Both the position numbers and the translations under genes were made by a program. From assembly GCA_963766885.1 (NCBI GenBank), contig CAVYBO010000002.1, positions 86,097-150,096 on the forward strand: a stretch of DNA of 64,000 bases, read 5' to 3'. The notes below the pieces were generated by a model, which worked only from the letters and a program-made list of their open reading frames with translations, had not been told where the DNA came from and made no database searches. Shown here piece by piece: positions 1-64,000 of the stretch; positions within the stretch are counted from its first letter, which is position 1; every line of letters starts with the position of its first letter. This DNA is from an uncultured bacterium (GTDB taxonomy: Bacteria; Patescibacteriota; Minisyncoccia; Phycocordibacterales; CAIRYW01).

Positions 1-507
1 CTAAAGTTGCTTTACAGCTTCTTCTAGAAAAGTTTTATCACGAGCAACAATAAATGGCCCGTTATAATCCCTTGGAATATTTTTTGAAACCAATTCTATT
101 GCTTCTGATATTGGAACCCAAATTGGTGCTATAAAACCTTCATCAATTTCATGTTTGGTAAAATCTGTTTTACCTTTTTCTCCTATCACTTTTGCAATAA
201 AACAATAAGAAGTTTGTTTTAGAGAAGATTGATTCGCTCTGAATTCAAGAATTTCACCAAGTTCTTTTATTATTTCAATTTCACAACCGATTTCTTCCAT
301 ACATTCTCTTTTTGTTGCATCAATAATTTCTTCGCCATCTTCAATGCCTCCACCTGGAAGCTTATAATAATTATGTTTCGTTACTGGAAGCAAAGCCACT
401 AAATTATTTTCATCAAATACCACAGCTCTTGCAGCCCGCCTAACCCTAAAATTGGAGGCTTCTTTTTCTGTAACATTTTCCGGGTTTATTGTTGCTAGAT
501 GTTTCAT
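1..507 (-). CDS. NUDIX hydrolase
   Basis: The 168-aa ORF carries a NUDIX box G-x5-E-x7-REcxEExGc (GGIEDGEEIIDATKRECMEEIGC). The stop codon is the first 3 nt of the window. Confidence 0.8.
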   Translation of the reverse strand: MKHLATINPENVTEKEASNFRVRRAARAVVFDENNLVALLPVTKHNYYKLPGGGIEDGEEIIDATKRECMEEIGCEIEIIKELGEILEFRANQSSLKQTSYCFIAKVIGEKGKTDFTKHEIDEGFIAPIWVPISEAIELVSKNIPRDYNGPFIVARDKTFLEEAVKQL

Positions 508-511
508 TTAT

Positions 512-952
512 TTAATATTTATCCCACCCAAACTCCGAGTAAAAAATTCCTTTCCTGTAGCATTCGATGGCTTCTCTGATATATGGAATAGTATTATCCG
601 GTAAATTACTGATATCAAACCAACTAAGATCACTACATTTGTTTGGTTCGGTGTTTGTGATTTCTCCTTTCCATTTTTTTGACTCAAAGAAGAAATCTAT
701 TCTTTCGTCATTACCTATTCTGTGCATTACTACTTTTAAGTCTAAATCATTCGGATCAATGTCCACTCCGCTTTCTTCTTTTGCTTCTCTGGCAGCTGCA
801 AAAGTCATAGCTTCGTTTCCATCTACATGTCCTGCAACAAGACTATAGTTTCCATCTTCATATCCTGTATTTGTTCTGCGAAGAAGCAGTGTCTTTTCTT
901 CTTTTCTGAAGAACAAGTAAACTGATGCAATTAATTTAAATTTTTCTTTCAC
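512..952 (-). CDS. NUDIX hydrolase (second, tandem)
   Basis: The 146-aa ORF carries a NUDIX box GHVDGNEAMTFAAAREAKEESGV. It is packed 4 nt from the previous NUDIX gene. Confidence 0.8.
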   Translation of the reverse strand: MKEKFKLIASVYLFFRKEEKTLLLRRTNTGYEDGNYSLVAGHVDGNEAMTFAAAREAKEESGVDIDPNDLDLKVVMHRIGNDERIDFFFESKKWKGEITNTEPNKCSDLSWFDISNLPDNTIPYIREAIECYRKGIFYSEFGWDKY

Positions 953-1365
953 GTTATTTTATTCAAATCACCATTTAGTATAACCGGTTTCATTGCTTCA
1001 AGCTCATCACGGTAAGATAAATTTGGTAGAGGATTCAATATATAAATTAGTTTATCAAGTACATGCGCAAATCCCATTTCAAGAAAAGTATTACCACCAA
1101 TGTATCCTTCAATCCCTTTCTTTTCTTCATTAATTACGAGTACTAAATCGTAGTCTTTCATTTTCTCGTAATAATCTTTTATTAGATTATTGTCTATTTT
1201 ATTTTTTACGCTTTCCTTTGGATTTGCATGTGTGTAATTGTTGGCGACATATCTTTTTACACCCCAAGGAATTTCTACTTCGAAACCTTTTTGTTCTAAT
1301 TCTTTCTTGATGCGGAGTACCTTATCGGCCGCTGATATTGAACAACAAATAATTATTTTTTTCAT
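949..1365 (-). CDS. nucleoside 2-deoxyribosyltransferase-like protein (NDT/DNPH1 superfamily)
   Basis: The 138-aa ORF has an N-terminal beta-strand KIIIC. Its C-terminal motif GGNTFLEMGFAHVLDKLIYIL matches the DxGTxxExGxA core of NDT/Rcl-type N-glycosidases. Confidence 0.5.
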   Translation of the reverse strand: MKKIIICCSISAADKVLRIKKELEQKGFEVEIPWGVKRYVANNYTHANPKESVKNKIDNNLIKDYYEKMKDYDLVLVINEEKKGIEGYIGGNTFLEMGFAHVLDKLIYILNPLPNLSYRDELEAMKPVILNGDLNKIT

Positions 1366-1369
1366 TAAA

Positions 1370-1978
1370 TTATTTTTTTAATGCTACTCCTTTGTAACGA
1401 TAAAAAAGTGGTCTGAACTCCTCTTCTGACTTTTCAAGACTTAAAATCTTAAAACCAGCACCAGTGATCAAGTCATCCATCTTTCTATCCAGATTACATC
1501 CTCCTGCATACCATTTTGAAAAAGGGTTACATATTTTTTGTAATCTACCATTAATTTTTTTTGGCGATAGGCCGTGCTCGATGAAAAATAATTTTCCTTC
1601 TGGTTTTAGGACTCTTATTAATTCCTTTAGTGCTAATGGCAAGTCTGGAATACTACATAAACTCCAAGTAGAAACAATTGTATCAACACTATTCGAAGCC
1701 AAAGGAACATTTTCAGCAGATACATTCAAATGTTCAACTGGAAATTTAGCAGTACGGATTCTCTCTTTGGCAAGATTATATAATTCAGAAGAGGGATCAA
1801 TAGCATATAGCTTTGAAACATTTTTATAGAAAGGAAGATTTAATCCTGATCCAAAACCAACTTCAAGCACAACTCCAGAAGCATCTTCTACCACATCTGC
1901 TCGGGTTTTTTCTGTATCTTTGTCATCCATCTCGTAGTTCAGTAGTCTGGGTAAGATGTATTTATTGTAGAGGTTCAT
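1370..1978 (-). CDS. class I SAM-dependent methyltransferase (Methyltransf_11-like)
   Basis: The 202-aa ORF has SAM motif I VLEVGFGSGLNL and a post-I acidic residue (AIDPS). Confidence 0.75.
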   Translation of the reverse strand: MNLYNKYILPRLLNYEMDDKDTEKTRADVVEDASGVVLEVGFGSGLNLPFYKNVSKLYAIDPSSELYNLAKERIRTAKFPVEHLNVSAENVPLASNSVDTIVSTWSLCSIPDLPLALKELIRVLKPEGKLFFIEHGLSPKKINGRLQKICNPFSKWYAGGCNLDRKMDDLITGAGFKILSLEKSEEEFRPLFYRYKGVALKK

Positions 1979-1983
1979 AAATT

Positions 1984-3774
1984 TTACTCCAACACCGCTT
2001 TTATTCTTCTAACTCCTTCGCTTACAGCTTCTTCTTTTTGTATTTTGAAGGTGCCTTTGAGTTCGGAAGTGTTTTTGACATGTGGGCCGCCGCAGAATTC
2101 TTTGGAAAAAGCGTGTTCCAAATCATTGCCAATATAATACACATTTACTCTATCTCCATATTTGTCTCCAAAAAAGTGCAACGCGCCGGTTTTTTCAGCT
2201 TCATCCTTTGGCAGATTGATTAAATTCACAGGCAAAGCCTCGAAGATTTTTTCATTTACGATTTCTTCGACCTTTTTTCTTTCCACATCTGTCATTTTCT
2301 TTGGATGAGTAAAGTCAAAGCGGAGGCGCTCTGGTGTGATGTTACTTCCCTTTTGTGACACGTGATTTCCCAAAACTTCTCGCAGTGCTTGATGAAGCAA
2401 ATGTGTGGCTGTGTGATATTGAATTGTTTTTTCGTCTGTTCCGCCAAGTCCGCCTTTAAACTTTTTCTCTGCGCCAGCGCGAGAAAGTTCTTGATGTTTT
2501 TTAAATTCTTCTTCAAATTGCTTGTCATCAATTGCAATCCCCTTTTCCTTTGCTAATTCTTTTGTCAATTCAAACGGAAATCCGTATGTAGAAAAAAGCA
2601 CAAATGCTTCCTTACCAGAAATTCCGTCAGAATATATTTTTTCAAATTGTTTTATCCCATCTTTCAAAGTTTTTCTAAACTTCTGCTCTTCTTTATCAAT
2701 TTCTGTTTTGATTGTTTCTTTTTTTTGTCCAAGTTCGGGATAAACATTTTTATATTTTTCAATCACACTATCCGCAATCCAAAAAAGCGAGCTACGCTTC
2801 ATTCCCAATTTGTCTGCGTGCAGGACTGCCCTTCGCAAAAGCCGCCGCAACACATATCCTTGATCGGTGTTTGATGGCGCCACGCCGTCGCCGATCAAAA
2901 AAACCGCGCTGCGAATATGGTCTGCAATTATCCTTTTGGATCTGCCAAGTTCTCCGTCTGCTGTGGAAAATTCATTTATTTTTTCAATAATAGGAACAAA
3001 TAAATCAGTATCAAAAACAGTTATCTTGCCCTGCACAACTGTCGCGACTCTTTCAAGGCCAGAGCCAGTGTCAACGTTTTGAGATCTTAGTTTACCGATT
3101 ATTTTGCCGTCTTTTTTCTCATATTCCATAAACACATCGTTCCAAATCTCGATTATTTCTCCCTTGTCATCCATTTTTACAAATTGTTTGGGCGTCAGGC
3201 CGTTTGTGTGCTTGCCGCTTGGGTCGTAAAACATTTCGCTGTCTGGGCCGCACGGGCCGTTATCTCCAGGACTCCACCAATTATTTTTGGCTGGCAAAAA
3301 GAAGATTCTTTCTCCCTTGATTTTGTTTCTATCAAAAATTTCCTGCCAGATTTTTGCAGACTCTGTATCGCGCGGAGCGTTATCGTCCCCTTCAAAACAA
3401 GTTATGTAGAGCCTGTTTGGATCCAAACCAAAACCTTCTTTCTTTGAAGTCAAAAGTTCAAAGCTCCAATTGATTGCGTCTTTTTTAAAATAATCTCCCA
3501 AAGACCAATTGCCAAGCATTTCAAAAAAAGTCAGGTGGCGATTGTCGCTGACTTCTTCAATATCATTTGTGCGAAGGCATTTTTGCACGTCCGCAAGCCT
3601 TTTGCCTTTGGGATGAGGCGTTCCAAGCAAATAGGGCACAAAAGGCTGCATGCCTGCGGTATTAAAAAGCACCGAAGGATCATTCTCTGGCACCAAAGGA
3701 GCGGAAGGAATAATTGCGTGCTCCCTTTTTTCAAAAAATTTTAGGAATCTCTGGCGGATTTCTTCGGAATTCAT
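1984..3774 (-). CDS. alaS: alanine--tRNA ligase, minimalist form (catalytic plus editing core, no C-Ala domain)
   Basis: The N-terminus MNSEEIRQRFLKFFEKREHAIIPSAPLVPENDPSVLFNTAGM is the class II AlaRS signature. The editing-domain zinc motifs HxxxH (TATHLLHQAL) and CGGPH are present. The ORF is only 596 aa. Confidence 0.85.
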   Translation of the reverse strand: MNSEEIRQRFLKFFEKREHAIIPSAPLVPENDPSVLFNTAGMQPFVPYLLGTPHPKGKRLADVQKCLRTNDIEEVSDNRHLTFFEMLGNWSLGDYFKKDAINWSFELLTSKKEGFGLDPNRLYITCFEGDDNAPRDTESAKIWQEIFDRNKIKGERIFFLPAKNNWWSPGDNGPCGPDSEMFYDPSGKHTNGLTPKQFVKMDDKGEIIEIWNDVFMEYEKKDGKIIGKLRSQNVDTGSGLERVATVVQGKITVFDTDLFVPIIEKINEFSTADGELGRSKRIIADHIRSAVFLIGDGVAPSNTDQGYVLRRLLRRAVLHADKLGMKRSSLFWIADSVIEKYKNVYPELGQKKETIKTEIDKEEQKFRKTLKDGIKQFEKIYSDGISGKEAFVLFSTYGFPFELTKELAKEKGIAIDDKQFEEEFKKHQELSRAGAEKKFKGGLGGTDEKTIQYHTATHLLHQALREVLGNHVSQKGSNITPERLRFDFTHPKKMTDVERKKVEEIVNEKIFEALPVNLINLPKDEAEKTGALHFFGDKYGDRVNVYYIGNDLEHAFSKEFCGGPHVKNTSELKGTFKIQKEEAVSEGVRRIKAVLE

Positions 3775-3800
3775 GCCAATAAATGTAGCATATTTAGTTT

Positions 3801-4427
3801 TTATTTAAAATTCTTCAATATTTCAAAATCTTTTAGCAGAGTTTCTCTCATACCACCGTTGTAGAGCGCTGCAGCAGGATGATAAAAAGGTATTATTTTT
3901 ATTTTCCCAAAACTTGCATCTGCTTCGTAACTTTTGCCATGGGCTTTGGAAATTGATTCAAGGTCAAGAAACAGCTCAAATTTTTCCATTATGTATTGCA
4001 TTGAAAATCGGCCGAGCGTTGCAATTACTTTGGGCTGGATTATCTCAATCTGTCTATCAAGAAATCCTCCATAAGAGGCAATTTCTTCTGGAGTCGGGTC
4101 TCTGTTTTCTGGCGGACGGTCTTTGACTATATTTGTGATGTAGACGTCTTTTCTATCCAATCCAACATGATTTAAGAGTTCATCTAAAAATTTGCCCGCA
4201 GCTCCGCAAAACGGCCGGCCTTTTTCTGCTTCATTCTTTCCTGGCGCTTCCCCAACAAACATTATTTTGGCAAAGTGACTTCCCTCTCCAAGCACTGGAA
4301 AGTATTTATTTTCTGTTCGGTATTTATACAAAGGCAAAGTTTTAAGTCCCGCAACTTCATCGCGAATTACTTTGAGTTTCTCTCTTCTTTCAGCGGTTTG
4401 TTTTTCTTGTTCTTTTTCAGATGGCAT
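3801..4427 (-). CDS. uracil-DNA glycosylase, family 4
   Basis: The 208-aa ORF has the family-4 UDG motif GEAPG (VGEAPGKNEAEKGRPFCGAAGKFL) and a C-terminal HPAAALY-like segment. Confidence 0.8.
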   Translation of the reverse strand: MPSEKEQEKQTAERREKLKVIRDEVAGLKTLPLYKYRTENKYFPVLGEGSHFAKIMFVGEAPGKNEAEKGRPFCGAAGKFLDELLNHVGLDRKDVYITNIVKDRPPENRDPTPEEIASYGGFLDRQIEIIQPKVIATLGRFSMQYIMEKFELFLDLESISKAHGKSYEADASFGKIKIIPFYHPAAALYNGGMRETLLKDFEILKNFK

Positions 4428-4701
4428 TTTCTCTCATCAAAATTTCTCTTTTGTTTTTGCCTTGAAGACCGTTGTATTTGCCAATTTTGCCGTCGGAATT
4501 TATTACTCTGTGGCACGGTACGTTTTTGTCTTGATTTGCTTTCATAATATTGCCAACAACTCTAAAAGCGTTTGGAGATCCGGCGCGCTTTGCAACTTCC
4601 TTGTAGCTTAAGGTTTTGCCTTTTGGAATTTTCTTTACGATTGCCAAAACTTTTTCTTTAAAAGAGGGTTTCTTTGATTTCTTCTTTATTTTTGTTGTCA
4701 T
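4417..4701 (-). CDS. MGMT-family protein (O6-alkylguanine-DNA alkyltransferase DNA-binding/active-site domain only)
   Basis: The 94-aa ORF has an HTH followed by the PCHRV active-site motif (NVPCHRVINSDGKIG). Confidence 0.7.
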   Translation of the reverse strand: MTTKIKKKSKKPSFKEKVLAIVKKIPKGKTLSYKEVAKRAGSPNAFRVVGNIMKANQDKNVPCHRVINSDGKIGKYNGLQGKNKREILMRENAI

Positions 4702-5491
4702 TGTTTTCTTTTTTAGATTTTATAAATTTGTTTGATTCTTCTGCGGCAAATTTTCTATATGCGCAGTATTCGCAGGTTTCTGACGGCTCTGGAATTCCTT
4801 TCTGTTCCAAAAGTTCTTTGATTTCTAAAATCTTTTTATGAACCCAAGAATCATCCCCTTTATGTGCAATTAATGTTACATCAAACTCCAATTTGCCGTC
4901 AAAAGCTTCCTTGTCTTTTCTGCCGTTTACGTATACGAAATAGCCAGTATCTGAAACTTTAAATCCTTTTTTGCGAAGCAGCCACTGGTAAACTTCCATC
5001 TGCCTTTTGTACTGTGTCTGCCACTTTGTATCGTCAAGCGAATCCATATTACCGTCTTTGCTTGTGGCTTTGTAATCAACGACAATCAGATTGCCTTTCT
5101 TGTCCACCCACACATCATCAATTGCTCCAGTGATAAGCATACCGGTTTCTTGGTCTTTGTATTGAATGCCGACAAAATTTTCTCTCCATTTGTCCAAATC
5201 TTCGTGGCTAAGCGGAATTGCATCAACGCCATATTTTTTCATTAATGGATGCGATTCATTCTTTGCTCTGTGAATGTCAAATTCTTTTTTCAAAAGGGCG
5301 TCAACTGCGATGTTTAGTGTAAAAGACGGTCCTTTTGGCCTGCCGATGCCGAACTTATTGTCAATATAGAAGCATCTTGGACACTCCATAAATAAATCAA
5401 TTTTGGAACGGGATAATTTCCAATTATTGCCGCCGTAATTCCAGGCAACACCTCGAATTTTGGGTTTGGATTCATAAGACATTAGGCTCAT
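4658..5491 (-). CDS. PD-(D/E)XK nuclease, Cas4/RecB-like, with 4 Cys (putative Fe-S)
   Basis: The 277-aa ORF has motif II GAIDDV and motif III VVDYK, plus a QxxxY motif (QMEVYQ). It has an N-terminal CPRC and a C-terminal CEYC. Confidence 0.65.
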   Translation of the reverse strand: MSLMSYESKPKIRGVAWNYGGNNWKLSRSKIDLFMECPRCFYIDNKFGIGRPKGPSFTLNIAVDALLKKEFDIHRAKNESHPLMKKYGVDAIPLSHEDLDKWRENFVGIQYKDQETGMLITGAIDDVWVDKKGNLIVVDYKATSKDGNMDSLDDTKWQTQYKRQMEVYQWLLRKKGFKVSDTGYFVYVNGRKDKEAFDGKLEFDVTLIAHKGDDSWVHKKILEIKELLEQKGIPEPSETCEYCAYRKFAAEESNKFIKSKKENNDNKNKEEIKETLF

Positions 5492-6558
5492 TCTATCACG
5501 CCGCCGCCGAGGCAGATATTTTTGTCGTAAATTACCACTGACTGCCCGGCGGCTGCTGTTTGTGGCTTTTGGAAAACCACACCAAATACATTGTTTTTTT
5601 GCTCAATTTTTACATTTTGCAGTTTTTGATGATAGCGAATCTGCGCCTGGTATTTTTTGTTTTGTTTCGGCATTTCGTTTATCCAATTTGTGTTTCCAAT
5701 CAAAACCCTTCTTGAAATTTTATCTGACTCTTCCTTTAAATCCGCTTTAATTCCCACAGTAATTGTGTTTTTGGAAATATCTTTGTTGATTATATAGAGC
5801 GGCTTGTCATGATCTGTCTTTGCGGTGATTACAAATCCATGCCGCTCGCCTATTGTATAAAAAACAGCGCCATCGTGATGTCCTATAACCCTTCCGAATT
5901 TGTCCAGAACATCTCCTTTGTTAATTTCTATATAATGCGACAAAAATTCCTTCATACTTATGTTGCCAATAAAGCAAATTCCCTGGCTATCTTTTTTTTC
6001 TGCGTTCGGCAAACCGATTTTTTTGGCAATTTTGCGCACTTCTCGCTTCTCCAAGTTTCCAACCGGAAAAATAATTTTAGAAAGCTCAAATTGGGTTAAA
6101 GTCCAAAGAAAATAACTCTGCTCTTTTTCCTCATCAAAGCTTTTAAGCAAATCAAACTTTCCGCCTTTTTCTTTTATCTGAGCGTAATGTCCTGTAGCGA
6201 CAAAATCCGCTCCCATAGAAATTGCTTTTTTGAGAAAAGCGCCAAACTTTATTTCCCTATTGCACATTACGTCTGGATTCGGAGTTCTGCCTGCTTTGTA
6301 TTCAGAAATCATATAATCCGCAACACTTTCCTTATATTCTTTTTCCAAATCAATTGTCACAAAAGGAATTTCCAAATGGGCTGCGGCGCGCATTGCATCG
6401 CGCCGCTCTTCCTTCCAAGTACACTCCATCCATTCAGGCTGCCAAGTCTTTATAAAAGCGCCAACAACATTAAATCTCTGCTTTTTTAGCAGATATGCAG
6501 ATACAGAGCTATCAACTCCGCCCGACAGGCCGACAAAAACTGTTTTATTTTTTATCAT
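5488..6558 (-). CDS. mnmA: tRNA-specific 2-thiouridylase MnmA
   Basis: The ORF has a PP-loop VFVGLSGGVDSSVSA and the conserved MnmA core FVATGHYAQ. Confidence 0.9.
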   Translation of the reverse strand: MIKNKTVFVGLSGGVDSSVSAYLLKKQRFNVVGAFIKTWQPEWMECTWKEERRDAMRAAAHLEIPFVTIDLEKEYKESVADYMISEYKAGRTPNPDVMCNREIKFGAFLKKAISMGADFVATGHYAQIKEKGGKFDLLKSFDEEKEQSYFLWTLTQFELSKIIFPVGNLEKREVRKIAKKIGLPNAEKKDSQGICFIGNISMKEFLSHYIEINKGDVLDKFGRVIGHHDGAVFYTIGERHGFVITAKTDHDKPLYIINKDISKNTITVGIKADLKEESDKISRRVLIGNTNWINEMPKQNKKYQAQIRYHQKLQNVKIEQKNNVFGVVFQKPQTAAAGQSVVIYDKNICLGGGVIE

Positions 6559-6559
6559 T

Positions 6560-7549
6560 TTAATTCAAATACTTTGCCACGTTTGCTTTGTGTTCGGCAA
6601 ATGTAACCGCATAATGCACGTTTCCATCTGTCCCTGTCAAGAAATACAGATAAGCAGTTGTCTTCTTCAATACCACAGCATCATAAGCCGCATTAAGAGC
6701 ATCAAGTCCCGGGTTTGAGATTGCAGTCGGCGGAAGTCCGACATTCAGATAAGTATTGTAAGGAGAATTTATTTTTAGGTCAGCAGGCGCCAAAGAGTCC
6801 GGATCTTTGCTCAGAGCGTAGCCGACCGTTGCATCAGATTCAAGAGGAATATTATTGTTCAATCTGTTTTCAAAAATCTCTGCAACAGTTTCCATATCAG
6901 CTGGCTTTTGAACTTCCTTTTGGACAATAGAAGCAATGGTTACCACTTGTCCTTCGGTATTTTTATTCAAAGCAACAATTTTTGGATTTTCAGATATGAA
7001 TGTTAGATTTAGTTTTTGAACAATGTAGTTTTCAGGGGTTCCGGGGACAAAGAAATATGTATCAGGAAACAGATAACCCTCCAAGGGCTTTGCATCAGCC
7101 AAAAAAGTAGTTTGATTAAACCCGGGCAAATCTGGGGTTAGCCGATTTGCCATATCTTTAGAAGTGAATCCTTCTGGAAAGGTTATTTTAACTTTTGGAA
7201 TTCCGTAATTTCCTACTGCAATTTTATAGGCAATACTTAAAATATCGTCGTAACTTTTAAATTTATAGGGCCCCTCAATTACTTTGCCTTTATCTAAAAT
7301 TATTGAGGAGATGTCAAATAAAGACGGAGACCAAATAATGCCACTGGCGTAAAGTTTTTTGCCAACGGTTTTAATAGTGTCTCCTTTTTCGACAAAAATC
7401 TTATTTCGCGAATTAAGATTTGGTTTGGGCATCAAAACTATAAGCAGTAAAAAAACAAAAATTATAAAAATAATTTTGAAAACCAATATAAAAATTTTCA
7501 TAAACTCGGTATTGTAATCAAAAGGAGTATTTGTTTGGCTTTCTTCCAT
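6560..7549 (-). CDS. mltG: endolytic murein transglycosylase MltG (YceG family)
   Basis: The 329-aa ORF has an N-terminal TM and a YceG core IASIVQKEVQ....LESDATVGYAL. Confidence 0.8.
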   Translation of the reverse strand: MEESQTNTPFDYNTEFMKIFILVFKIIFIIFVFLLLIVLMPKPNLNSRNKIFVEKGDTIKTVGKKLYASGIIWSPSLFDISSIILDKGKVIEGPYKFKSYDDILSIAYKIAVGNYGIPKVKITFPEGFTSKDMANRLTPDLPGFNQTTFLADAKPLEGYLFPDTYFFVPGTPENYIVQKLNLTFISENPKIVALNKNTEGQVVTIASIVQKEVQKPADMETVAEIFENRLNNNIPLESDATVGYALSKDPDSLAPADLKINSPYNTYLNVGLPPTAISNPGLDALNAAYDAVVLKKTTAYLYFLTGTDGNVHYAVTFAEHKANVAKYLN

Positions 7550-7554
7550 CTTAA

Positions 7555-8778
7555 TTATATTGGAAGATTTGAAGGAGCGTCAGATTTTTTGGCTTCTATT
7601 CTTTGAATTGTCGGGGTCTTGGCAACTTCTCCTGGGAAGTGATAGATCGTAGCTAGACTTTCTGTATTCATTGTAAAGAAATGCATTTTAAATGGATCGT
7701 GAAAAGCTGCTCGAAGCTGGAACGTCTCAAGAGCGTGGTGTTTTTTGTGGATTAATTTTTTTCCCGAGAGATCCTGCCAGGGATATTTGAAGCTTGTTTC
7801 ATGGTCGTTTTCAAAACTGTTTAAATGCGCGGAATTGTATTGTTTGAATGAGCCGTTAAAACCTGCGATGCTTGATTCGTTGAATTTATCTACTGGGGCT
7901 AAATATATTCCTCTGATACAGGTGTCGAAAGCCAACTTAGAGATATTCTGCTGAATGGAATCTATAACTTCTTTATCCTTTTTTGAAAGAGCTGAGCCTT
8001 CAATACTGATTCCATTTAAATCAGTTTTTCCGCTTTCCTTTAATTTTTTAACTTCCTCTTTTCCATGGTAAGTCCAGTCTACCTTTTCAAACCAGGTGCC
8101 TGGCTTTTGGCGCTCTTTTTTGTGAGCTCGAATTATAATTTGCAACCACGCCTCCTCTCCTGCTCGTAAAGATCCCATATATTCGAGAAGCGGTGTCATG
8201 GGATCGATTTTAAATTCCTCATCAGGATTCTTGTCCATCCCATAATAAATATAGGAAAGGATCGGGTAATGGTCGGCTTTTGAAAGCCTGAAATTTGAGC
8301 CCCATAAATCAATTTTCCTTTTATCAAAATGCGCACGCTGCGTGTAATCCTTCACTTCAGAAACTTCAACATCCGGAAATTGAGCGTATATTGATGAAAC
8401 AACAAAATCTTTCCAAAATTTCCAAGTCCAAATATAGAAGTGAATTTCTCCGCCAAATGAAGCAATTTCAAGTGAGAACCAAGGACGCACTTTTCCGTTA
8501 ACGTATTTTGCTATCCATGTGCTTTCGCCTTTGGTCTGATAAAGCGAAGAGAGAAAAAGCTCCATTGCCAGCGGAGATTTTGGCAACAGTTTTGAAAGCT
8601 TTACTTCCAAAATGCAGGGTTCTTGAGAAAGGATAAATTTATTTCGCTTGTAGGAAAGATAATTTTTGAAGCAGAGGCTCAAAAAAACAATTGGCCCAAA
8701 AAGTATCGCCAAAAGCCACGCGTATCCAATAGCAGAAGTTATAATGTCCTGAAAAGGGCTAATTAAATTCGCATTCAT
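7555..8778 (-). CDS. hypothetical membrane protein
   Basis: The 407-aa ORF has two N-terminal TM segments and no recognisable motif. It lies in the same tightly packed minus-strand run. Confidence 0.5.
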   Translation of the reverse strand: MNANLISPFQDIITSAIGYAWLLAILFGPIVFLSLCFKNYLSYKRNKFILSQEPCILEVKLSKLLPKSPLAMELFLSSLYQTKGESTWIAKYVNGKVRPWFSLEIASFGGEIHFYIWTWKFWKDFVVSSIYAQFPDVEVSEVKDYTQRAHFDKRKIDLWGSNFRLSKADHYPILSYIYYGMDKNPDEEFKIDPMTPLLEYMGSLRAGEEAWLQIIIRAHKKERQKPGTWFEKVDWTYHGKEEVKKLKESGKTDLNGISIEGSALSKKDKEVIDSIQQNISKLAFDTCIRGIYLAPVDKFNESSIAGFNGSFKQYNSAHLNSFENDHETSFKYPWQDLSGKKLIHKKHHALETFQLRAAFHDPFKMHFFTMNTESLATIYHFPGEVAKTPTIQRIEAKKSDAPSNLPI

Positions 8779-8823
8779 TAAAATATAATAACATCTATCT
8801 ATAAATGCAGAAAACTGAAAAAC

Positions 8824-9858
8824 TTATTTTGCCAAACCGTATCTGTTTTCTTTGTCCTTCTTAAAATACTTGGAATTTTGAAGATTAACCATAATCGTGT
8901 TTTCCTTGACATATCGTTCTTTCATTACTTTTTCAACAATTTCCTTTTTGGTCAGAGGACCGTTTTTTTCTAGAATCTTTTTGATAACATCTCTTACGAT
9001 GCCGTTAATATAGCCCCACTCAGTAAGAGCATAAAGTCCTCGTCCGACTAGTACGAAGCGCGGGTCTTTTATCAGTTCGTTGTGTGTTGTCGCAACATGG
9101 GCTTTTTTAGAAAACATTTTTTCTATGGATTTTGCCACCTCGCTAAAATGAATCGGAGAGCCGTGTTTTCTAATTGCGAGGTATGCGTAATCTCTGATGC
9201 CTTTTACCGAAACATTTTTAGAATCTGCCATTCCCCATTCTCCCAAAGGATTCTTGCCGATTTTTTTAGATATTGAAAGCCAGCGCTTGAGCACTTCGGC
9301 ATCGCGATAATTTTGGTTGATGTCTTCCAGGTGTTTGAGAAATCTCTCAATTATTTCCGATTCCGGCAAAAGTTCGTCGTCAGAAAGCGATTTGTATAAT
9401 TTTTTCAGCGCTTCTTCAACTTTTCTTGCGTCTGGGTCGCTTATATGCCACCGATGCTTAAAGTCTTCGTCTTCTTTAGAACGCTTGAACATATCTCCTG
9501 CCACCAAAAGAAAATAAAGATGGTTCTGAAGAGATTTGTCTTTTGGCGCCATTAAATTTAGAAAATCTTCTTCTGCAATGATGCCGCCAAGAGACGAAAT
9601 TTGAGATTTGAGTTTTTCAAAAATTTCCGATGATTCTTTGTAGGTTTTGGACTTTCTTATATTCGCAAGAGCGGCGTTTTCGATTTGTCTTACACGCTCC
9701 CTTGTTATGTGATATTTCTGGCCTATGGCTTCCAGCGTATTTTTTTCTTGGTCTTTTCCAAGCCCGAATCTTGATATCAGAACATCGCGTCCTTTTGGAG
9801 TTATTCCGTCGAGAAGTTTTTTAACTATTGATTTTGGCTTGAAGTCTAATGTAGCCAT
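8824..9858 (-). CDS. sigma-70 region-4-like HTH domain protein (CPR-type)
   Basis: The N-terminal segment GLGKDQEKNTLEAIGQKYHITRERVRQIENAALANIRK resembles sigma-70 region 4. The remaining 250 aa are helical and of unknown function. Confidence 0.55.
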   Translation of the reverse strand: MATLDFKPKSIVKKLLDGITPKGRDVLISRFGLGKDQEKNTLEAIGQKYHITRERVRQIENAALANIRKSKTYKESSEIFEKLKSQISSLGGIIAEEDFLNLMAPKDKSLQNHLYFLLVAGDMFKRSKEDEDFKHRWHISDPDARKVEEALKKLYKSLSDDELLPESEIIERFLKHLEDINQNYRDAEVLKRWLSISKKIGKNPLGEWGMADSKNVSVKGIRDYAYLAIRKHGSPIHFSEVAKSIEKMFSKKAHVATTHNELIKDPRFVLVGRGLYALTEWGYINGIVRDVIKKILEKNGPLTKKEIVEKVMKERYVKENTIMVNLQNSKYFKKDKENRYGLAK

Positions 9859-9933
9859 TTTGAAGGTTTTAATCGTTTAATCTAAGCTGTTACCTATTAT
9901 TTCTATCATTGTTAATAATTAAAGTCAATAGCA

Positions 9934-12843
9934 TCAGTTTTTAACCACAAAATTGACTATTTTGTTCTTCACTACTATCGTCTTTATCACATTTTTTCCA
10001 TCAATTTTTGTGGCAATTTGTGGCAGTTTTTTTATTTTTTCCAAGACAATATTTTCTTCAGCATCTTTTTTCACCTCTATTGTTCCTCTTGTCTTGCCGT
10101 TGATCTGAATTGCTATTGTTACTTGCTCATTTTCAACTATTTTTGAATCAAAATTTGGCCATTTTGAGGCAAAAATAGAATTCTTGTTACCAATCTCCTT
10201 CCATAATTCTTCACAGGTGTGTGGAGCAAATGGAGAAAGGATTATTAATAATTTTTCAAAAGATTTTTTAGTAATTGATTTGTGCTCATAGATACTATTT
10301 GTACAGATCATAAGTGCAGAAATTGCTGTGTTGAATGCCGTGCTTTCAATATCCTCGCCGACTTTTTTGATTACTTTATTGATTGCGATTGTTACTTCTT
10401 TGGGTTCGCTTTTTGTAATCAATTCTTTTATTCCAAAAACTCTTTCAATAAATCTTCTCGCACCGATGATGCCTTTGTCATTCCATGCAATCTGAGCTTC
10501 GTGCGGGCCGAGGAAGGCCATATAAACTCGCATGGTGTCTGCTCCGTAAAGTTTGACGATATCATCCGGATTGACCACGTTTCCCCTGCTCTTGCTCATT
10601 TTTTCGCCATCTGGACCAAGGATTATTCCGTGAGGAATTCTTTTGGTAAAAGGTTCTTTGGCCGTGACAAGTTTTTGGTCATACAAAAATTGATTCCAAA
10701 ATCTTGAATACAAAAGATGTAGAGTGGTGTGTTCCATTCCACCCAAATAAATATCCACAGGGGTCCAATATTTTTGTTTTTTAATGTCAGCAAATTCCTT
10801 TGTATTTTTTGGATCAGTGTATCGAAGCCAATACCAAGAACTTCCCGCCCACTGCGGCATTGTGTTTGTTTCGCGCTTTGCGTTGCCTTTGCATATTGGA
10901 CATTTCGTATTTACCCATTTATCAATTTTAGCCAGCGGCGATTCGCCTGTGCCTGTTGGTTCGTAGTTTTTTACCTTTGGTAAGATCACAGGCAAATCTT
11001 TGTCAGGTACGGGCACAGCGCCGTGCTTGTCGCAATGAATTACAGGAATCGGCTCGCCCCAATATCTCTGGCGGGAAAACACCCAGTCGCGAAGTTTATA
11101 TTTTGTAACAATTTTTCCTCCTACAAATTCTATAATTCTTTTAATCGCTTCACCGCTTGAAAGTTCCGAAAAATTTCCAGAATTTATAACTTTACCTTTG
11201 CCTGTGAATATATGATCTTCTTTTGAGTTAAGCGCTCGCCAGATGGCCGATATTTCTCCTACAGGATTAAATGATTTTGGTATTGATTCATATGGAACCC
11301 AAGAAATACTGTGCTTGGATTTTTCTTCATCATTTATTTCGTCATGAAGATCATCTGCTAAAACTAATTCAAAAACATGCATATGCGCGTACCGATTCTC
11401 ATCTTTGTGCTCGGCATACCATTCAGAACGCATTTCATGTCCAATGCGTCTAATTGATGAAAAGTTTTTATAACCAGTTTCTTCATAAACTTCACGTTTT
11501 ACTGCATCTTCAAGATTTTCATTATTTTCGGCACCACCAATTACAAAAGTTTTCCATGGAAACTTTTTCCAAACAATCTGGAGGACAGCATTATTTTTTA
11601 AATTTCTTACAATCCCCTGCACAACTATTCTCGGAGCATTTTGTTTGTCTTTTCTTGGAGGATTTTTCTCATCAATAAAATGTTCAGCGACAACTTGTCT
11701 TATTGGCAAGTTAAATTTCTTTGCGAATTCAAAATCTCGTGTATCGTGCGCTGGCACAGCCATAATCGCTCCAGTTCCGTAACCACCAAGCACGTAATCA
11801 GCAACAAAAATTGGAATTTCTTTTTGGCTTGCTGGGTTTATTGCCTTTACTCCTTTGAGTTCCACTCCAGTTTTTTCTTTTCCTTCAGAGGTGCGCTCTA
11901 TTTCAGATTTATTTTTTACTTGCCTAATATATTTTTTGACCTCTTCTTTATTTTCAAGGACGTTATGTTCGTTGTCTGTTGCAAGTGTGACCCACAAATG
12001 TTCTGGTGCAAGCACTAAATACGTTGCTCCAAAAATGGTGTCGGGACGAGTGGTAAAAATTTTTAGATGGGCTTTCTCTCCGTTTGGTCCTCGTCTTTTA
12101 TTGTCGTCAGGATTTTTTTTGAAATCCAAGTAAAAATCAATTTCTGCCCCTTCTGATTTACCAATCCAATTCTCTTGCTGGATTTTTACAGCTTCCGGCC
12201 ATTCTGGAAGATGTTTTAATCCTTCCAAAAGCTTTTCTGCATAGTCAGTGATTTTCAGATACCACTGACGAAGTTCTTTTTTCTCAACGGGTGTTCCGCA
12301 GCGTTCGCATTTACCGTCAATTACTTCTTCATTTGCAAGCCCTGTTTTATCTTTTGGACACCAATTGATCAAGCCTGTGGCTTCATACGCCAAACCCTTG
12401 CTCAAAAGTTCCAAAAATATTTTCTGCGTCCACTTATAATATTTTGGATCGCTCGTATTTATTTCTCTTGACCAATCAAACCCTGTGCCCCAACTCATGA
12501 GCTGCTTTTTGGCATTTGCAATATTTTTTTTAGTAGAAACTTCTGGATGGACTTTGTTTTTGATCGCATAGTTTTCGGCGGGTAATCCAAAAGCATCCCA
12601 ACCAATTGGATAAACAGTATTTAATTCTTTCAGTTTGTAATATTTTGACATTGCGTCTCCTGCAAGATATGGCCGAAGGTGTCCCATATGAAGTCCTGCT
12701 CCAGAAGGGTATGGGAATTCAATCAAAACATATTTTTTCTTACCTTTGTTTTCTTTACTATTTTCTTTTGCCTCAAAAACTTTTTTGGATTTCCAAAAGT
12801 TCTGCCATTTCTTTTCAATTTTCTTCGGATCGTATTTATTCAT
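9934..12843 (-). CDS. leuS: leucine--tRNA ligase with an inserted NUDIX domain
   Basis: The ORF has the HMGH class I motif (PYPSGAGLHMGHLRPY), KMSKS (GEKMSKSRGN) and the editing-domain end VPAHDTRDFEFAKKFNLPI. It has a roughly 150-aa insert with the NUDIX box GGAENNENLEDAVKREVYEETGY (nt 11470-11538 on the minus strand) before KLRDWVFSRQRYWGEPIP. Confidence 0.9.
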   Translation of the reverse strand: MNKYDPKKIEKKWQNFWKSKKVFEAKENSKENKGKKKYVLIEFPYPSGAGLHMGHLRPYLAGDAMSKYYKLKELNTVYPIGWDAFGLPAENYAIKNKVHPEVSTKKNIANAKKQLMSWGTGFDWSREINTSDPKYYKWTQKIFLELLSKGLAYEATGLINWCPKDKTGLANEEVIDGKCERCGTPVEKKELRQWYLKITDYAEKLLEGLKHLPEWPEAVKIQQENWIGKSEGAEIDFYLDFKKNPDDNKRRGPNGEKAHLKIFTTRPDTIFGATYLVLAPEHLWVTLATDNEHNVLENKEEVKKYIRQVKNKSEIERTSEGKEKTGVELKGVKAINPASQKEIPIFVADYVLGGYGTGAIMAVPAHDTRDFEFAKKFNLPIRQVVAEHFIDEKNPPRKDKQNAPRIVVQGIVRNLKNNAVLQIVWKKFPWKTFVIGGAENNENLEDAVKREVYEETGYKNFSSIRRIGHEMRSEWYAEHKDENRYAHMHVFELVLADDLHDEINDEEKSKHSISWVPYESIPKSFNPVGEISAIWRALNSKEDHIFTGKGKVINSGNFSELSSGEAIKRIIEFVGGKIVTKYKLRDWVFSRQRYWGEPIPVIHCDKHGAVPVPDKDLPVILPKVKNYEPTGTGESPLAKIDKWVNTKCPICKGNAKRETNTMPQWAGSSWYWLRYTDPKNTKEFADIKKQKYWTPVDIYLGGMEHTTLHLLYSRFWNQFLYDQKLVTAKEPFTKRIPHGIILGPDGEKMSKSRGNVVNPDDIVKLYGADTMRVYMAFLGPHEAQIAWNDKGIIGARRFIERVFGIKELITKSEPKEVTIAINKVIKKVGEDIESTAFNTAISALMICTNSIYEHKSITKKSFEKLLIILSPFAPHTCEELWKEIGNKNSIFASKWPNFDSKIVENEQVTIAIQINGKTRGTIEVKKDAEENIVLEKIKKLPQIATKIDGKNVIKTIVVKNKIVNFVVKN

Positions 12844-13431
12844 TTATCCTTGAATTTTGTTTCCAAACTTTTTTATTGAGAACCAAATTAATGCTCCAAG
12901 CGCAACCGCCAAGACAAAAACTTTTACCAAGCTGTTTGCATAACCCCAATATCTAATTGAAGCGATTAGAAAATCTAAAACGGCGCCGAGCGATAGTGCA
13001 ATAGACAAAACTTCTGAACCGTGGAAAAACAATGCTGCTGCAAATGTGATTACGCCCAAAGTAACAAGAGAAATAAAAATATCTCTGTCGTATGAATTCT
13101 GCGCATTTTCATATTTTTTCTCACAAGTATATGTTGGATTGCAAGAGCCAGTTGGTGCCACGTTAATCTGTTTTAACCCCAAAGCAGTTGGATTAAAAGA
13201 TGGGCCAGCAGGGCTGGGTGTTGGATACTGTGTCCAAGATCCTCCTACTGCGATACAAGTTTGTTGTGTTGTTGGTGTGGTGTTGACCTGTTCTGTCGGG
13301 CAAAAATCATTATATTGCGGAGTTGAAAAAACCAATGAGAGAGCGTAATTATAAAAAAGATTAAGGACAATAACTATTGCAATAACTAGCGACCATTTAA
13401 GAACCTTTGAATTGTTTTTGGTTTGATCCAT
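12844..13431 (-). CDS. hypothetical membrane protein (Thr/Pro/Cys-rich ectodomain, 3 TM)
   Basis: The 195-aa ORF has an N-terminal TM, a Cys-containing TPT-rich segment and C-terminal TM helices. Confidence 0.5.
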   Translation of the reverse strand: MDQTKNNSKVLKWSLVIAIVIVLNLFYNYALSLVFSTPQYNDFCPTEQVNTTPTTQQTCIAVGGSWTQYPTPSPAGPSFNPTALGLKQINVAPTGSCNPTYTCEKKYENAQNSYDRDIFISLVTLGVITFAAALFFHGSEVLSIALSLGAVLDFLIASIRYWGYANSLVKVFVLAVALGALIWFSIKKFGNKIQG

Positions 13432-13775
13432 ATTTTGCTGTTTCTTTATTGGTTTTTTATTGCATGATTTTACAATAGAAACTCTACTTTATCCACTTTT
13501 CTTATAATTGATTTTTAAATTATAAGTTCTAGAATTGTGCTGAACCTTGTTTTTTATGCCAAACCAAGTCCAGTCTTCCCAAAATGATTCTATCAGAACA
13601 CATTCTCAACCAGAATCGGACACAGGTTCTCTGCATCCAGAAGACCTCTATCAAAACTACTACTTTTTGAAGATGGTTGCAGAATACCACGGCGCGGAAT
13701 TGCGCAAATCGCCCGATTTCACAATCAAAAGCCAAGTGCGTTAGTCTCAGAGCGCGCTATTTTATTATAAAAATT

Positions 13776-13796
13776 GCTTCCGTTTTAATCGGAAGC
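13776..13796 (-). terminator. rho-independent terminator after the chorismate mutase-like gene
   Basis: A hairpin gcttccg-ttttaat-cggaagc is followed, on the minus strand, by a U-rich tract (plus-strand ataaaaatt upstream). Confidence 0.5.
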
Positions 13797-14206
13797 TAAG
13801 CCAAAAGGGGTTCGTGGCAGCGAGGACAAACCCGTCCGGCGGGATGTCTTTCGTCCCGCACACCGGAAGTTCGCCATTTGCATCCATCGCTATTGCAAAA
13901 GCGCGGCTCAAACGGCGAAAAATCTCCACCACCATTTCTTTGTCTAACCTGACTTCCTGTGTAAATGTCCATCATGAATGCAAACAGTGAATCTGCCATC
14001 TCTTCTGGAAATCCGATTTCCTTTGACCACAGCCTTATTTCGACTAGATGTGCCGCTTCTCGTTTCTCATCCCTGATTGCGAGATTGTTTTTCCGTTTGA
14101 ATTCCAAAACTTTTTGAACGATTGCAAGCCGCTTGGTAAATGCTGGCAAGAGTTCGTCTCTGTCAATCCTGTTAATTTCCTCACGAAAAATTTGAAGATT
14201 ACTCAT
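13796..14206 (-). CDS. chorismate mutase (AroQ class)-like protein with C-terminal Cys4 zinc-ribbon-like tail
   Basis: The N-terminal 90 aa match the AroQ pattern (R..I..ID..LL ... K ... IRDEKRE ... SQVRQ). The C-terminal 45 aa (CNSDGC ... CPRCH) are encoded by an unusually GC-rich stretch. Confidence 0.6.
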   Translation of the reverse strand: MSNLQIFREEINRIDRDELLPAFTKRLAIVQKVLEFKRKNNLAIRDEKREAAHLVEIRLWSKEIGFPEEMADSLFAFMMDIYTGSQVRQRNGGGDFSPFEPRFCNSDGCKWRTSGVRDERHPAGRVCPRCHEPLLA

Positions 14207-14244
14207 AACTAAAAAAACACTAACACCTAAAAGTCAAAAGTCAA

Positions 14245-15246
14245 TTAGATTCTGAATTCAATCACGTCGCCATCCTGGACAATATATTCTTTGCCTTCCG
14301 TGCTAACAGCGCCTTTTGTTCGGGCTGCTGCGTAAGATCCTGCTTCCAAAAGCGCGTCTGAAGCCACAACTTCTGCGCGAATGAATTTATCTTTAAAGTC
14401 TGTGTGGATTGCCATTCCTGCTTCTGGGGCAGTAGAATTTTTCTTGATCGTCCACGCGCGAGATTCATCTTCTCCTGTTGTAAAATAAGTTTCCAAATCC
14501 AAAAGTTTATAGCTTTCTTTGATAAGAGTATCGAGCCCTGTGCCGAATATCGGATCAATTTTGACATAGGCCCCTGGAATTTTAGCTGCGACTTCATCAG
14601 CCAGGTTTTCACTTGCCTCGGAAATATTTAGAACATACAAAATTGGTTTAAGTGTAAGTAGATTTAAGCTTTTGATAATTTTCTTTTCGTCTTCAGAAAG
14701 CGTTATGGTGTTTGCCAGTTTGTTTTGTTTTAATACTTCTTCAACTTTTTTGAGCACAGCTTCTTCTATTGCTGCAGATTTTTCTCCTTTTTTGAGATCT
14801 TTTGAAAGATTTGCTAAACGTTTTGAGACAGTTTCCAAATCTGCAAGCACAAGTTCCAAATTAATCACTTCGATATCAAATAAAGGATCTACTTTGCCTG
14901 CAACGTGAATGACGTCATCATCTTTGAATGTGCGAACCATTTCAATAATTGCATCCACTTCCTTAATGTTTGATAGAAATTTATTTCCGAGTCCCTCACC
15001 TTGGCTTGCTCCTTTGACTAATCCTGCAATATCAACAAATTCTACGATTGCTGGAATTGTTTTTTTGGACTTGCTCATAGCAGAAAGTTTTTGAAGTCTA
15101 TCATCTGGCACAGGTACGATTCCAACCGAAGGATCAATTGTACAAAAAGGATAATTTTCTGCGGGCACAGATTTATTTGTAAGCGTATTAAACAGGGTTG
15201 ATTTACCCACGTTTGGCAGGCCGACGATTCCAATTTTTATTTCCAT
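14245..15246 (-). CDS. ychF: redox-regulated/ribosome-binding ATPase YchF
   Basis: The ORF has a G1 box GIVGLPNVGKSTLFN, a TGS/YchF C-terminal domain and an EFVDIAGLVKGAS G3 region. Confidence 0.9.
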   Translation of the reverse strand: MEIKIGIVGLPNVGKSTLFNTLTNKSVPAENYPFCTIDPSVGIVPVPDDRLQKLSAMSKSKKTIPAIVEFVDIAGLVKGASQGEGLGNKFLSNIKEVDAIIEMVRTFKDDDVIHVAGKVDPLFDIEVINLELVLADLETVSKRLANLSKDLKKGEKSAAIEEAVLKKVEEVLKQNKLANTITLSEDEKKIIKSLNLLTLKPILYVLNISEASENLADEVAAKIPGAYVKIDPIFGTGLDTLIKESYKLLDLETYFTTGEDESRAWTIKKNSTAPEAGMAIHTDFKDKFIRAEVVASDALLEAGSYAAARTKGAVSTEGKEYIVQDGDVIEFRI

Positions 15247-15313
15247 CTTTGAAATATACCAAAATTATGTTTAAATTTCATCATATTTATAATTTCCATT
15301 TATAATTGATAAC

Positions 15314-16576
15314 ATGATCAAACACGACATAAAAAATATTTCACTCGCAGCAGTTGGCAAAAAAAGAATCCAGTGGGCGGCCAAAGATATGCCGGTTCTA
15401 GAAACGATTGCCAAAAGTTTCCAAAAGTCTAAGCCTTTGAAAGGGGTAAAAATTGCTGCGTGTTTGCATGTGACTACTGAAACTGCGAACTTGATGATAA
15501 CTCTCAAAAAAGCCGGTGCAGAAACAATGCTCTGTGCCTCAAATCCCCTTTCAACTCAAGATGATGTTGCCGCTTCGCTTGTAAAAGATTTTGAAATTCC
15601 TGTTTTTGCAATCAAAGGAGAAGACAATAAAACTTATTTTAAACACGTGAATATTGTTTTGGACAATCATCCGCAAATTGTGATGGACGACGGGGCGGAT
15701 CTGGTTTCTGAACTTCACAAAAATCGCAAAGACCAGACAAAAGAAATTTTTGGAAGCACAGAAGAAACTACAACAGGTGTAATTCGCCTTAAAGCTTTGG
15801 CAAAAGAAGGCAGATTGCAATTCCCCGTTGTCGGCGTGAATGAATCAAAAACAAAGCATATGTTTGATAATCGCTATGGGACAGGCCAATCAACAATGGA
15901 TGGAATCATCCGCGCCACAAATCGTTTGATTGCGGGTTCTGTGTTTGTGGTTGCAGGATACGGCTGGTGTGGTCGCGGACTGGCTATGCGCGCCAGAGGT
16001 TTGGGCGCCAGAGTAATTGTTACAGAAATCGATCCGATTAAAGCCCTTGAAGCAAACGCAGACGGTTTTGAAGTTGGCGCGATGAAAGACGCTGTTAAAA
16101 TTGCAGACTTTATTTGCACACTAACTGGAAATAAAAATGTGGTTGATGTGTTGCATTTTAAAAATATGAAAGACGGCTGCATTATTTCAAACTCCGGACA
16201 TTTCGATGCAGAAATAAACATTGCAGAACTCAAAAAACTTGCCAAATCAAAAGCAAAAATCAGAGAATCTCTTGAAGAATATTGTTTGTCATCAGGAAAA
16301 AAGATTTACGTGATTGCAGAAGGCAGGCTTGTAAACTTGGGCGCTGCAGAAGGCCATCCTTCTAGTGTTATGGATATGAGTTTTGCAAACCAGGCTTTTG
16401 CCGCTGAGTTTATTCTCAAATATCACAAAAATCTTTCCAAAGAAGTTCATACTCTGCCAAAAGAAATTGATGAAAAAATTGCAGAACTGAAATTGAAATC
16501 TCTCGGGATCACAATTGATAAATTAACAACAGAGCAAGAAAAGTATTTATCTTCATGGCAAGAAGGAACAGCTTAA
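15314..16576 (+). CDS. ahcY: adenosylhomocysteinase
   Basis: The 420-aa ORF has an NAD-binding GYGWCGRGLAMRARGLGARVIVTEIDP motif and an AhcY N-terminal domain. Confidence 0.9.
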   Translation: MIKHDIKNISLAAVGKKRIQWAAKDMPVLETIAKSFQKSKPLKGVKIAACLHVTTETANLMITLKKAGAETMLCASNPLSTQDDVAASLVKDFEIPVFAIKGEDNKTYFKHVNIVLDNHPQIVMDDGADLVSELHKNRKDQTKEIFGSTEETTTGVIRLKALAKEGRLQFPVVGVNESKTKHMFDNRYGTGQSTMDGIIRATNRLIAGSVFVVAGYGWCGRGLAMRARGLGARVIVTEIDPIKALEANADGFEVGAMKDAVKIADFICTLTGNKNVVDVLHFKNMKDGCIISNSGHFDAEINIAELKKLAKSKAKIRESLEEYCLSSGKKIYVIAEGRLVNLGAAEGHPSSVMDMSFANQAFAAEFILKYHKNLSKEVHTLPKEIDEKIAELKLKSLGITIDKLTTEQEKYLSSWQEGTA

Positions 16577-17499
16577 ACAAAGTTTTAGTTGTCGGCTCCC
16601 TTAGTATCGATAGGATTTTTGACCTGTCTTCAAATATTACAGATCAGATAAATATTAAATCAGGGAAACTCGGGACACAAAATTTGATGTTTACTGCATT
16701 AGCGAAACAGGAATATTTTGGCGGTACTGGAGGAAACATTGCTTACGGATTAAGTCTGCTTGGAGAGAGGTCAATTCTTGCGTCAATTGCCGGAAAGGAA
16801 TTTTTAGATTACGAAACGCACTTAAAAAATAAAAAAATTGAACTCCGCATACATAAAGACAAAAAAATGTTGGGCGCAGGATTTCTTTCAATGTCGGATT
16901 CCAAAAAACAGCAAGTTGGAATTTGGTTGCCCAACGCTTATGGCAAACACGTTGAAAATATTTCTCTTTCAAAACTTTTGCGTCCAAGTGATTGGAAAGA
17001 CATATCAATTGCAATTTTTGCGCCAGGAACTGCTAAAAGCATAACAAATAATTTAAAGGAATTTAGAAATAAAGATCAAAAAAACACTTTTGTGATTCTT
17101 GATCCTGGACAAATCCTGCTTGCAACATTTACCAGGCAACTTTTGACTGAAGCTTTTAAAAAGTCAGACCTTTTAATATTGAATGAAGTTGAAGCAAAGC
17201 AAGTTCGAGATTATTTCAAATTTACGCACAAAGAAATTTTTGACTTGGGAATTTCTTATATTATTGAAACGCTCGGAGAAAAAGGAAGTATTCTGCATGA
17301 ATTAAATAGGAAAACTAAAATTTCTGCTGTGAAAGTCAAAAAAGTTATTGATGCCACTGGTGCTGGAGATGCGTATCGGGCAGGATTAATACACGGAATT
17401 TTAACTAGAAAAACTATTGAAGAATCTATGGGTGTTGGCTCCAAAATGGGGGCAATCTGTGTTGGATTTGCCGGGCCACAGACATACAAAATTATTTAA
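16555..17499 (+). CDS. PfkB-family carbohydrate/nucleoside kinase (possible adenosine kinase)
   Basis: The ORF has a GG dipeptide motif GGTGGNIAYGL and a C-terminal DATGAGDAYRAG anion hole. It is adjacent to ahcY. Confidence 0.8.
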   Translation: MARRNSLNKVLVVGSLSIDRIFDLSSNITDQINIKSGKLGTQNLMFTALAKQEYFGGTGGNIAYGLSLLGERSILASIAGKEFLDYETHLKNKKIELRIHKDKKMLGAGFLSMSDSKKQQVGIWLPNAYGKHVENISLSKLLRPSDWKDISIAIFAPGTAKSITNNLKEFRNKDQKNTFVILDPGQILLATFTRQLLTEAFKKSDLLILNEVEAKQVRDYFKFTHKEIFDLGISYIIETLGEKGSILHELNRKTKISAVKVKKVIDATGAGDAYRAGLIHGILTRKTIEESMGVGSKMGAICVGFAGPQTYKII

Positions 17500-17716
17500 A
17501 AGCGTCTTTGATTTCCGATTCCCTGCCTTTTATCACTTCCATTATTGCATCCATCTGAGATTTGCCTTGTTTTGTTTTTTCCATTGCTTCCTTTGCAATT
17601 GTGCTCAAGAGTTCAGGATTCTTTTCAAAAATCTCCAAAATTTTCTCTTGCTGTTCTGGTGGAACATCTTTCATTTTGCTTTTAAGCATTTGTTTCATTA
17701 AAAAATTATTGAACAT
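17492..17716 (-). CDS. hypothetical small helical protein
   Basis: The 74-aa ORF lies directly downstream of ribH on the same strand and has no recognisable motif. Confidence 0.35.
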   Translation of the reverse strand: MFNNFLMKQMLKSKMKDVPPEQQEKILEIFEKNPELLSTIAKEAMEKTKQGKSQMDAIMEVIKGRESEIKDAFK

Positions 17717-17727
17717 GCGGATTTTAT

Positions 17728-18195
17728 TTAAAATTCCATTGAAAGCATTTTTAATAATGCTGTGGCGGCTTCGACACCTTTGTTCGTTTCTCCATGGGAA
17801 CGGATTTTAGCTTGCTTGAGATTATTTACTGTCAGGATTGCATTTGATATTGAAATATTTTCAGAAAGCATCACTTCCATAACCCCGTGTGTTGATTCAG
17901 TCGCAATGTGTATGTAATGATCTGTATCACCGCGGATCACACACCCTATTGCGATTATTCCTGAATACTTTTTTGTCCTTGCAACTTTTTTACAAATCAA
18001 AGGTATTTCAAACCCTCCTGGTGCTTTAAATGTTTTGATATTTTTTTCCAAAACTCCCGCTTTGATCAAAGTTTTTTCGGCAGCAACAGCCATTTTGCCA
18101 GTGATATCAAAATTGAATTCAGAAACAACAATTGCAATTCTGGTGTTTTTTGAAGCAGTTAATTTTTCTTCTTTGCTATTTTCTTTTCTTTGCAT
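17728..18195 (-). CDS. ribH: 6,7-dimethyl-8-ribityllumazine synthase
   Basis: The ORF matches the lumazine synthase fold motifs IAIVVSEFN....GGFEIP...IAIGCVIRGDT.HY. Confidence 0.85.
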   Translation of the reverse strand: MQRKENSKEEKLTASKNTRIAIVVSEFNFDITGKMAVAAEKTLIKAGVLEKNIKTFKAPGGFEIPLICKKVARTKKYSGIIAIGCVIRGDTDHYIHIATESTHGVMEVMLSENISISNAILTVNNLKQAKIRSHGETNKGVEAATALLKMLSMEF

Positions 18196-18751
18196 GAGTT
18201 TTATATTTTGCTAGTAAGTCAGTTTCTATATTTACGCTGTCTCCAACTGAAAGTTTGTCTAAATTTGTGTGTTCTAGTGTATATGGTATCAAAGAAACTT
18301 CAAAATAGTTGGCTGCCTTTTTGGAAATAGTTAAAGAGACCCCATTTATTGCAATTGAACCTTTATAAACAGCAACCCCCAAAAATTTTTCGGAAATTTT
18401 TATCTTAAAGACATTATTTTTTATGCTTATTATTTTTCCCATGCAATCAATGTGCCCAGAAACAAAATGTCCAGAAATTTTTCCTTGCCACTTGAGGCTT
18501 TGCTCAAAATTAACTAAATTTCCAATTTCTATTTCTTTTACTGTGGTTTTGTCCAAAGTTTCTTTCATATATTGAATATCAAAAGAATTTTTTTCGATTT
18601 TTACAACAGTCGAGCAAATACCGTTTAAATTCACACTCTCCCCTTCTTCAAGTTTTACTTTCTTTGGAATTTCTAAAGAAATATTTATTGAGCTTTTTTT
18701 CTTCTCAATATTTTTAACTTTTATTTTGTGTGAGATTATTCCGCTAAACAT
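18176..18751 (-). CDS. ribE: riboflavin synthase alpha chain
   Basis: The N-terminus MFSGII (MFTGIV-type) and two lumazine-binding repeats are present. The ORF is 191 aa. Confidence 0.85.
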   Translation of the reverse strand: MFSGIISHKIKVKNIEKKKSSINISLEIPKKVKLEEGESVNLNGICSTVVKIEKNSFDIQYMKETLDKTTVKEIEIGNLVNFEQSLKWQGKISGHFVSGHIDCMGKIISIKNNVFKIKISEKFLGVAVYKGSIAINGVSLTISKKAANYFEVSLIPYTLEHTNLDKLSVGDSVNIETDLLAKYKTHAKKRK

Positions 18752-19076
18752 TTTTTATTTTTTGTATATCAGAGCTGATTAATTTTTTAAGTTCATCTAA
18801 ATCAGAAATATTTTGATCCCCTCTAATTTTTTCTAATACTTCCACTTCTATTTCTTTACCGTAAATATCTTCCGAAAAATCAATTATATGCGCTTCCAAG
18901 ATTTCCTCTGATTTTTCGCTTACATATAAAGCGGCAAGCATTTTTTTTTCACCAATTTTAACTTGGCCAGCATAAATTCCGGGTTTGATTTTTGAAATAT
19001 TTGCTATATTAGCTGTTGGAAATCCTAATTTTCTACCAATTTCCTTACCTTTTGTGACTTTACCTTTGATATTCAT
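18744..19076 (-). CDS. riboflavin kinase (monofunctional, RibF C-terminal-domain type)
   Basis: The ORF has a flavokinase motif GRKLGFPTANI. The start is taken at the internal Met (MNIKGK) because the longer ORF would run over the atp promoter. Confidence 0.65.
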   Translation of the reverse strand: MNIKGKVTKGKEIGRKLGFPTANIANISKIKPGIYAGQVKIGEKKMLAALYVSEKSEEILEAHIIDFSEDIYGKEIEVEVLEKIRGDQNISDLDELKKLISSDIQKIKNV

Positions 19077-19090
19077 TTTCTTTATTTTTG

Positions 19091-19118
19091 TTGCGAAATT
19101 TCGCTTTTTCAATATAAT
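19091..19118 (+). promoter_or_regulatory. sigma-70-like promoter upstream of the atp operon
   Basis: TTGCGA, a 16-nt spacer and TATAAT sit immediately upstream of the atpZ-like ORF. Confidence 0.35.
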
Positions 19119-19129
19119 TATGGCGTCTA

Positions 19130-19357
19130 ATGGAAGAAAAGGAAAGCAAAAAAGAGTTGAAGACAAAGGGTGAGCTTATCGCCTTTGCTTATGATGTTGG
19201 TTTTGCGATTATCATGCCGTTGGTGATTTTTGTAATCATTGGCCACGTTTTGGATGACCAGTTCAACACCAAGCCGCTTTTTCTAATTTCCGGAATCTTG
19301 CTTTCACTGATTACCACAGCCATCGCAATTTACAAAAAAACCAAAAAATTCCTATAG
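19130..19357 (+). CDS. ATP synthase protein I/AtpZ-like small membrane protein
   Basis: The 75-aa ORF has 2 TM helices and sits directly upstream of atpB. Confidence 0.5.
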   Translation: MEEKESKKELKTKGELIAFAYDVGFAIIMPLVIFVIIGHVLDDQFNTKPLFLISGILLSLITTAIAIYKKTKKFL

Positions 19358-19358
19358 C

Positions 19359-20096
19359 ATGAAAATATCCATAACACCTCAAGAAATTGTAACCGTATTT
19401 GGATTTCCAATATCCAACGCTCTTATTGCGTCTTGGATTGCTGTTTTGATTTTGATTATTTTTTCTTTTGTAATTTCAAGAGCGATAAAGCAAAAAGGTA
19501 AATTGAATGCACTGCTCCACATTATCTTTGAGGGATTTATTAATTTTATGGAGCCTTTTGCCGGCAGTAAGCAAGTTGTAAAAAAATACCTGCCGTTTGT
19601 TGGAACGATATTTTTTTACATTTTAACTTGCAACTGGCTCGGCACGGTGCCTGGATTTGAAACAATTGGAGTCTACAAAAGCGGAGTTTTTGTGCCGCTT
19701 CTTAGAACCGCAAACTCTGACATAAATATGACCCTGGCTTTGGCTATTGTTTTGGTTGTTTCTACTCACATTGTTGGATTTACAAATCTAGGATTCAAAA
19801 ACCATATGGGAAAATTTATAAAAAATCCTTTTAAGAGTCCTATTGATTTTTTTGTTGGACTTCTTGAACTTCTTGGTGAAGTCTCTAGAGTTATTTCCCT
19901 GACTTTCCGATTGTTCGGAAATATTTTTGCTGGAAGCGTCTTGATGCTCATTATTTCTGAACTTGTTCCCTGGGTTGTGCCGGCGCCGTTTCTTGCTATG
20001 GAGCTTTTTGTTGGTCTTATCCAATCATTGATTTTTGCAACACTTGCGATGATGTTTCTTGCCAGCGCAGAAACTCTCCACGCCTCAGAGCATTAA
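19359..20096 (+). CDS. atpB: F0F1 ATP synthase subunit a
   Basis: The ORF has the conserved LTFRLFGNIFAG motif with the essential Arg. Confidence 0.9.
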   Translation: MKISITPQEIVTVFGFPISNALIASWIAVLILIIFSFVISRAIKQKGKLNALLHIIFEGFINFMEPFAGSKQVVKKYLPFVGTIFFYILTCNWLGTVPGFETIGVYKSGVFVPLLRTANSDINMTLALAIVLVVSTHIVGFTNLGFKNHMGKFIKNPFKSPIDFFVGLLELLGEVSRVISLTFRLFGNIFAGSVLMLIISELVPWVVPAPFLAMELFVGLIQSLIFATLAMMFLASAETLHASEH

Positions 20097-20176
20097 AACT
20101 TGAAAATATTGCGAAAATGTATATAATTTAGCAATTATTGAGACAGTCAGTCTCTTTTATTTGTAATTATTAGTAA

Positions 20177-20410
<234 letters not shown>

Positions 20411-20417
20411 AACGCTT

Positions 20418-20927
20418 ATGCAGGGACTTGTTTCTTCGTTAGGCATAGAGTGGAAAGAGCTTATCGCGCAGATAATAAACTTTGCGCTGCTTGTTTTTGT
20501 GTTGGCCAAGTTTGTTTACAAGCCGATTATCAAAGCAATTGACGATAAGGAAAAATCAATAAATGACGTAGAAAACAAGTCTGCTGAGATGGAGAAAAAG
20601 CTTCAAGAAATTGAAGACTCCAGAGAGGGTGTGCTCAAAAAGGCTCGTCTTGAGTCTCAAAAAATAATCAAAGACACCGAAGTCAGCGCTTCTATTCTCA
20701 AAAAGAGCCTGATCGAAGAAGCAAAACGTCAAGCGGAAACAATTGTGGCAAATGGTGAGCAGAAAATTAAAGAGGAAGACAAAAAACTCAGAGAAGAAAT
20801 CAGGCGAGAAGTCGGAACACTGGTTTCTGATTCTATTGAAAAGAGCGTAGGTAAATACATTGATGAAAAAGCTCGCTATAGTCTAAAAGATGAAGCAACA
20901 AAAGAATTTGCAAAGGCAAATTTCTAA
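20418..20927 (+). CDS. atpF: F0F1 ATP synthase subunit b
   Basis: The ORF has one N-terminal TM and a long charged helix. The start is taken at MQGLV just after the atpE stop. Confidence 0.8.
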   Translation: MQGLVSSLGIEWKELIAQIINFALLVFVLAKFVYKPIIKAIDDKEKSINDVENKSAEMEKKLQEIEDSREGVLKKARLESQKIIKDTEVSASILKKSLIEEAKRQAETIVANGEQKIKEEDKKLREEIRREVGTLVSDSIEKSVGKYIDEKARYSLKDEATKEFAKANF

Positions 20928-20936
20928 AGATTAATT

Positions 20937-21317
20937 ATGAAAAACTCCCCTAAAAAAATAGGAATGCTTTTGGCCAAATTGTCTGCTGATGCAAAATCAA
21001 AAGAAGAAGCTTCAAAAATCACAAAAGATTTTGCTGAACTTATTGTCTCTAAAAGAATTGCATCCAAAACCCCAGCAATCATCAGAAGTTTCAGGAAAGA
21101 GTGGAACAATCTGAAAGGAATTGTTGACGTTACTATCAAAGCTGCTTCTCTTGCTGAGGCTCCAGAAATCAAACATATTGGAGACAAAAAAGCAGAAGTC
21201 ACTTTTATTGAAGACAAAAGTTTGATTGGCGGAGCGGAAATCAAAATTGATGATTTGGTCATAGACACTTCAATCAAATCCAAGCTTCAAAAAGTAAAAT
21301 CACAAATTGCAAATTAA
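20937..21317 (+). CDS. atpH: F0F1 ATP synthase subunit delta (short form)
   Basis: The 126-aa ORF has a C-terminal OSCP-like motif LIGGAEIKIDDLVIDTSIKSKL. Confidence 0.7.
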   Translation: MKNSPKKIGMLLAKLSADAKSKEEASKITKDFAELIVSKRIASKTPAIIRSFRKEWNNLKGIVDVTIKAASLAEAPEIKHIGDKKAEVTFIEDKSLIGGAEIKIDDLVIDTSIKSKLQKVKSQIAN

Positions 21318-21338
21318 AAATCATTTTATAAAAAATTC

Positions 21339-22868
21339 ATGAACAAGAACACCATAATTGAAGAACTGAAGAAAGAGATTTCCGGAATCTCTACCGACCC
21401 TGCGCTTGAGGCTGTGGGCGAAGTTGTCAAAATTTCTGATGGTGTTGCAATTGTTTCCGGACTTTCAAAAGCAAAGTATTCAGAAATGCTTGAGTTTGAG
21501 GATATGGATGGCAAAAAAGTTTTTGGCTTGGCATTAAACCTTGAGGAAGATAATCTTGGGGCAATTATTTTAGGAAACGATCTTCGCCTCAAACAAGGTA
21601 CAAAAGTGCGTTCTACTGGCAGAATTCTTTCAATACAAGTTTCTGATGAAATTATCGGCAGAGTGGTCAACGGCTTGGGAGAAGTCAAAGACGGCAAATC
21701 CCCTATTTCAAATACTAAATCAAAATTTTATCCGCTGGAAAAAATCGCTCCTGGCGTAATTACTCGTCAGTCTGTGACAGTGCCGCTTCACACAGGAATC
21801 AAAGCGATTGACGCCATGATTCCAATTGGCCGCGGACAGAGAGAGCTTATTATTGGCGACAGGCAGACAGGAAAAACAGCGATTGCAATTGACGCAATTA
21901 TTCACCAGAAAAAAGAAAAAAACCGGCCAATTTGCATATATGTTGCGATCGGACAAAAAGAATCCAAAGTTGCGCAGATTGTAGAAAAATTCAAACAGCT
22001 TGGCGCAATGGATTATACGGTGGTGGTTTCGGCTGCGGCTTCTGATCCCGCTTCCCTTCAATACCTGGCGGCATTTACAGGTTGCGCTATTGCCGAATAT
22101 TTTATGGATCAAGGAAAAGATGTTTTGATTGTTTACGATGATCTTTCAAAGCACGCTTGGGCATACAGACAGATTTCTTTGCTTTTGAAGCGACCACCAG
22201 GCCGTGAAGCTTATCCTGGAGACGTGTTTTATCTTCACTCAAGGCTTTTGGAACGTGCAGGAAGACTTTCTAAAGAATACGGTGGAGGATCCATTACTGC
22301 GCTTCCTATTATTGAAACTCAGGCTGGAGATATTTCCGCTTACATTCCAACAAACGTAATTTCAATTACAGACGGACAAATCTTTCTTGAATCAGACCTT
22401 TTCAACTCCGGACTTCGTCCTGCAATTAACGTTGGGCTTTCAGTTTCTCGCGTGGGATCAAGCGCTCAGACCAAGGCTATGAAAAAAGTTGCCGGAAGAA
22501 TGAAACTTGATTTGGCGCAGTTTAGAAGCTTGGCAGCATTTGCGCAGTTTGGTTCTGACTTGGATCCTGCAACTAAAAAGCAACTTGAACTTGGACAGAG
22601 ACTTACAGAGCTTTTGAAGCAGCCGCAATATGAAGACCAATCATTCAATGAAATTTCTGTAATTATTTTTGCTGCAGGCCAAGGACTTCTAAACGACATC
22701 GCAATTCCTGATATCAAAAAATATGAAAAGCAGTTTATAAATTTCCTCAAAGAAAGACATCCGAAAATTCTAGAAACAATATTTGATACAGCTGAATTGT
22801 CGGAAGAAACTCAGGCTAAGTTAAAGGAGGTTATTCCAGACTTTAATTCAAACTACTGGAACAAATAA
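21339..22868 (+). CDS. atpA: F0F1 ATP synthase subunit alpha
   Basis: The ORF has a Walker A GDRQTGKT and a conserved alpha-subunit core. Confidence 0.95.
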
Positions 22869-22871
22869 TTT

Positions 22872-23803
22872 ATGGCTACAGGCAGAGCAATTAAAAGCAG
22901 AATAAAGTCCACTCAAAACATCCGCCAAATCACAAAGGCGATGGAGGCTGTTTCTGCTGTCAAAATGCGCAAAAGTGAGTCTTCGGCAATCAAAGGCCGA
23001 CCTTTTGCTTTGTATGCCCTTAGTATTTTGAGACACATTGAAATGGCCCTTGGAGAACTTCCAAAAAAAGCTTCACAATTGTTTGAAGTTCGTCGCAGAA
23101 GGTAAGGAGCTTTTTGTGATTATCACTTCCGATAAAGGCTTGGCCGGATCATTTAACAGCAACGTCATCAGAAAAACAGAAAAGGTTTTGGCAACAGATT
23201 CCAACGTCGGATATAATTGCGATTGGTAAAAAAGGACGCGAATATTTTGCTCGCAAAGGGGTAAATGTTATTTCAAATTATGAAGGCATTGGAGATTTTG
23301 CTGAAATGTTTGAAATTGAGCCAGTATCAAAAAATATAATCTCACTTTTTGAAAGCAAAGCTTATAGTAATGTTTCAATAATTTACACAAAATTTATTTC
23401 GGCTATTAAACAAGAAGTGGTTGTTCGTCCTCTTCTTCCGCTTCAACCAGATATTTTAAAAAAGGTTGTGGAAAACATCATTCCTGAAACCGGAAAATTT
23501 TCTGAATTCAGAGAACAAGCATTAAATGATGATTACGATTACAAATTTGAACCTTCAGCAGAGGACGTTGTTCGCGACCTTGTTCCCTATCTTGTTGAAA
23601 TAGAGGTTCTGCATTCTGTGCTTGAAGCAAACGCTTCCGAACATTCATCCAGAATGATTGCAATGAGAAATGCATCGGACAATGCTAAAGATATGATAGG
23701 CGAACTGACAATTTCATTTAACAAAGCTAGACAGGCGCAGATTACTAAAGAACTTATTGAAATCACATCTGGTAAGGAAGCGCTGGAGGCTGAAATCAGT
23801 TAA
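22872..23803 (+). pseudogene. atpG: F0F1 ATP synthase subunit gamma, interrupted by two frameshifts
   Basis: Three consecutive ORFs in three frames (22872-23105, 23038-23229, 23306-23803) together encode the gamma N-terminus (ATGRAIKSRIKSTQNIRQITKAMEAV), the middle (ELFVIITSDKGLAGSFNSN) and the C-terminus (NKARQAQITKELIEI). Confidence 0.8.
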
Positions 23804-23830
23804 ATTAAAAGTAAAAATTAAAATTATTAA

Positions 23831-25213
<1,383 letters not shown>

Positions 25214-25227
25214 AATATAATAAAAAT

Positions 25228-25449
25228 ATGGAACTAAAAGTTTACTCACTCAAAGGCACGATATTTGAAGGCGACGCAACAAGTGTTGGCCTGCCTGCCA
25301 AAGACGGAGTAATTACAGCGCTCAAAGGACATATTCCGCTAATAACAATCCTCAAAGAAGGAGAAATCAAAACCCCAGATCAAAATATTGCAATCAAAGG
25401 CGGCTTTGCTGAAATCACCAAAACAAAAGTTGTGGTGCTAGCCAATTAA
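25228..25449 (+). CDS. atpC: F0F1 ATP synthase subunit epsilon (N-terminal beta-sandwich only)
   Basis: The 73-aa ORF matches the epsilon N-terminal domain. The C-terminal helical hairpin is absent. Confidence 0.8.
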   Translation: MELKVYSLKGTIFEGDATSVGLPAKDGVITALKGHIPLITILKEGEIKTPDQNIAIKGGFAEITKTKVVVLAN

Positions 25450-25451
25450 AA

Positions 25452-26147
25452 TTAACTGATCAAAGTTCCTTCAAAAGGCTTATCAAAAATAAAGTTTTCA
25501 AACTGCTTTAGGTTTTCGCCATTTATTATTGCTACTTCTATTTTATTTTTTTCTGCTTCCTTGGATGCAATCGGATCAAAAGGCGCGTTTAATCCTGGAT
25601 CCCATTTCTTTGGAATTATCTTGCGGAATTCTTTCCAGGATATTTTTGGGATCGGCATTGCCTCGGAATATTTTCTAGGATCTTTATCATAAACGTAATC
25701 AATATTGGAAAGATTGACAATCTTCTTGGCTTTAAATCTTTTAGCCAGCAATACGGCGTCGTAATCCGTGCTCCATCCAGGCTTCCATCCAGCAGCAATT
25801 AAGATTGGTTTTTTAAAAACTATTTTGTCATTCGGATCATGCACCACAACTTCCTCAACTCTGGGCAAAAAAATTGTCTTAATAAGCTCTGCATTAAGGC
25901 GTGTTGAGTGAATTCCAAGCCAATCCACATCTGTATTTCTCAGTTTAGTTACTTTTCTGGCAGCTTGCTGATAGTTTCTGCAAGTTCTTCCTCCTCCGCA
26001 TATGATAATAAATTTTTTGCCGAGCTTAACTTCCCTATCAATAATCGCTTTGAAACTTGAAATAAAACCTGTATCAATTGATTCCGGCACAATAAGCGAT
26101 CCACCTACGGAAATTACAATCGGCGTTTGATCTTTGGCTTTTTTCAT
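25452..26147 (-). CDS. pyrH: UMP kinase, archaeal-type (amino-acid kinase family)
   Basis: IVISVGGSLIVPE ... IIICGGGRTCRNY ... STDYDAVLLAKRFKA ... IDYVYDKDP is closely parallel to archaeal PyrH motifs. Confidence 0.7.
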   Translation of the reverse strand: MKKAKDQTPIVISVGGSLIVPESIDTGFISSFKAIIDREVKLGKKFIIICGGGRTCRNYQQAARKVTKLRNTDVDWLGIHSTRLNAELIKTIFLPRVEEVVVHDPNDKIVFKKPILIAAGWKPGWSTDYDAVLLAKRFKAKKIVNLSNIDYVYDKDPRKYSEAMPIPKISWKEFRKIIPKKWDPGLNAPFDPIASKEAEKNKIEVAIINGENLKQFENFIFDKPFEGTLIS

Positions 26148-26155
26148 AATTAGGC

Positions 26156-26740
26156 TTATTTTATCAAGATTTTTTGCCGAAGTCTACTTTTTGAGACAGT
26201 GCCTATCCTAACCAGTTCAAAAACTTTTTCTTTACTTGAATACCTTAAAATAGTTGATCCTTTATTTGTTACTTTTCCAGAAATATAAAAGTCTGCCTTT
26301 TCCTCAAAATATTTTCTAGCTTCTGCAATATTTTTGGCTGAAGGTTTACCTTCAGTGTTTGCGCTTGGCGCCACAATCGCTCCTGTTTTTGAAATCAAAT
26401 CTCTCAAAGATTTGTTATCTGGAATTCGGAAACATAAAGCGTTTGTATCTCTGTGAAGGTATTTAAACTTACTTGATTTACATTCAAGAATCACAGAAAC
26501 TTTTCCTGGCCAGATTTTAGATAAAGATTTTTCTGGAATATTTTTGACTCCAAACTTTTTAATATCGCTTATTTTTGAAATCAAAATAATCAGCGGTTTT
26601 TTCTTGTTCCTAAGCCTTACTTTGTAAATTCTCAGAACTGTTTTCTTGGAAAACGCACTTCCCACGATTCCATACAAAGTATCAGTCGGTAAAACACCTA
26701 TTCCGTCGTTTTTTAAAAATTTAACAATTTCTTTTTTCAT
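26156..26740 (-). CDS. tsaC: L-threonylcarbamoyladenylate synthase (TsaC/YrdC family)
   Basis: The 194-aa ORF has the motif GVLPTDTLYGIVGSA. Confidence 0.8.
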   Translation of the reverse strand: MKKEIVKFLKNDGIGVLPTDTLYGIVGSAFSKKTVLRIYKVRLRNKKKPLIILISKISDIKKFGVKNIPEKSLSKIWPGKVSVILECKSSKFKYLHRDTNALCFRIPDNKSLRDLISKTGAIVAPSANTEGKPSAKNIAEARKYFEEKADFYISGKVTNKGSTILRYSSKEKVFELVRIGTVSKSRLRQKILIK

Positions 26741-27835
26741 TTAAGGAATCAGATTCCACATTTTAGGATCCTCGTAGCCGTTGATTTCAAATATTGACGC
26801 TCCGCCAACTCCCTCGCTCTTGGCCAGATTTATTCTATCCAAAATATTCTGCCCGTCGTCAAAAACCACATAATAATGAATTCCACTTTTGGAAAACAAG
26901 AAGAATTTTTCTCCGCCGGCTGTCGTACCAACTGTTCCGTGATAAAGCGTCGAGCGAGAAATTGCATTTGTGTATGTGAGTACGTTTACTCTTTTTACAT
27001 ACCTGGTATTGCCAACAATAGTATAAGTAAACTCGTATCCGTATGTTGGAATTCCAAGAATTATTTTGGATGGAGTAATAACAGTTTTGGCGTAATTCAA
27101 TACACTTGTTATATAAGGAAGCGAAGCGTTTGAAACAGATTCAGAAAGCGGTGAAGTTGTCATAAAGGAATTGCTCTGATAATCAGCCAAGAACTCGTCA
27201 TAAGCCATTATACGTACCTGATCGCAGTTGTTGTTTAGGACTGTCCAATCGTTTACCCAGGGAAAGAGTTTGTTTGGAGGAACATCTGCTCCTGGCGTGT
27301 CTGTAGATCGCGCTTCAACTGTGCAAACTAAGATTTTATTTTGAGCATGCAGCTTTGTGGATAATTCTTCTATAAAAGTTGAGAAAATATTTTTATCTGA
27401 AATATTCTTGCCTTCATAATCAATTTCTATGCCGTCAAAATTGTTTTGGGTAACAGTCGAGACTATTTGATCTTCATGAGTTGCTCTGGTAGTTGGATTA
27501 AAAAGAATGTTATGAATTTCCGCTGCGCTTCCCCAAAGGATTGAGGGTACGATTTTAATTCCCTTTGCCCGAGCATTGCTTAAAACCTGATTCCACGTGC
27601 CATTTGCAATTCCAAGATCATCAGTAAGCGCTCCGCTGGCAGAAACTCCATAGGCAAAAGGTGTGATTATATTGAATTTGTCTAAATTTTGCTGGAGCGC
27701 AGGAATTCCTTGGTCTTGTGTCCAATACGGAATCCAACTTGCAACAGTAAATCCAGATGGAATTGTTGCGGCAAAGGAAAAAATAGGGAAAAGTAAAAAG
27801 CATAAAAACAACTTTAAATAAGTTTTAAGATTCAC
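26741..27835 (-). CDS. secreted glycoside hydrolase family 18 (chitinase-like)
   Basis: The ORF has the GH18 catalytic motif DGIEIDYE and a signal-peptide-like N-terminus. The start is placed at a GTG (VNLKTYLKLFLCF) to avoid overlap with the SWIB gene; the first ATG would give 27892. Confidence 0.65.
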   Translation of the reverse strand: MNLKTYLKLFLCFLLFPIFSFAATIPSGFTVASWIPYWTQDQGIPALQQNLDKFNIITPFAYGVSASGALTDDLGIANGTWNQVLSNARAKGIKIVPSILWGSAAEIHNILFNPTTRATHEDQIVSTVTQNNFDGIEIDYEGKNISDKNIFSTFIEELSTKLHAQNKILVCTVEARSTDTPGADVPPNKLFPWVNDWTVLNNNCDQVRIMAYDEFLADYQSNSFMTTSPLSESVSNASLPYITSVLNYAKTVITPSKIILGIPTYGYEFTYTIVGNTRYVKRVNVLTYTNAISRSTLYHGTVGTTAGGEKFFLFSKSGIHYYVVFDDGQNILDRINLAKSEGVGGASIFEINGYEDPKMWNLIP

Positions 27836-27869
27836 CCGCTTAGTATAGCAGAAATCCAGATGGAATTTA

Positions 27870-28124
27870 TTATGATAGGTGTTTTGAGACAAGTTTTGTC
27901 ATCTCAAACATATCAACAACAGATTTTCCACCAAAGACTTTCTTTAGATTCTCGTCAGCGATAATATTTCGCTTCTTTTTAGGATCCTGCAGATCTTTGC
28001 TCTTGATGTAAACCCAGAGTTTCTTTACGACTTCCGATCTTGGCATAGGACCTTTTCCAACAACAGCCGCTAATTCGGCGCTTACAGTCAACGGTTTCAT
28101 AAATGCAGAGTTTGTTTTTGGCAT
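27870..28124 (-). CDS. SWIB/MDM2 domain protein
   Basis: The 84-aa ORF matches the SWIB consensus (RSEVVKKLWVYIKSKDLQDP ... MFEMTKLVSKHL). Confidence 0.75.
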   Translation of the reverse strand: MPKTNSAFMKPLTVSAELAAVVGKGPMPRSEVVKKLWVYIKSKDLQDPKKKRNIIADENLKKVFGGKSVVDMFEMTKLVSKHLS

Positions 28125-28197
28125 ATTTTTTCTTTAATTATTATTAACAGCTTTATTATAGCACTTAAATCCCTATTTGGCGCAAGCTGTTGCAACA

Positions 28198-28226
28198 TTG
28201 ACGAATAAATCAATATATGATACTAT
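28198..28226 (+). promoter_or_regulatory. promoter for csp with long 5' UTR
   Basis: TTGACG, a 17-nt spacer and TACTAT lie about 85 nt upstream of the csp ATG. Confidence 0.35.
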
Positions 28227-28312
28227 AAGCTTACAAAAGTTATCGTTTGAAATTAAAGTCGATTTTCGTAAAGCAATAAAGTTTGTATTTAGTAAATATA
28301 ATCAACCAACTT

Positions 28313-28510
28313 ATGACAGGAAGCATCAAAAAGCTTACAGAAAAAGGTTTCGGTTTCATCTCAGCAGATGGCATGGAAAAAGATCTCTTTTTCCACAGCA
28401 ATTCACTTGTTGGAGTTCAGTTCAATGATCTCCAGGAAGGTGACAAAGTCAGCTTTGAAGTTGAAGACTCACCGAAAGGAAAGAACGCCGTAAACGTTCA
28501 GAAAGCGTAA
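28313..28510 (+). CDS. csp: cold-shock protein (CspA family)
   Basis: MTGSIKKLTEKGFGFI ... has RNP1 (KGFGFI) and RNP2-like (LFFHSN) motifs. The start is at the internal Met of the longer ORF. Confidence 0.85.
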   Translation: MTGSIKKLTEKGFGFISADGMEKDLFFHSNSLVGVQFNDLQEGDKVSFEVEDSPKGKNAVNVQKA

Positions 28511-28529
28511 TCTAGAAAATTGCGGATAA

Positions 28530-28556
28530 CCCTCCGCTTCGGCGGAGGGTTTTTTA
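28530..28556 (+). terminator. rho-independent terminator after csp
   Basis: A stem ccctccgc / gcggaggg with loop ttcg is followed by tttttt. Confidence 0.7.
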
Positions 28557-28561
28557 ATAAA

Positions 28562-28735
28562 ATGAAACCAGCCACAAAATTAAATAAATCAAAAGCACAC
28601 TCAACCATAGGCAAATGGGTGGAAAAACCACGCATCTCGGTTATTGTTGTTTGTATTTGTGGCAATAAATACATCAAGACTCGTAAAGGCCAGACTGTTT
28701 GCATCAAATGCATGTTTGCTGTCCAAAATAAATAG
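28562..28735 (+). CDS. small zinc-ribbon-like protein (hypothetical)
   Basis: The 57-aa ORF starts right after the terminator and has a CxC ... CxxC arrangement (VVCICGNKYIKTRKGQTVCIKC). Confidence 0.35.
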   Translation: MKPATKLNKSKAHSTIGKWVEKPRISVIVVCICGNKYIKTRKGQTVCIKCMFAVQNK

Positions 28736-28753
28736 TTTTTTTAATTCAATAAT

Positions 28754-29641
28754 CTAATCAAACAAGACTGAAAGATAGTCATTTATTGTACGTTGATCTA
28801 AGTCATAGAAGTATTGGTTGTCCGTGTGAAGCCTTGTAGCCAAAGCCACACCTACAAACCTCCAGTGCCAAGGCTCGTATTCGTAGTAGCTGTTGTCTGG
28901 CGGATAGGACAAAATAAATCCATATAAGTAAGCGTTGCTAACAAGCCACTGATATTCTGGGGTTTTGTCAAAACCGTTGAAAGTATCTGCAACGGTGGGT
29001 GTGGTAAAGTCCACCGCTGTGCCGAGCTGATGCTCAGAATATCCCTGATCGGCAGAGAACGCGTTGGCGGTTCCTACTCCATAAGTCACTTTATAACTTG
29101 ATTTTAATATTGATTGTGTTCCAAACGAACGATAAGCGGAAATAACCTCCAAAGATAATCCCGCGGTCTTAGCTGCATTCAAAAGCTTTTCCAAAAAGGG
29201 TTCTGCTTGTGTTAGAAACTGAAGCCCGCTGCTTTTATCATATAAAAAAGCTGTGTCCACATTAGTAAGTGATGACGGGACGTAGTTTTCATTTAAGAAA
29301 TAAACTTTAGAATATTTTTCAAGCAATTGCGGGTCTGTTTTGCTTAGTTTATCTAGAGTGCTGACATCATCAGAGATACTTCCCGCTTGCTCGGCATACA
29401 CGCTGGCTTGGCTTTGTGTTGCCTGCACTTGGCCGTCCAAAGTAGTTGTTTGGTTCTCTATGTTTGTAAGAGTGGTTTGAAGGACTGCGATCTTGCCTTC
29501 CAAAGCCGCTGTGCTAGAAGCAACTTTTCCATCCAGTTGCTGCTCAAGCGTATAGCGGCGATATTCGCTGAAACCGACAACAACTGCAATGACAAACACT
29601 GCACTAATTACCTTTAAAATATTAGGGAGTTCCTTTTTCAT
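28754..29641 (-). CDS. D-alanyl-D-alanine carboxypeptidase, peptidase M15 (VanY-like) with N-terminal TM and coiled coil
   Basis: The ORF matches SAYRSFGTQ ... SEHQLGTAVDF, the M15B zinc-ligand pattern. Confidence 0.75.
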   Translation of the reverse strand: MKKELPNILKVISAVFVIAVVVGFSEYRRYTLEQQLDGKVASSTAALEGKIAVLQTTLTNIENQTTTLDGQVQATQSQASVYAEQAGSISDDVSTLDKLSKTDPQLLEKYSKVYFLNENYVPSSLTNVDTAFLYDKSSGLQFLTQAEPFLEKLLNAAKTAGLSLEVISAYRSFGTQSILKSSYKVTYGVGTANAFSADQGYSEHQLGTAVDFTTPTVADTFNGFDKTPEYQWLVSNAYLYGFILSYPPDNSYYEYEPWHWRFVGVALATRLHTDNQYFYDLDQRTINDYLSVLFD

Positions 29642-29663
29642 CAGTAGATACTAGCACAGTTTA

Positions 29664-30161
29664 CTAACTGGTTTTTATAAGTTTTCCTGCAAATACTCCA
29701 ATCAAAATTGCCGCGCCTCCAAGCAAGACCATTGTGAAAGCCCTTTTGAGAATTGATACTTTGGAAATATGCGCACTGACTATTCCCACAGCAAAAAGTG
29801 TAACGATTGAAAACGCTATTGAAAATCCAAGTTCCAAATTTGTATCAGCAATCAAATACGGCACAAGCGGGATAAAAGAAGCTACGACAAACGAAACAAA
29901 AATTATTACTGCTCCCATAATTGCCTTACCTTCGCCGACTTCTGCTTTTGCTTTAAATTCTGCGGCAGATTGCTCAGACAAAAAACTTCCAACCGCCATA
30001 GAAAATCCTGCAACAAGCGCGTAAATAATCCCTGTTGCTACGATGTTTTGATGCGACGCCCCGGCAACATCAATTCCCGAAAGAAGTCCGAGCGTAGAAA
30101 CCAAGCTGTCGCTCATCCCAAAAACAATGTTTCGTATGTAGATTTCGCCTTTTTTGTGCAT
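29664..30161 (-). CDS. VIT1/CCC1-family metal transporter (short)
   Basis: The ORF has the motif VFGMSDSLVSTLGLLSGI and is polytopic. Confidence 0.7.
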   Translation of the reverse strand: MHKKGEIYIRNIVFGMSDSLVSTLGLLSGIDVAGASHQNIVATGIIYALVAGFSMAVGSFLSEQSAAEFKAKAEVGEGKAIMGAVIIFVSFVVASFIPLVPYLIADTNLELGFSIAFSIVTLFAVGIVSAHISKVSILKRAFTMVLLGGAAILIGVFAGKLIKTS

Positions 30162-30167
30162 TAGTTT

Positions 30168-30914
30168 CTACTTCCCTGCGAGAGCTTGGTCAACAGCAGC
30201 CTTCACATCCACATAAGGCTGATCGCCGTTGATAAATTGAGTGCCGATAATTGAGCCTGGAGTGCCTTGGACTCCAAAACTTACACCCTCTGCCTTGTCG
30301 GCATCAACTGCTGCTTGATACTGTGTTGATTTGGAAGCCACAAGCGCTGCGATTTTTTGCTCTTCTGATGCGCCAAGAATTGCGCTTGTCATCGCCAAAA
30401 TTTTGTCTTGGGTTGCCCAACTGCTGCCTTCGGCACCTTGGTTTTGATAGATAAATGTTCGCCATTTGTAAAAGTCGGTTGGATCAGCTTCCCATACCGC
30501 TCTGGCGATTATTGCCGTAGTTTCTGAATCAGGACCCAAGAACGCATAGTCCTTAAAGATAATGCGGAGTTTTCCTGTTTGTACATAGTTTGTGTAAAGC
30601 TGATCTATGCTGTCAGCTTCAAATCGCTGGCAGAACGGGCACTGATAATCTGTCCACACAGCCATTGTGACAGGCGCATTCAAGCTGCCTACGTAAGGCT
30701 CGTTCGTAGTGTTTACTTTTGACGCATCAACCGCTTGCGTTGGCGCTTGCTGACCAGTTGTTCCTTGAGTTGGAGCGGCTGCAGTAGGATTGGCATTATT
30801 GCTTTTTCCTCCAAAAAATAATGCAGCGGCAACAAGGGCTCCTGCAAGAATAATTGCGACTGGTATTGCGTAGGGATTGCTTTTTGTATTTTTTTCTTTA
30901 GTATCGTGTTCCAT
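30168..30914 (-). CDS. DsbA-family thiol:disulfide oxidoreductase, membrane-anchored
   Basis: The ORF has an N-terminal TM and a thioredoxin CPFC active site (WTDYQCPFCQRF). Confidence 0.75.
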   Translation of the reverse strand: MEHDTKEKNTKSNPYAIPVAIILAGALVAAALFFGGKSNNANPTAAAPTQGTTGQQAPTQAVDASKVNTTNEPYVGSLNAPVTMAVWTDYQCPFCQRFEADSIDQLYTNYVQTGKLRIIFKDYAFLGPDSETTAIIARAVWEADPTDFYKWRTFIYQNQGAEGSSWATQDKILAMTSAILGASEEQKIAALVASKSTQYQAAVDADKAEGVSFGVQGTPGSIIGTQFINGDQPYVDVKAAVDQALAGK

Positions 30915-30959
30915 ATTTTTTTAAAATTATTATTATGTTTTTATTATAACAAAAATCTG

Positions 30960-31035
30960 TGGTGGACCCTAGCGGATTCGAACCGCTGACCTCCGTGGTG
31001 CAAGCACGGCGCTCTACCAACTAAGCTAAGGGCCC
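30960..31035 (-). tRNA. tRNA-Ala(TGC), CCA encoded
   Basis: The minus-strand reading GGGCCCTTAGCTTAGTTGGTAGAGCGCCGTGCTTGCACCACGGAGGTCAGCGGTTCGAATCCGCTAGGGTCCACCA folds as a cloverleaf with anticodon loop CTTGCAC and a G3:U70 pair. Confidence 0.9.
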
Positions 31036-31051
31036 AAAGGTATTCAATTGC

Positions 31052-31080
31052 TTAAAACAAAAAGCGTCTAAAACGCCTTT
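31052..31080 (-). terminator. weak terminator after ddl
   Basis: A short hairpin gcgt/acgc is followed by a U-run on the minus strand. Confidence 0.3.
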
Positions 31081-31097
31081 AATATAAAGATTTTATC

Positions 31098-32072
31098 TTA
31101 TTTTTCCGAAAGCGCAAGAGTCAAAAGGTGATCCAAAAGTTCTGGAAATGAGGCTCCTATTGCTCGCATTTCGTCTGGAATAAGCGAGGTTTCTGTCATT
31201 CCAGGCAAAGTGTTTATTTCAAGAATGTAAATTCCCCGCTTTGGATGGACGATAAAGTCAGATCTGGAATAATGCCTTGCGCCGATGGCTTTGTGGGCCA
31301 AGATTGCCATTTCTTGAATTTTTTTATCTTCTTCGTCTGTAAAATTGCCTGGGCAGATATGCTCCGCTCCGCCGGTTGTATTGTACTTTGCGGCATAGTC
31401 GTAGAAGGAATTTTGTTTTGGAGGAACAATTTCGATTGGAAAAAGCGAATAGATTTCTTTGCCGCGATAATTTTCCAAAACTCCGCAAGTTGCTTCTTTG
31501 CCTTTGATAAATTCTTCAACCAAAACTTCATCGTCCACAGCAAAAGCTTTTTCCAAAGCAGCTTGGATTTCTGGAATGGTGTGAGCAATAGATGTGCCTA
31601 CAGACGAGCCGCCTTTCACAGGTTTGATAACAGAAGGCTGAGGAAATGTTCTAAATAATTCTCCTGCAGTGCCAGAATTGTAGTCTGCTTTGTTTACAAC
31701 TTTGTGATGGACGATTTTCAAGCCGTGCTGTTTGAATACGTTTTTGGCCAAAGCTTTGTTCATACCAATTGCAGAAGCCAAAGATTTTGATCCTGTAAAA
31801 GGCATCCCCATATCTTCCAAAATTTTCTGGACTTTACCGTCTTCTCCGTATTCTCCGTGGAGTGCAACAAAAACCACGTCTACCATTTTTCCAATATCAT
31901 GTGGTTTTATGGGTAAACCATTGATATGCCAAACTCCTTCCAAGTCAATATAAACATCAATCGGTAGATATTTTTCGGTAGAAAGATGCTTGAGCACGCT
32001 TGTGCCAGTTTTGAGCGAGACTTCATGTTCGCTTGATGGACCGCCGCGGAGAATTGCAACTTTTTTCTTCAT
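31098..32072 (-). CDS. ddl: D-alanine--D-alanine ligase
   Basis: The ORF has ATP-grasp and Ddl N- and C-terminal motifs (KVAILRGGPSSEHEVSL ... EINTLPGMT). Confidence 0.9.
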   Translation of the reverse strand: MKKKVAILRGGPSSEHEVSLKTGTSVLKHLSTEKYLPIDVYIDLEGVWHINGLPIKPHDIGKMVDVVFVALHGEYGEDGKVQKILEDMGMPFTGSKSLASAIGMNKALAKNVFKQHGLKIVHHKVVNKADYNSGTAGELFRTFPQPSVIKPVKGGSSVGTSIAHTIPEIQAALEKAFAVDDEVLVEEFIKGKEATCGVLENYRGKEIYSLFPIEIVPPKQNSFYDYAAKYNTTGGAEHICPGNFTDEEDKKIQEMAILAHKAIGARHYSRSDFIVHPKRGIYILEINTLPGMTETSLIPDEMRAIGASFPELLDHLLTLALSEK

Positions 32073-32113
32073 TTATTTATTTTACACCCGATTGCCTTTT
32101 TATTAAATAGGAA

Positions 32114-33355
32114 TTAAGCAAGAAAATTTCTCCTAAACTTTTTTCTATGAAAGCCAATGACAAATCTGTGCGCTTCAGCATTGGAAGCGATAATTTCAGT
32201 TTTATATTTTAGAGCAAATTCTTTGTCCCCCAAAATTTCTCTAGCTTTGTGAGCATCGTCTTTGACTACAGAAACGGCCGGCAGATTAATCCCCTTTTCC
32301 TTTAAAATAAGCCTTATGGCGTTTAGCTGGTTTGTGCCGCCATCTATGACAAAAAGACTTGGCAGAGGCCATTCTCCGTGATTTAGACGTCTGGTAAACA
32401 TCTCTTTGAGTGCTCCAATGTCGTCGGAAGCTACAGCGCTTTTGATATTGAATTTTCTGTAACTATTCTTGTCTGCAGCGCCATTTTTAAACACCACAAA
32501 AACTCCAACTGTGGATTTGCCCGCAAGATGAGCGATGTCGTAGCTTTCTATTTTAAATTCCTTGTCTCCTGTTTCTTTGAAATCTTTTTTGATAAGCGCG
32601 ATGTCTTGGATATGAGTTAACGCGTAAAGAATTTTTTTAATCTTATTTGCTGATTCAAAGTTTTGTTTTTTGGCTTCTAAATCCATTTCTTTTTTTAATA
32701 CAGAAATTAATTTAGAAATTTTACCCGACAACAAAAGTTCGAGTCTTTTGATTTGTTTAGAGTAATCTTTTTTAGAAATTTCTCCAGTACAAGTGCCAGG
32801 ACAAAGTCCGATTTGGCGATTAAAACAAGGCTTTGCAAAGCAACGCTTTCTCATTTGATCTTCATATAGCTCGCACTTGTTGTCTCTGTACGGAATAATT
32901 TTGCGGATTATTTTGAGCGCATCTTTGAGTGATGTGCCGCTTGTGTACGGACCAAAAATATTTTTATACTCATTCCCTTTATTTATTAAATCTTTTTTTC
33001 TGACAATCAAAAGCTTTGGGAAATCTTCTTTTGTGATAACAATACAGTTGAAGCTTTTGTCATCTTTTTCTTTCGTATTGTAAGCTGGTTTGAATTTTCT
33101 TATCAAATCAGCTTCAAGTAAAAGAGCCTCAAGGACAGAATCTGTTGATTTCCATTCAATAGTTTTTGCCGATTCAACCATTTTTTCAATAAGCTCGCTT
33201 CGAGATTCTCTTAGGTCTTTGGAAAAGTAGCTTTTTAATCGGTCTTTCAAGGATGTAGCTTTACCTATGTATAAAATCTTTTTGTTCTTTCCAAGGAAAA
33301 AATAAACACCTGGAGTGCCTGGAACTTTCTTTTTCTGTAAGTATTGACTGTCCAT
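32114..33355 (-). CDS. uvrC: excinuclease ABC subunit C, short form (GIY-YIG plus RNase H-like, no C-terminal HhH)
   Basis: The ORF has a GIY-YIG N-terminus (GVYFFLGKNKKILYIGKA), a Cys cluster and a UvrC endonuclease domain. It is only 413 aa. Confidence 0.8.
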   Translation of the reverse strand: MDSQYLQKKKVPGTPGVYFFLGKNKKILYIGKATSLKDRLKSYFSKDLRESRSELIEKMVESAKTIEWKSTDSVLEALLLEADLIRKFKPAYNTKEKDDKSFNCIVITKEDFPKLLIVRKKDLINKGNEYKNIFGPYTSGTSLKDALKIIRKIIPYRDNKCELYEDQMRKRCFAKPCFNRQIGLCPGTCTGEISKKDYSKQIKRLELLLSGKISKLISVLKKEMDLEAKKQNFESANKIKKILYALTHIQDIALIKKDFKETGDKEFKIESYDIAHLAGKSTVGVFVVFKNGAADKNSYRKFNIKSAVASDDIGALKEMFTRRLNHGEWPLPSLFVIDGGTNQLNAIRLILKEKGINLPAVSVVKDDAHKAREILGDKEFALKYKTEIIASNAEAHRFVIGFHRKKFRRNFLA

Positions 33356-33374
33356 ATAATAGTGTGGTATAAAA

Positions 33375-33668
33375 TTGTTAGTTATGACTAGAGATTACTA
33401 CAGTTCTTTTTTGGCACACACTGCGCCGGTTTCAACCAGTGACACTTCACTTGAAGATGCGCTGGCAGATCTTGCAAAGCTCGACGAAAAGTACCATCAG
33501 ATAATGCCTGGTTCTTCTATACCAAGCTCGGAAATGATCATCAAGTTGGCAACCATGTGCGGAATCGGTGAAGGTGTTTCGGCAAGAACGCCTATGCCGA
33601 CGCTAGTGAACAAGATAAGTACTCGTGCCAAAATACGCCTTCAGCAACTAAAGCAGCAACAGTCCTAA
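33375..33668 (+). CDS. hypothetical protein in GC-elevated spacer (could instead be noncoding)
   Basis: The 97-aa ORF is antisense to the flanking uvr genes. It occupies a 329-nt spacer of clearly higher GC than the surroundings. Confidence 0.25.
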   Translation: MLVMTRDYYSSFLAHTAPVSTSDTSLEDALADLAKLDEKYHQIMPGSSIPSSEMIIKLATMCGIGEGVSARTPMPTLVNKISTRAKIRLQQLKQQQS

Positions 33669-33684
33669 ATAAGGGCTGTATTTT

Positions 33685-36306
33685 TTATAGAACTTTCTTT
33701 AAATATTTTCCGGTGTAGCTTTTTGGATTATTCGCCACTTCTTCCGGAGTCCCTTTGGCCACCAATTGCCCGCCACCAACTCCGCCTTCAGGTCCGATAT
33801 CAATAATATAATCCGCAGACTTTATTACGTCCATATTGTGTTCGATTACAAGCACTGTGTTTCCGTGCGACACAAGACGTTCTAAAATTTCAATAAGTTT
33901 TTTAACATCTTCATAATGCAATCCGATTGTTGGCTCATCCAAAAGATAAATTGTTTTTTGCAAATGAGCGCGATAAAGTTCTGAAGAAATTTTGACTCTT
34001 TGCGCCTCTCCTCCAGAAAGAGTTGTCGCAGATTGTCCAAGCTGAAGATAGGAAAGACCGACTTCATCAAGCATTTTTAAGCGATCATAAATTGAAGGGA
34101 TGTCTTCAAAAAATACAATTGCTTCTTCGATGGTCATCTTGAGCACATCATAAATACTTTTCTTTTTGTATTTGATTTCCAAGGTTTCTTTCATGAATCG
34201 TTTTCCATTGCAGACATCACAAGTCACATAAACAGTCGGTAAAAAATGCATCTCAACTTCTATTACACCGTTTCCTTGGCATGTTTCGCAGCGTCCGCCT
34301 TTGACATTAAAGGAAAATCTGGACGCGCTCCAACCTCGCACTTTGGCTTCTGGACTTGCGGCAAACATATCGCGAATGTGCGTCCAAGCGCCTGTATAAG
34401 TTGCGGGATTGGATCTCGGCGTTCTGCCAATTGGAGACTGATCGATCAAAACTGTTCTGCCTATGTATTCTGTTCCAGTAATAGTACTGCAATTATGAAT
34501 TTGGGCGCTTCTATGTTTTCTATCCAGTTTTGCAAGTAAATTTTTATGCAAAATTTCATAAACAAAAGAAGACTTACCGCTTCCAGAAACTCCTGTCACA
34601 GCCACAAGTCTTCCTAGCGGAACTTCAACATTCATATTTTTGATATTAAATATTTTTCCACCTGCAATTTTGATTGCGCCTTTATTTTCTGTTCGTCTTT
34701 TTTCTGGAACTTCAATTTTCATCTCACCTCTCAAATATGCAAGCGTTTGTGAGCTAGAAGTATTTTTCTTAGCTGTAATTAATTCATCCAAATATCCAGA
34801 GACAACAACTTCTCCACCGTGCACTCCTGCGCCTGGCCCAATGTCTACAATAAAATCTGAAGAAAACATTGTGTCTTCGTCGTGTTCGACCACCAAAATT
34901 GTGTTGCCTAGATTGCGTAAATTAATCAATGTTTTAATAAGTTTTTCGTTGTCTCTTTGATGAAGTCCTATTGTGGGTTCATCCAAAACGTACAAAGCAC
35001 CCACAAGATGGCTTCCGAGCTGAGTTGCAAGCCTAATTCTTTGGGCTTCTCCACCCGAAAGCGTGCCCGCGCGCCTGTCCAAAGACAAATATTCAATCCC
35101 AACATCGATCATAAAATCCAAACGAGCGAGAATTTCCTTGATAACAACTTTAGAAATTTCTTTTTCGTTTGGTGTTAGATTAATTTTTGTGAAAAATTCC
35201 TTGGCGTCTTTAATAGAAAGCGCAGTCAGATTGACGATGTTTTGTTTTGAAGATTCTAGTTTGCTGTCGTATAGAAAAACATTTAAAGCCTCAGGCCTTA
35301 AGCGCGCGCCGAGGCAAACTGGACAAGGTTCATCAACAAAAAAGTCTCTTGTACCCAAGCCGTTACACTCTGGACAAGCTCCATACGGAGAGTTGAAAGA
35401 AAATAGCCTTGGTTCGATTTCTGGATATGAAAATCCGTCATAAGGGCACATAAATTTGGAAGATATGAGCTTGGATTCAAATGGTATGACAATTTTCAAA
35501 AGTCCGTTTGATTCTGTAAGTGCGCGCTCAATTGATTCGCTAAGACGCTCCAAAAAGCTTTTGTTCTTTTCCTTTAATTCAGAAAAATAAAATTCATCTA
35601 CCAAAATATCGATATCGTGCTTTTTGTTTTTGGAAATTTCAACACGTTCGCGCAAGCTCACTTCCTTGCCGTCAATCAAGGCTTTTTCAAATCCTTTACC
35701 AAGCATATCGTAAAGCATCTGGTAATACTCACCTTTTCTACCCAAAACAACTGGAGCATAAATTTTGAATGTCGCCGTGCCAACTTTGACACCCATCACT
35801 TTTTTGGAAGTTTCTTTGTCGGCTACACCTTCAACGGTTTCAATGATCGTCTCTAGAATTTCTTCTTTGGAAAGTTTCTTAATTTCTCTGCCGCAGATCA
35901 AACAATGTGGTTTGCCTATGCGGGCAAAAAGAATTCGGAGGTAGTCGTAAATTTCTGTAATCGTAGCAACCGTGGAACGAGGATTGTTGGATCTAGATTT
36001 TTGATCAATCGAAATTGCTGGTGAAAGCCCTGTAATTTCATCAACGTCTGGCTTATCCATCTGTTTCAAAAACTGTCTGGCGTATGCAGACAATGATTCA
36101 ATATATCGTCTCTGCCCTTCGGCAAAAATAGTGTCAAAAGCAAAAGACGATTTCCCGCTGCCAGACAGACCTGTGATTGCAATCATTTTGTTGCGCGGCA
36201 TTTCTACGCTGATGTTTTTGAGATTATGTGTTCGCGCGCCTTTGACAACGATTTTTTCAATATCGCTTGGCAGTTTATGAACGTGTTTTTTACTTTCTTT
36301 TTCCAT
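33685..36306 (-). CDS. uvrA: excinuclease ABC subunit A
   Basis: The ORF has two ABC modules ([18 protein letters not shown]), zinc fingers and LSGGEAQR signature motifs. Confidence 0.95.
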
Positions 36307-36418
36307 ATAAATATGTAAACAACGGCCATGACAAGCCGTAGATTTATGTGTGAATAATTATAACAGATTTAAAAATTCCTTCTATTGACAAAACCTGTTT
36401 TTGTTATAATTTATTAAT

Positions 36419-36604
36419 ATGTGGACCTTTAAAATAATAAGTTGTGTACTTATGCTGATTGCGGTTACGAACGGGCTTCTTGTTGCCTGTGACTTGTACC
36501 AGAAAATATCTGCGCACGATGATCTAATCTACTTCGCAATCGACTCAACTTTTGCAGTTATGAGTCTTCTTGGGGCAATCGCTTTCAAGAACGAGCAGAA
36601 ATAG
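36419..36604 (+). CDS. small 2-TM hydrophobic peptide (hypothetical)
   Basis: The 61-aa ORF is preceded by TTGACA ... TATAAT about 40 nt upstream and followed immediately by a hairpin terminator. Confidence 0.35.
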   Translation: MWTFKIISCVLMLIAVTNGLLVACDLYQKISAHDDLIYFAIDSTFAVMSLLGAIAFKNEQK

Positions 36605-36605
36605 T

Positions 36606-36628
36606 CCACCCTTGCGGTGGAATTTTTA
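36606..36628. terminator. bidirectional hairpin between small ORF and uvrB
   Basis: ccacc-cttgc-ggtgg is followed by aattttta. It sits between the converging stop codons. Confidence 0.45.
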
Positions 36629-38686
36629 TTTCCCAATTTTCTTCCTCTTTGAAGTTTTGCCGAACAAATTTGGATAAGCGTCTACGATTGCTTTTATCTC
36701 GTCGCGGATTATTGCCGCAGTTTCAAAATCTAATTCTTTGACAGCACCTTCCATTTCTTGCTCTTTGAGTTTCATAAATTTCTTTGGATCTTTCTCCATC
36801 AATTCTTTGCCCATCAGCATTTCTTCTTTTACAACTTTGTCGTGGTCAGACTGCATCATATCTGTGATGTCCTGAATTTTTTTGATGATTGTTGTTGGAG
36901 TAATGTTGTGTTCTTTGTTGTATGTAGTTTGGATAATTCTTCTTCGCTCTGTTTCTCTGACCGCGTCTCTCATTGCCTGTGTCTCATGGTCTGCGTATAG
37001 AATTACTCTGCCTTCGGTATTGCGAGCCGCGCGGCCGATGATTTGGATTAAAGAAGTTTCTGAACGCAAAAATCCTTGCTTATCTGCATCAAATATTCCA
37101 ATTACAGAAACTTCTGGAAGATCCAAACCTTCTCGCAAAAGATTCACGCCCACCAAGACATCAAACTTTCCTTTTCTAAAATCGGTGAGAATCGTGATCC
37201 GGTCTATTGTCAGAATTTCGCTATGCAGATATTCGGCTTTTATTTTTTGTTCTTTTAAATATTCAGACAAGTCTTCAGCCATCTTTTTGGTCAAAGTTGT
37301 GCCGATTGCCCTGAATCCTTTTTTGATTTCCTTTTGCGCTTCAATAATAAAATCTTTGATCTGGCCAGGATATTTACTTTTACTCGTAATTGGTTTTATT
37401 TCAACAACAGGATCAACAAGGCCAGTTGGTCTAATTACTTGCTCGACAACTTGCGTACTGTTTTCTTTTTCAAATTTTGCTGGCGTTGCCGAAGTAAAGA
37501 TTATTTGGCCGATCCGCTCTTCAAATTCATCAAACTTAAGCGGCCTGTTGTCTGCCGCAGATGGGAGTCTAAAACCAAAATCAATCAAGTTTTTCTTGCG
37601 CGAAGCATCTCCAGCGTACATTCCCCCAATTTGCGGAATTGTGACGTGAGATTCATCAATAATTGTCAGAAAATCTGGCTTACCGTCTTTGGTTTTGGGA
37701 AAATAACTAAGCAAACTGTCTGGCGGCTCACCTGCAGACTTGCCGGAAAAATGCCTAGAGTAGTTTTCTATGCCGTTGCAGTATCCAACCTCGCGTATCA
37801 AAGCTAAATCATAATTGGTACGTCTCTTTAACCGTTCCGCCTCCAAATTTTTACCTTCTTTTGCAAGAATTTTTAAACGCTCCGCCAATTCACTTTTGAT
37901 AGTTTTGATTGCGTTTTCTCTATCATCTTCTGGAGTGACAAAGTGCTTGGCTGGAAAAAGAAAAAACGAATCCACTTCTTCCACTATACTTCTGGTGATT
38001 GGATCAATTTTGAGTATGGTTTCAATAGTTTCTCCGGAAAAGGAGATTCTAAAAATTACTTTTTCACTAACCGGCATAATCTCAATATTATTTCCCAGAG
38101 CCCTAAACATTCCAGGCTTCAAATCTGCATTCGTCCTGTCAAAGTAAATTGAAACTAACTTTCTGGCCAAATCATTACGGCTGATTTTTTGTCCAGATGC
38201 AATTTTGATATTTACCTTTTCATATTCTTCCGGACTTCCCAAACCATAAATACAAGACACGGAGGCCACGATAATGACATCTTTGCGCGTCAAAAGCGCC
38301 TGAGTTGATGCGTGGCGAAGGCGATCTATTTCTTCGTTTATCTGTGCCTCCTTTTCAATATAGGTATCGCTATGAGGAATATAAGCTTCCGGCTGATAGT
38401 AGTCGTAATAAGAAACAAAATAATGCACAGCGTTTTCTGGAAAAAATTCTCGGTATTCCTGGGCCAATTGTGCTGCTAAAGTTTTGTTGTGGGCAATAAC
38501 AAGTGTCGGCTTGCCTATTTGTTGAATTACATTGGCTGCGGTAAAAGTCTTGCCAGAGCCTGTTACTCCAAGAAGCGTTTGGAATCTTTTACCTGCCTTG
38601 ACGCCCTTTACCAAAGCTTCAATCGCCTTGGGCTGGTCTCCTGCAGGAGCGTATTTTGTAGAAATTTTGAATTCCCTAAGTTCCAT
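36626..38686 (-). CDS. uvrB: excinuclease ABC subunit B
   Basis: The ORF has a helicase motif I GVTGSGKT, beta-hairpin and UvrB interaction domains and a C-terminal UVR domain. The start is taken at MELREFKI. Confidence 0.9.
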   Translation of the reverse strand: MELREFKISTKYAPAGDQPKAIEALVKGVKAGKRFQTLLGVTGSGKTFTAANVIQQIGKPTLVIAHNKTLAAQLAQEYREFFPENAVHYFVSYYDYYQPEAYIPHSDTYIEKEAQINEEIDRLRHASTQALLTRKDVIIVASVSCIYGLGSPEEYEKVNIKIASGQKISRNDLARKLVSIYFDRTNADLKPGMFRALGNNIEIMPVSEKVIFRISFSGETIETILKIDPITRSIVEEVDSFFLFPAKHFVTPEDDRENAIKTIKSELAERLKILAKEGKNLEAERLKRRTNYDLALIREVGYCNGIENYSRHFSGKSAGEPPDSLLSYFPKTKDGKPDFLTIIDESHVTIPQIGGMYAGDASRKKNLIDFGFRLPSAADNRPLKFDEFEERIGQIIFTSATPAKFEKENSTQVVEQVIRPTGLVDPVVEIKPITSKSKYPGQIKDFIIEAQKEIKKGFRAIGTTLTKKMAEDLSEYLKEQKIKAEYLHSEILTIDRITILTDFRKGKFDVLVGVNLLREGLDLPEVSVIGIFDADKQGFLRSETSLIQIIGRAARNTEGRVILYADHETQAMRDAVRETERRRIIQTTYNKEHNITPTTIIKKIQDITDMMQSDHDKVVKEEMLMGKELMEKDPKKFMKLKEQEMEGAVKELDFETAAIIRDEIKAIVDAYPNLFGKTSKRKKIGK

Positions 38687-38732
38687 TACACAACTATACA
38701 AAAAAAACACAGCTACTGCTAATTATAAATAA

Positions 38733-39965
<1,233 letters not shown>

Positions 39966-40493
39966 CTATTGATTCGAGGTTGTAGAAGCCATCTGTTCTC
40001 CTGCTTTGTTGATAGCCATCACCTCAATATCAAATATCAAAGTTGAATTTGGAGGAATAACATATCCACCTTTTCCATCAGGAATTCCTGATTGCCCATA
40101 ACCTAAAAGAGGAGGAACTGTAATTGTAAGCTTCTCGCCAACTTTTGATCCCATCAAGCCTTCGTCCCAGCCTTTTATGACCATTCCTTGGCCAAGTTGA
40201 AATTGAAACGGCGTTCCCCTGTCATATGAGCTGTCAAACTTCGTGCCGTCTGTCAGCGTACCTGTGTAATTTACTGTTATTAAATCTCCCGCTGCCGCGC
40301 TTGGGCCGCTGCCGGGATTTGTAACATTGACTGTAAGTCCTTGATCCATTTGATTTTGATTATTAATTTGTAATTGTCCGTTTGAAGCGCTGTTAAAAAA
40401 ACTTGACCAAAAATTGAATCCTAGGAAAAACAAAAGTGCAACAACCAATGCGACAACGATTGCAATGTATTCATTTCTTGAAAGTTTTTTCAT
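39966..40493 (-). CDS. FKBP-type peptidyl-prolyl cis-trans isomerase, membrane-anchored
   Basis: The ORF has the FKBP core [39 protein letters not shown]. Confidence 0.85.
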
Positions 40494-40552
40494 ATTTTTA
40501 GATTAAATTTTAATTTTAAGTATTATAGCAGGGTTTTTATGGAGTGCCAATA

Positions 40553-40980
40553 TTATTTTAACAAAACCTTTAAACACTCTGGAAGTTTGTAACATCCATT
40601 ATGGCCACTTAAATGGCCTCCATTTTTTACTAAAATAATTTTTGTACCAAATAATTCTGACAGCTTCTCTCCGTCGCTGACAGGTACGACTTTATCATTG
40701 TCACCATTTTTGATATTTTTTTGCCTTTATATGATTCCAAAAATCGAAGAATCGCAGGAACACCTAAACTATGTCCAACCAAACTTATTTCATCTTTTTT
40801 ATTTATTTCTACGTGCCTAAAAATTTCTTCTACCCATTCAGAACAAACTGGTTTTGCAGGATTTGGCATCGAAAGAGCTGAGCAATAGATTTCCTTTTTA
40901 TCTAATTCGCCCATAAGCCAAGGCCTCCAACCGCCGTTTGGGGTTCCATCATAACCATGTATTAAAAATATTTTTTTCAT
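40553..40980 (-). pseudogene. YdeN/RBBP9-type alpha/beta serine hydrolase with frameshift in an A7/T7 homopolymer
   Basis: MKKIFLIHGYDG ... GHSLG (nucleophile elbow) reads to 40630 in one frame. The conserved C-terminus GDNDKVVP ... GGHL is in the +1 frame after the run of 7 T at 40716-40722. Confidence 0.6.
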
Positions 40981-40985
40981 ACCTA

Positions 40986-41708
40986 TTATCTTATTACTTT
41001 CCACTCTTTGCTCATTGAACGATGGAAAAATCTGGCAAAAATTGCGTTGCCAAACCAAGTCATAAGCAGAATCGGCCAGCCGGTTTGGTGAGCGCGACGA
41101 GAAGTCTGTAAAACATAAAGACCGGAATCCACCCATGTCCTGCCGATTTTGGCAAGACGAGTGAACATATCGTTGTCTTCGCCCGCAGCAAGCCTGATGT
41201 CATAACCGCCAACTTTTCTAAAAGCTTCCGCTTTCATCATTTGAAAGTCCCCGCCGGCAGCTCCAATATGCAGAACATTGTTCATAATAAAGTAAACCAT
41301 GTTTATGGTATTGAAAAACATTTTGTCGCCGAATGTCGCTTCGTCTTTAAAAACTTTAAAATAGACAGCAACTGCGACAAGGTCTTTGTTTCTATTAAAA
41401 TCATCCAGAATATTCAGGATAAAAGCATTGATGTTTGGAAGATGTACGTCCGCATCCATAAACACAAAATAATCGCCTTTTGCCATTGCAGCGCCGGCAT
41501 TTCTTCCCTCTGCGATTGTTTGCCTGTGGCCTGTTGTGTTTTCTGCAACTTTGCTTGCATAATTTTTTGCAATACTCACTGTCTGGTCTGTGCTTCCTCC
41601 ATCGGAAACAATAATTTCATAGTCAGTGACAGTTGCTTTTTTGAGGAGTTTTAAAGTTTCCGCTAAAACTTTTTCTTCATTAAGGGTTGGAATTATAAAA
41701 GAGATCAT
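40986..41708 (-). CDS. glycosyltransferase family 2 (Dpm1/DPG-synthase-like)
   Basis: The ORF has the motifs ISFIIPTLNEE and DAD (FVFMDADVH). Confidence 0.8.
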   Translation of the reverse strand: MISFIIPTLNEEKVLAETLKLLKKATVTDYEIIVSDGGSTDQTVSIAKNYASKVAENTTGHRQTIAEGRNAGAAMAKGDYFVFMDADVHLPNINAFILNILDDFNRNKDLVAVAVYFKVFKDEATFGDKMFFNTINMVYFIMNNVLHIGAAGGDFQMMKAEAFRKVGGYDIRLAAGEDNDMFTRLAKIGRTWVDSGLYVLQTSRRAHQTGWPILLMTWFGNAIFARFFHRSMSKEWKVIR

Positions 41709-42296
41709 TTATATTTTCTGATTGACCAAAAATCTGTTTACAACCCTGAGAGCGATAAATACAACAATAATTATAATGACCACAAATAGCCATTTGAATG
41801 GTGTTGCAACAACAGCATAGACATTTCCAAACAGATAACCAACAGAAACCATAATTGCCACCCACAAAAGGCCGCCGATTAAATTTATCGCTACGTACTT
41901 TTTAAAGTTTATTTTAAGCATTCCTGCCGTGATAAGGGTTGCCAAAGAAAATCCAAAACCCATTGTTAATTTTGAAATCCAGAGAATCAGATTCTGATAA
42001 GCTTTGAACCGCGCCTCAACTTTTTCAATAATTTCAGGAGTAACATTGAGAAATTTTCCGTATTTGTCTATCAAAGATCTAGCCCCGAACCTGCCGACAA
42101 AATACCAGACAACATCAGCTGAAAAATCACCAAAAACAAGACAAAGATACATTGGCACAAAATAAAACTGCCCCTGCTGATACAAAAATCCCGCGCCAAT
42201 CATCACAGCCGGACCTTCAAAGAACGCGCCGAAAAAAAGTAATAGGTATTTTGACGCCTCAAACCAGGCAACAATATTATTCACAAAAATTTCCAT
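41709..42296 (-). CDS. DedA/VTT-family membrane protein
   Basis: The ORF has a FGAFFEG-type motif and a polytopic topology. Confidence 0.75.
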   Translation of the reverse strand: MEIFVNNIVAWFEASKYLLLFFGAFFEGPAVMIGAGFLYQQGQFYFVPMYLCLVFGDFSADVVWYFVGRFGARSLIDKYGKFLNVTPEIIEKVEARFKAYQNLILWISKLTMGFGFSLATLITAGMLKINFKKYVAINLIGGLLWVAIMVSVGYLFGNVYAVVATPFKWLFVVIIIIVVFIALRVVNRFLVNQKI

Positions 42297-42371
42297 ATGG
42301 ATAAAATTATATCATCAACGCAAAATCCCGTCTTGCATTAAAGTTTAGACTGGATTTTGCGCTTTCAGATT

Positions 42372-43187
42372 TTAGCTTGCAGAGCTTGTTGAAGCCGTTA
42401 CTCCGGCAGAAGCCGAAACTTTTGTTGATTCAATGAATTTTACAATCGTTGATACATCTGCTCTTGCCGCCACTAGATCACTTTTGGCCACCTGAAGTTT
42501 TGATCTTGCGTCTTTAAGTGCGGCTGTATTGGATGCTGCTTTTGTTTTATCTCCCTGATCAGGAGTTAGAGAAGAAACTTCACTAACAATTGCCTGGGCT
42601 TGAGAGCTTGCATCAGCAATTTTTGCGTTCATGTCAGAAAGAGCTGAGGTGACTGTGCTCACATTAAGCGCAGAATTTGCTGATATACGAGCTTGGAATT
42701 TCAAAGCTAATCCTTGCATTATCCCGACAATTGTTTCTACTCTGTCCGCTGCCGCAATCAAGGATGTTTGGGGCAAAACAAGAGCGTATACCCTATAGTC
42801 TCCGGTGATCGACTGAAAATCAGTTTTTAGATCACTTGTTGAAGTGTCCGCATCAATACTTGCTTTCAAGTTTGTAAGATTTGTTACCAGTGTCTGGATG
42901 TTTGTAGAAATTGCGCTTATATCCGAAGCTGAAAGATTTTTCATCCCTTGAATTCGCGTTTGCAATTTGTTCAATGAATCAATTCTTGCTGTAATTTCCG
43001 TATCGCTTCTCTGCTGAATAGCAGCAACAGATAGTTTTGAACCTCCGCCTCCGTGAAGACCTCTGACTCTGGCAGTTCCAGATGCTGTCACGCCAACATT
43101 TACAGTAGTTTGTGCGAATGCTGGCAAGAGCGCTACAGAGAAGGAAGCAATTGTTGCAATGGTTACGATAATTTTTTTATTTTGCAT
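42372..43187 (-). CDS. secreted coiled-coil Ser/Thr/Ala-rich protein (hypothetical)
   Basis: The ORF has a signal peptide and low-complexity helical repeats. Confidence 0.5.
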   Translation of the reverse strand: MQNKKIIVTIATIASFSVALLPAFAQTTVNVGVTASGTARVRGLHGGGGSKLSVAAIQQRSDTEITARIDSLNKLQTRIQGMKNLSASDISAISTNIQTLVTNLTNLKASIDADTSTSDLKTDFQSITGDYRVYALVLPQTSLIAAADRVETIVGIMQGLALKFQARISANSALNVSTVTSALSDMNAKIADASSQAQAIVSEVSSLTPDQGDKTKAASNTAALKDARSKLQVAKSDLVAARADVSTIVKFIESTKVSASAGVTASTSSAS

Positions 43188-43228
43188 ATTTTTATTTAAT
43201 AATTTTTAACATTAATATTGCAAGTCCT

Positions 43229-43537
43229 TTAATTTGTTGAAGTATTAGAACTTGCATCAACACTGCTATCGACATTTGAACTATCACTGCTTAGACCCTG
43301 CATTTGCGAATCCAAAGCGTTAACGTCCTGATTTATACCTGCATCAGATGTATTACTTGATGCACTTACACCTGTTTGACTCGCTGGAGAATTGTTATTT
43401 GAACCAGAATTTTGCATTGGATAGTTTTGTTCAGCTGGAGTTGGAGCGTTTGGCTTTGAGCTTACATACCACCAAATTCCTCCGATAATCAGCACCACAA
43501 TAATTATTGCTACTATTGTTTTCCCCGTGTTAGACAT
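43229..43537 (-). CDS. membrane-anchored Ser/Asn-rich small protein (hypothetical)
   Basis: The 102-aa ORF has one TM followed by a low-complexity tail. Confidence 0.4.
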   Translation of the reverse strand: MSNTGKTIVAIIIVVLIIGGIWWYVSSKPNAPTPAEQNYPMQNSGSNNNSPASQTGVSASSNTSDAGINQDVNALDSQMQGLSSDSSNVDSSVDASSNTSTN

Positions 43538-43605
43538 ATTTTTTTATTTATTTAATTTTTTAAAACTCAACCTACCGATATCTATCAGGTAATTTTATCT
43601 CTAAT

Positions 43606-44847
43606 CTATTCATAACGCAAAGCCTCAATTGGGCTTTTTTTAGACGCTTGGCTCGCAGGATACCCCCCAAACACAAGACCTATAAAAGTTGAAACTCCAA
43701 GCCCTAAAACAACTCCGCTCCAAGGGAAAACAAATTGCCAATTTAAACCAAGTCCCCATCTCAATATTAATGAAACTGCTAATGCCAAAGTGGTTCCCAA
43801 AATTATCCCGATAACTCCCCCGATTGCAGTAAGTAAAACAGCTTCAAGCAAAAACTGAGTCAGAATATCGCGATCAGTTGCGCCGATTGCTTTGCGCAAA
43901 CCAATTTCACGAGTTCTTTCTGTTACAGATACGAGCATAATATTCATAATTCCCACTCCACCTACAAAAAGCGCGATCGAGGAAACAGCCACAAGAAACC
44001 ATGTCAGAGCGCTTGTTATGGTGCCTAGGGTGTTAGCCAAAGATTGCTGGGTTTCAATTGTAAAATCATCTTTAGTTGGATCAGTTATGTTATGTGATTC
44101 TTCAAGAGTCAGACGAACATCGCTTGCTGTTTCCGGCACAAGCGCGTCTGATTTGGCTTGTATAATAATACGATTATAGAATTTCTGTCCGGTGATATAG
44201 TTCATGGCTGTGGTGTACGGAGTTATGACCATTGAATCAAAATCAAACAGCGAGCCGCCGCCCGCTTTCGATAAAACAGCCACCACGCGGAAATTGCGGC
44301 CCTTGATAGTAATATCTTGATTTATGGGATCCTGATTGGCAAAAAGATATTTCGCCACATCAGATCCAATTACCGCAACACTGTTATACGAATCCACATC
44401 GCCTTGGTCAAAAAATTGTCCCTCGGAAGGATTGAGGGCGAAGATACTGGCCATTAGATCCGTGGCACCGAAAATCGTAATCTGATAAGTGTTTGATTGA
44501 AACGATGCGGTGTCCGAGCCAATAACCACCGGCATAATTGCTTGAAGATATGGCACATTAGCTTTATTTTCAAGAGCTGTTATATCAGCGGGTTTTAATG
44601 AATCGCTGTAAAGAGCACCAGCGCTCTGGGTTGGACTCGTTGATACTTGTCCAGGAATTACAGCAATTGTGTTGGTGCCAAGTCCTTGAACTTCTCCAAG
44701 AATAAGGGCTTTGGCGCCGGCGCCAAGTGAAATGACTAGCATAATTGCTGTGATGCCTATAACAATTCCTAGAATCGTTAGAATTGACCGCGAACGATTA
44801 GTTGTTAGTCCAGTAAGAGAAGTTTTGAATGCGTGCTTTAATGTCAT
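43606..44847 (-). CDS. ABC transporter permease, FtsX/MacB type
   Basis: The ORF has an N-terminal TM, a large periplasmic domain and a C-terminal FtsX 3-TM bundle. Confidence 0.8.
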   Translation of the reverse strand: MTLKHAFKTSLTGLTTNRSRSILTILGIVIGITAIMLVISLGAGAKALILGEVQGLGTNTIAVIPGQVSTSPTQSAGALYSDSLKPADITALENKANVPYLQAIMPVVIGSDTASFQSNTYQITIFGATDLMASIFALNPSEGQFFDQGDVDSYNSVAVIGSDVAKYLFANQDPINQDITIKGRNFRVVAVLSKAGGGSLFDFDSMVITPYTTAMNYITGQKFYNRIIIQAKSDALVPETASDVRLTLEESHNITDPTKDDFTIETQQSLANTLGTITSALTWFLVAVSSIALFVGGVGIMNIMLVSVTERTREIGLRKAIGATDRDILTQFLLEAVLLTAIGGVIGIILGTTLALAVSLILRWGLGLNWQFVFPWSGVVLGLGVSTFIGLVFGGYPASQASKKSPIEALRYE

Positions 44848-44873
44848 GAATTATTTGCAGTTTTATATTTTGG

Positions 44874-45593
44874 CTATTTAATGTATTCGTCCTGAGGCGT
44901 AAGGCGATTTTTTACTTTTTCCTCGCTTTCAATCTTTCCGTCCATAAGCCGAATAATTCTTTCAGCGTGTTCGGCTGTGGAAGTTTCGTGAGTAATCAAG
45001 ACGATTGTTTTTCCTTCATCCTGATTTAATCGCTGGATTATAGCCATGACATTTTTACCGCTTTTTGAATCTAGATTTCCTGTAGGTTCGTCTGCAAAAA
45101 TAATGTCAGGGTTATTAACAAGCGCGCGCGCAATAGCCACACGCTGGCGCTCTCCGCCGGAGAGTTCTGCGGAACTGTGGTAAAGCCTATGCCCCAATCC
45201 AACAGCTTCTGCCGCTTTTTGCGACATATCGTTCCACTTTTCTTCTTGAATATTTGAATAAACAAGCGGGAGTTTTACATTTTCAAGCACACTTGTTCGC
45301 GGCAAGAGATTAAAGGCCTGAAAGACAAATCCAATCTGGGTGTTTCTAATGCTTGCAAGCTCATCTCTTGTAAAAGAAGAAATGTTTTTTCCATTAAATA
45401 TATAACTACCGTTTGTCGGCTCATCCAAAAGTCCAAGCAGATGCAGTAGCGTTGATTTACCGCTTCCAGAAGGTCCCATTATTGCCACGAACTCTCCTTT
45501 GCGGACTGAAAAAGATACTTCTTGCAATGCAACAGTTTCTGCTTCACCGTCTTTGTAAGACTTTGTTAATTTTTCTACTTCAATTATATTCAT
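44874..45593 (-). CDS. ABC transporter ATP-binding protein (MacB/LolD-like)
   Basis: The ORF has Walker [18 protein letters not shown] and Walker B IIFADEPT. The start is taken at MNIIEVE. Confidence 0.85.
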
Positions 45594-45597
45594 TAAA

Positions 45598-47112
45598 TTA
45601 ACTTGAGGCAGTATAAGTGACAATTTTTTCTCCTTTTGTAAGGCCGGAAATTATCTGTACAGACCCATCAAATCCTCTGATGCCGATTTCCACAGGAACA
45701 GCTTTATAAGTTTTACCGTCAGGATTCACCACCTGCACCGTGTCTGATCCATTGTTGTCTGTAACCGCGCGATATGGAATTTCAAGGACGTTATCTACTT
45801 CATGTGTAAATATTGTTAAGTTTGCGGTCATTCCTGATTTAATGCGACTATCATTTTGAGTAAACATCAAGGTTACTTTGTAAGTTGGCACCCCTTCAAG
45901 CACTGTTTCTGCCGGATCAATAGCTGTAACTTTTGCTTGAAAATAAGTATAGGAACCATATGCGTCTAGAGTTGTTGAAGCTAGATTGCCAACAGATATT
46001 TTTGCGATGTCAGATTCAGGAATAAAAGCGTCAATTTCGAAATCTCCATCGCTTATTACTCCAAAGGCGGCCTGGCCAGGAGCAACATATTCCCCAAGAT
46101 TTGGATCGACTTCTGTCACTACACCGCTAATCGGAGAAATAAGCGTGTCTTCGCTAAGATTTGCTTTAGCGGCATCTACTTTGGCCTGTTCAGATGCTAT
46201 TGAATCAGCAGAATTACCAGCTAATTTCAAATTATAATTAGTTTGAGCTTGAGTATATGCCGCCGCCGCATTGCTTAATTCCGTTTGAGCGGAAGCAACA
46301 GAATCAACAGCGCTATTGAATGTTGAAAACCCCGTGTTCATCGTGGCAACATATTGATCAACGGTCGATTGAGAAATTCCAGGATTACCTGAATTCAGAT
46401 CATTAACAATTCCAGAAAGATCAGACATAAATGTCTTGATTGTTGCAATGTAACCTGAAACATTTGAAAGTAAGCTTGATGTACTGGTTGTAGTTGCTTC
46501 CGACAAATCATTAGACCACTGGTTCATAGTGGTAGTTACATTAACTCGTTCTTCGTCAATTGACGCTTGCTCAAGTTCTGAGTCAGTATGAATTGTTAGT
46601 GTAGGATTGGAGCTTTCAGGATTTGAAAAAAAACTATCAGTGTAATTTACAAGCGCGCTTTGAACTTGCACATAAGCTTGATGAACAGAGTTTATTGCAT
46701 CTGTATTTGCACTATTAAGAGTAGTTTGAGCAGAAGCAACTTCTGCTTGTTGTACAGCAAGTTCATCAGGAGTTAAGCTTCGATCCATATCCGCTAGTGT
46801 AGCCTGCTCGCTTTCCAAATCTGCCTGATCGCTTGCGCTGTCTAGAGAAGCAATCGCATCACCGGCATTAACATGATCCCCAACCGCAACATCAATTTTT
46901 GAAACCACTCCACCTTTTTCAAAAGCCAGATTGGCTTTGCTCACAGGCGTTACAGTGCCGGTTGCAGTTACTGTTTCAACAACGTTCCCAAGGGTTACTT
47001 CTCCAGTTGTGAAATCTGGGGGAGTGTTTTCTTTTTTCCAAACAAACCAAGCGATAATTAATATAATTATTACGATGATTCCGATGACATACTTGTTTTT
47101 CAAAAATTTCAT
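45598..47112 (-). CDS. efflux periplasmic adaptor (HlyD/MacA-like membrane fusion protein) with very long coiled coil
   Basis: The ORF has an N-terminal TM, lipoyl-like and beta-barrel segments and roughly 250 aa of helical hairpin. Confidence 0.7.
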   Translation of the reverse strand: MKFLKNKYVIGIIVIIILIIAWFVWKKENTPPDFTTGEVTLGNVVETVTATGTVTPVSKANLAFEKGGVVSKIDVAVGDHVNAGDAIASLDSASDQADLESEQATLADMDRSLTPDELAVQQAEVASAQTTLNSANTDAINSVHQAYVQVQSALVNYTDSFFSNPESSNPTLTIHTDSELEQASIDEERVNVTTTMNQWSNDLSEATTTSTSSLLSNVSGYIATIKTFMSDLSGIVNDLNSGNPGISQSTVDQYVATMNTGFSTFNSAVDSVASAQTELSNAAAAYTQAQTNYNLKLAGNSADSIASEQAKVDAAKANLSEDTLISPISGVVTEVDPNLGEYVAPGQAAFGVISDGDFEIDAFIPESDIAKISVGNLASTTLDAYGSYTYFQAKVTAIDPAETVLEGVPTYKVTLMFTQNDSRIKSGMTANLTIFTHEVDNVLEIPYRAVTDNNGSDTVQVVNPDGKTYKAVPVEIGIRGFDGSVQIISGLTKGEKIVTYTASS

Positions 47113-47232
47113 GAAGTAATTATAATATAAAACGACTTGATTAGCACTTTCATCACTTTTCAAATTTAATTTTGCTTAAATTCATTTTTTCTTATAATCT
47201 ATATCGGTTCGCCTGCCTGACTGCAGGCAAGT

Positions 47233-47303
47233 TGCCGGATCGTCTAATGGTAGGACATCGCCCTTTGGAGGCGGCTATCTTGGTTCGAATCCAAGTCCGG
47301 CAG
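47233..47303 (+). tRNA. tRNA-Gln(TTG)
   Basis: TGCCGGATCGTCTAATGGTAGGACATCGCCCTTTGGAGGCGGCTATCTTGGTTCGAATCCAAGTCCGGCAG has a 7-bp acceptor stem, U8, anticodon loop CTTTGGA and a TTCGAAT T-loop. No CCA is encoded. Confidence 0.8.
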
Positions 47304-47330
47304 TTTTTACTCTGGTATAATCTTAATTAC

Positions 47331-48083
47331 ATGAAAAATATTAAAAAATACACTTATCCTAAAAAATCTGGTTTTTACGATTATGAAGGAGTTCCAACTC
47401 TTTTTATTGATGAAGCAGAGAAAGTCGTTTCTGGGATTAACAAAAAGAAAAATGAATTATCTCTAAATATTCCCATTCATCCTTTAATGGGTCACATGAC
47501 ATGGATTGAACTGAGTCTTGTGATAGGAATAATAAAGTCTTCAGAAGCTAGATCTTTTCTGGAAATAGGAACTTTAGATGGTTTAATTGTTGAGAATATA
47601 TTAAATAATTGTTTAAAAATTGAGAATGTAATAACTATAGATTTACCAGAATCTATACATAAACATAAGGGTTCCGGTTCAAAACTTTTTATAGATAGTA
47701 TTAACGCAGAAATGATAAACACTTTTGTTATTGGTGAAAGATTTTTAAATAATTCTCGTAGAAATATTGTAACTCAAATAAGGAAGGATTCTGCAAAATT
47801 AAAACTAACCGATTTTAAAAATAAGTTCGATGTTATTTTAGTTGATGGTTCTCATACATATGACTATTGTGCTTCAGATACAGAGCTAGCAAAAAAACTT
47901 CTTTCAAAAAAAGGAATAATCATCTGGCATGATTTCAATAAAGTAAAAGCCCTTGTTGGTGTTACCGAGTTTCTCTCTGAAGAAGCAAGAAAGAAGGAAT
48001 TTTCACTGTATTGGCTTAAAGATCGTGAATACAACTCTTCTTCTGTAGTAGTTGGTCTCCGTAAATCTGATTTTCAATCATAA
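47331..48083 (+). CDS. class I SAM-dependent methyltransferase (TylF/CmcI Methyltransf_24-like)
   Basis: The ORF has the motifs FLEIGTLDG and DVILVDGSH. It is very AT-rich and starts 28 nt after tRNA-Gln. A TATAAT element sits just upstream. Confidence 0.65.
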   Translation: MKNIKKYTYPKKSGFYDYEGVPTLFIDEAEKVVSGINKKKNELSLNIPIHPLMGHMTWIELSLVIGIIKSSEARSFLEIGTLDGLIVENILNNCLKIENVITIDLPESIHKHKGSGSKLFIDSINAEMINTFVIGERFLNNSRRNIVTQIRKDSAKLKLTDFKNKFDVILVDGSHTYDYCASDTELAKKLLSKKGIIIWHDFNKVKALVGVTEFLSEEARKKEFSLYWLKDREYNSSSVVVGLRKSDFQS

Positions 48084-48180
48084 AAGTTCCAACATCGTAT
48101 ACGACGGCCAGTTTTTACTTTTAGAAAAATTTAAATAAAAAAGTACAATCTGATTTCTCAGATAAAATTTATTTTCTATA

Positions 48181-51117
48181 TTAATGGTTATTTATATATG
48201 CCCTAGTAATAGGTCCGAAGTATCCGGAAGCAGGAATGATACCTTTTGCGCTCTGGAAGGCGGCCAAAGCCATTTTGGTTAATTTGCCAAAATAATTTGT
48301 TTCGTTTCCTGGTGACCCTGGTCCAGTAACCACTATAGTAAAGCCATGAGAATTTAAATACTTCTGAAGGAACTTTACCTTCGAATTAGTCATACCGATT
48401 TTTAAATTTTCAGTAAATGTTGGATTGATAACCGGATTAATAAACAATGTATTAATTTGATTAACGTTTGCACTGCCGCAAGGTTTCCCTGTATCTGCAT
48501 TGAACAGCTGTCCTGAAAGACAAACAGGGATATTTACAATAAGATTTGAATTTGAAAGTGATGAGTTCCCTCCACTAGAAAAATCAAAAATAACCGGCGC
48601 GGTACTGACATTAACCGCAGCCTGCCTAGTCACATTTACTGTGTATGTATTTTGTGTCAAACCGTCTTGTGCGGTAACTACTACAGGGATTGTATTGGAG
48701 CCGACATTCAATGATATAGATCCCGACGATGTGCCGCTGGCAACCGAAACACCGTTTACTGTTGTGGTCGCATTAGCCTGATTTAATGTCGGAGTGATTG
48801 TTACACTCGTCACATTATTAGGAACACTGTCGGTATAAGAAGTAGTGGTTGATGAAAATGCAGGACTTAAAGTTCCGGAACTGATAATGAGATTACTCAA
48901 AGTGGCATCAGAACTTATTTCTGTTCCCTCTGTAATAGTGGGCTCAGAAGGCACAAACTGCCTGACTAACACATTGTCAAAATCAGTTGTCGAATAGGCC
49001 CCGAGCAAACTGACTGTCGTAGAAGCAAGATTGTTGCTTTCAGTATAGGTCTCTTGCCAATTGGCAGGCATAGCACTTCCTATATTCCATATTTTCATAT
49101 ATATGGTCGTCCCCGCCCTAGCTACCTGCATCCGATACATGGTTGAAGTCGCCCAAGAAAACGATATGGGACTGCTTCCCCAGGCAATTTCACTATTGAG
49201 AATATTAACACTTGACTGAGTAGTACTTCTAAAGGCTCCACAATATCCGCGAGCAGCGTTATTTCCCGTATCATAACTGTTAAGACAAATTCCCCCGACA
49301 TCATTGTCAACTGGTGATGTCGTATAATTATCTACTTTTATATCAGCCTGCATCAAAAGATTGTTTGAAAGTCCAACATTATATGTAAGTTTAGTGTCTT
49401 CTTCAGCGGTAGTGGTACTTTGATGCATTTGTCCAAGGTTTGCTGCCCACGTTCCCACAACCTTGGTCCAGCCCGGTTTGAAGCTAACAAAATCATCCCA
49501 GAACGGATACACGTTGCTGTAATCGGCAGTAGAAACAGATACTGTTGAAGTATTAAAAAGGGAAAGATTATTTGCGACAAAATTCAAGTCCCCCATTGGT
49601 GATTCAAGATTGTTGCTACTGCCATTTTGGGTGGTGCCGTAATATTCCATTGTTGGGTCAGCCCCCGCAACAAAATCGTTTACATACTGAATGGCCTTGC
49701 TCTGGTTGGTAAGCTGCATTGCCGCCGCAACCCAGGCATTGGCCACAGACCATCTACCATTATCGTATGTGCCCACAGGAAATGGCTGGGTATTGCTGTT
49801 GTCAGTGCCGTCAGAATCAATGTATCCATAATAAGCCCACGTGGTCGGACTCTGATGAATATATCCGTTGGCAGTGAGAGTGCTGTAATTATTTACCAGA
49901 TAATTACTAATAGCGGTTGCTTGAGGAGAAGTGGTAATACCGATATATACAGCGTAAGCTGAGCCTTCAACGTCAATCTGATTATCCTGTCCAGCGGCAG
50001 CATAAAACATGCCATCAGTGCTGTCCCAGAGTGTTGATATATTGTTTTTAATGCCATTAGCCTGATTTGCAAAATAAGTTGCATCTGTTGTATCACCTTC
50101 CGCCGTGTACATGACCACCATATCTTCGGCTGCTTGGTAATACAATAAGGATCCCATTAAATCGTCCCCAGTTTTACGAACATCATCTTGAAATCCCCAC
50201 GGAACCCATTGGTCGGTTGGAGAAATATATACCAATGTTGTAGTACCATCTCTTGGAATATTGGACAGAGCTGTCTTCAATGCAGCGGAGCTGGAAGTAA
50301 AAGCTGTGATGTCTCCAGATTTATCATAATAAAGCTTCTCCATCATTGGCACCATAAAGGCTCCGTCTCCGGTGGCATGAGTATGGCGGTGGTCATCTCC
50401 TGAGTAATATGCATCAGCGGTACCATTGGAGTTTAGATCAATAGGAAAATCTCCATTTCCATTTTTTACCGATATAAATTTTTGGAATGTGTTTTTGATC
50501 TGTGCAGCCGTAAAATAGGATGGGTCTCCCGAAAAAGCATACCAAGTATCTGCTGCGTATTCTGTATGATATCCTGCTGCAGCAGTCCAATAATCTGAAC
50601 CATCGCTACTAAAGGTTGTATGATTGCTTGAAAGATCTTCCTGCGTCGCAGAAAGAAGTGTGTCGTATTGCGTTTGTGCAGAAATATTCACAGTATGAGT
50701 ATCGTACGAAGGGACAGTAGCGCTTGGATTTCCATAATATAAGTAGTAATTGGTATCGGTAGCATTTGCCGAAATTGCAGCCTGAGTCTCAAACCAAATT
50801 TGGGTGCTTGTGCTATTCCAACTTGATGATACGTCAAGACCTCGATTAAGTTCCGCCCAAGAACTGCCGTTCCAATATGCAATTCTTATATCTGCCCCGT
50901 TAGTAAGCGATTTTCCTGCGGAAACCAAAGCAGCATGATTGAAGGTATATCCTACTGAATAGCCAGACGATAATGTCCCTGAGCTATTGTTCGTAACTGC
51001 AAGCTGTTTAGAATATTGGTAGCTAGAATTCCAAACTGATGAAGGTGCGGATGCAAAAGCATTGCTAGAGAAAAAAAGACCTAGAAAACAAAACAGTAAA
51101 AGAAAGATTTTTTTCAC
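48181..51117 (-). CDS. large secreted protein with cadherin-like beta-sandwich and C-terminal peptidoglycan-binding domain
   Basis: The 978-aa ORF has a signal peptide and a Ser/Thr-rich composition. It carries a cadherin-like segment (SSDATLSNLIISSGTLSPAF ... YTVNVTR) and a C-terminal PG_binding_1-like motif (VKFLQKYLNSHGF ... GYFGPITRAYI). Confidence 0.7.
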   Translation of the reverse strand: MKKIFLLLFCFLGLFFSSNAFASAPSSVWNSSYQYSKQLAVTNNSSGTLSSGYSVGYTFNHAALVSAGKSLTNGADIRIAYWNGSSWAELNRGLDVSSSWNSTSTQIWFETQAAISANATDTNYYLYYGNPSATVPSYDTHTVNISAQTQYDTLLSATQEDLSSNHTTFSSDGSDYWTAAAGYHTEYAADTWYAFSGDPSYFTAAQIKNTFQKFISVKNGNGDFPIDLNSNGTADAYYSGDDHRHTHATGDGAFMVPMMEKLYYDKSGDITAFTSSSAALKTALSNIPRDGTTTLVYISPTDQWVPWGFQDDVRKTGDDLMGSLLYYQAAEDMVVMYTAEGDTTDATYFANQANGIKNNISTLWDSTDGMFYAAAGQDNQIDVEGSAYAVYIGITTSPQATAISNYLVNNYSTLTANGYIHQSPTTWAYYGYIDSDGTDNSNTQPFPVGTYDNGRWSVANAWVAAAMQLTNQSKAIQYVNDFVAGADPTMEYYGTTQNGSSNNLESPMGDLNFVANNLSLFNTSTVSVSTADYSNVYPFWDDFVSFKPGWTKVVGTWAANLGQMHQSTTTAEEDTKLTYNVGLSNNLLMQADIKVDNYTTSPVDNDVGGICLNSYDTGNNAARGYCGAFRSTTQSSVNILNSEIAWGSSPISFSWATSTMYRMQVARAGTTIYMKIWNIGSAMPANWQETYTESNNLASTTVSLLGAYSTTDFDNVLVRQFVPSEPTITEGTEISSDATLSNLIISSGTLSPAFSSTTTSYTDSVPNNVTSVTITPTLNQANATTTVNGVSVASGTSSGSISLNVGSNTIPVVVTAQDGLTQNTYTVNVTRQAAVNVSTAPVIFDFSSGGNSSLSNSNLIVNIPVCLSGQLFNADTGKPCGSANVNQINTLFINPVINPTFTENLKIGMTNSKVKFLQKYLNSHGFTIVVTGPGSPGNETNYFGKLTKMALAAFQSAKGIIPASGYFGPITRAYINNH

Positions 51118-51253
51118 AGAAATTTATGTAATATTTTTAAAAAAATTAAGTCCTGTAAATATTACATTTTATAAGTCATATTTACAAGTATCTCTAAAAA
51201 ACCCATAAATAAAAGCCCTAAACTGCTTTTTGTAAGTTCAATATATCAGGTAG

Positions 51254-51282
51254 TTGACATAATTCCATTAAACTATCATAAT
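51254..51282 (+). promoter_or_regulatory. sigma-70-like promoter
   Basis: TTGACA, a 17-nt spacer and CATAAT. Confidence 0.35.
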
Positions 51283-51318
51283 TAAACAGTTATAACGTTC
51301 TTTGAAATTGGCTTCTTT

Positions 51319-51370
51319 TTGCCATAGCATAGAGCGTCTTTTTTAGTGAGGATGTTCTATGCTGTGGCAA
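51319..51370. repeat. 15-bp inverted repeat (14/15 match) with 22-nt loop in the 5' leader of the GC-elevated gene
   Basis: ttgccatagcataga ... tctatgctgtggcaa. Confidence 0.6.
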
Positions 51371-51444
51371 AGCCTTAAATTAGGCAGAGCCTGCTTCCTA
51401 AGCAATACACTACAAACCCAACCCATACCTAGAAAAAAAAGATA

Positions 51445-52149
51445 ATGCAACGTCAAAATCCGCAAGGAACTTTGGACAGGACTGATCAGTTTGCGCGAGG
51501 GTCTTCTGCTGATAAAATCGACGCATTAGTGGCAGAAATTAGGCGCAACTTCTCGGACGCTCAGATAGAGCGGCTAGCGACCGACCCAGATCTAATCCTG
51601 GGTATACGTGAGTGTATTGAACACCGCGGCAGCATCAAACTGATGACGCACTCAATCGATTGCGGCACATTAGTTTCTTGCAGTCCTGGCTGGGAAATAC
51701 CTCCGGAATACCAAATGCTGCCGGTACACTACTCTGGTGTTCTGGAGTGGAACAAAGAAGAACAGGTCGGGGCCATTCATGTCGTTAAGAGAAACGGCAA
51801 TGCGAACTATCTCGGCAAAAAAGCCCCGCTCGTTCAGGAGCTTTTCTGGAAAGGTACGTACCCGGCAAACGTCGGGCGCTATCTGGTAGAGAACCCAGTC
51901 CTCATCCCCAAAGAATGGTGTCGTTACCTCAAAGTATTCTTTTTTGGAACCATCTTTAGCACTAAACCGCCCTACACCAATTATAGCGGTCCAAGGGACC
52001 TCTACGTCATGTTCATTGAAAAACGTGGCGGCAAATGGCAGGCGGACTATCTCCTCCTAGACGAGACCCGATTAGGGCCAGAGATCGCCGTGGCGTGCCA
52101 CGATGGAAACCAAAAAGGAAACGAGAACGAGGTCGTGCTGAGTTCATAA
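51445..52149 (+). CDS. hypothetical protein, compositionally foreign (mid GC)
   Basis: The 234-aa ORF has noticeably higher GC and different codon usage than its neighbours and no recognisable motif. Confidence 0.5.
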   Translation: MQRQNPQGTLDRTDQFARGSSADKIDALVAEIRRNFSDAQIERLATDPDLILGIRECIEHRGSIKLMTHSIDCGTLVSCSPGWEIPPEYQMLPVHYSGVLEWNKEEQVGAIHVVKRNGNANYLGKKAPLVQELFWKGTYPANVGRYLVENPVLIPKEWCRYLKVFFFGTIFSTKPPYTNYSGPRDLYVMFIEKRGGKWQADYLLLDETRLGPEIAVACHDGNQKGNENEVVLSS

Positions 52150-52165
52150 CAACTGGAACAGTATC

Positions 52166-52200
52166 AGTCCCGCATTTACACTGCGGGACTAATTTTTTTA
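52166..52200 (+). terminator. rho-independent terminator
   Basis: agtcccgca-tttacac-tgcgggact is followed by aattttttta. Confidence 0.6.
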
Positions 52201-52222
52201 TTTAATTTATAACTATATAAAA

Positions 52223-53245
52223 TTAAAGACTGATCACAAACAATTCCAGAGAAAGCTCTGGAATAAATGATCTTTCAGCTTGCATCAGCGCCTGAAGAAG
52301 CTTTCTTAAAACTTCAATACTTAAATCAAGATCTTTAGAATCAGATGCGTTTTTAATAAATTTAATTCTGTCTTCTGAATATTTTTTTAGCAAGGATCCT
52401 TCCTGAAATTTAGATACTCTGATCAAAACAATTTCACGGATTTTTTCCAAAACCAGTCTGCCAAAAAGATTTATATTTATTTCGGCTTCTTCGATATCCT
52501 TCAAAATTTTCAAGGCTTCATCAATATTTTTTTTACCTACTGCCAAAATAAAATTTTCTATCAAAGATTCTCTTGGAGCTCCCAGAGCTTTTTCTGTGTC
52601 AGTTAATTTTATTGATTTGCCAGATATAAACCCGATTGTCTTTTGTAATGCGCCAAACGCGTCTCGAAAGGAACCTCCTGCAACCAGTGCAATCAACTCA
52701 GCGGCGTTTTCTTCAATATCAAATCCCTCTTTTTTGGAGACTTCGGAAACAACTTTAGAAATTATACAAGTGGTTGGTTTTTTGAATTCACAAATCTGGC
52801 AACGGGATTGGATTGTTTCTGGGATTTTTTCCAATTCTGTCGTGGCCATAATAAATAAAACATGCTTAGGAGGCTCTTCCAAAGTTTTAAGCAGCGCGTT
52901 CCACGCTTCACGTGTGAGCATATGAGCTTCGTCTATAATGTAAACCTTTTTCTTGGATGAAAATGGCATAGTCTCAATCGTTTCTCTAAGCGTGCGAATG
53001 TCATCAATTCCCCTGTTTGATGCTGCGTCTATTTCGTACAAATCATCGTCTGTAGTACCAAGTTCTTTGGCTAAAATTCTGGCAACAGAAGTTTTGCCCG
53101 TGCCGCGGGAACCGGCAAAAATGTATGCGTGTGAAAGCCTCTCTTCCGAAATAGAATTTTGAAGAAGTAAGACAGTCTGCTCTTGTCCGATTATTTCTTC
53201 AAAATTTTTGGGACGATATTTTCTATAAAGCGTTTCGTGATTCAT
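52223..53245 (-). CDS. dnaX: DNA polymerase III subunit gamma/tau, short form
   Basis: YRPKNFEEIIGQE ..., Walker A GSRGTGKTS and sensor motifs are present. The start is taken at MNHETLYRKYRP. Confidence 0.85.
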   Translation of the reverse strand: MNHETLYRKYRPKNFEEIIGQEQTVLLLQNSISEERLSHAYIFAGSRGTGKTSVARILAKELGTTDDDLYEIDAASNRGIDDIRTLRETIETMPFSSKKKVYIIDEAHMLTREAWNALLKTLEEPPKHVLFIMATTELEKIPETIQSRCQICEFKKPTTCIISKVVSEVSKKEGFDIEENAAELIALVAGGSFRDAFGALQKTIGFISGKSIKLTDTEKALGAPRESLIENFILAVGKKNIDEALKILKDIEEAEININLFGRLVLEKIREIVLIRVSKFQEGSLLKKYSEDRIKFIKNASDSKDLDLSIEVLRKLLQALMQAERSFIPELSLELFVISL

Positions 53246-53286
53246 AAAAAATATTATAGCAAAGAAAGAGAAAATAAATTTAATAT

Positions 53287-53326
53287 AAAAAGAAACCGAC
53301 CGCTTGCAAAGGTACAAGCGGTCGGT
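53287..53326 (-). terminator. GC-rich rho-independent terminator following the GC-rich gene
   Basis: A 12-bp stem accgaccgcttg / caagcggtcggt is followed on the minus strand by a U-run. Confidence 0.5.
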
Positions 53327-53438
53327 GATATGAGTTTGAGAATCGCCTGCCCTCAGGCCAGTCGGGTTTTACCCCTTCGGAGAATTTAATCTCCTTTTCA
53401 GATTCTCATTTCATACCTGCTTTTAACCCCATGAAGGG

Positions 53439-53945
53439 TTAACCTGCGGCGTAGTGGCCGCCGGTGGTCTTCGTGTAAATGCCGACGGCGCTCGTCCAGT
53501 GCGATTCATAATTGGCCGGCGCGGTGGTATTTTGCGAGGACGAGGCGTAGCCGTCGATGCAGATCGGCAATCTGAATTGCCAGATGCCGAAGGCATTGTT
53601 GTAGGTAAGCGTGGTCCCGGTGTTGGGCGGCGTCGTCGTCTTCACGAGCATGCGGTCGAAGTGGAACTTCGGCGCTTGGAGCCCGGATTCCGTCGGCGGT
53701 CGCGCGATGGCGCTTTCGAAGGCCTGACCAGTCTCGGAAGTCTGGATGATCCAGACCGCGGGGATGAACCCGCCGTGGTCGTAATAGCTAAACGCCGGCG
53801 GAATGCCGACGTCGGGCGCGGGCGGCGCCGAGGCCGTGATCACATTGGTCTCATTTTTGGTGCCGGCGCCGAGGCCGTGCCAGCAGTAATACGCGGTTGC
53901 AATGATGGCCAAGAAGGCCAAGCGTTTGTTTTTGAGGATTTTCAT
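53439..53945 (-). CDS. secreted hypothetical protein encoded in a high-GC island
   Basis: The roughly 168-aa ORF begins at MKILKNKRLAFLAIIATAYYCWHG (a signal peptide). It has a strongly G/C-ending codon third position, unlike the rest of the window. Confidence 0.55.
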   Translation of the reverse strand: MKILKNKRLAFLAIIATAYYCWHGLGAGTKNETNVITASAPPAPDVGIPPAFSYYDHGGFIPAVWIIQTSETGQAFESAIARPPTESGLQAPKFHFDRMLVKTTTPPNTGTTLTYNNAFGIWQFRLPICIDGYASSSQNTTAPANYESHWTSAVGIYTKTTGGHYAAG

Positions 53946-54152
53946 CCGTTTTTCCTTTCGTTTGTTTGTTGTTGTTTTTGACTCAACCAGTATCCGGAAC
54001 AATCAGTAACGTTGCTTTTTGCCACCTCCTGAGATGGTTATGGGCAGGTATGAAATTGTTAAAGACCACAAGTTTTATCGTGTCAAATATTAACTCTAAA
54101 TTAAAACTTGTCAAGTGTTTTTCAAAAGTTATCCACAATAGACTTCTTCTTT

Positions 54153-55226
54153 TCAGGTCGCTTTGCTCCCGAAAATAAAGTCGTCCGCAACTGCCTCTAC
54201 TTGGCTGGCATTGTCAGTTTCCATCAATTTTATCCGCAAATCTTTGGCTCCCTCGAATCCATCAACATAAGCTTTAAAATGTTTTTTCATAATTGCAAAA
54301 TTTTTGTAACCAGTAAGTTTTTCCTCAAAAATTTTTGTGTGTTCTACCATAACTTTTAGCTTTTGTTCCACAGGAATGTCTTTTGTCGAGTACGTGCGCC
54401 CGTCTGCTGACGGGCTTCTAGCGTCCGCCGCCAGTCGCGGCTTCCGATCCTCTCCAAAAGACATTCCTTCAAATAGCCACGGGTTGCCGAAAATTCCTCG
54501 GCCAATCATTACTCCATCACAGCCTGTTTCTTCTGCTCTTTTTATTCCCTCTTCAATATTTTTTACATCTCCATTACCAATAATTAAAGTGTCCACTTTC
54601 ATATCATTACGAATCTCAACAGCGCGCTTTATATAATTCCAATTTGCTAGAACTTTAGACATTTCTTTTCTGGTACGAGCATGGATAGTCAGAGCCGCAA
54701 TATTTTCTTCAAGCAGTGCTGGGATCCACTCTTCAATTTCTAATTTATTAAATCCGACCCTAGTCTTCACAGAAATTGGAATTTTATTTTCCACTCCCCG
54801 CTTTGCGGCTTGAATTATTTCTTTGGCAAGTTTTGGATTTTTAATCAAGGCCGCGCCTGCGCATTGCTTTTCAATCGTTTTGTCCGGACAGCCCATATTT
54901 ATATCGAGTCCGTCAAATCCCAAATCTAAAACTATTTTTGCAGCGCCTTCAATGTATTCTGGTCTGCCGCTAAAAATCTGCGCGACGATCGGACGCTCAA
55001 TTTCAGAATATTCCAGATCCTTAAGAAGTTTTTTCTTGCCTTCTTCATTTGCGCGGCAGAGACCGTCTGCAGAAACGAATTCGGTCCACATTACATTTGG
55101 CTTGCCATATTTGGCGATAATTTGACGGAACGCGGCGTCGGTAACATCCGCCATTGGAGCAAGCGCAAAAAAGGGCATGTCTCGCAACAAGCCGGGCTTG
55201 CGTAGATTTTTCCAAAAATTATTCAT
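54153..55226 (-). CDS. dus: tRNA-dihydrouridine synthase
   Basis: The ORF has a TIM-barrel Dus core (LAPMADVTD ..., catalytic INMGCP) and a C-terminal helical domain. Confidence 0.85.
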   Translation of the reverse strand: MNNFWKNLRKPGLLRDMPFFALAPMADVTDAAFRQIIAKYGKPNVMWTEFVSADGLCRANEEGKKKLLKDLEYSEIERPIVAQIFSGRPEYIEGAAKIVLDLGFDGLDINMGCPDKTIEKQCAGAALIKNPKLAKEIIQAAKRGVENKIPISVKTRVGFNKLEIEEWIPALLEENIAALTIHARTRKEMSKVLANWNYIKRAVEIRNDMKVDTLIIGNGDVKNIEEGIKRAEETGCDGVMIGRGIFGNPWLFEGMSFGEDRKPRLAADARSPSADGRTYSTKDIPVEQKLKVMVEHTKIFEEKLTGYKNFAIMKKHFKAYVDGFEGAKDLRIKLMETDNASQVEAVADDFIFGSKAT

Positions 55227-55233
55227 TATATAT

Positions 55234-56385
55234 TTAATTCTGATCTGGATTGCCGGCTAAAGAAAACTTCATATGGTTTTCAATAAATCCAAGCAGAGCT
55301 CCAACATCATTATTTCTGTTGGGGCTTTTTAAAACAATTACCACTATATTTCTCTGTGTCCCACTGATAGAAATGCGATAAAAGGCAACTGCAGTTTCCG
55401 AAGCCGCTTCAGTGTATCCATTTTTCCCGCCAAGAAAAACTTTATACTGCATCAGCTGATTTCCGTTGTACCATATGTGATTTATATTTGCTATTTCATA
55501 CTGTTTTACTTGGGTAATATTGAGAATATTTGGAGTAAAACTCGGATTTTGATCTTCTTTATAGATATATAAAGCAAGTTTTAAAAGATCATTTGCCGTA
55601 GTCAGATTCTCATGAGAGACGCCGCTTGGCTCCACAAATGTTGAGTTTGTCATTCCAATAGACTCTGCTTTCTGATTCATCAATCCAACAAAAGGATCTT
55701 TGCCGTATTTGTAGTTTTCAGCAATAACTTCCGCTGCATTGTTTGAAGATTCCATTAAAAGCGGATACAAAATATCTGAAAGAAGAATGTGTTCATTTGG
55801 TTCAAGAACTTGTTCGGAACCATACACCGAAAGAGCTTTGCTGGTTACCAATAAGTCTTGGTTGAGAGGCATATTTTCTGTTGCAACCAAAGTCGTTAAA
55901 AGTTTTGTTAAAGATGCTGGTGGAAATATTCCATCAGGATCTTTGCTAAGTATTACTTCTCCTGTGTCTGCATCTGCCACCAAATAGGAAATAGCATTGA
56001 CCTTTGGAGATGTGTAGTCGTTATTTTTAAAATAATATTCTGCTGGCGTATCTGATGCCACCGCATTAGCCGGCGGACCATCTGAATCATTTGAGCCTTC
56101 CGTTATTTTTGGAGCACTTTGAACTGGAGTGACGGTTTGTAAGGTGTTTTGCTGACTTTGGTCAGGAGAAAATAAAGACGCCAAAGCGCCTTCCCCGCCA
56201 ACGACAAAACTCATTGCCGAAAAGCCAATAACCAAAGAAGCAATTCCCCAGACAAAAAAAGATTTTAGTCCCTGTCTGTTGTAAGGTGATTCTGATATAA
56301 AAACAACCTTTTCTCCGTGCGGACCGAGATCGATTTTCTTTAAATAAATTGGGTCAATATTGTATTCGTTTCTCCTCTTATCCAT
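55234..56385 (-). CDS. D-alanyl-D-alanine carboxypeptidase, peptidase S11
   Basis: The ORF has an N-terminal TM, an SxxK motif (PASLTKL) and SGN/KTG-like motifs. Confidence 0.8.
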   Translation of the reverse strand: MDKRRNEYNIDPIYLKKIDLGPHGEKVVFISESPYNRQGLKSFFVWGIASLVIGFSAMSFVVGGEGALASLFSPDQSQQNTLQTVTPVQSAPKITEGSNDSDGPPANAVASDTPAEYYFKNNDYTSPKVNAISYLVADADTGEVILSKDPDGIFPPASLTKLLTTLVATENMPLNQDLLVTSKALSVYGSEQVLEPNEHILLSDILYPLLMESSNNAAEVIAENYKYGKDPFVGLMNQKAESIGMTNSTFVEPSGVSHENLTTANDLLKLALYIYKEDQNPSFTPNILNITQVKQYEIANINHIWYNGNQLMQYKVFLGGKNGYTEAASETAVAFYRISISGTQRNIVVIVLKSPNRNNDVGALLGFIENHMKFSLAGNPDQN

Positions 56386-58759
56386 TTACCTTTAGTCTAA
56401 CAGAATCCCCATCTGTTTCAAAATAAGCTTCCTTTCCTGATTTTAATTTTCCCGATATAAGTGCTTTTGCAATATCTTCTTCAAGATTTTCCTCAATCGC
56501 TCGACGCATAGGACGAGCGCCAAATTTGGGATCGCTGCCGATTTTTACCAGATAATCAAGTATTTTGTCGGATGCGGCAAGTTTTATTGCTTTCTTTTCG
56601 AGTCTGTCTTGAAGCTCTGCAAACATCAGTGAAGCTATTTGCTTTAAATCAATATTTGTCAGCGGATGAAAAAATATAATGCCGTCAAAACGGTTCAAAA
56701 GCTCTGGAGCAAATATCTTTTCTTTGATTATACTGTCAATAATTTTGTCTTTTTCAGAGTAAAGATCTGCTCCAGATTGAACAACATCCCAAATCATTGA
56801 GCTTCCCGCGTTTGATGTTGCAATAAATATTGTGTCCCTAGCATTTATTTTTTTACTTTCTGCGTCCGTAAAAAATCCCTCGTCAAATACCTGAAGAAAT
56901 AAGTTATGAATCTCATATGTCGCCTTTTCAAATTCATCAAGCAAAAGTACTCCGTATGGATGATCGCGAAGCAATGTTGACAAAGATCCCTGTTTTTTAT
57001 TTCCATAGGAACCTATGAGCCGCGCCATAGCATCATTGGCTTGATATTCCGACATGTCAATTCTTGAAAGCTTGGCAGAATCCTTGAACATGACTTCAGC
57101 AAGAGCTTTGGCGGTTTCTGTTTTACCCACTCCAGTCGGACCTAAAAACAGAAATGATCCCATAGGGCGGCTTTGGCTTGAAATTCCCGCGCGGGACCTT
57201 CGGAGTGCCGAAGAGATGGACTTAATCGCCTCGTCTTGGCCAATTATTTTTTTATGCAAAACATTTTCTAAATCAAGCAATTTGTCTTTTTCGTCTGACT
57301 CAGGGTTAAGTGAAGGCACGCCTGTTTTTTCTTCAATGATTTTAAGTACGTCTTTTTCAACCAAAACTCTTCTTTTTTGGGATTTTACATAAGATACTGC
57401 GTCCAGAAGAATTGTTCTGGATTCACCACTCTCGGCATAGCCGCCAAAATGCTTCATCGATTCATTTTTGATAGTAAGCAGCGCAGGAAAAGTTATTAAA
57501 ACACCCTTCTCAGCTTCAACTAAAAAAGCTTCTCTTTTAAGCATTTCTAAATCGGCATCTTCGCCCTCTTCTTCAATTTTTATCACTTCCATCTTATGCG
57601 TCAGACCAGAATACAAATCTCTGTTTTCATCAAAAGTGTTCATGTCCTCTAAGATAACAATACTGACTGATTGGGAAGAAAGAACTGGTTGAAGCATTGA
57701 AATAACATCAATGCCGCCAACTGACTCGGTTTTTATAAAGGAAACAAATCTTGGAAATACCACAACGGTATTTCCTGCAGCGGCGGCTTCAACCAAGGAC
57801 TTAAATAAAATTTCTTCAATTTCCTTTGGCTGCTTGGAGCCTTCTAAAACGGTTTCTGGTTCAATTAAAAATATCTTTTTATAAGAAAGTTCGGAAGAGG
57901 CTTCTCCGTTTCTGATTTTTTCTGCAAGCAAACTCATCACATCAACACCTTCTTCTTCGCTTTGACAAATCAGAATCGCGTTTGCTCCGTAACTTTTTGA
58001 CAACGCCCTTTCAACTCTGGAAACTGCGTTCTGATAAAGCTTTTTAAATCCGTCCAAGCTGCCGGACATTGAATTGTTAAGATTTTTGGCGATCCTTTCC
58101 AATTGATATGCTTCTTTGTCCGACCAATCTTTGCCGATGCCAGGAATCTTTGAAATCTTTTCCAAAGACCAAAATCTCTGCTGATCAACCAATTCTTCTG
58201 TTCTGGAGACAACCCAATTAAAACAGCCAGAAAATTGCTCAGGCGAAATACCACGGGACAAAAGGAAATTTTTTATAGACGGCAGATCAGAAAATTCCTT
58301 TGCTATTTTTTGGTCAGTTATGTCTTCGGGAAGAGACTCGCAAAAGTTTTTTGGTCTGGATTTTATAAAAGATACAACATCTCCTTCAGAAATACCGAGC
58401 CTGAGCATCACCTCGTCTCCAATATCTGAAAAGAAAAATCCTCTGACAGGATCACAGTCCTCAGAGTGGAACAGTATCTGTCCATTTAAAAAGGAAAAGG
58501 GATTTTCATCTTTATATGACTGATTAAAAAGAGAAAAATAAAAGCAATCCAAACCATAGAAAACCAGACTGACTGAGAGCAAAACAAAAAATATTCCCAA
58601 ATACACACCTAACCCGCTAAAAATAAAAACAATTAAAAAGAGAATTTCAAAATATGAAAGAGACTTTATTATTTTTCTTCGGAATTGATGAGAAATCGCA
58701 TCTTCCAAAACCAATGCCGGGTAATAGTTTATTTTGCTTTTTAATATGTTTAGGTTCAT
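56378..58759 (-). CDS. membrane-anchored ClpA/B/C-like AAA+ ATPase (degenerate first module, intact D2)
   Basis: The ORF has N-terminal TM helices. No Walker A is found in the first half. The C-terminal D2 has GPTGVGKTE, sensor 2 and a ClpB D2-small domain (GARPMRRAIE). Confidence 0.75.
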   Translation of the reverse strand: MNLNILKSKINYYPALVLEDAISHQFRRKIIKSLSYFEILFLIVFIFSGLGVYLGIFFVLLSVSLVFYGLDCFYFSLFNQSYKDENPFSFLNGQILFHSEDCDPVRGFFFSDIGDEVMLRLGISEGDVVSFIKSRPKNFCESLPEDITDQKIAKEFSDLPSIKNFLLSRGISPEQFSGCFNWVVSRTEELVDQQRFWSLEKISKIPGIGKDWSDKEAYQLERIAKNLNNSMSGSLDGFKKLYQNAVSRVERALSKSYGANAILICQSEEEGVDVMSLLAEKIRNGEASSELSYKKIFLIEPETVLEGSKQPKEIEEILFKSLVEAAAAGNTVVVFPRFVSFIKTESVGGIDVISMLQPVLSSQSVSIVILEDMNTFDENRDLYSGLTHKMEVIKIEEEGEDADLEMLKREAFLVEAEKGVLITFPALLTIKNESMKHFGGYAESGESRTILLDAVSYVKSQKRRVLVEKDVLKIIEEKTGVPSLNPESDEKDKLLDLENVLHKKIIGQDEAIKSISSALRRSRAGISSQSRPMGSFLFLGPTGVGKTETAKALAEVMFKDSAKLSRIDMSEYQANDAMARLIGSYGNKKQGSLSTLLRDHPYGVLLLDEFEKATYEIHNLFLQVFDEGFFTDAESKKINARDTIFIATSNAGSSMIWDVVQSGADLYSEKDKIIDSIIKEKIFAPELLNRFDGIIFFHPLTNIDLKQIASLMFAELQDRLEKKAIKLAASDKILDYLVKIGSDPKFGARPMRRAIEENLEEDIAKALISGKLKSGKEAYFETDGDSVRLKVNG

Positions 58760-59149
58760 TTATTTAATAATTAAATAAAATCCATCAAAAAATAATAATA
58801 CTATGATCAAGGGATAAAATATCCAGATAAAAAAGACTGCGATTACTAGCAGCACTCCAAATACTATTGCAACAATTCCCACAACAACTACACAAAACCG
58901 GATAAGAGCTCCGATAAGCCGCATCAGCATATTTAAGGCTAATACACCTAAAGACTCTGTAATGTTTGTTACCGAAGTGTTTGCATATCTTTCACCAAGA
59001 CCTTTCCAAGGCGCAAAGAAAGTATGGGTCAACAATCTTATTGAAAAAAAATCATACAAGAAAAAAATAAAATTCTTCTCATTTAAAATAAGATCTCTGA
59101 TTGCCTTGGTGTAATGCCACTGAACATACGAAACTGTTAAACTAAACAT
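58760..59149 (-). CDS. polytopic small membrane protein (hypothetical)
   Basis: The 129-aa hydrophobic ORF abuts the Clp-like gene. Confidence 0.45.
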   Translation of the reverse strand: MFSLTVSYVQWHYTKAIRDLILNEKNFIFFLYDFFSIRLLTHTFFAPWKGLGERYANTSVTNITESLGVLALNMLMRLIGALIRFCVVVVGIVAIVFGVLLVIAVFFIWIFYPLIIVLLFFDGFYLIIK

Positions 59150-59192
59150 ATTATAATTATAGCTTTTTTATAACTTACTGCATAAATTACTG

Positions 59193-59999
59193 TTAAGAAT
59201 TGCTGCTGCCTTTGCTTTTTAAAAGCACTTTGTTGCCGAAACGAAGATCAATATATTCTGTGTTGTTTTTGTTAAAGTTTTTAAGATCCGGTGAGGAAAG
59301 CGTCTGTTTTAAATAATAAAGCGATTCATCGGCGCTTTCATCCAAACCCAATTTAAAATACATACCAGACGCATCAGTTAAGTCTGCTTCGTCCTGACTT
59401 ACAGTGAAGCTGGAAATTGAAAAGTTGAGACTTCTTACTCCATTTATAAAATCAAAAACCGTTTGTATATCGTTTGCTGATGCAGACATAAATCCTATCT
59501 TTGGGTTATCACCATTTTGAAAAATAATATAAGCATTGCCCTGAATTTCCGGAGCCGGAGCAAAGGCAAGTCCAGAACCATCAACATAATCACAAAGAGT
59601 TAAATTACACCAGAGAAAAAGCGGCACGCGCTCCGTGAGATTTATATTCAACATACCGGAATTTATTGTGAGTGAAATTGCTTTGACCGATGTTGCCGAA
59701 AGAGTTTTGAATATTTCTTTTTTTGGATAAAAGAAGATGCTGTTTTTTGGAATAAGCCCAAAAAGATATGAACCTTCGAGCTCGTCTGAAATCTTGGACT
59801 GAACAGCTGACAAATCTTCGTACGCAAGCGAAGACACCCTAACATCTTTTATTCGAAACACGTCAAGGCGAAAAAGATAGTAAGATCCAGCAAGCAAGAA
59901 AAGAATAATTAAAATCAATACCAGAAAAAAAAGCCTCCATCCGCCTTTTTTTCTCTCTTTGGCAAAATTAATATTTTTTATTTGTATACGAGACTTCAT
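59193..59999 (-). CDS. ftsQ: cell-division protein FtsQ/DivIB-like (POTRA)
   Basis: The ORF has an N-terminal TM, a POTRA-like segment (FRIKDVRVS) and a beta-rich C-terminus. Confidence 0.6.
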   Translation of the reverse strand: MKSRIQIKNINFAKERKKGGWRLFFLVLILIILFLLAGSYYLFRLDVFRIKDVRVSSLAYEDLSAVQSKISDELEGSYLFGLIPKNSIFFYPKKEIFKTLSATSVKAISLTINSGMLNINLTERVPLFLWCNLTLCDYVDGSGLAFAPAPEIQGNAYIIFQNGDNPKIGFMSASANDIQTVFDFINGVRSLNFSISSFTVSQDEADLTDASGMYFKLGLDESADESLYYLKQTLSSPDLKNFNKNNTEYIDLRFGNKVLLKSKGSSNS

Positions 60000-60007
60000 T
60001 CAAAATT

Positions 60008-61300
60008 TTAAAGTATTGAAAGCTTTTGAATAAAAGTTTTTCCGTACATATATTTTTTGAGCGCTTCAGGAATTTCAACTTCTCCTTTCTCAGTCTGATA
60101 GTTTTCGATAATTGCTATCAAAGCTCTTCCAACAGCAACAATTGTTGCGTCATTCATATGAACATAATCAACTTTGCCATCGGCACGCTTAACACGGGTA
60201 TTAAGGCGACGCGGCTGAAAGCCCGCAATCAAATCAGCACTGTGTGTTTCCCTATATTTATCTTGTCCCGGCATCCACGTCTCAACGTCAATCTGCCTAA
60301 AATCTGGAAATCCCATATCCCCGGAACAAACTGCAACCACTTGGTATGGCAAATTGAGTTTTTGTAAGATGTGTTCCTGAATTGCTATCAGAAAATTCTG
60401 CTCCGCCATCGAATTTTCAGAAAGTGAAAAAACTTCAGCCTCTAATTTATCAAACTGATGTACGCGGATAATTCCTTTTGTGTCTTTACCATAACTCCCC
60501 GCCTCTCTTCTGAAAGCTGTAGAATATCCAACATAGCGAATCGGCAAATCTTTCTCATCAAAAATCTCATCCATATGCATCGGGCCAAGCGTGTGTTCCG
60601 CGCTTCCAACCAGCATCAGATTGTCTTCCGGAAAAATATAATGTTCCTCAGGTGTCAAAAATCTTGCCATTCTGTTTTGAACGGCTGGCTTTACGAAAAC
60701 AGGAGGAATAACAGGAATAAAAGCATCAACATCAATATTTAATCCAACATCAACGGCAATTTTTTGAAGGGTTTCTTTTGAGGTCACGACTCCAAGACAA
60801 AATTGAATTAAGGCAAATTGCATCAGAGCCAAATCTCCTTTTAAATACGCGAATCTTGAAGCGGCCACCTCTGTAGCTGTTTCTGTATCTATAACACCAA
60901 GATCAGCGCCGATTTCAAAATGCTCTTTTGGTTTGAACGAAAACTGTTTTTTTTCTCCCCACTTTCTTATGACTTTGTTTTCTGATTCATCCTTGCCAAT
61001 TGGAGTATCTGGAGAATAAATGTTTGGCACCTTGAGCATCAATGATAAAAATTCTTTATCAATCTCGGTAAATTCCTTTTCTAACTTTTCATGCTCAATT
61101 TTTAGCTTTTGTCCCTCTTCAACATTACGGGTTTTCTGGGCTTCGTTGCGCTTCTGGTTGATGTTATCGAGCTCTGAGCGCAGAGATTTTTTGGATTCGT
61201 ATAAGGCAAGCAGCTTGTCAAAGTCGATTTGACGGTTTTTGTTTTTTGCCGCGTTTTCCACAATTTCCCTGTTTTCTTTTATGAATTTAATATCAAGCAT
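60008..61300 (-). CDS. serS: serine--tRNA ligase
   Basis: The ORF has an N-terminal coiled-coil arm and class II motifs. The start is taken at MLDIKFIKENRE. Confidence 0.9.
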   Translation of the reverse strand: MLDIKFIKENREIVENAAKNKNRQIDFDKLLALYESKKSLRSELDNINQKRNEAQKTRNVEEGQKLKIEHEKLEKEFTEIDKEFLSLMLKVPNIYSPDTPIGKDESENKVIRKWGEKKQFSFKPKEHFEIGADLGVIDTETATEVAASRFAYLKGDLALMQFALIQFCLGVVTSKETLQKIAVDVGLNIDVDAFIPVIPPVFVKPAVQNRMARFLTPEEHYIFPEDNLMLVGSAEHTLGPMHMDEIFDEKDLPIRYVGYSTAFRREAGSYGKDTKGIIRVHQFDKLEAEVFSLSENSMAEQNFLIAIQEHILQKLNLPYQVVAVCSGDMGFPDFRQIDVETWMPGQDKYRETHSADLIAGFQPRRLNTRVKRADGKVDYVHMNDATIVAVGRALIAIIENYQTEKGEVEIPEALKKYMYGKTFIQKLSIL

Positions 61301-61355
61301 AGTAAAATAATAGCACTGTTTTTTAATATTTAAAAAAATTAAAATCAAGATCGGA

Positions 61356-62222
61356 ATGTTAGAAAAATATCCAATTAGAAAAATTGAGGCCAAAGACTTA
61401 TCTTTGAGCCTGCTTGAAATTCCTGAACCGCCAGGCACACTATATATACGTGGCAATCTTCCACCCCAAAATTTTATTTATCTCACAGTTGTCGGTTCTC
61501 GAAAAGCAAGCTCCTACGGCAAAGACGCAACCAAGAAAATTATCTCCGGGCTGGCAGGATACCCGATAGTAATTGTCTCTGGACTTGCAATTGGGATTGA
61601 TTCAATCGCTCACAACGCTGCATTGGATGCTGGAATTTTTACAATGTCTTTTCCAGGTTCAGGACTCGGAGAAAAATTTATTGCGCCAAGCAGCCATTTG
61701 CCATTGGCCAAAAATATTTTAGATGCCGGCGGCTGCTTAGTTTCAGAAATGAATTCTGATGAACATGGCCAAGCCTGGACATTCCCAAGACGCAACCGTT
61801 TGATGGCGGGAATTTCCAAAGCCGTGCTAGTAGTAGAAGCAGAAAAACCATCAGGCACGTTGATTACCTCCAAGCTTGCAACCGATTATAATCGTGACGT
61901 TTTTGCCGTACCTGGCAGCATTTTTTCCAAAAACTCAGAAGGTCCGCATATGCTGATAAAACTTGGAGCAACACCTGTGGAAAATTCTGACGATGTTTTG
62001 GAAGCACTTGGCATCAAACCAAGCAACGCTGTGGGACAATTACCGCTATTAGATTTATCCAAAGAAGAAAAAACTTTATTAGATATTCTAGCCGTCCCCT
62101 CGAGTCGTGATGAAATCTCAGAAAAATTGGATTGGGATATTTCTAAAATTTCAGAAACTTTAACTCTCCTTGAAATAAAGGGAGTAATAAAAGAACACTT
62201 GGGCAAAATACATCTTGCGTAG
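61356..62222 (+). CDS. dprA: DNA-processing protein DprA (Smf)
   Basis: The ORF has a Rossmann-like DprA core (VVGSRKASSYG ... IVSGLAIGIDSIAH) and a C-terminal winged helix. Confidence 0.85.
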   Translation: MLEKYPIRKIEAKDLSLSLLEIPEPPGTLYIRGNLPPQNFIYLTVVGSRKASSYGKDATKKIISGLAGYPIVIVSGLAIGIDSIAHNAALDAGIFTMSFPGSGLGEKFIAPSSHLPLAKNILDAGGCLVSEMNSDEHGQAWTFPRRNRLMAGISKAVLVVEAEKPSGTLITSKLATDYNRDVFAVPGSIFSKNSEGPHMLIKLGATPVENSDDVLEALGIKPSNAVGQLPLLDLSKEEKTLLDILAVPSSRDEISEKLDWDISKISETLTLLEIKGVIKEHLGKIHLA

Positions 62223-62297
62223 CAGATAAATTTGCAAAAAAAATGAGGTGCGTGTAATACTTATCGCACAAGTATAAATATCAAGTGAATATATAGT

Positions 62298-64000
62298 ATG
62301 AAATTAGTAATCGTAGAATCCCCTGCCAAAGCCAAAACGATCAGCAAATATCTGGGCAAAGATTATGAAGTCAAAGCTTCAGTTGGCCACGTGCGTGATT
62401 TGCCCAAATCAAACAAAACTGCCATAGACATTGAAGGCGGTTTTATTCCTCATTACGAAATTTCCAAAGGCAAAGAGCACGTTATTGCCGAGATTAGAAA
62501 GCTTGCAAGCAAAGCAACTGAAGTGCTTCTTGCCACCGACCCTGACCGAGAAGGAGAAGCGATTGCTTGGCATCTTAAAGAATTAATTATTGATAAAAAA
62601 AGCAAAAAGCCGATAAAAAGAATTTCATATACCGAAATCACTAAGGAAGCGATTGAAGAAGCCTTAAAAAATCCCCGTGAAATTGATGAAGATTTACGTA
62701 AAGCTCAAGAGGCCCGCAGAGTTTTGGACAGGCTTGTTGGATACGATTTATCTGGAATTATTTGGAAAAAAGTTCGCTACGGACTTTCTGCCGGCCGCGT
62801 TCAATCTCCAGCCCTGCGAATAATAATGGAACGCGAAAGAGAAGTCAGAGCATTTAAACCAGAAGAATATTTTGTAATTTCAGGTGAATTCCAAACCGAA
62901 AAAAGGGAAAAATTATTTCTAGAATGTGAAGAAAAACCGAATGAACGCAAGGAAGCCGAAAGAATTTTGGAACTGGCTAAAGCAGAAAAATGGAATGTCA
63001 AAAGTGTTGACAAAACAGAAGTTAAACGTTCGCCGCGCCCACCATTTATTACATCAACCCTTCAACAAACAGCTTCTACTCGCCTTGGATATTCTCCTTC
63101 CAACACAATGCGTATTGCTCAAAAGCTTTACGAAGGTGGGCACATCACATATATGAGAACAGACAGTCCAAACCTAAGTGCCTACGCAATAGAATCAATC
63201 GCAGGAAAAATCAAAAAAACATACGGTGAAAAATATCTTGATTCAAAAAATTTTGCCTCCAAATCCAAGAATGCTCAGGAAGCTCACGAAGCGATTCGTC
63301 CATCAGATATTTTTAAGGAAAATTCAGGCACAAGTGATGATGAGAAAAAGCTTTACAGATTAATTTGGCAACGCACAATTGCAAGCCAAATGTCCTCTGC
63401 ATTAACCGAGCGTACAAAAGTCAGTGCAAATATTTCTTCAAATTCTATTCCTGATTTTTCGGCAACAGGATCAATCATACTTTTTGATGGATGGCTCAAA
63501 GCCGATCCCGAAGGCCGCGGTGAAGATAAAATAATGCCAAGCATTAAAGCAAAAGACCCTCTCAAAGCTATAGAGATAAATTCGGAAGAGAAATGGACTG
63601 AACCGCCGGGCAGATATTCTGAAGCTGGATTGATTAAAGAGTTGGAAAAAAGAGGAATCGGCAGGCCTTCAACATACGCTTCAATTATCCGCACACTTGA
63701 AACAAGAGAATACGTCACCAAAGAAAACAAGGCTCTCAAGCCAACTGATACTGGCGACGTAGTTTCAACTTTCCTTGAAGCTAATTTTACACACTATATA
63801 AGTGATGTATTTACAGCGGAAATGGAAGAAAAACTCGATGATATTGCCGATGGCAAAGCGGAGTATGTAAAAACGCTAGAAAATTATTATAGACCCCTCC
63901 ATAAAGAAGTTTTAGAAAAAGATAAGCTAGACAAGGCAACAACGTTCGGCGAAGCCGATCCAAAATTCAAATGCCCAAAATGCGGAAGTTCAATGCTAGT
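62298..64000 (+). CDS. topA: DNA topoisomerase I (3' end beyond window)
   Basis: MKLVIVESPAKAKTISKYLG ... has a TOPRIM domain, and the active-site region continues in frame to the window end (... KCPKCGSS zinc ribbon). Confidence 0.9.
   Translation, partial: MKLVIVESPAKAKTISKYLGKDYEVKASVGHVRDLPKSNKTAIDIEGGFIPHYEISKGKEHVIAEIRKLASKATEVLLATDPDREGEAIAWHLKELIIDKKSKKPIKRISYTEITKEAIEEALKNPREIDEDLRKAQEARRVLDRLVGYDLSGIIWKKVRYGLSAGRVQSPALRIIMEREREVRAFKPEEYFVISGEFQTEKREKLFLECEEKPNERKEAERILELAKAEKWNVKSVDKTEVKRSPRPPFITSTLQQTASTRLGYSPSNTMRIAQKLYEGGHITYMRTDSPNLSAYAIESIAGKIKKTYGEKYLDSKNFASKSKNAQEAHEAIRPSDIFKENSGTSDDEKKLYRLIWQRTIASQMSSALTERTKVSANISSNSIPDFSATGSIILFDGWLKADPEGRGEDKIMPSIKAKDPLKAIEINSEEKWTEPPGRYSEAGLIKELEKRGIGRPSTYASIIRTLETREYVTKENKALKPTDTGDVVSTFLEANFTHYISDVFTAEMEEKLDDIADGKAEYVKTLENYYRPLHKEVLEKDKLDKATTFGEADPKFKCPKCGSSML

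Follow-up and report, generated by a model that had tools for sequence, protein, structure and literature searches.

A probable nucleotide house-cleaning or salvage islet behind alaS in a small Patescibacteria genome

DNPH1 (Rcl), a 2'-deoxynucleoside 5'-phosphate N-hydrolase, is a sanitiser of the nucleotide pool and has, like BcmB and MilB, the small (~140 aa) flavodoxin-like fold of the nucleoside 2-deoxyribosyltransferases (NDT). NDT enzymes carry the N-terminal motif YFAGPLF, and the bacimethrin pathway pairs BcmB with BcmC; in the making of bacimethrin or mildiomycin, an NDT-fold CMP N-glycosidase (BcmB, MilB) acts together with a SAM methyltransferase. Roles as catalytic residues have been described for D80 and E104 of DNPH1 (PMC10603095). 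Salvage pathways operate without proofreading, and NUDIX-type sanitisers guard the nucleotide pool (PMC12887539). MutT/NUDT1 (MTH1), NUDX1, NudI and NudJ, classic sanitisers of this pool (PMC12887539), are single-domain NUDIX proteins of ~145-170 aa with a canonical Nudix box. Here, we describe predicted relatives of both groups, encoded side by side behind alaS in the tiny genome (~0.6 Mb) of a CPR/Patescibacteria organism. Within the 64,000-nucleotide stretch of DNA that we analysed (the window), positions 1-1978 are read, with a probability of roughly 60%, as an inserted accessory block whose most likely function is nucleotide-pool house-cleaning or salvage. The features under discussion are the following.

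1-507, minus strand: NudA, a NUDIX hydrolase of 168 aa (PF00293, E=2.3e-13).
512-952, minus strand: NudB, a NUDIX hydrolase of 146 aa with a GTG start (PF00293, E=1.3e-14).
949-1365, minus strand: NDT/DNPH1-superfamily protein of 138 aa (AlphaFold model and Foldseek; below the Pfam threshold).
1370-1978, minus strand: class I SAM-dependent methyltransferase of 202 aa (Methyltransf_11, E=2e-19).
1984-3774, minus strand: alaS, encoding a short-form AlaRS of 596 aa (NF002436 match over the cut-off).
11224-11670, minus strand: NUDIX domain inside LeuRS (PF00293 match; alignment to insert-less homologues).
12-25, minus strand: first copy of an exact 14-nt direct repeat, AGAAGAAGCTGTAA, at the 3' end of NudA.
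2022-2035, minus strand: second copy of the repeat, at the 3' end of alaS.

An earlier note on this DNA had described five tightly packed minus-strand genes, for an AlaRS lacking C-Ala, a methyltransferase, an NDT/DNPH1-like protein and two NUDIX proteins. Domain searches and structure comparison confirm these identities at superfamily level, and the spacers measure 4, -4, 4 and 5 nt, the NudB GTG start overlapping the stop of the NDT-like gene by 4 nt. Such packing is ordinary here: same-strand genes in the window lie a median of 12 nt apart, and 24 of the 49 gaps are 10 nt or shorter. The five genes close a series of 14 ORFs on this strand (window 1-13431) whose gaps never exceed 75 nt, and beyond window position 1 the series goes on with p361, p423, infA and rpsM. 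No terminator-like site was found on the minus strand in positions 1-2000, and a GGAG lies 8 nt 5' of the methyltransferase ATG, within the 3' end of alaS. The block is probably transcribed by read-through from this long housekeeping array, in which case any co-regulation with alaS would be positional.

alaS itself is a conserved backbone gene outside the inserted block. Its product scores 766.6 bits against the 595-position short AlaRS model NF002436 of NCBIfam (cut-off 529), has tRNA-synt_2c and tRNA_SAD domains without C-Ala/DHHA1, and ends in a motif, KEEAVS.GVRRIKAVL, that is kept in relatives. AlaRS relatives are encoded on 596 metagenome stretches, of which 80 loci were kept; their products match AlaRS essentially end to end (49-62% identical). 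In these relatives' loci (638 kb), genes for NUDIX or NDT-like proteins or for related methyltransferases are absent within 6 kb of alaS, and in at least 10 relatives alaS is directly followed by p361-p423-infA-rpsM, starting 7-920 nt on. Because relatives have alaS directly before this array and the block genes are missing from all 80 alaS loci, the ~2-kb block (window 1-1978) is best read as a lineage-specific insertion at this junction. Another contig of this organism overlaps by 737 nt without a mismatch and continues from NudA into p361, p423, infA and rpsM. The GC content is 0.335 in the block, 0.406 in alaS and 0.371 in p361 plus p423. Additionally, the two repeat copies bracket the inserted block, 2010 nt apart and with no third copy in the window; the repeat may be coincidental, since both copies encode natively conserved C-terminal motifs. 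In a Falkowbacteria genome (L035), alaS lies directly upstream of an NDT-like gene; therefore, it is possible that such islets held an older alaS-side position and have been lost repeatedly since. Overall, the link between the block and tRNA charging looks like an accident of position rather than a conserved operon, because relatives lack the block genes behind alaS, and the NUDIX-NUDIX-NDT-MTase-alaS order that the earlier note proposed to survey is not conserved among the 80 related alaS loci.

That note had also tied three NUDIX modules to aaRS genes within 13 kb. All three are present, each with a canonical Nudix box as read from the sequence (in NudA, GGIEDGEEIIDATKRECMEEIGC), but their mutual identity is only 24-30% over partial alignments, and the LeuRS insert is independent. 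Neither NudA nor NudB reaches an NCBIfam equivalog cut-off, all scores falling far below (MutT, for example, 22 bits against 97.9). The solved structures nearest to NudA are generic MutT/nudix proteins, with an Ap4A hydrolase the weakest of seven matches, and the PDB entries nearest to NudB are Rickettsia MutT, plant NUDX1, NUDT1 and NudJ. Both proteins resemble generic MutT/NUDT1-like enzymes, which counts against a recurring coupling to aaRS genes.

The NudA family comprises 103 representative clusters (E<1e-30), and its fusion partners are Maf, a YjjX-type NTPase (NTPase_I-T), Methyltransf_11, a second, NudB-like NUDIX and a BirA-like domain; in the Methyltransf_11 fusion the methyltransferase domain also matches TehB. 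The NudB family is large and well conserved (1269 clusters; 60-92% identity among the matches listed), and NudB has a recorded paralogue, 92% identical, on an equally long contig. Elsewhere, NudB orthologues lie after secA, beside a Y1 transposase, or beside HAD, kinase, Maf or NUDIX genes; the paralogue and these shifting contexts speak for an insertion of the block. None of the five neighbourhoods sampled holds an NDT-like gene.

The NUDIX domain that the earlier note had seen embedded in leuS is indeed there: LeuRS (969 aa, 9934-12843) matches PF00293 at residues 410-524. Comparison with insert-less homologues bounds the insert at about residues 392-540, in the C-terminal part of the CP1 editing domain, and the AlphaFold model has a pLDDT of ~90 across it. 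Of the 120 best LeuRS homologue clusters, 94 share the insert and 89 of these keep a canonical Nudix box; sister LeuRS proteins carry alpha/beta-hydrolase or HAD domains in other loops. The insert is an independent, old and widespread domain insertion, separate from the alaS-side block, and it is the more intriguing of the two; a full-text literature search found no paper on a NUDIX insert in LeuRS.

The product of 949-1365 is a predicted nucleoside or nucleotide N-glycosidase or transferase. The profile search that the earlier note had proposed, to choose between Nuc_deoxyrib_tran and DNPH1, leaves PF05014 below threshold (E=0.014, 15.9 bits against 28.8), with no Pfam match above threshold, whereas structure places the protein in the NDT superfamily. 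The best Foldseek matches of its AlphaFold model (pLDDT 94.2) are BcmB, a CMP N-glycosidase that tops the list, YtoQ, NDT and DNPH1 (probability 1.0, E 1e-4 to 1e-2, TM 0.44-0.59), and TIR and ThsB-like folds come lower down. At the sequence level, the protein matches none of the solved NDT or DNPH1 chains significantly. Among viral proteins, the model matches NDTs of phages and giant viruses best (TM up to 0.65-0.70), phage N-deoxyribosyltransferases among them; further matches are a giant-virus 'Nudix hydrolase' of 412 aa and phage proteins that have a dATP/dGTP diphosphohydrolase domain. All 22 sequences of a family alignment share D73 and E96, which line up with D80 and E104 of DNPH1 in a weak local profile alignment (E=0.048). 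The family occurs in 522 GTDB species genomes, CPR plus DPANN, and JGI labels some homologues 'nucleoside 2-deoxyribosyltransferase'.

In other genomes, NUDIX genes cluster around the NDT-like gene, at 14 per 100 kb within 500 nt versus 1.3 per 100 kb at 5-8 kb, and they make up 10 of 156 immediate neighbours versus 10 of 569 among the genes beyond 3 kb (odds ratio 3.8, P=0.004). The link is loose: NUDIX and NDT-like genes adjoin in no more than 9 of 80 loci. The NDT-like gene also repeatedly has HD, Maf, CYTH, PAP2, Metallophos, DUF4406 and His_Phos (histidine-phosphatase) genes and P-loop kinases nearby, and the composition of the islet differs in almost every genome. The block re-occurs partially in three loci: methyltransferase, NDT-like, YfhO, NudB (48% identical) and a NUDIX in L063; methyltransferase, DUF4406, NDT-like, a 127-aa ORF and NudB in L006; and mnmA, alaS, NDT-like, a string of other genes, NudB, infA and rpsM in L035. 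The methyltransferase of the window scores far under the cut-off of every NCBIfam model that it matches, and its counterparts beside the NDT-like gene in L006 and L063 are no orthologues of it. A Methyltransf_11-type methyltransferase lies near the NDT-like gene in 3 of 81 loci, the window included, and the rRNA methyltransferase GidB in two more.

The claim that the genes downstream of alaS serve nucleotide house-cleaning or salvage is therefore supported by the NUDIX enrichment, the types of neighbours and the NudA-family fusions, along with the intact Nudix boxes and the structural matches of the NDT-like protein, and our best reading of the block is a variable islet of this kind. On this reading, the block of a methyltransferase, an NDT/DNPH1-fold protein and two MutT-like NUDIX enzymes was inserted in this lineage between alaS and p361-p423-infA-rpsM, in an organism that presumably scavenges its nucleotides. 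Non-canonical (d)NTPs or NDP-X would be turned into (d)NMPs by the NUDIX enzymes, and base cleavage or exchange by the NDT/DNPH1-like enzyme would follow, via a covalent glutamyl intermediate, with E96 as nucleophile and D73 as acid, giving a free base and (deoxy)ribose 5-phosphate. Such base removal would keep damaged nucleotides from being re-phosphorylated. The methyltransferase may have a part in this scheme as well.

It could be argued instead that tRNA charging and NUDIX activity are truly coupled, the alaS-side enzymes and the LeuRS domain removing Ap4A/Ap3A or acting on adenylates and hence being co-regulated with aaRS genes. The proximity of three NUDIX modules to two aaRS genes, the conserved LeuRS fusion with its mostly intact Nudix box, the order in L035 and the small-hydrolase islets found between lysS and serS in ~10 genomes are in keeping with this idea. 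We nevertheless consider it improbable, given the 638 kb around alaS free of NUDIX genes, the insertion of the block, the distance between the three modules, the unrelated contexts of NudB orthologues and structural relatives that are mainly NTP pyrophosphatases of the MutT/NUDT1/NudI type. Moreover, an aaRS gene lies within four genes of the NDT-like gene in ~16 of 80 loci, which by our own estimate is roughly what chance would give where ~3% of genes encode aaRS. We regard it as just as improbable that the block is a conflict or defence module centred on nucleotides (NUDIX plus NDT/SLOG type), making or degrading a nucleotide signal or depleting nucleotides under phage attack. The block looks horizontally acquired (low GC, insertion, variable composition), many NDT-like proteins are encoded by phages, TIR and ThsB-like folds are among the structural neighbours, and the L035 islet has a weak, sub-threshold Abi_alpha-like protein (E=3e-4); however, the four proteins are all small single-domain enzymes, with no sensor, STAND NTPase, effector, toxin or transmembrane component in the block, and PADLOC matches are generic and domain-level (NUDIX to PDC-S07, the methyltransferase domain to mad2, Drt3b at E=0.004). 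In other genomes, the surroundings consist of housekeeping genes and well-known house-cleaning enzymes (Maf, HD, CYTH, YjjX), and NudB is highly conserved, unlike fast-evolving defence genes.

Slightly less probable still is a bacimethrin- or mildiomycin-like pathway for producing or detoxifying a modified free base, the N-glycosidase releasing the base and the methyltransferase methylating it. BcmB as top structural match, the methyltransferase directly 5' of the NDT-like gene in the window as well as in L006 and L063, and the NudA fusion to Methyltransf_11 speak for it, but the block has no ThyA-like hydroxymethylase or kinase, the methyltransferases are rare in these loci and non-orthologous between genomes, and secondary metabolism would be unusual at this genome size. 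Alternatively, the four accessory genes may be unrelated and have gathered by chance where this densely packed genome tolerates insertions behind alaS, without forming a functional unit. This is unlikely, although it ranks first among the alternatives: tight spacing is the norm here, islet composition keeps changing, NudB orthologues do without an NDT-like gene in many contexts, and the alaS-to-infA/rpsM junction carries different cargo in L035. Against it stand the significant enrichment of NUDIX genes with its decay over distance, the repeated presence of nucleotide or phosphoester hydrolases, fusion partners of NudA that mirror its neighbours in the window, and the partly repeated gene order in L006 and L063. 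We retain the house-cleaning or salvage islet as the best reading. The gene identities and the house-cleaning view of the earlier note are supported, whereas its recurring aaRS-NUDIX coupling, or an alaS operon conserved as a unit, is not: for the aaRS part, the two observations that the note had named as weakening its reading, a non-conserved arrangement and generic MutT-like NUDIX proteins, are largely what we see.

Compared with known systems, the AlaRS is an unremarkable short-form bacterial enzyme (NF002436/PRK01584), matched at full length with catalytic, tRNA-recognition and editing (tRNA_SAD) domains, and this is the standard form among the related CPR sequences recovered. The LeuRS scores 987 bits against a cut-off of 548 for the bacterial family with CP1 (TIGR00396) and has editing and anticodon-binding domains; unlike standard LeuRS, it has a NUDIX domain of ~150 aa, its Nudix box intact, within a loop of C-terminal CP1. 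NudA and NudB have the size and single-domain build of the MutT/NUDT1, NUDX1, NudI and NudJ-type enzymes, which rank with the closest relatives of known structure for NudB, NudA and the LeuRS insert, but, unlike those named enzymes, they fit no equivalog. The NDT-like protein has the fold and catalytic Glu of nucleoside 2-deoxyribosyltransferases (NDT/PTD, phage ones included), although its N-terminal motif is closer to that of DNPH1. It shares with DNPH1 an Asp preceding strand beta-3 and a Glu in the next helix, both invariant, and by our own motif reading its N-terminal CGSI resembles FCGSIRGG of DNPH1. In contrast, the position of the catalytic-triad Tyr24 appears, in our comparison, to be Ile, SAA or SAS stands in place of the RGG phosphate loop, and the family, unlike DNPH1, BcmB and MilB, is confined to CPR and DPANN-type genomes.

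The window opens on five tightly packed minus-strand genes, and Pfam, NCBIfam and AlphaFold upheld the ORFs, identities and spacers that the earlier note had described for them. A DNA-repair trio lies directly 5' of alaS.

Genes of the array at 1-3774 and the adjoining DNA-repair trio
1-507, minus strand: NudA, NUDIX protein of 168 aa (Pfam PF00293, NCBIfam scan)
512-952, minus strand: NudB, NUDIX protein of 146 aa with a GTG start (Pfam PF00293, NCBIfam scan)
949-1365, minus strand: NDT-like protein of 138 aa (AlphaFold model and Foldseek)
1370-1978, minus strand: Methyltransf_11 class I methyltransferase of 202 aa (Pfam)
1984-3774, minus strand: alaS, short-form AlaRS of 596 aa (NF002436, Pfam tRNA_SAD)
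3801-4427, minus strand: UDG-superfamily uracil-DNA glycosylase (trio)
4417-4701, minus strand: 94-aa protein with the MGMT C-terminal domain only and a PCHR motif (trio)
4658-5491, minus strand: Cas4-like PD-(D/E)XK nuclease (trio), followed by MnmA

The five genes are separated by 4, -4, 4 and 5 nt and form the end portion of a 14-ORF same-strand run. Same-strand gaps in the window have a median of 12 nt and measure 10 nt or less in 24 of 49 cases; close spacing is the norm for this genome. The AlaRS scores 766.6 bits against the short-form model NF002436 (equivalog cut-off 529), with residues 1-596 covering model positions 1-593 of 595, and carries the catalytic domain and the tRNA_SAD editing domain but, as had been proposed, no C-Ala domain. 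Given the 5-nt spacer between the methyltransferase gene and alaS, an SD-like GGAG 8 nt 5' of the methyltransferase start ATG, and the lack of terminator-like sites on the minus strand of window positions 1-2000, co-transcription of the four genes at 1-1978 (the block) with alaS is plausible. Promoter-like sites are not enriched (33 seen, 35 expected), and Rfam and ARAGORN returned no matches over 1-14 kb. Upstream, the long minus-strand run ends at a 364-nt ORF-poor gap (13432-13795) free of Rfam or tRNA matches, with terminator-like hairpins nearby at 13796-13776 (minus strand) and 13735-13758 (plus strand). Elsewhere in the window, a tRNA-Gln (47232-47304, plus strand) falls within a mechanically called 303-aa ORF (47172-48083, plus strand), which is therefore probably a mis-called start or a spurious ORF.

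The earlier note had proposed a recurring aaRS-NUDIX coupling in the form of a conserved alaS operon, and this did not hold. We took 80 metagenomic loci whose AlaRS is 49-62% identical to that of the window over essentially its full length, included 6 kb of either flank, and scanned their ORFs for the window's methyltransferase, with an NDT-like HMM and with a NUDIX-domain HMM that detects NudA, NudB and the NUDIX insert of LeuRS. Relatives of the four block genes were found within 6 kb of alaS in none of the 80 loci (638 kb), and the order NUDIX-NUDIX-NDT-methyltransferase-alaS was absent among them. A Logan contig from the same organism, identical to the window across a 737-nt overlap, continues beyond window position 1 from NudA into genes for a 361-aa and a 423-aa protein without Pfam matches (p361 and p423), then infA and rpsM. 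Because alaS runs directly into homologues of p361-p423-infA-rpsM in at least 10 relatives among the 80 loci, the block is best read as accessory genes inserted, in this lineage, into a housekeeping array that is otherwise conserved. Synteny in relatives also extends to the 5' side, with mnmA and sometimes leuS, UDG, the MGMT-like gene or the PD-(D/E)XK nuclease; the trio is partly syntenic with alaS in three loci (L083, L086, L111). The low GC content of the block (0.335, compared with 0.406 for alaS and 0.371 for p361 and p423), its rank as second-lowest among 32 2-kb window bins, and a 92% identical NudB paralogue (P0245), located outside this window and presumably elsewhere in the same genome, all fit an insertion. 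In a close relative (L164), the NudB orthologue lies 2 nt after secA.

A 14-nt exact direct repeat, AGAAGAAGCTGTAA, has only two copies in the 64-kb window (12-25 and 2022-2035, minus strand), one close to the 3' end of NudA and one close to that of alaS, flanking the block 2010 nt apart (empirical P ~1e-4). We considered it as an insertion scar and set that reading aside, because each copy codes for 'EEAV' in a C-terminal motif that belongs to its own protein family (KEEAVS.GVRRI in AlaRS, FL.EA.K.L in NudA); coincidence or microhomology may explain the repeat. A single crossover would predict swapped gene tails, and none were seen.

The presence of three NUDIX modules, one of them embedded in leuS, was confirmed by PF00293 scores of 50.7 (NudA), 54.8 (NudB) and 43.2 bits (LeuRS insert) against a gathering cut-off of 21.1, and by a canonical Nudix box (GX5EX7REUXEEXGU) in each translation: GGIEDGEEIIDATKRECMEEIGC in NudA, GHVDGNEAMTFAAAREAKEESGV in NudB and GGAENNENLEDAVKREVYEETGY in the insert, each with the catalytic glutamates. 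Of the family assignments expected from profile searches, that to the NUDIX superfamily stood, whereas no NCBIfam NUDIX equivalog reached its cut-off (the best matches fell far short, for example RppH, 32 vs 118 bits, and MutT, 22 vs 97.9) and the NDT-like protein had no Pfam match above threshold (PF05014, 15.9 bits vs a gathering cut-off of 28.8, E=0.014). The NUDIX proteins resemble pyrophosphatases of the MutT, NUDT1, NUDX1, NudI and NudJ type. Across the 103 representative clusters of its family (E<1e-30), NudA occurs fused to Maf, YjjX-type NTPase_I-T, Methyltransf_11 and BirA-like domains, as well as to a second NUDIX domain 33% identical to NudB. These fusions are an independent line of evidence, as the partners mirror the genes that lie beside NudA here. 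Of the fused domains, the BirA-like one and the methyltransferase fall outside the known house-cleaning families to which Maf, the second NUDIX and the YjjX-type NTPase belong.

For the NDT-like protein, three homologues (P0050, P0061, P0107) have precomputed PF05014 matches, and the family profile gave only chance-level matches (DegP and others) among PDB sequences. Its AlphaFold model (pLDDT 94.2) found the CMP N-glycosidase BcmB, YtoQ, NDT or DNPH1 as nine of its ten best Foldseek matches in the PDB (probability 1.0, TM 0.44-0.59), and its top viral structure matches in BFVD are phage and giant-virus N-deoxyribosyltransferases; on this predicted structure, the protein has an NDT-type flavodoxin-like fold. 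The family is well conserved: its 22 aligned homologues average 61% column identity, and neither D73 nor E96 varies among them. These two residues align with D80 and E104 of DNPH1, in a local hhalign match that is weak (E=0.048) and uses a DNPH1 sequence entered by hand. In DNPH1, D80 is the acid and E104 the nucleophile (PMC10603095). A total of 522 GTDB species genomes contain relatives, and nearly all of these genomes belong to Patescibacteria or DPANN archaea. The NDT-fold family is uncharacterised and specific to CPR and DPANN genomes. Four longer homologues (P0047, P0064, P0082, P0089) were rejected as fusions, their extra length being only mis-called N-terminal extensions. Multi-domain viral proteins in BFVD (A0A1V0SJZ7, A0A6J5LQ71, A0A6J5S4N9) match the model in one region; such viral matches, a 412-aa 'Nudix hydrolase' of Klosneuvirus and phage proteins whose annotation includes a dATP/dGTP diphosphohydrolase domain, hint at fusions of NDT-like and NTP-pyrophosphatase domains.

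Across 80 NDT-like loci that we surveyed, NUDIX is the commonest neighbour family. It accounts for 10 of 156 immediate neighbours compared with 10 of the 569 genes that lie beyond 3 kb (odds ratio 3.8, P=0.004). Its density drops with distance: there are 14 NUDIX genes per 100 kb in the first 500 nt around the NDT-like gene and 1.3 per 100 kb in the 5-8 kb interval. The closest homologue of the NDT-like protein (70% identical) likewise adjoins a NUDIX gene, in an unrelated context. HD, CYTH, Maf, PAP2, Metallophos, DUF4406 (itself NDT-like), histidine-phosphatase and P-loop kinase genes also recur. The association is weak when approached through NudB: none of the five orthologue neighbourhoods sampled has an NDT-like gene, and in them NudB comes after secA, adjoins a Y1 transposase, or has HAD, kinase, Maf or NUDIX genes as neighbours. 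The arrangement of the window recurs in part, as at these three loci:

Gene orders at three NDT-like loci
L063: methyltransferase, NDT-like, YfhO, NudB (48% identical), another NUDIX
L006: methyltransferase, DUF4406, NDT-like, 127-aa ORF, NudB
L035 (Falkowbacteria): mnmA, alaS, NDT-like, Abi_alpha-like, two kinases, His_Phos, NudB, infA, rpsM

The methyltransferases of L006 and L063 are non-orthologous to that of the window. L035 is the only locus in which alaS adjoins the NDT-like gene; the cargo of its alaS-infA junction (8609-11351) is different, comprising an Abi_alpha-like gene (sub-threshold), two AAA_18 P-loop kinase-like genes and a histidine phosphatase. In about 10 CPR genomes the NDT-like gene lies in a variable islet with the GreA and LysRS genes on one side and the SerRS gene on the other. 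These greA-lysS/serS islets (L028, L039, L042, L043, L046, L047, L061, L079, L082 and others) hold varying sets of small hydrolase genes (HD, NUDIX, NDT-like, CYTH, Maf and PAP2), and in four other loci (L030, L058, L066, L067) the NDT-like gene comes after hpf-secA. Class I aaRS genes lie near the NDT-like gene in three further loci. Altogether, an aaRS gene falls within four genes of the NDT-like gene in about 16 of 80 loci, which is close to what we would expect by chance if, as we estimate, about 3% of genes encode aaRS.

The NUDIX domain of LeuRS is a separate matter from the block.

LeuRS and its insert
9934-12843, minus strand: LeuRS (TIGR00396, 987.4 bits vs an equivalog cut-off of 548.4; match split in two by the insert)
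about 11224-11670, minus strand: NUDIX insert, residues 410-524 (Pfam), interrupting the CP1 editing domain towards its C-terminal end

The insert lies between the conserved 'FAKKYNLPI' and 'G.L.NS..F.GL', where insert-free homologues have a short loop, and is modelled by AlphaFold with a pLDDT of about 90. Among the 120 best LeuRS homologue clusters (homologues P0122-P0240), 94 carry it, 89 of the 94 with a canonical Nudix box by regular expression. It is only distantly related to NudI and NUDX1 (E about 0.007-0.02). Some relatives have, in its place or in addition, an alpha/beta-hydrolase (such as P0147), a HAD (such as P0134) or an endonuclease-like domain (P0198; PF04480/PF18741) in other surface loops. 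A full-text literature search returned no relevant description of a NUDIX fusion to LeuRS or another aaRS in CPR within the library covered. Being widespread, intact in its catalytic motif and, as far as we found, undescribed, the insert is the most interesting lead and the piece most worth an experiment.

The evidence bears unequally on what the block might do. A true functional aaRS-NUDIX coupling is disfavoured by the missing linkage in 80 relatives and by an aaRS proximity close to our estimate of chance, and NudA, NudB and the LeuRS insert are mutually distant. A broader version, in which many CPR bacteria wire nucleotide house-cleaning into tRNA charging, strikes us as improbable. Under it, the LeuRS NUDIX domain, or the HAD or alpha/beta-hydrolase domain of sister lineages, would act in cis with aminoacylation, for example by destroying Ap4A/Ap3A or by clearing by-products that derive, at the synthetase, from non-cognate adenylates or damaged ATP; alternatively it would process the tRNA 5' end or a nucleotide cap. 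The NUDIX/NDT-like/HD/Maf islets found beside alaS, lysS, serS and leuS in various genomes would follow the same principle more loosely. Also disfavoured is the earlier note's alternative of a NUDIX plus SLOG/NDT-type conflict module, read here as defence or conflict: PADLOC gave only generic domain-level matches (PDC-S07 NUDIX, 33 and 26 bits; mad2 methyltransferase domain, 39 bits; Drt3b, E=0.004), the block contains no sensor or effector, and NudB is strongly conserved. A pathway like that of BcmB/BcmC, yielding a modified base, is possible, although its remaining enzymes are absent. Pure coincidence of the four genes is weakened by the NUDIX enrichment and by the NudA fusions.

The reading of the block with the most support is that of an islet of variable content for nucleotide house-cleaning or salvage; the house-cleaning part of the original proposal is reasonable and gains support, whereas its tie to tRNA charging is unsupported. 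The NUDIX enzymes would convert non-canonical (d)NTPs or NDP-X to monophosphates, from which the NDT/DNPH1-fold enzyme would remove or exchange the base via D73 and E96, giving (deoxy)ribose 5-phosphate that a scavenger could also use as a carbon source. We infer these sanitising steps. The general view of CPR and DPANN organisms is that they do not make nucleotides de novo and take them from hosts; since salvage does not proofread, sanitisers should matter more to them than usual. A particular need for pool sanitisers has been described for salvage-dependent cells (PMC12887539).

Our analysis corrects an attractive but unsupported idea, with the alaS linkage a lineage-specific insertion and no conserved aaRS-NUDIX operon, and draws attention to an uncharacterised NDT/DNPH1-fold family whose usual company is NUDIX, HD, Maf and CYTH genes. 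The two-step 'dephosphorylate, then deglycosylate' route is directly testable in vitro. Its model counterpart would be human DNPH1 acting downstream of pool sanitation. DNPH1 proper, a dNMP N-hydrolase, is a homodimer with a catalytic Tyr24 and with phosphate-binding serines, S98 and, from the partner subunit, S128'; compared by eye, the NDT-like protein appears to have Ile (IIICGSI) where DNPH1 has Tyr24 (YFCGSI). As a type of system, NUDIX enzymes combined with NDT/DNPH1-type nucleotide sanitisers are already known.

What the first reader, a model, noticed from the sequence alone, without database searches (positions are those of the whole stretch)
11209..11691. Complete NUDIX domain inserted inside leucyl-tRNA synthetase
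The leuS reading frame is intact. Between the end of the CP1 editing domain (AHDTRDFEFAKKFNLPI) and the conserved KLRDWVFSRQRYWG segment, E. coli-type LeuRS has about 25 residues. This protein instead has roughly 170 residues there, and they contain a textbook NUDIX box G-x5-E-x7-REVxEExGY (GGAENNENLEDAVKREVYEETGY, verified on the minus strand at 11470-11538). An aaRS with an embedded pyrophosphohydrolase is an unusual architecture. It could hydrolyse Ap4A, other adenylate side-products, or mis-activated aminoacyl-adenylates.
Basis: partly seen in the sequence, partly recalled or inferred. Interest (0 to 1): 0.8.

Follow-up and report, generated by a model that had tools for sequence, protein, structure and literature searches.

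The report
Nudix hydrolase nested inside leucyl-tRNA synthetase
The leucyl-tRNA synthetase of this candidate-phyla-radiation bacterium carries a complete, apparently active Nudix pyrophosphatase domain spliced into a loop of its proofreading domain; I found the same design in over a hundred related genomes but in no paper I could search.

Summary

It is not a one-off. 94 of the 120 closest LeuRS carry PF00293. Syntenic orthologues lacking the insert exist. Other LeuRS carry the same NUDIX subfamily at three further loops, sometimes two or three copies. A small ProRS clade also carries it. Catalytic residues are 96-100 % conserved although the domain averages only 36 % identity.

Best reading: an active pyrophosphohydrolase tethered to the synthetase, perhaps clearing Ap4A-type by-products. 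The substrate is unproven. No paper describing this was found. Novelty: new variant of known kinds. Interest 0.65.

The parts
9934..12843 (-). leuS coding sequence: 969 codons plus stop, bacterial-type leucyl-tRNA synthetase
   Evidence: Open frame. TIGR00396 leuS_bact 987 bits against a cutoff of 548. phmmer to T. thermophilus LeuRS 1h3n gives E 5e-218. AF2 model has pLDDT 90.1 and superposes on LeuRS-tRNA complexes with TMt 0.83.
12175..12843 (-). N-terminal half of the catalytic Rossmann fold (residues 1-223), including the HMGH (HIGH) motif at residues 52-55 (window 12679-12690)
   Evidence: PF00133/PF09334 hits. Motif position. H52, G54 and H55 are invariant in 86 homologues.
11686..12174 (-). 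CP1 editing domain, first part (residues 224-386), with the T-rich motif TTRPDT (264-269) and GTGAIMAVPAHD (356-367)
   Evidence: PF13603 covers residues 224-391, profile positions 1-146 of 185. Motifs. T269 and D367 are invariant.
11209..11685 (-). Inserted NUDIX domain (residues 387-545). The Pfam core is residues 410-524, window 11272-11616.
11470..11538 (-). Nudix box G436-x5-E442-x7-R450-E451-V-x-E454-E455-x-G457-Y458
   Evidence: Read directly from the translation. In 78 NUDIX-bearing LeuRS: E442 96 %, R450 96 %, E451 99 %, E454 99 %, E455 100 %, G436/G437/G457 100 %.
11095..11208 (-). CP1 editing domain, last part, and the strand returning to the core (residues 546-583)
   Evidence: After in-silico removal of 387-545, PF13603 matches 1-183/185 contiguously. 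This stretch aligns to T. thermophilus LeuRS 377-417.
10444..11094 (-). Second half of the catalytic core (residues 584-800), with RQRYWG (591) and KMSKS (748-752, window 10588-10602). The leucine-specific domain is absent.
   Evidence: PF00133 covers residues 584-786. Motifs. Query 744/748 aligns to T. thermophilus 580/637, so about 56 residues are missing.
9937..10443 (-). Anticodon-binding and C-terminal domains (residues 801-969)
   Evidence: PF08264 covers residues 820-933. Aligns to T. thermophilus LeuRS 637-877.

Best explanation
This is the housekeeping, orthologous leuS of a Patescibacteria (CPR) bacterium. A complete single-domain Nudix hydrolase has been spliced into a surface loop of the CP1 editing domain.

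Shown here:
- The LeuRS keeps all its own catalytic and editing motifs.
- The insert folds as an autonomous Nudix alpha/beta/alpha module whose two ends meet, as a domain insertion requires.
- Its metal-binding and catalytic Nudix-box residues, plus a family-specific set (R405, W425, W430, K480, N483, R484, E507, W515), are held nearly invariant although the rest of the domain drifts.
- The same Nudix subfamily has been inserted at four or more different LeuRS loops, and into a class II ProRS.

Inferred: the polypeptide therefore carries a third hydrolytic or catalytic centre, a Mg2+-dependent pyrophosphohydrolase. What selection favours is physical tethering to an aminoacyl-tRNA synthetase, not one precise geometry.

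Most likely job, as an inference: asymmetric cleavage of adenylylated dinucleoside polyphosphates (Ap4A, Ap3A, Ap4N giving AMP plus NTP), or related nucleotide by-products that synthetases make when the aminoacyl-adenylate is attacked by ATP or another nucleotide. The enzyme would be cleaning up its own side-products in very small, nucleotide-scavenging cells.
For: Identity of the parts.

Selection on catalysis: the Nudix box is canonical in 68 of 89 same-site copies from 50 %-identity cluster representatives. It is 96-100 % conserved in 78 full-length relatives, while the domain averages 36 % identity against 66-73 % for the LeuRS core.

Recurrence: 94 of the 120 best LeuRS hits carry PF00293.

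Specific association with synthetases: among the 150 best representatives of the subfamily, about 100 are LeuRS, the only other identified host is ProRS, and the rest are free-standing or fragments.

Independent insertions at q209/210, q241-255, q386/546 and q647-656.

The closest free-standing paralogue, P0012, is encoded 2 bp upstream of a leuS.

Background: synthetases synthesise Ap3-5N, and Nudix enzymes cleave Ap4A asymmetrically (PMC7705103). The profile hits lupin Ap4A hydrolase 1f3y (E 5e-8) and CT771 among the best solved relatives. An aromatic residue is invariant at +17 after the box and F/Y in about 90 % at +18.
Against: No activity was measured, and no Nudix subfamily model reaches its cutoff: NudI 24 bits against 95, RppH 20 against 116. 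The nearest structure, 2azw, is uncharacterised, and other neighbours include NTPases, decapping enzymes and ADP-sugar hydrolases.

Close syntenic orthologues do without the insert, so it is dispensable for LeuRS function.

The same loops also accept unrelated domains (alpha/beta hydrolase, HAD, DUF559), which fits permissive loops rather than a dedicated partnership.

Free-standing paralogues mostly sit in unrelated neighbourhoods.

From memory, LeuRS is only a weak Ap4A producer compared with LysRS or PheRS.

The window encodes two further Nudix genes.

Confidence: 0.5

Rival explanations
1. Hitch-hiking housekeeping enzyme. The Nudix domain is an ordinary nucleotide-sanitising or salvage hydrolase (MutT/NudI-like NTPase or NDP-X hydrolase). 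It works independently of LeuRS and merely occupies a permissive surface loop of an essential, constitutively expressed protein in streamlined genomes. The fusion gives co-expression, not coupled chemistry.
For: Presence/absence polymorphism among syntenic orthologues. The same or nearby loops carry unrelated alpha/beta-hydrolase, HAD and DUF559 domains. The best structural and profile neighbours include NudI and MutT-type NTPases. In the closest relative's locus, the slot directly upstream of leuS holds a Ham1/ITPase-family house-cleaning gene where another genome has the free-standing Nudix. Four different insertion sites show that no fixed geometry is required.
Against: Every identified host of this subfamily among the 150 best representatives is an aminoacyl-tRNA synthetase: LeuRS about 100 times, ProRS in one small clade. 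Random hitch-hiking should also sample other abundant proteins. Repeated independent insertions and tandem copies in the same host argue for a host-specific advantage.
Confidence: 0.28
2. tRNA- or RNA-end-directed Nudix. The module rides on the mobile CP1 domain that handles the tRNA 3' end, and acts on a modified tRNA or RNA terminus. It might remove a 5' triphosphate or nucleotide cap (RppH/NudC-like), or a 3'-pyrophosphate added by toxSAS-type toxins. It would then be a repair or extra quality-control site.
For: Three of the four insertion sites lie in or beside CP1. RppH, NudC, AvrM14 and other decapping Nudix enzymes are among the structural and profile neighbours. tRNA CCA-end pyrophosphorylation is a documented toxin mechanism (10.1101/2021.04.30.441581, PMC11559606).
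Against: The insert is acidic: net charge -5 in the window and a mean of -5.8 over 78 homologues, which is unusual for an RNA-binding surface. No paper found links Nudix enzymes to 3'-pyrophosphate removal. In ProRS and at site q647-656 the domain is not attached to an editing domain. Geometry could not be examined.
Confidence: 0.12
3. Non-catalytic sensor or scaffold. The Nudix fold binds a nucleotide (Ap4A, ADP-ribose or an alarmone) and allosterically tunes editing or aminoacylation, as in NrtR regulators or CFIm25. Alternatively it only stabilises the protein.
Against: The window's copy and about three quarters of same-site copies keep every canonical catalytic residue, which purely ligand-binding Nudix domains usually lose. 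Four different attachment points are hard to reconcile with a specific allosteric path.
Confidence: 0.08
4. Artefact: an assembly chimera, a frameshifted gene fusion, or a chance motif.
For: One relative (L001) shows a split or frameshifted leuS on a short contig.
Against: The frame is continuous. An identical protein is on a 596-kb public contig. There are more than 100 independent genomes with the same architecture. HMM E-value is 2e-12. Both the domain and the whole protein give confident AF2 models.
Confidence: 0.01

Closest known systems
Bacterial-type LeuRS (T. thermophilus 1h3n/2bte; E. coli 4aq7)
   Same: Same overall enzyme: HIGH and KMSKS motifs, CP1 editing domain at the bacterial insertion point with the T-rich and AHD motifs, and anticodon-binding and C-terminal domains.
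   Different: Carries a 159-residue Nudix domain in place of a 13-residue CP1 loop, and lacks the roughly 56-residue leucine-specific domain.
Small single-domain Nudix hydrolases: E. faecalis MutT/nudix protein 2azw, NudI (3oga, 6dt3), RppH, Rv2985/MutT1, lupin and Chlamydia Ap4A hydrolases (1f3y, CT771)
   Different: Only 11-21 % identical. It belongs to a distinct subfamily with its own conserved motifs (WKKxxWxTF upstream of the box and HKxxNR downstream). It is embedded in another protein instead of free-standing. No curated subfamily model is met.
Other synthetases with appended enzymatic or editing modules, e.g. IleRS with a GNAT domain (NCBIfam NF040702), AlaRS/ThrRS editing domains, and free-standing trans-editing factors
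   Same: The general theme of an extra catalytic module on an aminoacyl-tRNA synthetase.
   Different: Those modules are terminal or tRNA-deacylating. Here a pyrophosphohydrolase is inserted inside an already inserted domain, at variable sites and copy numbers. I found no published precedent for Nudix in a synthetase.
Separate-gene pairing of Ap4A-producing synthetases with Ap4A hydrolases (ApaH, YqeK, Nudix RppH/NudH, NUDT2)
   Same: If the best explanation holds, it is the same two-step logic: a synthetase makes ApnN and a Nudix enzyme cleaves it to AMP plus NTP (PMC7705103).
   Different: Here producer and presumed scavenger would sit on one polypeptide. This is not demonstrated.

Membership tests
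Nudix hydrolase superfamily (Pfam PF00293) | Profile match above the curated gathering score | tested here: met
   43.2 bits on the whole protein and 47.5 bits on the insert, against a cutoff of 21.1.
Nudix hydrolase superfamily (Pfam PF00293) | Nudix box GX5EX7REUXEEXGU with the catalytic glutamates | tested here: met
   G436-x5-E442-x7-R450 E451 V Y E454 E455 T G457 Y458. 96-100 % conserved in 78 homologues.
Nudix hydrolase superfamily (Pfam PF00293) | Alpha/beta/alpha sandwich fold | tested here: met
Nudix hydrolase superfamily (Pfam PF00293) | Divalent-cation-dependent hydrolysis of a nucleoside diphosphate linked to X | not testable with these tools
   Requires an enzyme assay.
Bacterial leucyl-tRNA synthetase (NCBIfam TIGR00396) | Equivalog model above cutoff | tested here: met
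   987.4 bits against 548.4, matched in two stretches interrupted by the insert.
Bacterial leucyl-tRNA synthetase (NCBIfam TIGR00396) | Class I signature motifs HIGH and KMSKS | tested here: met
   HMGH at residue 52 and KMSKS at 748. Invariant in 86 homologues.
Bacterial leucyl-tRNA synthetase (NCBIfam TIGR00396) | CP1 editing domain with the T-rich motif and the conserved Asp | tested here: met
   PF13603 188 bits, contiguous 1-183/185 after excising the insert. TTRPDT at 264 and AHD at 365-367.
Bacterial leucyl-tRNA synthetase (NCBIfam TIGR00396) | Leucine-specific domain, typical of E. coli and T. thermophilus enzymes but not universal | tested here: not met
   Query 744/748 aligns to T. 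thermophilus 580/637, so the segment is absent. It is also absent in the relatives without NUDIX, which are about 800 aa long.
Nudix Ap4A / dinucleoside polyphosphate hydrolases (RppH/NudH/IalA, NUDT2 type) | Match to curated subfamily models | tested here: not met
   RppH models score 15-20 bits against cutoffs of 116-241. The profile does hit 1f3y and CT771, but only at E 5e-8 to 2e-6 and mostly over the Nudix box.
Nudix Ap4A / dinucleoside polyphosphate hydrolases (RppH/NudH/IalA, NUDT2 type) | Tyr 16-18 residues downstream of the Nudix box (marker recalled from Dunn et al. 1999; a lead from memory) | tested here: inconclusive
   The window has W at +17 and Y at +18. Across 78 homologues +17 is F, Y or W in all, and +18 is F or Y in about 90 %, but F is commoner than Y.
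MutT/NudI-type nucleoside triphosphatases | Match to curated equivalog models | tested here: not met

The most novel reading that the evidence does not exclude
Ultra-small symbiotic prokaryotes have repeatedly and independently welded one particular Nudix subfamily onto aminoacyl-tRNA synthetases: CPR bacteria in LeuRS, at four or more sites and in up to three copies, and a DPANN-like lineage in ProRS. On this reading the Nudix module performs a synthetase-linked reaction that has no counterpart in model organisms. It could be a new proofreading or repair step on the tRNA end or on an adenylylated intermediate, or an obligatory in-cis control of ApnN alarmones. The module would then be a functional fourth element of the enzyme, after synthesis, editing and tRNA binding, rather than a passenger.
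Probability: 0.15. Interest if true: 0.85.

Novelty: new variant of a known kind. Interest (0 to 1): 0.65.

Why it matters
Aminoacyl-tRNA synthetases are among the best-studied enzymes, and their accessory domains have repeatedly revealed new biology, including editing, signalling and Ap4A production. A pyrophosphohydrolase nested inside the editing domain is a domain-in-domain-in-domain arrangement. It is conserved across a large part of the candidate phyla radiation and mirrored in a ProRS clade whose nearest relatives are labelled DPANN archaea.

This gives a concrete, testable handle on two questions. The first is how organisms with minimal genomes and scavenged nucleotide pools deal with synthetase side-products or damaged nucleotides. 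The second is how new catalytic modules are grafted onto essential enzymes: natural permissive loops at LeuRS positions 209/210, 241-255, 386/546, 605-608 and 647-657 in window numbering.

There is also a practical consequence. These inserts explain why NCBI's pipeline often names such proteins only 'class I tRNA ligase family protein'.

Tried and rejected
Cluster look-up added only one name, Taylorbacteria, for a 64 % relative.
- The search for related loci with the 35-sequence insert alignment failed because no stretch was conserved enough. I replaced it with a degenerate DNA motif scan.
- The AFDB50 fold library was unavailable.
- Model coordinates are not exposed. The distance and orientation of the Nudix cleft relative to the synthetic site, editing site and tRNA could not be measured. 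This is the main gap.
- PADLOC defence models gave no hit for the insert or the whole protein, so I dropped the defence-system reading.
- Rosetta-stone test by neighbourhood: only one free-standing paralogue (P0012) abuts leuS. Five others sit next to unrelated genes: an HD phosphohydrolase, PurL, pyruvate kinase with a LAGLIDADG gene, DUF2207, and another Nudix. Neighbourhood support is therefore weak.
- The neighbour-joining tree of 153 domain copies has no support values. It shows embedded and free-standing copies intermixed, and the E->Q/R->A variant clustering together. I use it only as a hint of repeated fusion and fission.
- My first regex count of Nudix boxes was wrong because of gap columns. 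It is corrected.
- The recent-transfer signal is weak. Insert GC is 0.348 against 0.380 for the rest of the gene, and GC3 is 0.226 against 0.335. I do not regard this as decisive.
- Literature searches for Nudix with LeuRS, aaRS, CPR or Patescibacteria, and two aaRS architecture papers, found no description.
Full report
1. THE OBSERVATION

The minus-strand ORF 9934..12843 is uninterrupted and encodes a 969-residue protein. The flagged interval 11209-11691 translates to residues 385-545.

Pfam PF00293 (NUDIX) matches residues 410-524. It scores 43.2 bits in the whole protein and 47.5 bits (E 2.3e-12) on the excised piece, against a gathering score of 21.1. The rest of the protein is an unambiguous bacterial LeuRS: TIGR00396 gives 987 bits against a cutoff of 548, and phmmer to T. 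thermophilus LeuRS gives E 5e-218. HMGH (residue 52), KMSKS (748), the editing T-rich motif TTRPDT (264) and GTGAIMAVPAHD (356) are all intact. They are invariant across 86 aligned homologues.

2. WHERE THE INSERT SITS

The alignment with T. thermophilus LeuRS pairs query 1-386 with 1-363, query 546-744 with 377-580, and query 748-968 with 637-877. So 159 residues replace a 13-residue loop. About 56 residues of the leucine-specific domain are missing.

The Pfam editing-domain model stops at profile position 146 of 185 in front of the insert. When residues 387-545 are deleted in silico, the same model matches positions 1-183 of 185 in one piece. The NUDIX domain is therefore nested inside CP1, which is itself an insertion in the Rossmann fold.

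Close relatives without the insert show clean boundaries. They run ...IKKVI, then a short loop, then xGxLxNSxKFxxL....

3. STRUCTURE

The full-length model from 86 sequences has pLDDT 90.1 and pTM 0.78, with 91-96 across the insert. It superposes on LeuRS-tRNA complexes with TM-score about 0.83 normalised to the target. Coordinates are not exposed, so the relative placement of the active sites could not be measured.

4. IT IS A LINEAGE-WIDE ARCHITECTURE

An exhaustive phmmer search of 1.84 billion cluster representatives with the insert found 282 relatives. Of the best 150, about 100 are LeuRS proteins or fragments with the domain at the same site. Some 45 are free-standing proteins or fragments of about 160 residues.

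Searching with the whole LeuRS, 94 of the 120 best hits carry PF00293. Source names include Candidatus Taylorbacteria, Parcubacteria, Paceibacterota, Doudnabacteria and 'Patescibacteria group'. An identical protein lies on a 596-kb public contig.

Of these, 114 are NUDIX inside leuS, 4 are free-standing and 2 are chance matches. Titles are almost all CPR lineages: Paceibacterota, Moranbacteria, Uhrbacteria, Nomurabacteria, Zambryskibacteria, Adlerbacteria, Kaiserbacteria, Berkelbacteria, Levybacteria, Sungbacteria, Saccharibacteria-labelled MAGs and Minisyncoccia. A few carry other labels that I could not verify.

Sequences with W in place of the invariant G residues suggest that code-25 lineages also have the domain.

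5. IT IS THE ORTHOLOGOUS leuS, AND THE INSERT COMES AND GOES

The window's gene order is YchF-like, CM_2, membrane protein, leuS, sigma70-r4/HARE-HTH, DUF8128, YceG, MnmA. The same order occurs around P0153 (78 % identical, NUDIX-bearing) and around P0169 (72 % identical over the part BLAST aligned, 44 % of the query; 800 aa, no NUDIX). NUDIX-less relatives have 29-84 residues where the window has 211. The insert is thus dispensable for LeuRS function and has been gained or lost among close relatives.

6. MORE SITES, MORE COPIES, MORE HOSTS

Mapping large variants onto the window's numbering shows the same NUDIX subfamily at q209/210, often as a tandem pair. It also occurs at q241-255, at q386/546 (the window's site and the commonest) and at q647-656. 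Up to three copies occur per protein: P0003, P0004, P0264, L043 and L105. In tandem pairs the first copy is canonical, and the second usually has E442->Q or D with R450->A, Q or K.

CPR LeuRS also carry alpha/beta (Ser_hydrolase) and DUF559 domains in front of CP1, and a HAD domain in the core.

Unexpectedly, P0089 is a class II ProRS with this NUDIX between the anticodon-binding and C-terminal domains. Four further cluster representatives share that design. Their nearest NUDIX-less relatives are labelled Nanoarchaeota and Woesearchaeota. Among the 150 best representatives, no host other than a synthetase was identified.

7. SELECTION

In 78 NUDIX-bearing LeuRS the insert averages 36 % identity to the window's copy, against 66-73 % for the catalytic core and 39 % for the anticodon-binding region. 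Yet conservation is E442 96 %, R450 96 %, E451 99 %, E454 99 % and E455 100 %. The family-specific residues are conserved at R405 100 %, W425 90 %, W430 92 %, K480 97 %, N483 95 %, R484 96 %, E507 96 % and W515 100 %. That pattern indicates maintained catalysis and a defined substrate pocket. The domain is acidic, with mean net charge -5.8.

8. WHAT IT MOST LIKELY DOES

Shown:
- A catalytically equipped Nudix module is covalently tethered to an otherwise complete LeuRS.
- The tether is recurrent.
- It is specific to synthetases.
- It is not tied to one geometry.

Inferred: the module is an active Mg2+-dependent pyrophosphohydrolase whose benefit comes from proximity to, or stoichiometry with, the synthetase.

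The most economical chemistry is cleavage of adenylylated dinucleoside polyphosphates. Synthetases form these from the aminoacyl-adenylate, and Nudix enzymes cleave them asymmetrically (PMC7705103). Weak support comes from profile hits to plant and chlamydial Ap4A hydrolases and from an aromatic pair at +17/+18 after the box.

Against this, no subfamily model reaches its cutoff, and the neighbours are functionally heterogeneous. From memory, LeuRS is not a strong Ap4A producer. The loops also accept unrelated domains. I put 0.5 on 'active hydrolase functionally linked to the synthetase, ApnN-type substrate most likely'. Within that, the specific substrate is perhaps one chance in three.

Rivals:
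- An independent housekeeping Nudix hitch-hiking in a permissive loop: 0.28.
- A tRNA- or RNA-end-directed activity: 0.12.
- A non-catalytic sensor: 0.08.
- Artefact: 0.01.

9. COMPARISON WITH KNOWN SYSTEMS AND NOVELTY

The protein is a member of bacterial LeuRS and of the Nudix superfamily; the defining sequence and fold features were tested and met. It is not demonstrably a member of any characterised Nudix subfamily, because the curated models were tested and not met.

Eight full-text searches and two targeted paper checks found no description of a Nudix domain in LeuRS, ProRS or any synthetase. These included a 2024 synthetase domain catalogue (PMC11580382). The sequences are public and carry automatic Pfam labels, so the architecture is visible in databases but apparently unstudied. 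I rate it a new variant of known kinds.

10. VERDICT

The finding is real, and it is broader and more interesting than a single odd gene, but its function is unproven. Interest is 0.65. A synthetase specialist would be surprised by a pyrophosphatase nested in CP1 across much of the CPR, and by its convergence in ProRS. The hypotheses are directly testable with standard assays.

Noticed in passing
P0089 and P0272-P0275; not in the window: A small clade of class II prolyl-tRNA synthetases (641-674 aa) carries the same NUDIX subfamily between the anticodon-binding domain and the ProRS C-terminal domain. Their nearest NUDIX-less relatives are labelled Nanoarchaeota and Woesearchaeota. The Nudix box of P0089 is a variant (KE instead of RE, one residue shorter).
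   Followed up: partly
window 10588-10602 region (LeuRS residues 744-748): The leucine-specific domain found in E. coli and T. thermophilus LeuRS (T. thermophilus ~581-636) is absent. It is also absent from the roughly 800-aa relatives without NUDIX, so it looks like a clade feature independent of the insert.
   Followed up: partly
window 1-507 (-) and 512-952 (-): Two adjacent free-standing NUDIX genes (168 and 146 aa) with canonical Nudix boxes lie on the same strand as leuS. They are only distantly related to the insert (35 and 21 bits to the subfamily HMM) and meet no NCBIfam cutoff.
   Followed up: partly
P0178, P0264, P0229, P0165, P0153, P0017, P0038: CPR LeuRS also carry other inserted domains. 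An alpha/beta Ser_hydrolase and a DUF559 endonuclease-like domain sit in front of CP1. A HAD_2 domain, or 135-200 residues with no Pfam match, sits in the catalytic core near window residues 605-608 and 647-657. LeuRS seems to be a hot spot for domain grafting in this lineage.
   Followed up: partly
P0003, P0004, P0005, P0008, L043, L105, L009: Tandem NUDIX pairs occur at the site in front of CP1. In P0003, P0004, P0005 and P0008 the pair combines a canonical copy with a copy in which the box Glu is Q or D and the box Arg is A, Q or K, reminiscent of an active/degenerate pseudo-dimer. The same variant type also exists free-standing and at the window's site.
   Followed up: partly
P0086, P0090, P0092, P0102, P0112: These subfamily members have W where every other sequence has the invariant G of the Nudix box. 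The likeliest cause is UGA=Gly (code 25) genomes translated with UGA=Trp, which would imply the family also occurs in Gracilibacteria/Absconditabacteria-type lineages.
   Followed up: no
JGI contig of P0012 and L124:7363-7971 (+): The slot between the DUF5671 gene and leuS holds a free-standing member of the NUDIX subfamily in one genome, 2 bp upstream of a NUDIX-bearing leuS. In the window's closest relative the same slot holds a Ham1/ITPase-family gene. In the window that slot is empty: the upstream 195-aa membrane-protein ORF (12844-13431) abuts the leuS start codon.
   Followed up: partly
window 9934-12843, compared with 11209-11685: The insert is more AT-rich than the rest of the gene. 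GC is 0.348 against 0.380, and GC3 is 0.226 against 0.335. The cause is undetermined; it could be relaxed constraint, amino-acid composition or foreign origin.
   Followed up: no
L027:2009-2455 (+): A LAGLIDADG homing-endonuclease-like ORF lies directly upstream of a free-standing member of the NUDIX subfamily in a Staskawiczbacteria genome.
   Followed up: no
L001 (ENA scaffold): A relative's NUDIX-bearing leuS is split into two called genes (286 and 225 aa) on a short contig. It is probably a frameshift or assembly error rather than a natural split enzyme.
   Followed up: no

Follow-up and report, generated by a model that had tools for sequence, protein, structure and literature searches.

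A predicted transcription unit with a conserved leader RNA and a probable orphan target gene of a diversity-generating retroelement in a Paceibacterota-like bacterium

Introduction

A gene of 234 codons lies next to dnaX in the DNA stretch analysed here (64,000 nucleotides, hereafter the window), and a long inverted repeat is found in its 5' leader. What is this gene, and what could the repeat do? A sequence-only reading had taken the locus for a compositionally foreign, self-contained and regulated cassette, whose inverted repeat would be an operator or an attenuator/RNA switch and whose product had no recognisable motif. The answer that we develop here involves diversity-generating retroelements (DGRs), whose variable (target) proteins include Mtd of Bordetella phage BPP-1 and TvpA of Treponema denticola. 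DGR variable regions (VRs) with a C-type-lectin fold have been reviewed (PMC5758913, PMC8144416). According to the available sections of these papers, a DGR clade restricted to the CPR has targets without recognisable domains (PMC8144416), and the VRs of CPR DGRs are largely unclassified (PMC5758913). The targets of the CPR DGRs are numerous, functionally blank and described as having no recognisable feature.

Results

The host and the locus

The relatives of the dnaX gene come from Paceibacterota, Parcubacteria and Saccharibacteria MAGs, and the gene order clpB-like/PBP/dus/dnaX is conserved. Judged from its sequence, the host belongs to the CPR and is Paceibacterota-like. In three relatives (L002-L004), the syntenic dnaX loci lack any homologue of the gene or its leader. 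Since gene order is not conserved there on the downstream side of dnaX, no clean empty site can be defined.

A complete transcription unit is predicted

The features of the locus, all on the + strand of the window, are the following:

51254-51282, +, predicted sigma-70-type promoter: -35 TTGACA (51254-51259), 17-nt spacer, -10 CATAAT (51277-51282)
51295-51401, +, conserved 5'-leader RNA motif of the family, from a full-length match to covariance model R1
51297-51305, +, GTTCTTTGA box at the predicted 5' end of the transcript; family consensus AGTTCTTTGA (alignment and cmsearch alignment)
51318-51371, +, hairpin P1, which is the inverted repeat, about 24 bp as RNA (fold and covariation)
51372-51385, +, small hairpin P2, GCCT-taaatt-AGGC (fold; position from alignments)
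51387-51395, +, GAGCCTGCT box; family consensus GAGCCCGCTGGCA, 3' half diverged in the window (alignment, cmsearch)
51402-51444, +, A-rich stretch without a Shine-Dalgarno sequence, up to the start codon (sequence and stem count)
51445-52149, +, 234-aa gene, divergent and apparently orphan member of a Parcubacteria DGR variable-protein family (homology)
51990-52110, +, approximate VR equivalent, about residues 183-222 (inferred from the protein alignment)
52166-52200, +, intrinsic terminator AGTCCCGCA-tttacac-TGCGGGACT, then a T-run; stem-loop at 52166-52190

The promoter matches 11 of the 12 consensus positions; note that such matches were found at 4 sites against 3.4 expected, so the consensus alone is weak evidence. 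Its position is conserved: in 32 of 37 sources (the window and 36 related loci), a promoter of the form TTGACN-16..18-xAxxxT occupies this place, and the gap between promoter and leader motif has a median of 9 nt across the sources and is 12 nt in the window. At the other end, the stem-loop has the properties of an intrinsic terminator, with a 9-bp stem containing 6 G-C pairs and a 7-nt loop, followed by AATTTTTTT. A strong hairpin with a T-run is also present downstream of the stop codon in the homologues. The near-consensus promoter, the 9-bp-stem terminator and the self-contained layout claimed in the sequence-only reading were all recovered, with promoter, leader, ORF and terminator each in place. 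Taken together, positions 51254-52200 are predicted to form one complete transcription unit, consisting of a strong sigma-70-type promoter, a 150-nt structured 5' leader, the ORF and the terminator.

The deviant composition travels with the gene family

ORF 51445-52149 starts with ATG, shows the GC1>GC2 pattern of coding DNA and has no ORF of at least 50 aa on the opposite strand; it is directly followed by the convergent dnaX. Its GC content is 0.505 and its GC3 is 0.56, compared to a GC3 of 0.17-0.42 in the other 53 ORFs of the window. Moreover, its CAI-like index, computed with the genes of the window as reference, is 0.552, against a mean of 0.703 (sd 0.027) for the window genes, that is, a z-score of -5.5. 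Higher GC and non-native codon usage had been the grounds for calling the gene foreign, and both deviations are real. The foreign origin does not follow from the GC, however. The GC content of the family gene exceeds that of the flanking DNA in 35 of 38 loci, with a mean excess of 9.9 points, and raised GC is therefore a family-wide trait that by itself is no proof of recent transfer. Because odd codon usage and raised GC travel with the gene in this family, compositional foreignness is an unreliable clock for horizontal transfer. The high-GC island on the other side of dnaX (53439-54002), to which the sequence-only reading ascribed a different origin, had no similarity to any fetched sequence.

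The gene belongs to a large CPR protein family

The 234-aa protein had no meaningful match in Pfam, NCBIfam, PADLOC, PHROGs or the PDB sequences, and no sequence match to the C-type-lectin, FGE-sulfatase and DUF1566 models. A word-indexed search with this single protein recovered just itself, a result that would wrongly imply an ORFan; a full HMMER scan was thus needed, and it gave 58 homologues at E<=1e-3. The protein is about 25-30% identical to the other family members, is the sole sequence in its 90% cluster, and matches the family consensus with 36% identity over 201 aa (E 6e-28). A profile search extended the family to more than 2,223 members, all labelled hypothetical and without a Pfam domain, whose names come from Parcubacteria MAGs only (Kaiser-, Taylor-, Yanofsky-, Moran- and Nomurabacteria and Paceibacteria among them). 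The family is also found in at least 491 metagenome loci, in a scan with closer sequences as query, and many of the loci listed come from groundwater (Hainich) assemblies; five IMG/VR contigs carry it as well. The absence of a recognisable motif noted from the sequence is therefore true of the curated libraries but not of the HMMER and profile searches, which place the protein in a large CPR family of DGR variable proteins.

The core motifs of the family, ANV..YL, LIP.EW and FF.GT, are kept in the 234-aa protein in the alignment. AlphaFold2 gave a confident model when supplied with the family alignment (pLDDT 81.5, pTM 0.74), compared to a pLDDT of 34.7 for the single sequence. The best Foldseek matches of the model were C-type lectins, at non-significant values (E>0.5, TM scores 0.2-0.34), and the family profile had one match in the PDB, at E 1.5. 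Structure prediction, which had been proposed as a check, thus delivered a confident model but no significant fold match. The family carries an N-terminal three-helix module, and by eye neither a signal peptide nor a TM-like segment is visible in the 234-aa protein.

The homologues are predicted targets of diversity-generating retroelements

In the related loci, template (TR) copies of about 120 nt were found about 330 nt downstream of the family gene. The mismatches between TR and VR fall on adenines of the TR in 442 of 502 cases, and without exception in some loci (16/16 in L037, 20/20 in L059 and 21/21 in L056). RVT_1 genes follow the TR, giving the layout of a target gene with a C-terminal VR, then the TR, then the RT. 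For 33 family genes, 1.5 kb or more of downstream sequence is available; an RT lies nearby in 14 of them and a TR is present in 16. On this evidence the family is the variable (target) protein of a compact DGR in about one half of those loci whose sequence reaches far enough downstream, and the 234-aa protein is homologous to proteins with a TR-paired C-terminal VR.

The copy in the window differs from these homologues. Its VR equivalent has lost several scaffold residues and has 9-10 inserted residues, and its C-terminus is extended. No repeat of the 3' region of the ORF was detected in the 64-kb window by blastn, a tblastn search of the window with the RTs of L037 and L059 gave nothing below E = 1, and the canonical TRs of the family had no nucleotide match to the VR-equivalent stretch. 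Since TR and RT are absent from the window and the VR scaffold has decayed, we consider this copy an orphan. The gene is most likely a fixed, no longer diversified but still expressed paralogue.

Two other readings have to be weighed here. The gene could be an active remote target, its C-terminal region being diversified by a TR-RT pair located elsewhere in the genome of about 596 kb, of which the search for TR and RT covered 64 kb. Non-adjacent or remote targets are documented for other DGRs in the available sections of PMC5758913, and neither a TR nor an RT adjoins about half of the family genes whose downstream sequence is long enough. We regard this as distinctly unlikely: not just are TR and RT missing from the window, but the VR equivalent has also lost scaffold residues and gained an insertion, and it is not matched by the canonical TRs. 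Alternatively, the unit could be a non-functional, decaying remnant, a pseudogenising target left behind after the loss of its DGR. The disappearance of TR and RT, the degenerated VR scaffold, the missing 3' half of the leader (see below) and a codon usage unadapted to the host all fit this idea. We nevertheless find it unlikely, because the DNA, at 50% GC, carries an intact frame of 234 codons, the near-consensus promoter, P1, P2 and the terminator have all been kept, the core motifs persist in a protein that is modelled with good confidence, and the region before the start codon resembles that of the host genes. The reading that we prefer, and hold to be probable, is that of a transcription unit with a divergent orphan gene of a DGR-target family and a conserved leader RNA containing P1.

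The inverted repeat is part of a conserved leader RNA

A 15-bp inverted repeat with a 22-nt loop had been noticed in the leader. It is there, 1-2 nt away from the coordinates implied earlier, with arms at 51319-51333 and 51356-51370, one T/G position and 22 nt in between, and it can be extended to arms of 21 nt (51318-51338 and 51351-51371). Among the local inverted repeats of the 64-kb window it is the strongest, and the window contains no other copy of the 15-mer arm. When the leader was folded as RNA, the 24-bp hairpin P1 formed, the z-score was -6.0 and none of 200 shuffles folded as well. Across the homologues, 96.1% of the P1 cells are paired and 12 of 20 pairs show compensatory changes (17 of 21 in a second alignment). 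None of 500 shuffles was as good, and slid controls were 35-50% paired. Compared to the consensus, P1 of the window has one G-C to U-A swap and one U-G wobble. Thus, the structure expected for the leader was obtained, and covariation and controls argue against a coincidental palindrome. P1 pairs include 69 G-U against 11 A-C, which favours RNA of the sense strand, and P1 is predicted to form there.

Covariance model R1, built without the window sequence, matched the window over its full length (model positions 1-105) at 51295-51401 on the + strand, with 54.5 bits and an E-value of 5.5e-12, against 24.4 bits on the - strand. Over 459 kb of related loci, every + strand match of R1 lies directly upstream of a family gene. 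The motif is about 105 nt long, begins at the predicted transcription start (about 51289-51296 in the window) and precedes most of the fetched family genes; it occurs with or without an adjacent retroelement, as family genes lacking TR and RT have it too. Its elements are, in order, the GUUCUUUGA box, P1, P2 and the GAGCCCGCUGGCA box (GAGCCYGCU). At the P2 site, the homologues have a short stem of variable sequence, its position being read from the alignments.

The canonical leaders continue, at the site of 51402-51444, with P3 (a hairpin), the Shine-Dalgarno sequence AAGGAG and a further hairpin that encloses the start codon. None of the three is present in the window, where this stretch is A-rich and unstructured. 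The best stem around the start codon has 1 bp in the window, and stems of at least 5 bp occur in 43% of the homologues compared to 9% of the shuffles. By a crude count, 6 of the 53 host genes in the window have a Shine-Dalgarno sequence. The window copy thus appears to retain the 5' half of the leader only, the 3' half being replaced by a host-like A-rich region.

Rfam 15, at gathering and E-value thresholds, reported only tRNAs in the window, with no riboswitch, no RT-1 to RT-19 motif and no leader. There was no credible match in 51000-54300 and none in the leaders of 16 related loci. Locus L059 gave only spurious miRNA-hairpin matches. The leader is apparently an uncatalogued conserved RNA. 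A pseudoknot between the inner stem of P1 and the GAGCCCGCU box was considered and dropped, as no covariation was visible by inspection. A likeness to 5S rRNA, seen by eye, was superficial and had no Rfam support. Retrons, type III toxin-antitoxin systems, IS200/IS605 or TnpB omega-RNAs, IS110 bridge RNAs and integron attC sites were rejected because the locus has no RT, no tandem repeats and no HUH, RuvC or DEDD protein, and because the hairpin lies 5' of the gene, not 3'.

What the leader could do

Two roles had been suggested for the repeat, operator or attenuator/switch. The wider idea of a structural or regulatory role within the leader is supported, at the level of structure, by covariation and by the R1 match. 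In favour of an operator, a site in double-stranded DNA for a dimeric repressor and no RNA element, are the location of the repeat just downstream of the promoter and the conservation of both P1 arms not just in their pairing but also in their sequence. Yet an operator would call for fixed half-site spacing and strand-symmetric conservation, and the repeat has neither: the spacing of the conserved arms varies among the loci, the inner stem covaries, and both the excess of G-U over A-C pairs and the R1 scores of the two strands are asymmetric. In addition, counted from the predicted start, the repeat begins at about +28, clear of the -35/-10 region. We therefore judge an operator extremely unlikely. 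What speaks for a ligand-sensing riboswitch or a classical transcription attenuator is that the 5' UTR is conserved and has several stems, that its unpaired boxes are conserved too, and that the canonical Shine-Dalgarno sequence and start codon adjoin hairpins or sit inside them. However, conservation peaks inside the P1 stem and not in the junctions, inspection revealed no alternative pairing that covaries, an expression platform is entirely absent from the window copy, and the gene context suggests no ligand. Moreover, P1 is followed by AGCCUUAAAUUAGGC, and since there is no U-tract behind the hairpin it is not a classical attenuator. This makes a riboswitch or attenuator quite improbable.

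The leader would instead act in cis, after transcription. It might be a sequence-specific site for protein binding or processing, or a stabiliser of the 5' end. In the canonical leaders, P3, the Shine-Dalgarno sequence and the hairpin enclosing the start codon would act on translation, and their layout suggests translational control. It is possible, although we put it forward tentatively, that the full leader, including the canonical P3, Shine-Dalgarno and start-codon hairpins, represents an uncatalogued class of cis-regulatory RNA dedicated to the variable-protein genes of CPR DGRs, perhaps bound by the DGR RT, an accessory factor or the variable protein and so coupling expression to the state of the retroelement. 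As the window copy has no Shine-Dalgarno sequence and none of the leader parts near the start codon, the role of the full leader may not apply to it.

Discussion

With this assignment, an unannotated gene without a Pfam domain gains a concrete evolutionary identity, and a strongly covarying, promoter-anchored leader RNA is revealed upstream of most fetched family genes. No regulatory layer of this kind is described for DGR targets in the available parts of the DGR literature cited here. If the leader is regulatory, it would offer a route to study how the expression of hypervariable binding proteins is controlled in minimal genomes, and with it as a marker one could find those orphaned or remote DGR targets that are missed by searches for TR/VR repeats.

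As occurs with the DGR variable proteins, in the homologues of the window protein a C-terminal region of about 120 nt has its template repeat downstream, the differences between the two fall almost exclusively on template adenines, and an RT follows; unlike the DGR variable proteins, the window copy has no TR or RT, and its match to the C-type-lectin fold is non-significant. The closest parallels are the CPR DGRs, namely clade 2 of Roux et al. 2021 (PMC8144416) and the 'CPR set' with unclassified VRs UVR1-6 of Wu et al. 2018 (PMC5758913). From the sections of these papers that were available, they share with our family the host group (Parcubacteria/Patescibacteria), often in groundwater, the compact single-target cassette (target, TR, RT) and a target without a recognisable domain. 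In contrast, those sections mention no conserved leader upstream of the target, and we have not matched the family to any UVR class or protein cluster that they name.

RNA elements known from DGRs are the TR-spacer RNA and the Rfam RT-10 motif between TR and RT (PMC5737381), and a hairpin/cruciform downstream of the VR is a known DGR element according to the available text of PMC3240598. Like these, as far as those sources describe them, the leader is a structured nucleic acid dedicated to the DGR cassette; unlike these, which lie beside the TR or after the VR, it is located at the 5' end of the mRNA, upstream of the target. The Rfam RT-motif families had no match to the related loci, a further difference from the known DGR RNA elements.

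Outside the DGRs, stem-loops in the 5' UTR can stabilise the mRNA, as does the ompA 5' hairpin, or form autoregulatory sites that bind RNase III or other proteins, as in the rnc and pnp leaders. Domain DIVa of group II introns is bound by the intron's own RT. P1, a hairpin of about 22-24 bp near the 5' end of the mRNA, resembles the ompA, rnc and pnp leaders, but the leader motif is specific to one CPR protein family and has additional conserved boxes. The sequence conservation of P1 suggests that it may be recognised by a protein.

The window gene is a complete, compositionally deviant transcription unit

The 234-aa window protein is encoded by the sole long frame of its region, with both strands considered. 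Its gene, leader, promoter and terminator form a complete transcription unit, bearing out the self-contained cassette proposed by the sequence-only reading. The elements of this unit, and a second high-GC island nearby, are:

51254-51282 (+), promoter TTGACA-17-CATAAT, a near-consensus sequence match
51319-51333 and 51356-51370 (+), arms of the leader inverted repeat, extendable to 21 nt each
51445-52149 (+), ORF
52166-52190 (+), terminator, from the sequence
53439-54002 (-), second high-GC island, between dus and dnaX; GC 0.58, GC3 0.77, z = -7.7

The inverted repeat ranks first among the local inverted repeats of the entire 64-kb window. The gene has a GC of 0.505 and a GC3 of 0.56, compared to 0.17-0.42 in the other 53 window ORFs, and its codon usage deviates as well (z = -5.5 on a CAI-like index that takes the window's genes as reference), so the unusual composition first noticed was real. 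Note that GC1 (0.57) exceeds GC2 (0.39), the pattern expected of coding DNA. The upstream neighbour, on the minus strand, encodes 978 aa with cadherin-like and peptidoglycan-binding domains; downstream, a gap of just 73 nt lies between the stop codon and the convergent dnaX, after which come dus, a D-Ala-D-Ala carboxypeptidase gene and a ClpB-like ATPase gene.

The window protein belongs to a large family of hypothetical CPR proteins

The ORF had been described as lacking any recognisable motif. This held for the curated libraries and PDB sequences, which gave no match, and a word-indexed search returned only the protein itself. It did not hold once 1.84 billion representatives were scanned with filter-only HMMER: this yielded 58 relatives at E<=1e-3, mostly of 150-200 aa, which share the motifs HxIDCDAxPFxPxGW, ANVLDYLL, LIPEEWK and VFFWGTIYR, with PAAVxAS at the end of a Trp-rich C-terminus. 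The relatives are encoded at no fewer than 491 metagenome loci, many among those listed being in groundwater (Hainich) assemblies, and on 5 IMG/VR contigs. A profile of central members retrieved more than 2,223 proteins, all hypothetical and none with a Pfam domain; the named sources are Kaiser-, Taylor-, Yanofsky-, Moran- and Nomurabacteria, or Paceibacteria. The family consensus is 36% identical to the window protein over 201 aa (E 6e-28). AlphaFold2 with the family alignment gave a model of pLDDT 81.5 and pTM 0.74, whose top Foldseek matches, none significant, were C-type lectins, the fold expected of targets of diversity-generating retroelements (DGRs) and here taken as unproven.

Some contigs carry several family genes: three in tandem on an IMG/VR contig (L018, 279-2009), two (2995-3573 and 5552-6169) flanking one reverse transcriptase (RT) gene in L093, and two or three in others, L069 among them. 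The HMMER scan also gave repeated partial domain matches in very large proteins, of as many as 5,384 aa (protein P0007).

The family is a DGR-target family and the window gene an orphaned member

In many loci a second, short match, restricted to the last 40 profile positions, lies about 330 nt 3' of the gene. At the nucleotide level it is a copy, about 120 nt long, of the 3' end of the gene, and nearly all mismatches fall at the copy's own adenines (16/16 in L037, 20/20 in L059 and 21/21 in L056, three related loci; 442 of 502 when all template repeat (TR)/variable region (VR) mismatches are pooled). Beyond the copy lies a gene for an RVT_1 reverse transcriptase. This order, target(VR)-TR-RT, is the DGR signature, establishing the family as a DGR-target family. 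In agreement with this, Roux et al. (PMC8144416) describe a CPR-restricted DGR clade whose targets have no recognisable domains, and Wu et al. (PMC5758913) leave most CPR variable regions unclassified. Downstream sequence of 1.5 kb or more was available for 33 distinct family genes, of which 16 had a TR nearby and 14 an RT; thus, about half of the family has no retroelement next to it.

The window gene belongs to that half, since no RT and no TR-like repeat occurs in the 64-kb window. In the alignment its protein retains the family core motifs. F replaces the near-invariant W of FFWGT, the VR scaffold has lost several of its Trp and Arg residues, and the VR is preceded by a 9-10-residue insertion and followed by a tail of about 15 residues. 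Within the 64 kb, therefore, the window gene is a new and orphaned member of an already known group, the CPR DGR variable proteins.

Directly past the VR and stop codon (within 0-60 nt), family loci carry 50-60 nt of CTTNG-type repeats (CCTTGG, CTTTGA, CTTAGG; for example L024 873-940 and L040 2169-2225), which fold as a long, G-U-rich hairpin; a strong terminator, distinct from it, comes next. The G-U-rich hairpin, absent at the window copy, may correspond in this family to the post-VR hairpin for DGR target recognition.

The leader contains a conserved sense-strand RNA helix

The upstream regions of the family genes share a common plan, opening with a TTGACA/TATAAT promoter. There follow AGTTCTTTGA..ACTTGC, a long hairpin (TTTGCCATAGCAGAAAG..loop..CTCTGCTATGGCAAA), a short hairpin of variable sequence and GAGCCCGCTGGCA. 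The 3' half, present in most loci, adds the hairpin GCGAC-nnn-GTTC..GAAC-nnn-GTCGC, then AAGGAG as the Shine-Dalgarno, then a small hairpin whose loop contains the start codon. The window can be aligned base by base to the 5' half and has an A-rich stretch without a Shine-Dalgarno in place of the 3' half. In 32 of 37 sources (the window, where the gap is 12 nt, and 36 related loci), a promoter of the same type lies a median of 9 nt 5' of the motif; the motif therefore begins at about the predicted mRNA 5' end.

The inverted repeat forms P1, a conserved hairpin helix in the sense-strand RNA, whose distance from the promoter is fixed. In support of this, the leader folds far better than shuffles (z = -6.0), and RNAalifold found compensatory changes in 12 of 20 P1 pairs with 22 sequences and in 17 of 21 with 28. 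In an explicit count 96.1% of cells were paired, 0 of 500 shuffles equalled any of five measures, and sliding the partner by 1-3 columns reduced pairing to 35-50%. G-U pairs outnumber A-C pairs 69 to 11, indicating that the sense strand forms the helix. A covariance model built from 20 loci, with the window left out, had its sole strong window match at 51295-51401 (+) (54.5 bits, E 5.5e-12; 24.4 bits for the same hairpin on the reverse strand). Across 94 loci (459 kb) all plus-strand matches were immediately 5' of family genes, and six dnaX-synteny loci gave none. Rfam 15, RT-associated motifs included, holds nothing like it (PMC5737381). The leader motif is thus a well-supported RNA element, outside Rfam 15 and undescribed in the DGR papers cited here: the unit is ordinary as a gene, yet it bears a concrete, testable new RNA element.

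How might the leader act? The inverted repeat had been read as either an operator or an attenuator/RNA switch. The variable spacing of its arms and the strand asymmetry argue against a DNA operator, and no U-tract follows P1, so it is not a classical attenuator. We infer a cis action of the leader on the mRNA. Since P1, of about 22-24 bp, is conserved in sequence as well as in pairing, a site of protein recognition or processing, or an element that stabilises the 5' end, would be favoured over a metabolite sensor. In canonical members, which have the full leader, the third hairpin (P3), Shine-Dalgarno and start-codon hairpin suggest translational control; a stem of at least 5 bp surrounds the start codon in 43% of leaders, compared to 9% of shuffles. 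The A-rich start region of the window gene is consistent with, though no proof of, adaptation to a host whose genes, on a crude count, mostly lack a Shine-Dalgarno.

Between about -60 and +15 of the start codon, the outer stems of the GCGAC/GUCGC hairpin covary in L033, L038, L059, L024 and other related loci. The canonical start hairpin has 5-6 bp, pairing nt -6..-1 with codons 2-3 around the AUG loop (GUAGAC/GUCUAC, GUGGAC/GUCCAC, GUUGAC/GUCAAC).

Host, foreignness and mobility

The nearest dnaX relatives are from MAGs labelled Paceibacterota, Parcubacteria group or Saccharibacteria, which retain the clpB-like/PBP/dus/dnaX order; the window host is therefore a CPR bacterium, of about 38% GC. 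Neither the window gene nor its leader was found in the relatives' syntenic dnaX loci. By a crude count, a Shine-Dalgarno-like 4-mer occurs at -20..-4 in 6 of the 53 window genes. Many start regions among the window's 53 predicted genes are merely A/T-rich. Strong AAGGAG sites precede family homologues in other CPR genomes.

The label "foreign" stands only in part: the composition is truly deviant, but the offset belongs to the family. Family genes are GC-richer than their flanks in 35 of 38 loci (mean +9.9 points), irrespective of host GC, and reach a GC3 of 0.87 across host GC of 0.31 to 0.63; the offset travels with the gene. Mobility is plausible, since recombinase, ArdC, ParB, integrase-fragment or tRNA genes adjoin some homologues and viral contigs carry a few others; a recent transfer into this genome is at most a possibility. 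One locus (L011, 1-12585), with a distant family member but no TR or RT, looks like an integrative mobile element, with serine recombinase, ArdC-like, ParB-like and Tle1-like/LysM genes.

The island at 53439-54002 (-) is more extreme than the window gene (GC3 0.77 vs 0.56, z -7.7 vs -5.5), and had no Pfam match and no similarity to any fetched locus. It occupies the counterpart of the dus-dnaX gap, which in related MAGs holds GC-rich, hairpin-rich non-coding DNA (syntenic loci L002, 7988-8707, and L003, 9633-10000) that may be an unrecognised structured RNA. From an internal ATG, the island protein begins MKILKNKRLAFLAIIATAYYCWHG, which looks like a signal peptide.

Follow-up and report, generated by a model that had tools for sequence, protein, structure and literature searches.

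A GC-rich island in the spacer that separates dus from dnaX in a CPR genome of Paceibacteria type is, as we conclude with moderate confidence, one real protein-coding gene of foreign origin. The window, that is the whole 64-kb stretch of DNA that was analysed, has at this site a minus-strand frame of 168 codons and, antisense to it, the frame that public annotations report. Newly reported here are the variable dus-dnaX slot, a 21-nt inverted repeat bracketing the gene, the annotation of a shadow ORF and a TAG allele at codon 135; nothing here overturns current understanding. The genes concerned are:

53439..53945, minus strand: orphan CDS, GC-rich, 168 aa, its N-terminus resembling a signal peptide (GC 60.6%, GC3 81%, period-3 z = 9.6, anti-native codons)
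53454..53981, plus strand: antisense shadow ORF of 175 aa, Arg/Gly-rich, the gene called in public annotations
54153..55226, minus strand: dus, tRNA-dihydrouridine synthase, native upstream flank (Pfam Dus, E = 2.4e-64; GC3 0.38)
52223..53245, minus strand: dnaX, clamp-loader gamma/tau subunit, native downstream flank (Pfam DNA_pol3_delta2, E = 3.1e-36, plus AAA)

The window as a whole has a GC content of 38.8%, and not the one-third that the original prediction had given for it, compared with 60.6% for 53439-53945. The island proposed there, 53440-53950, reaches 60.7% GC (55.5% over 53285-54010) and is the single highest GC peak in the 64 kb. Using 507-bp windows (mean 38.8%, sd 4.1%), we found it to lie ~5.5 sd over the mean, and the island is clearly distinct from its surroundings, as had been claimed. 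The flanks adjoining dus and dnaX are native-like in GC (27% in the promoter-proximal flank, 31% in the stretch from the terminator to dnaX), with the exception of 53327-53407 at 47%, and an exact coincidence of the foreign composition with the inverted-repeat boundaries described below is not clear-cut. Moreover, a separate Logan assembly (run ERR11630394) aligns collinearly with the window for 9,898 bp, a stretch that includes both junctions and a single mismatch. Given that both junctions are reproduced in an independent assembly, a misassembly or chimera is unlikely.

The composition follows the reading frame. The minus-strand ORF runs from the ATG at 53945 to the TAA at 53439, starts with MKILKNKRLAFLAIIATAYYCWHG and shows GC1/2/3 values of 48/53/81%, which agrees with the earlier statement that its codons end in G or C. 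GC3 remains at 0.77-0.93 in each 30-codon window of the ORF and is at background level beyond it; likewise, the period-3 excess of 0.31 (z = 9.6 against permutations) ends where the ORF ends. It should be noted that a stop-free frame passes through the GC core in 12% of shuffles, so that the ORF by itself is weak coding evidence. The GC3 of 0.81 compares with ~0.34 for native genes, and the other ORFs of the window range from 0.17 to 0.46, with one exception. A second GC3 outlier of the window is found at 51445-52149. The codon preference of the 168-aa ORF is the inverse of native usage: 19 of its 21 alanine codons are GCC or GCG, whereas GCA and GCT are preferred natively, and the codons ACA, CCA, GGA and ATA do not occur in it. 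At the protein level, the GARP content is 0.315, compared to 0.21 +/- 0.035 in native proteins, and the FYMINK content of 0.28 is near the native 0.33. A GC1 of 48% is low for a gene with a GC3 of 81% and, together with the near-native FYMINK, makes an odd mix for a plain import.

The public annotation differs from this reading. The plus-strand frame is the gene called on the Logan contig, and it is also present in the NCBI/ENA protein set. Its GC1/2/3 values of ~81/53/48 are the mirror image of those of the minus-strand ORF, as frame arithmetic dictates, and are unfit for a real gene. Thus, the public call is a shadow ORF and the wrong strand was annotated. The same kind of mis-annotation may systematically affect orphan genes of high GC in AT-rich MAGs and would make such genes invisible to protein searches.

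We then considered the origin of the gene. Horizontal transfer appears most likely, since the codon usage would fit a donor with a GC content of ~60% or higher and the GC enrichment is restricted to the CDS. No homologue of the 168-aa protein was found at any threshold in a word-indexed search of 5.8 billion clusters, and a full HMMER search of 1.84 billion representatives yielded no true homologue. The only HMMER match, a repetitive Ig-like protein aligned through nine short Thr/Pro-rich stretches, was judged spurious. The protein had no homologue in the JGI metagenomes or IMG/VR, and tblastn against plasmids and phages was negative as well. Searching with the antisense ORF for relatives called on the wrong strand returned only the same locus. 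As no homologue was found anywhere, the case for transfer is purely compositional.

This bears on the proposed history of the island, a recent single-gene acquisition from a high-GC donor. Horizontal acquisition was retained insofar as the composition is real, extreme and specific to the coding phase, whereas the donor, the recency and the arrival of the terminator along with the gene were not. A homology search had been expected to identify the donor lineage, and for neither strand was a homologue found in the protein, metagenome, phage or plasmid collections searched; neither donor-lineage homologues nor phylogenetic incongruence were found for the gene. A high-GC actinobacterial host as the donor is therefore pure conjecture and, for an orphan gene, the step from GC content alone to a host donor allows no test. 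In a survey of gene transfer in Patescibacteria, 109 donor events were traced to Patescibacteria and 1 to Actinomycetota (PMC12455944). High-GC CPR members of the same class are equally plausible donors, and Paceibacteria with 57% GC and a GC3 of 0.85 are present among the related loci. The term "recent" cannot be sustained either, since no collection holds a close relative by which the event could be dated. For a comparison with an empty site, no close relative was found (the nearest species representative shares 63% identity in Dus), and when metagenomes were scanned for the variable C-terminal half of DnaX, the match obtained was no better than 27%. In most bacteria, acquired genes tend to be AT-richer than the recipient; here, unlike in the usual case, the cargo is GC-richer.

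The predicted product has no recognisable domain in Pfam, PHROGs, NCBIfam or PDB, as stated originally. A sub-threshold match to LRR_TTSS (17 bits, cut-off 21.9) was disregarded. Regarding the proposed signal peptide, the n- and h-regions are plausible: there are four positive charges in MKILKNKR, the sequence next to it is LAFLAIIATAYY (Kyte-Doolittle mean 1.84), and the hydrophobic stretch of 12-14 residues is too short for a membrane helix. A signal-peptidase site near GLGA/G would be conjectural, and the AYYC motif does not match the canonical lipobox. AlphaFold2 gave no confident fold for either the full or the mature protein (pLDDT 35-36). The product would thus consist of a Sec-type signal-peptide-like N-terminus and a Thr/Ala/Gly/Pro/Tyr-rich segment of ~140 aa, a combination suggesting that its probable destination is the cell surface or the medium. 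Since CPR bacteria live on other cells, to which they are attached, and their genomes are tiny and streamlined, any recently gained secreted protein is a candidate host-interaction factor.

The gene is accompanied by signals for its own expression:

54087..54114, minus strand: putative sigma-70-like promoter TTGACA-N16/17-TAATAT (consensus scan 10/12), 39 nt past the dus stop
53953..53956, minus strand: Shine-Dalgarno AGGA, 7 nt ahead of the ATG (read from the sequence)
53285..53326, minus strand: intrinsic terminator, 12-14 bp stem followed by TTCTTTTTAT (terminator scan, repeat search)
53253..53258, minus strand: TATAAT box, 7 nt ahead of the dnaX ATG, native (read from the sequence; same layout in L002 and L003)

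Transcription would start from the promoter-like site just past dus, giving an mRNA with an AGGA ribosome-binding site and the 168-codon ORF, and would end at the intrinsic terminator, which would insulate the dnaX promoter downstream. The spacing of the TATAAT box suggests that the dnaX mRNA is leaderless. The terminator agrees with the 12-bp GC-rich hairpin described originally: on the minus strand, 53295-53306 and 53315-53326 form 12 perfect pairs (14 pairs in the scan, 8 of them G-C) ahead of the T-run. Its supposed arrival together with the gene is another matter. In L002 and L003, the two closest relatives, a hairpin and T-run stand at the same place and are followed by the TATAAT-ATG start of dnaX. 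Given these positional equivalents, neither the terminator nor the leaderless dnaX promoter need have come with the gene. A promoter-like TTGACA...TATATT directly past dus is also found in L003 and in L062, a further related locus.

To place the gene in a wider context, we compared the dus-dnaX spacer among related genomes. The flanking Dus and DnaX proteins are nearest to those of Paceibacteria/Nomurabacteria-type MAGs (<=63% identity), in agreement with the earlier assignment to a CPR bacterium. The order dus then dnaX is conserved in most of 80 related loci. The spacer measures between 12 and 6785 bp, and most of the cargo is unrelated from one locus to another. At 14 of 43 related loci the local GC maximum falls in the spacer (3.8 expected, P ~5e-6). 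Several cargo ORFs exceed their flanking genes by 0.2-0.5 in GC3, and several of these encode secreted proteins or lipoproteins. At the same place, the closest relative, L002, carries a GC3-rich ORF of 59-70 aa followed by ~400 nt of GC-rich, non-periodic sequence, and L003 carries a ~430-nt unit with promoter and terminator and no ORF; long ORF-poor, GC-rich stretches with strong hairpins are found in L002 and L062. The island gene itself is missing from all 80 Paceibacteria dus-dnaX loci, the nearest of which is a distant relative (63% Dus identity), and blastn, tblastx and BLASTP detected no homology between the island and the cargo of other spacers. A one-off event does not describe a spacer that recurrently holds unrelated and often GC-enriched cargo in other Paceibacteria; rather, this site would repeatedly take in unrelated cargo in the class.

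Chromosomal hot spots between conserved core genes are known to collect horizontally acquired genes of atypical composition. The dus-dnaX interval resembles such hot-spot islands and genomic islets in that a single atypical gene lies between two syntenic housekeeping genes, in that the interval holds different cargo according to lineage, and in that the gene departs strongly from the recipient in GC and codon usage. For Patescibacteria, both gene transfer and genomic islands have been described (PMC12455944). Unlike such islands, it has no identifiable donor or homologue, no mobility gene and no site tRNA, and its high GC is found only in the CDS. No integrase or transposase was seen among the annotated neighbour genes and there is no tRNA at the site. 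In our view, the gene is probably a horizontally acquired orphan at a hot spot. Its composition, reading phase, expression signals and orphan status are shown, as are the match of two assemblies and the recurrent GC peaks of the spacer, whereas transfer, export, promoter use and the function of the 21-nt inverted repeat are inferred. Across Paceibacteria, the spacer is a recurrent and easily located variable site that could be used to sample an accessory, possibly surface-exposed, gene pool.

The following inverted repeats lie around the gene:

53408..53428: left arm of a 21-nt inverted repeat, 11 nt past the stop codon (repeat search; shuffle test)
54036..54056: right arm of the 21-nt inverted repeat, in the 5' UTR, 18/21 complementary and uninterrupted over a 13-nt core, ATTTCATACCTGC
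54068..54111: inverted repeat of 10 nt without mismatch, ACAAGTTTTA / TAAAACTTGT, which covers the -35 box and the predicted start of transcription

Of 1000 block-wise dinucleotide shuffles, 3 produced a core as long as the 13 nt of the longer repeat between arms separated by 300 nt or more (P ~0.003). The left arm overlaps the 3' arm of a small hairpin containing the stop codon. The arms bound a 649-bp unit (53408-54056) with one ORF and no transposase, and the promoter lies outside them. They may represent either the ends of an inserted cassette or a clamp between the 5' and 3' UTRs of the mRNA. Mobile insertion cassettes (MICs) have IS-like inverted repeats at their ends and passenger genes, and no transposase of their own. 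The unit is like them in its imperfect repeats, its single passenger ORF and its lack of a transposase; unlike them, it shows no target-site duplication, no second repeat copy, no cognate IS and a promoter outside the repeat. The sequences beyond the repeat ends, ...GATTCTC| and |TGTTAAAG, share nothing, and no further copy of the repeat or cognate IS was found in the 64-kb window, 82 loci or IMG/VR. MICs are counted among the transposable elements that need an active transposase (PMC6542083), and a MIC bearing qnrS2 has been mentioned (PMC5444012). As to the clamp, both arms lie in the predicted transcript, where they pair in the minimum-free-energy fold and enclose the Shine-Dalgarno and the CDS. 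This predicted arrangement is like the base-pairing between 5' and 3' UTRs and the RNase III processing stems that are known from bacterial mRNAs. The shorter inverted repeat is a possible, if speculative, operator.

Taken further, the spacer may be a conserved Paceibacteria "expression slot", with a strong promoter past dus and a terminator before a leaderless dnaX, into which genes for small secreted or surface proteins, lineage-specific and of foreign composition, are repeatedly loaded and replaced, here as a cassette bounded by inverted repeats. We regard this extended scheme as doubtful. If it were true, the slot would be a dedicated site of these episymbionts for the rapid turnover of host-interaction proteins, by a mechanism distinct from integrons and tRNA-linked islands.

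Four other explanations of the island were weighed. The first is that the gene, although of foreign derivation, is now a decaying and non-functional remnant tolerated in a permissive spacer, which we consider unlikely, and it turns on one position:

53542..53542: sole position at which window and Logan contig differ; for codon 135 the window reads TCG (Ser), the Logan contig TAG (stop)

In favour of decay, the two assemblies differ over 9.9 kb solely by a nonsense change that falls within a 507-bp ORF, and the TAG allele suggests relaxed constraint. The protein without homologue or confident fold points the same way, and the non-periodic stretch past the short ORF of L002 could be a degraded import. 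However, all 168 codons are intact in the window allele, the period-3 signal of which stays in phase from start to stop, and promoter-like site, Shine-Dalgarno and terminator are all present. The TAG, moreover, removes just the last 34 residues and, as a G-to-T change in GC-rich DNA, could be a sequencing or assembly error.

According to a second explanation, the region would encode a structured, GC-rich non-coding RNA, or an RNA of dual function, and the ORF would be incidental. In AT-rich genomes, GC-rich islands frequently turn out to be RNA genes, and in Bacillus subtilis the SRP RNA gene (ffs/scr) lies immediately upstream of dnaX; the island is likewise GC-rich, has a promoter and a terminator of its own and is found directly upstream of dnaX. 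The pairing of the unit ends through the 21-nt repeat, the ORF-less unit of L003, the ORF-poor hairpin stretches of L002 and L062 and the frequency of a full-length open frame by chance fit an RNA gene as well. The fold z-score of the whole transcript is -5.9, but this value is inflated by the inclusion of the terminator and by shuffles in which the AT-rich flanks become blended into the GC-rich core; for the core by itself the scores were modest and alike on the two strands (-2.2 and -2.9). The L003 unit folds at chance level (z = -1.5) and has no Rfam match, and no sequence is common to the spacers. Rfam yielded no family for the window or, with the cut-off relaxed from the gathering score to an E of 10, for the island. 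Unlike in B. subtilis, no SRP match was obtained in the window or in ten related loci, where Rfam also returned no RNase P, tmRNA or 6S, and ARAGORN found no tmRNA in the window or the related loci. The L003 spacer had looked RNase-P-like by eye, and covariance models gave no support for this. A period-3 signal in phase with an ATG preceded by a Shine-Dalgarno and with a signal-peptide-like segment would not be expected of an RNA gene, and we think this explanation improbable.

Improbable too, in our view, is a native gene whose synonymous sites were driven to G/C by a local process, for which the candidates are selection for mRNA stability and a recombination hot spot with GC-biased gene conversion. 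It would account for a GC3 that alone is extreme beside a low GC1 and near-native FYMINK, for high GC limited to the CDS and for elevated GC of the same spacer in many lineages. Biased conversion, however, would have raised the GC of the UTRs as well, which the AT-rich flanks contradict, and the neighbours dus and dnaX have a normal GC3. The ATP-synthase genes of the window have a GC3 of 0.34-0.38, indicating no translational selection for G/C-ending codons in this organism. Moreover, since the cargo varies among lineages, there is no conserved native gene at the site.

Finally, we give virtually no credence to an assembly chimera or a contaminant spliced into the contig, as the abrupt change of composition in a metagenome-derived genome might suggest: the 596-kb NCBI/ENA contig and the ERR11630394 Logan contig match base for base over both junctions apart from one internal SNP, two precise misjoins in one intergenic spacer would be needed with SD-ATG and stop-terminator still well placed, and the inverted-repeat arms sit in AT-rich flanks on both sides.

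Other types of element were considered as well. A 12-nt direct repeat flanking the island (TCTYCTTTTCAG, one mismatch) was considered as an att-like duplication and, by a hand estimate for a 1-kb AT-rich region, is at about chance level. There was no DGR or repeat copy of the island elsewhere in the window and no tandem repeat was found. By eye, no pair of GTTRRRY cores marks an integron attC, and no integrase is present among the annotated neighbours. As for an invertible switch, the repeats are present, the promoter lies outside them, no recombinase is found among the annotated neighbours and the orientation is the same in both assemblies. One repeat lies within the gene itself:

53823..53879, minus strand: two perfect copies of the 16-mer CACGGCCTCGGCGCCG in the CDS, 41 nt apart (repeat search)

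Although zero chance matches are expected in the window, the two copies are present and are read in two different frames, a point against the preferred reading of the CDS.

GC content reaches 60.6% at 53439-53945, the highest peak of the 64-kb window when profiled in 507-bp windows (mean 38.8%, sd 4.1%; 38.8% for the window as a whole), so the original prediction of a GC-rich island holds. This island coincides with a minus-strand ORF of 168 aa (ATG at 53945, TAA at 53439) lying between dus (54153-55226) and dnaX (52223-53245), both also on the minus strand; upstream there are genes for a D-Ala-D-Ala carboxypeptidase and for a ClpB-like ATPase. GC1/2/3 of the ORF is 48/53/81%, with GC3 at 0.77-0.93 across all 30-codon windows, the signal-peptide region included, and the GC difference between codon phases vanishes immediately beyond the ORF ends, where the three phases are equal. 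The period-3 excess (0.31) is 9.6 sd over permutations. GC3 in the remaining long ORFs of the window is 0.17-0.46, with the sole exception of 51445-52149 (0.56). Moreover, codon choice is the reverse of native usage: GCC or GCG make up 19 of the 21 Ala codons, where the genome prefers GCA or GCT, and ACA, CCA, GGA, GTT and ATA are never used. A/T-ending codons are still frequent for Lys, Glu, Gln and Asn, and CTG is absent.

The gene called here on a Logan contig (L001, run ERR11630394) is a plus-strand open frame of 175 aa (53454-53981; L001 8276-8803), antisense to the island ORF, and its product is also present in the NCBI/ENA protein set. Its codons are in register with those of the minus strand, so its GC1/2/3 values are mirrored (about 81/53/48); its product is rich in Arg, Gly and Asp, which marks a shadow ORF. 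It is the minus-strand frame that has the GC3 signal, an AGGA 7 nt ahead of the ATG and a signal-peptide-like start, which bears out the strand first chosen. The public annotation is probably on the wrong strand, as may often happen to GC-rich orphans in AT-rich MAGs. It should be noted that 12% of dinucleotide shuffles keep a frame over the GC core free of stops, and openness by itself is weak evidence of coding. The island protein starts with four positive charges followed by LAFLAIIATAYY (Kyte-Doolittle mean 1.84), a stretch too short for a membrane helix. Structure prediction, lacking an alignment, gave no confident fold for it (pLDDT 35-36).

The exact Dus protein occurs on two contigs, one of 596,164 bp (NCBI/ENA) and the 9,898-bp L001. 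The latter is collinear with window positions 52359-62256, with one mismatch in 9,898 bp, so that both island junctions are reproduced by a different assembler, and an assembly artefact is very unlikely as the source of the island. The lone mismatch, at 53542 (L001 8715), falls within the island ORF and changes codon 135 from TCG (Ser) to TAG. Either the change is a true nonsense polymorphism, in which case it would hint at a loosened constraint, or it is an error in GC-rich DNA. A less likely reading, kept alive by the TAG allele and by a precedent in L002 (with L003, one of the two closest relatives' dus-dnaX loci), is that the island is a decaying remnant.

In the order of transcription, the unit and its flanks comprise the following features.

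54114-54087, minus strand: promoter-like TTGACA-N16/17-TAATAT
54068-54077 and 54102-54111: 10-nt perfect inverted repeat ACAAGTTTTA / TAAAACTTGT, straddling the -35 box and the predicted start site
54056-54036, minus-strand order: right arm of the longer inverted repeat
53956-53953, then 53945, minus strand: Shine-Dalgarno sequence, then ATG
53945-53439, minus strand: CDS
about 53442-53423, minus strand: small hairpin with the stop codon inside
53428-53408, minus-strand order: left arm of the longer inverted repeat
53405-53327, minus strand: further hairpins
53326-53285, minus strand: terminator
53258-53253, minus strand: TATAAT, 7 nt ahead of the dnaX ATG

The 10-nt pair may be an operator. 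The terminator that had been proposed is real: on the minus strand, TTCTTTTTAT comes after the hairpin at 53295-53326, as in a textbook intrinsic terminator. There is no reason, though, to hold that it came with the gene: L002 and L003 have a hairpin and T-run at the equivalent place ahead of the TATAAT-ATG of dnaX, and its position is thus shared with relatives. A TATAAT 6-7 nt before the dnaX ATG is found in all three genomes (window 53243-53258, L002 ~10985-11000, L003 ~3325-3345), which suggests, from the sequence, that the dnaX mRNA is leaderless in this clade.

The longer inverted repeat (21 nt, 18/21 complementary, with a 13-nt perfect core) brackets a unit of 649 bp. Cores of this length whose arms are separated by 300 nt or more arose in 3 of 1000 block-wise shuffles. 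No further copies were found in the window, in 82 loci or in IMG/VR, and the bracketed unit has no target-site duplication. The repeat could represent the ends of an inserted cassette, by analogy with mobile insertion cassettes (PMC6542083, PMC5444012). It could also clamp the mRNA ends, as the predicted transcript includes both arms and its minimum-free-energy fold pairs them, or form a pair of inversion sites, given that the promoter lies outside it. GC content outside the CDS (41-42% in the UTR parts within the repeat, 27% in the promoter flank and 47% from the left arm to the terminator, against 32.5 +/- 7% in native intergenic DNA) does not settle the matter, favouring neither cassette, clamp nor inversion.

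A Dus query against one genome per GTDB species yielded 80 loci, all from CPR MAGs of Paceibacteria type (labelled Nomurabacteria, Paceibacterota, Kaiserbacteria and so on). In most of them dus and dnaX are codirectional, in that order. The spacer varies from 12 to 6785 bp, being <100 bp in 22 loci, and the remaining spacers carry assorted, mostly unrelated genes. Of 43 loci whose spacer is 350 bp or longer, 14 have their most GC-rich 300-bp window, taken over the full 8-21 kb, inside the spacer, against 3.8 expected (P about 5e-6). Relative to the dus and dnaX on either side, the GC3 of cargo ORFs is higher by 0.49 in L002, 0.39 in L056, 0.35 in L013 and 0.26 in L032, and by 0.16 to 0.20 in L010, L011, L016 and L074. 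Signal-peptide or lipobox N-termini occur in the cargo of L010, L011, L016, L032 and L074, and that of L032 includes a Big_2 domain; none of the cargo ORFs resembles the island protein. GC-enriched cargo being recurrent in these spacers, the island is one case of a pattern and not a singular event. Of greatest interest is the spacer itself, which may be a conserved site at which Paceibacteria load GC-rich genes for secreted proteins.

The L003 spacer (2846-3310) combines a TTGACA-N17-TATATT promoter, ~430 nt of elevated GC with no ORF >54 aa, and a terminator; it has no Rfam match at E up to 1 and a fold z-score of only -1.5, and may be an uncharacterised sRNA or a degraded gene. L002 (10270-10930, including a run of N) and L062 (7491-8270) have small GC3-rich ORFs of 59-70 and 45 aa, respectively, after which come several hundred nt of DNA that is GC-rich, lacks periodicity and forms strong 12-16 bp hairpins.

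We considered seriously that the island might be a structured-RNA gene. Units running from promoter to terminator, poor in ORFs and raised in GC, occupy this site in L003, L002 and L062, and the island transcript folds better than shuffles (z = -5.9 overall, -2.2 / -2.9 for the core). The overall z-score, however, is inflated by compositional heterogeneity and the terminator, the L003 spacer lacks excess structure, and the coding-phase signal of the island is very strong. SRP RNA precedes dnaX in some bacteria, but no Rfam family, SRP RNA included, matched the island. The AT-rich flanks contradict the idea of a native gene whose GC3 was driven up locally, as does the normal GC3 of the adjoining genes.

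On the best reading, the island would be an orphan gene, acquired horizontally and encoding a small exported protein, that occupies a recurrently reloaded spacer; it would thus join a kind already known, the atypical hot-spot islet. Some features are odd for a plain import, namely the low GC1 (48%), a near-native FYMINK (0.28 vs 0.33 in native proteins) and a perfect 16-mer, CACGGCCTCGGCGCCG, present twice in the CDS (53823-53838 and 53864-53879; chance matches expected, zero). Its copies are 41 nt apart and thus read in two reading frames, and the 25 nt separating them are AT-richer.

Every search for a homologue of the island protein was empty, the antisense product as query included, so that the donor cannot be named and the actinobacterial host once put forward is unsupported. 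Judged by its codon usage, the gene would come from a donor with a GC content of about 60% or higher; to our eye, though on counts too small to carry weight, the retained A/T-ending codons and absent CTG agree better with a donor of moderately high GC than with an actinobacterium at 70%. A CPR donor is at least as plausible as a host, considering that a survey of Patescibacteria counted 109 donor events from Patescibacteria vs only 1 from Actinomycetota (PMC12455944) and that Paceibacteria of 57% GC exist (L024 and L027, whose dus and dnaX have GC3 values as high as 0.85). The best Dus identity among the 80 loci is only 63%, and a second metagenome scan gave no closer relative; with the lineage so poorly sampled, the age of the insertion is not bracketed and "recent" is unsupported. 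What stands of the earlier interpretation is a single gene of foreign-looking composition in a CPR genome, with no obvious artefact; the proposals on donor, recency and terminator origin are unsupported.

The only other compositional outlier of the window, island 2 (ORF 51445-52149, plus strand, 234 aa, 50.5% GC, GC3 0.56), lies across dnaX from the island and is convergent with dnaX. It too is an orphan: homology searches returned only itself, and neither Pfam, PHROG nor NCBIfam gave a match. It is flanked by two features.

51250-51444, plus strand: promoter-like site and long 5' leader hairpin
52160-52200, plus strand: terminator

Dus itself has an insertion of 26 residues, GEDRKPRLAADARSPSADGRTYSTKD (window ~54356-54434, residues ~265-290), missing in L002 and L056 and coinciding with a local GC rise to 46.5%. 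Several relatives, namely L002 (12134-12205), L064 (2854-2925) and L013 (13599-13671), carry a tRNA-Gln(UUG) a short way downstream of dnaX. The window's tRNA-Gln(UUG) (47232-47304) is ~5 kb from dnaX on the opposite strand, separated from it by island 2 and by a cadherin-like/PG-binding surface protein of 978 aa, indicating that the downstream side of dnaX has been remodelled too.
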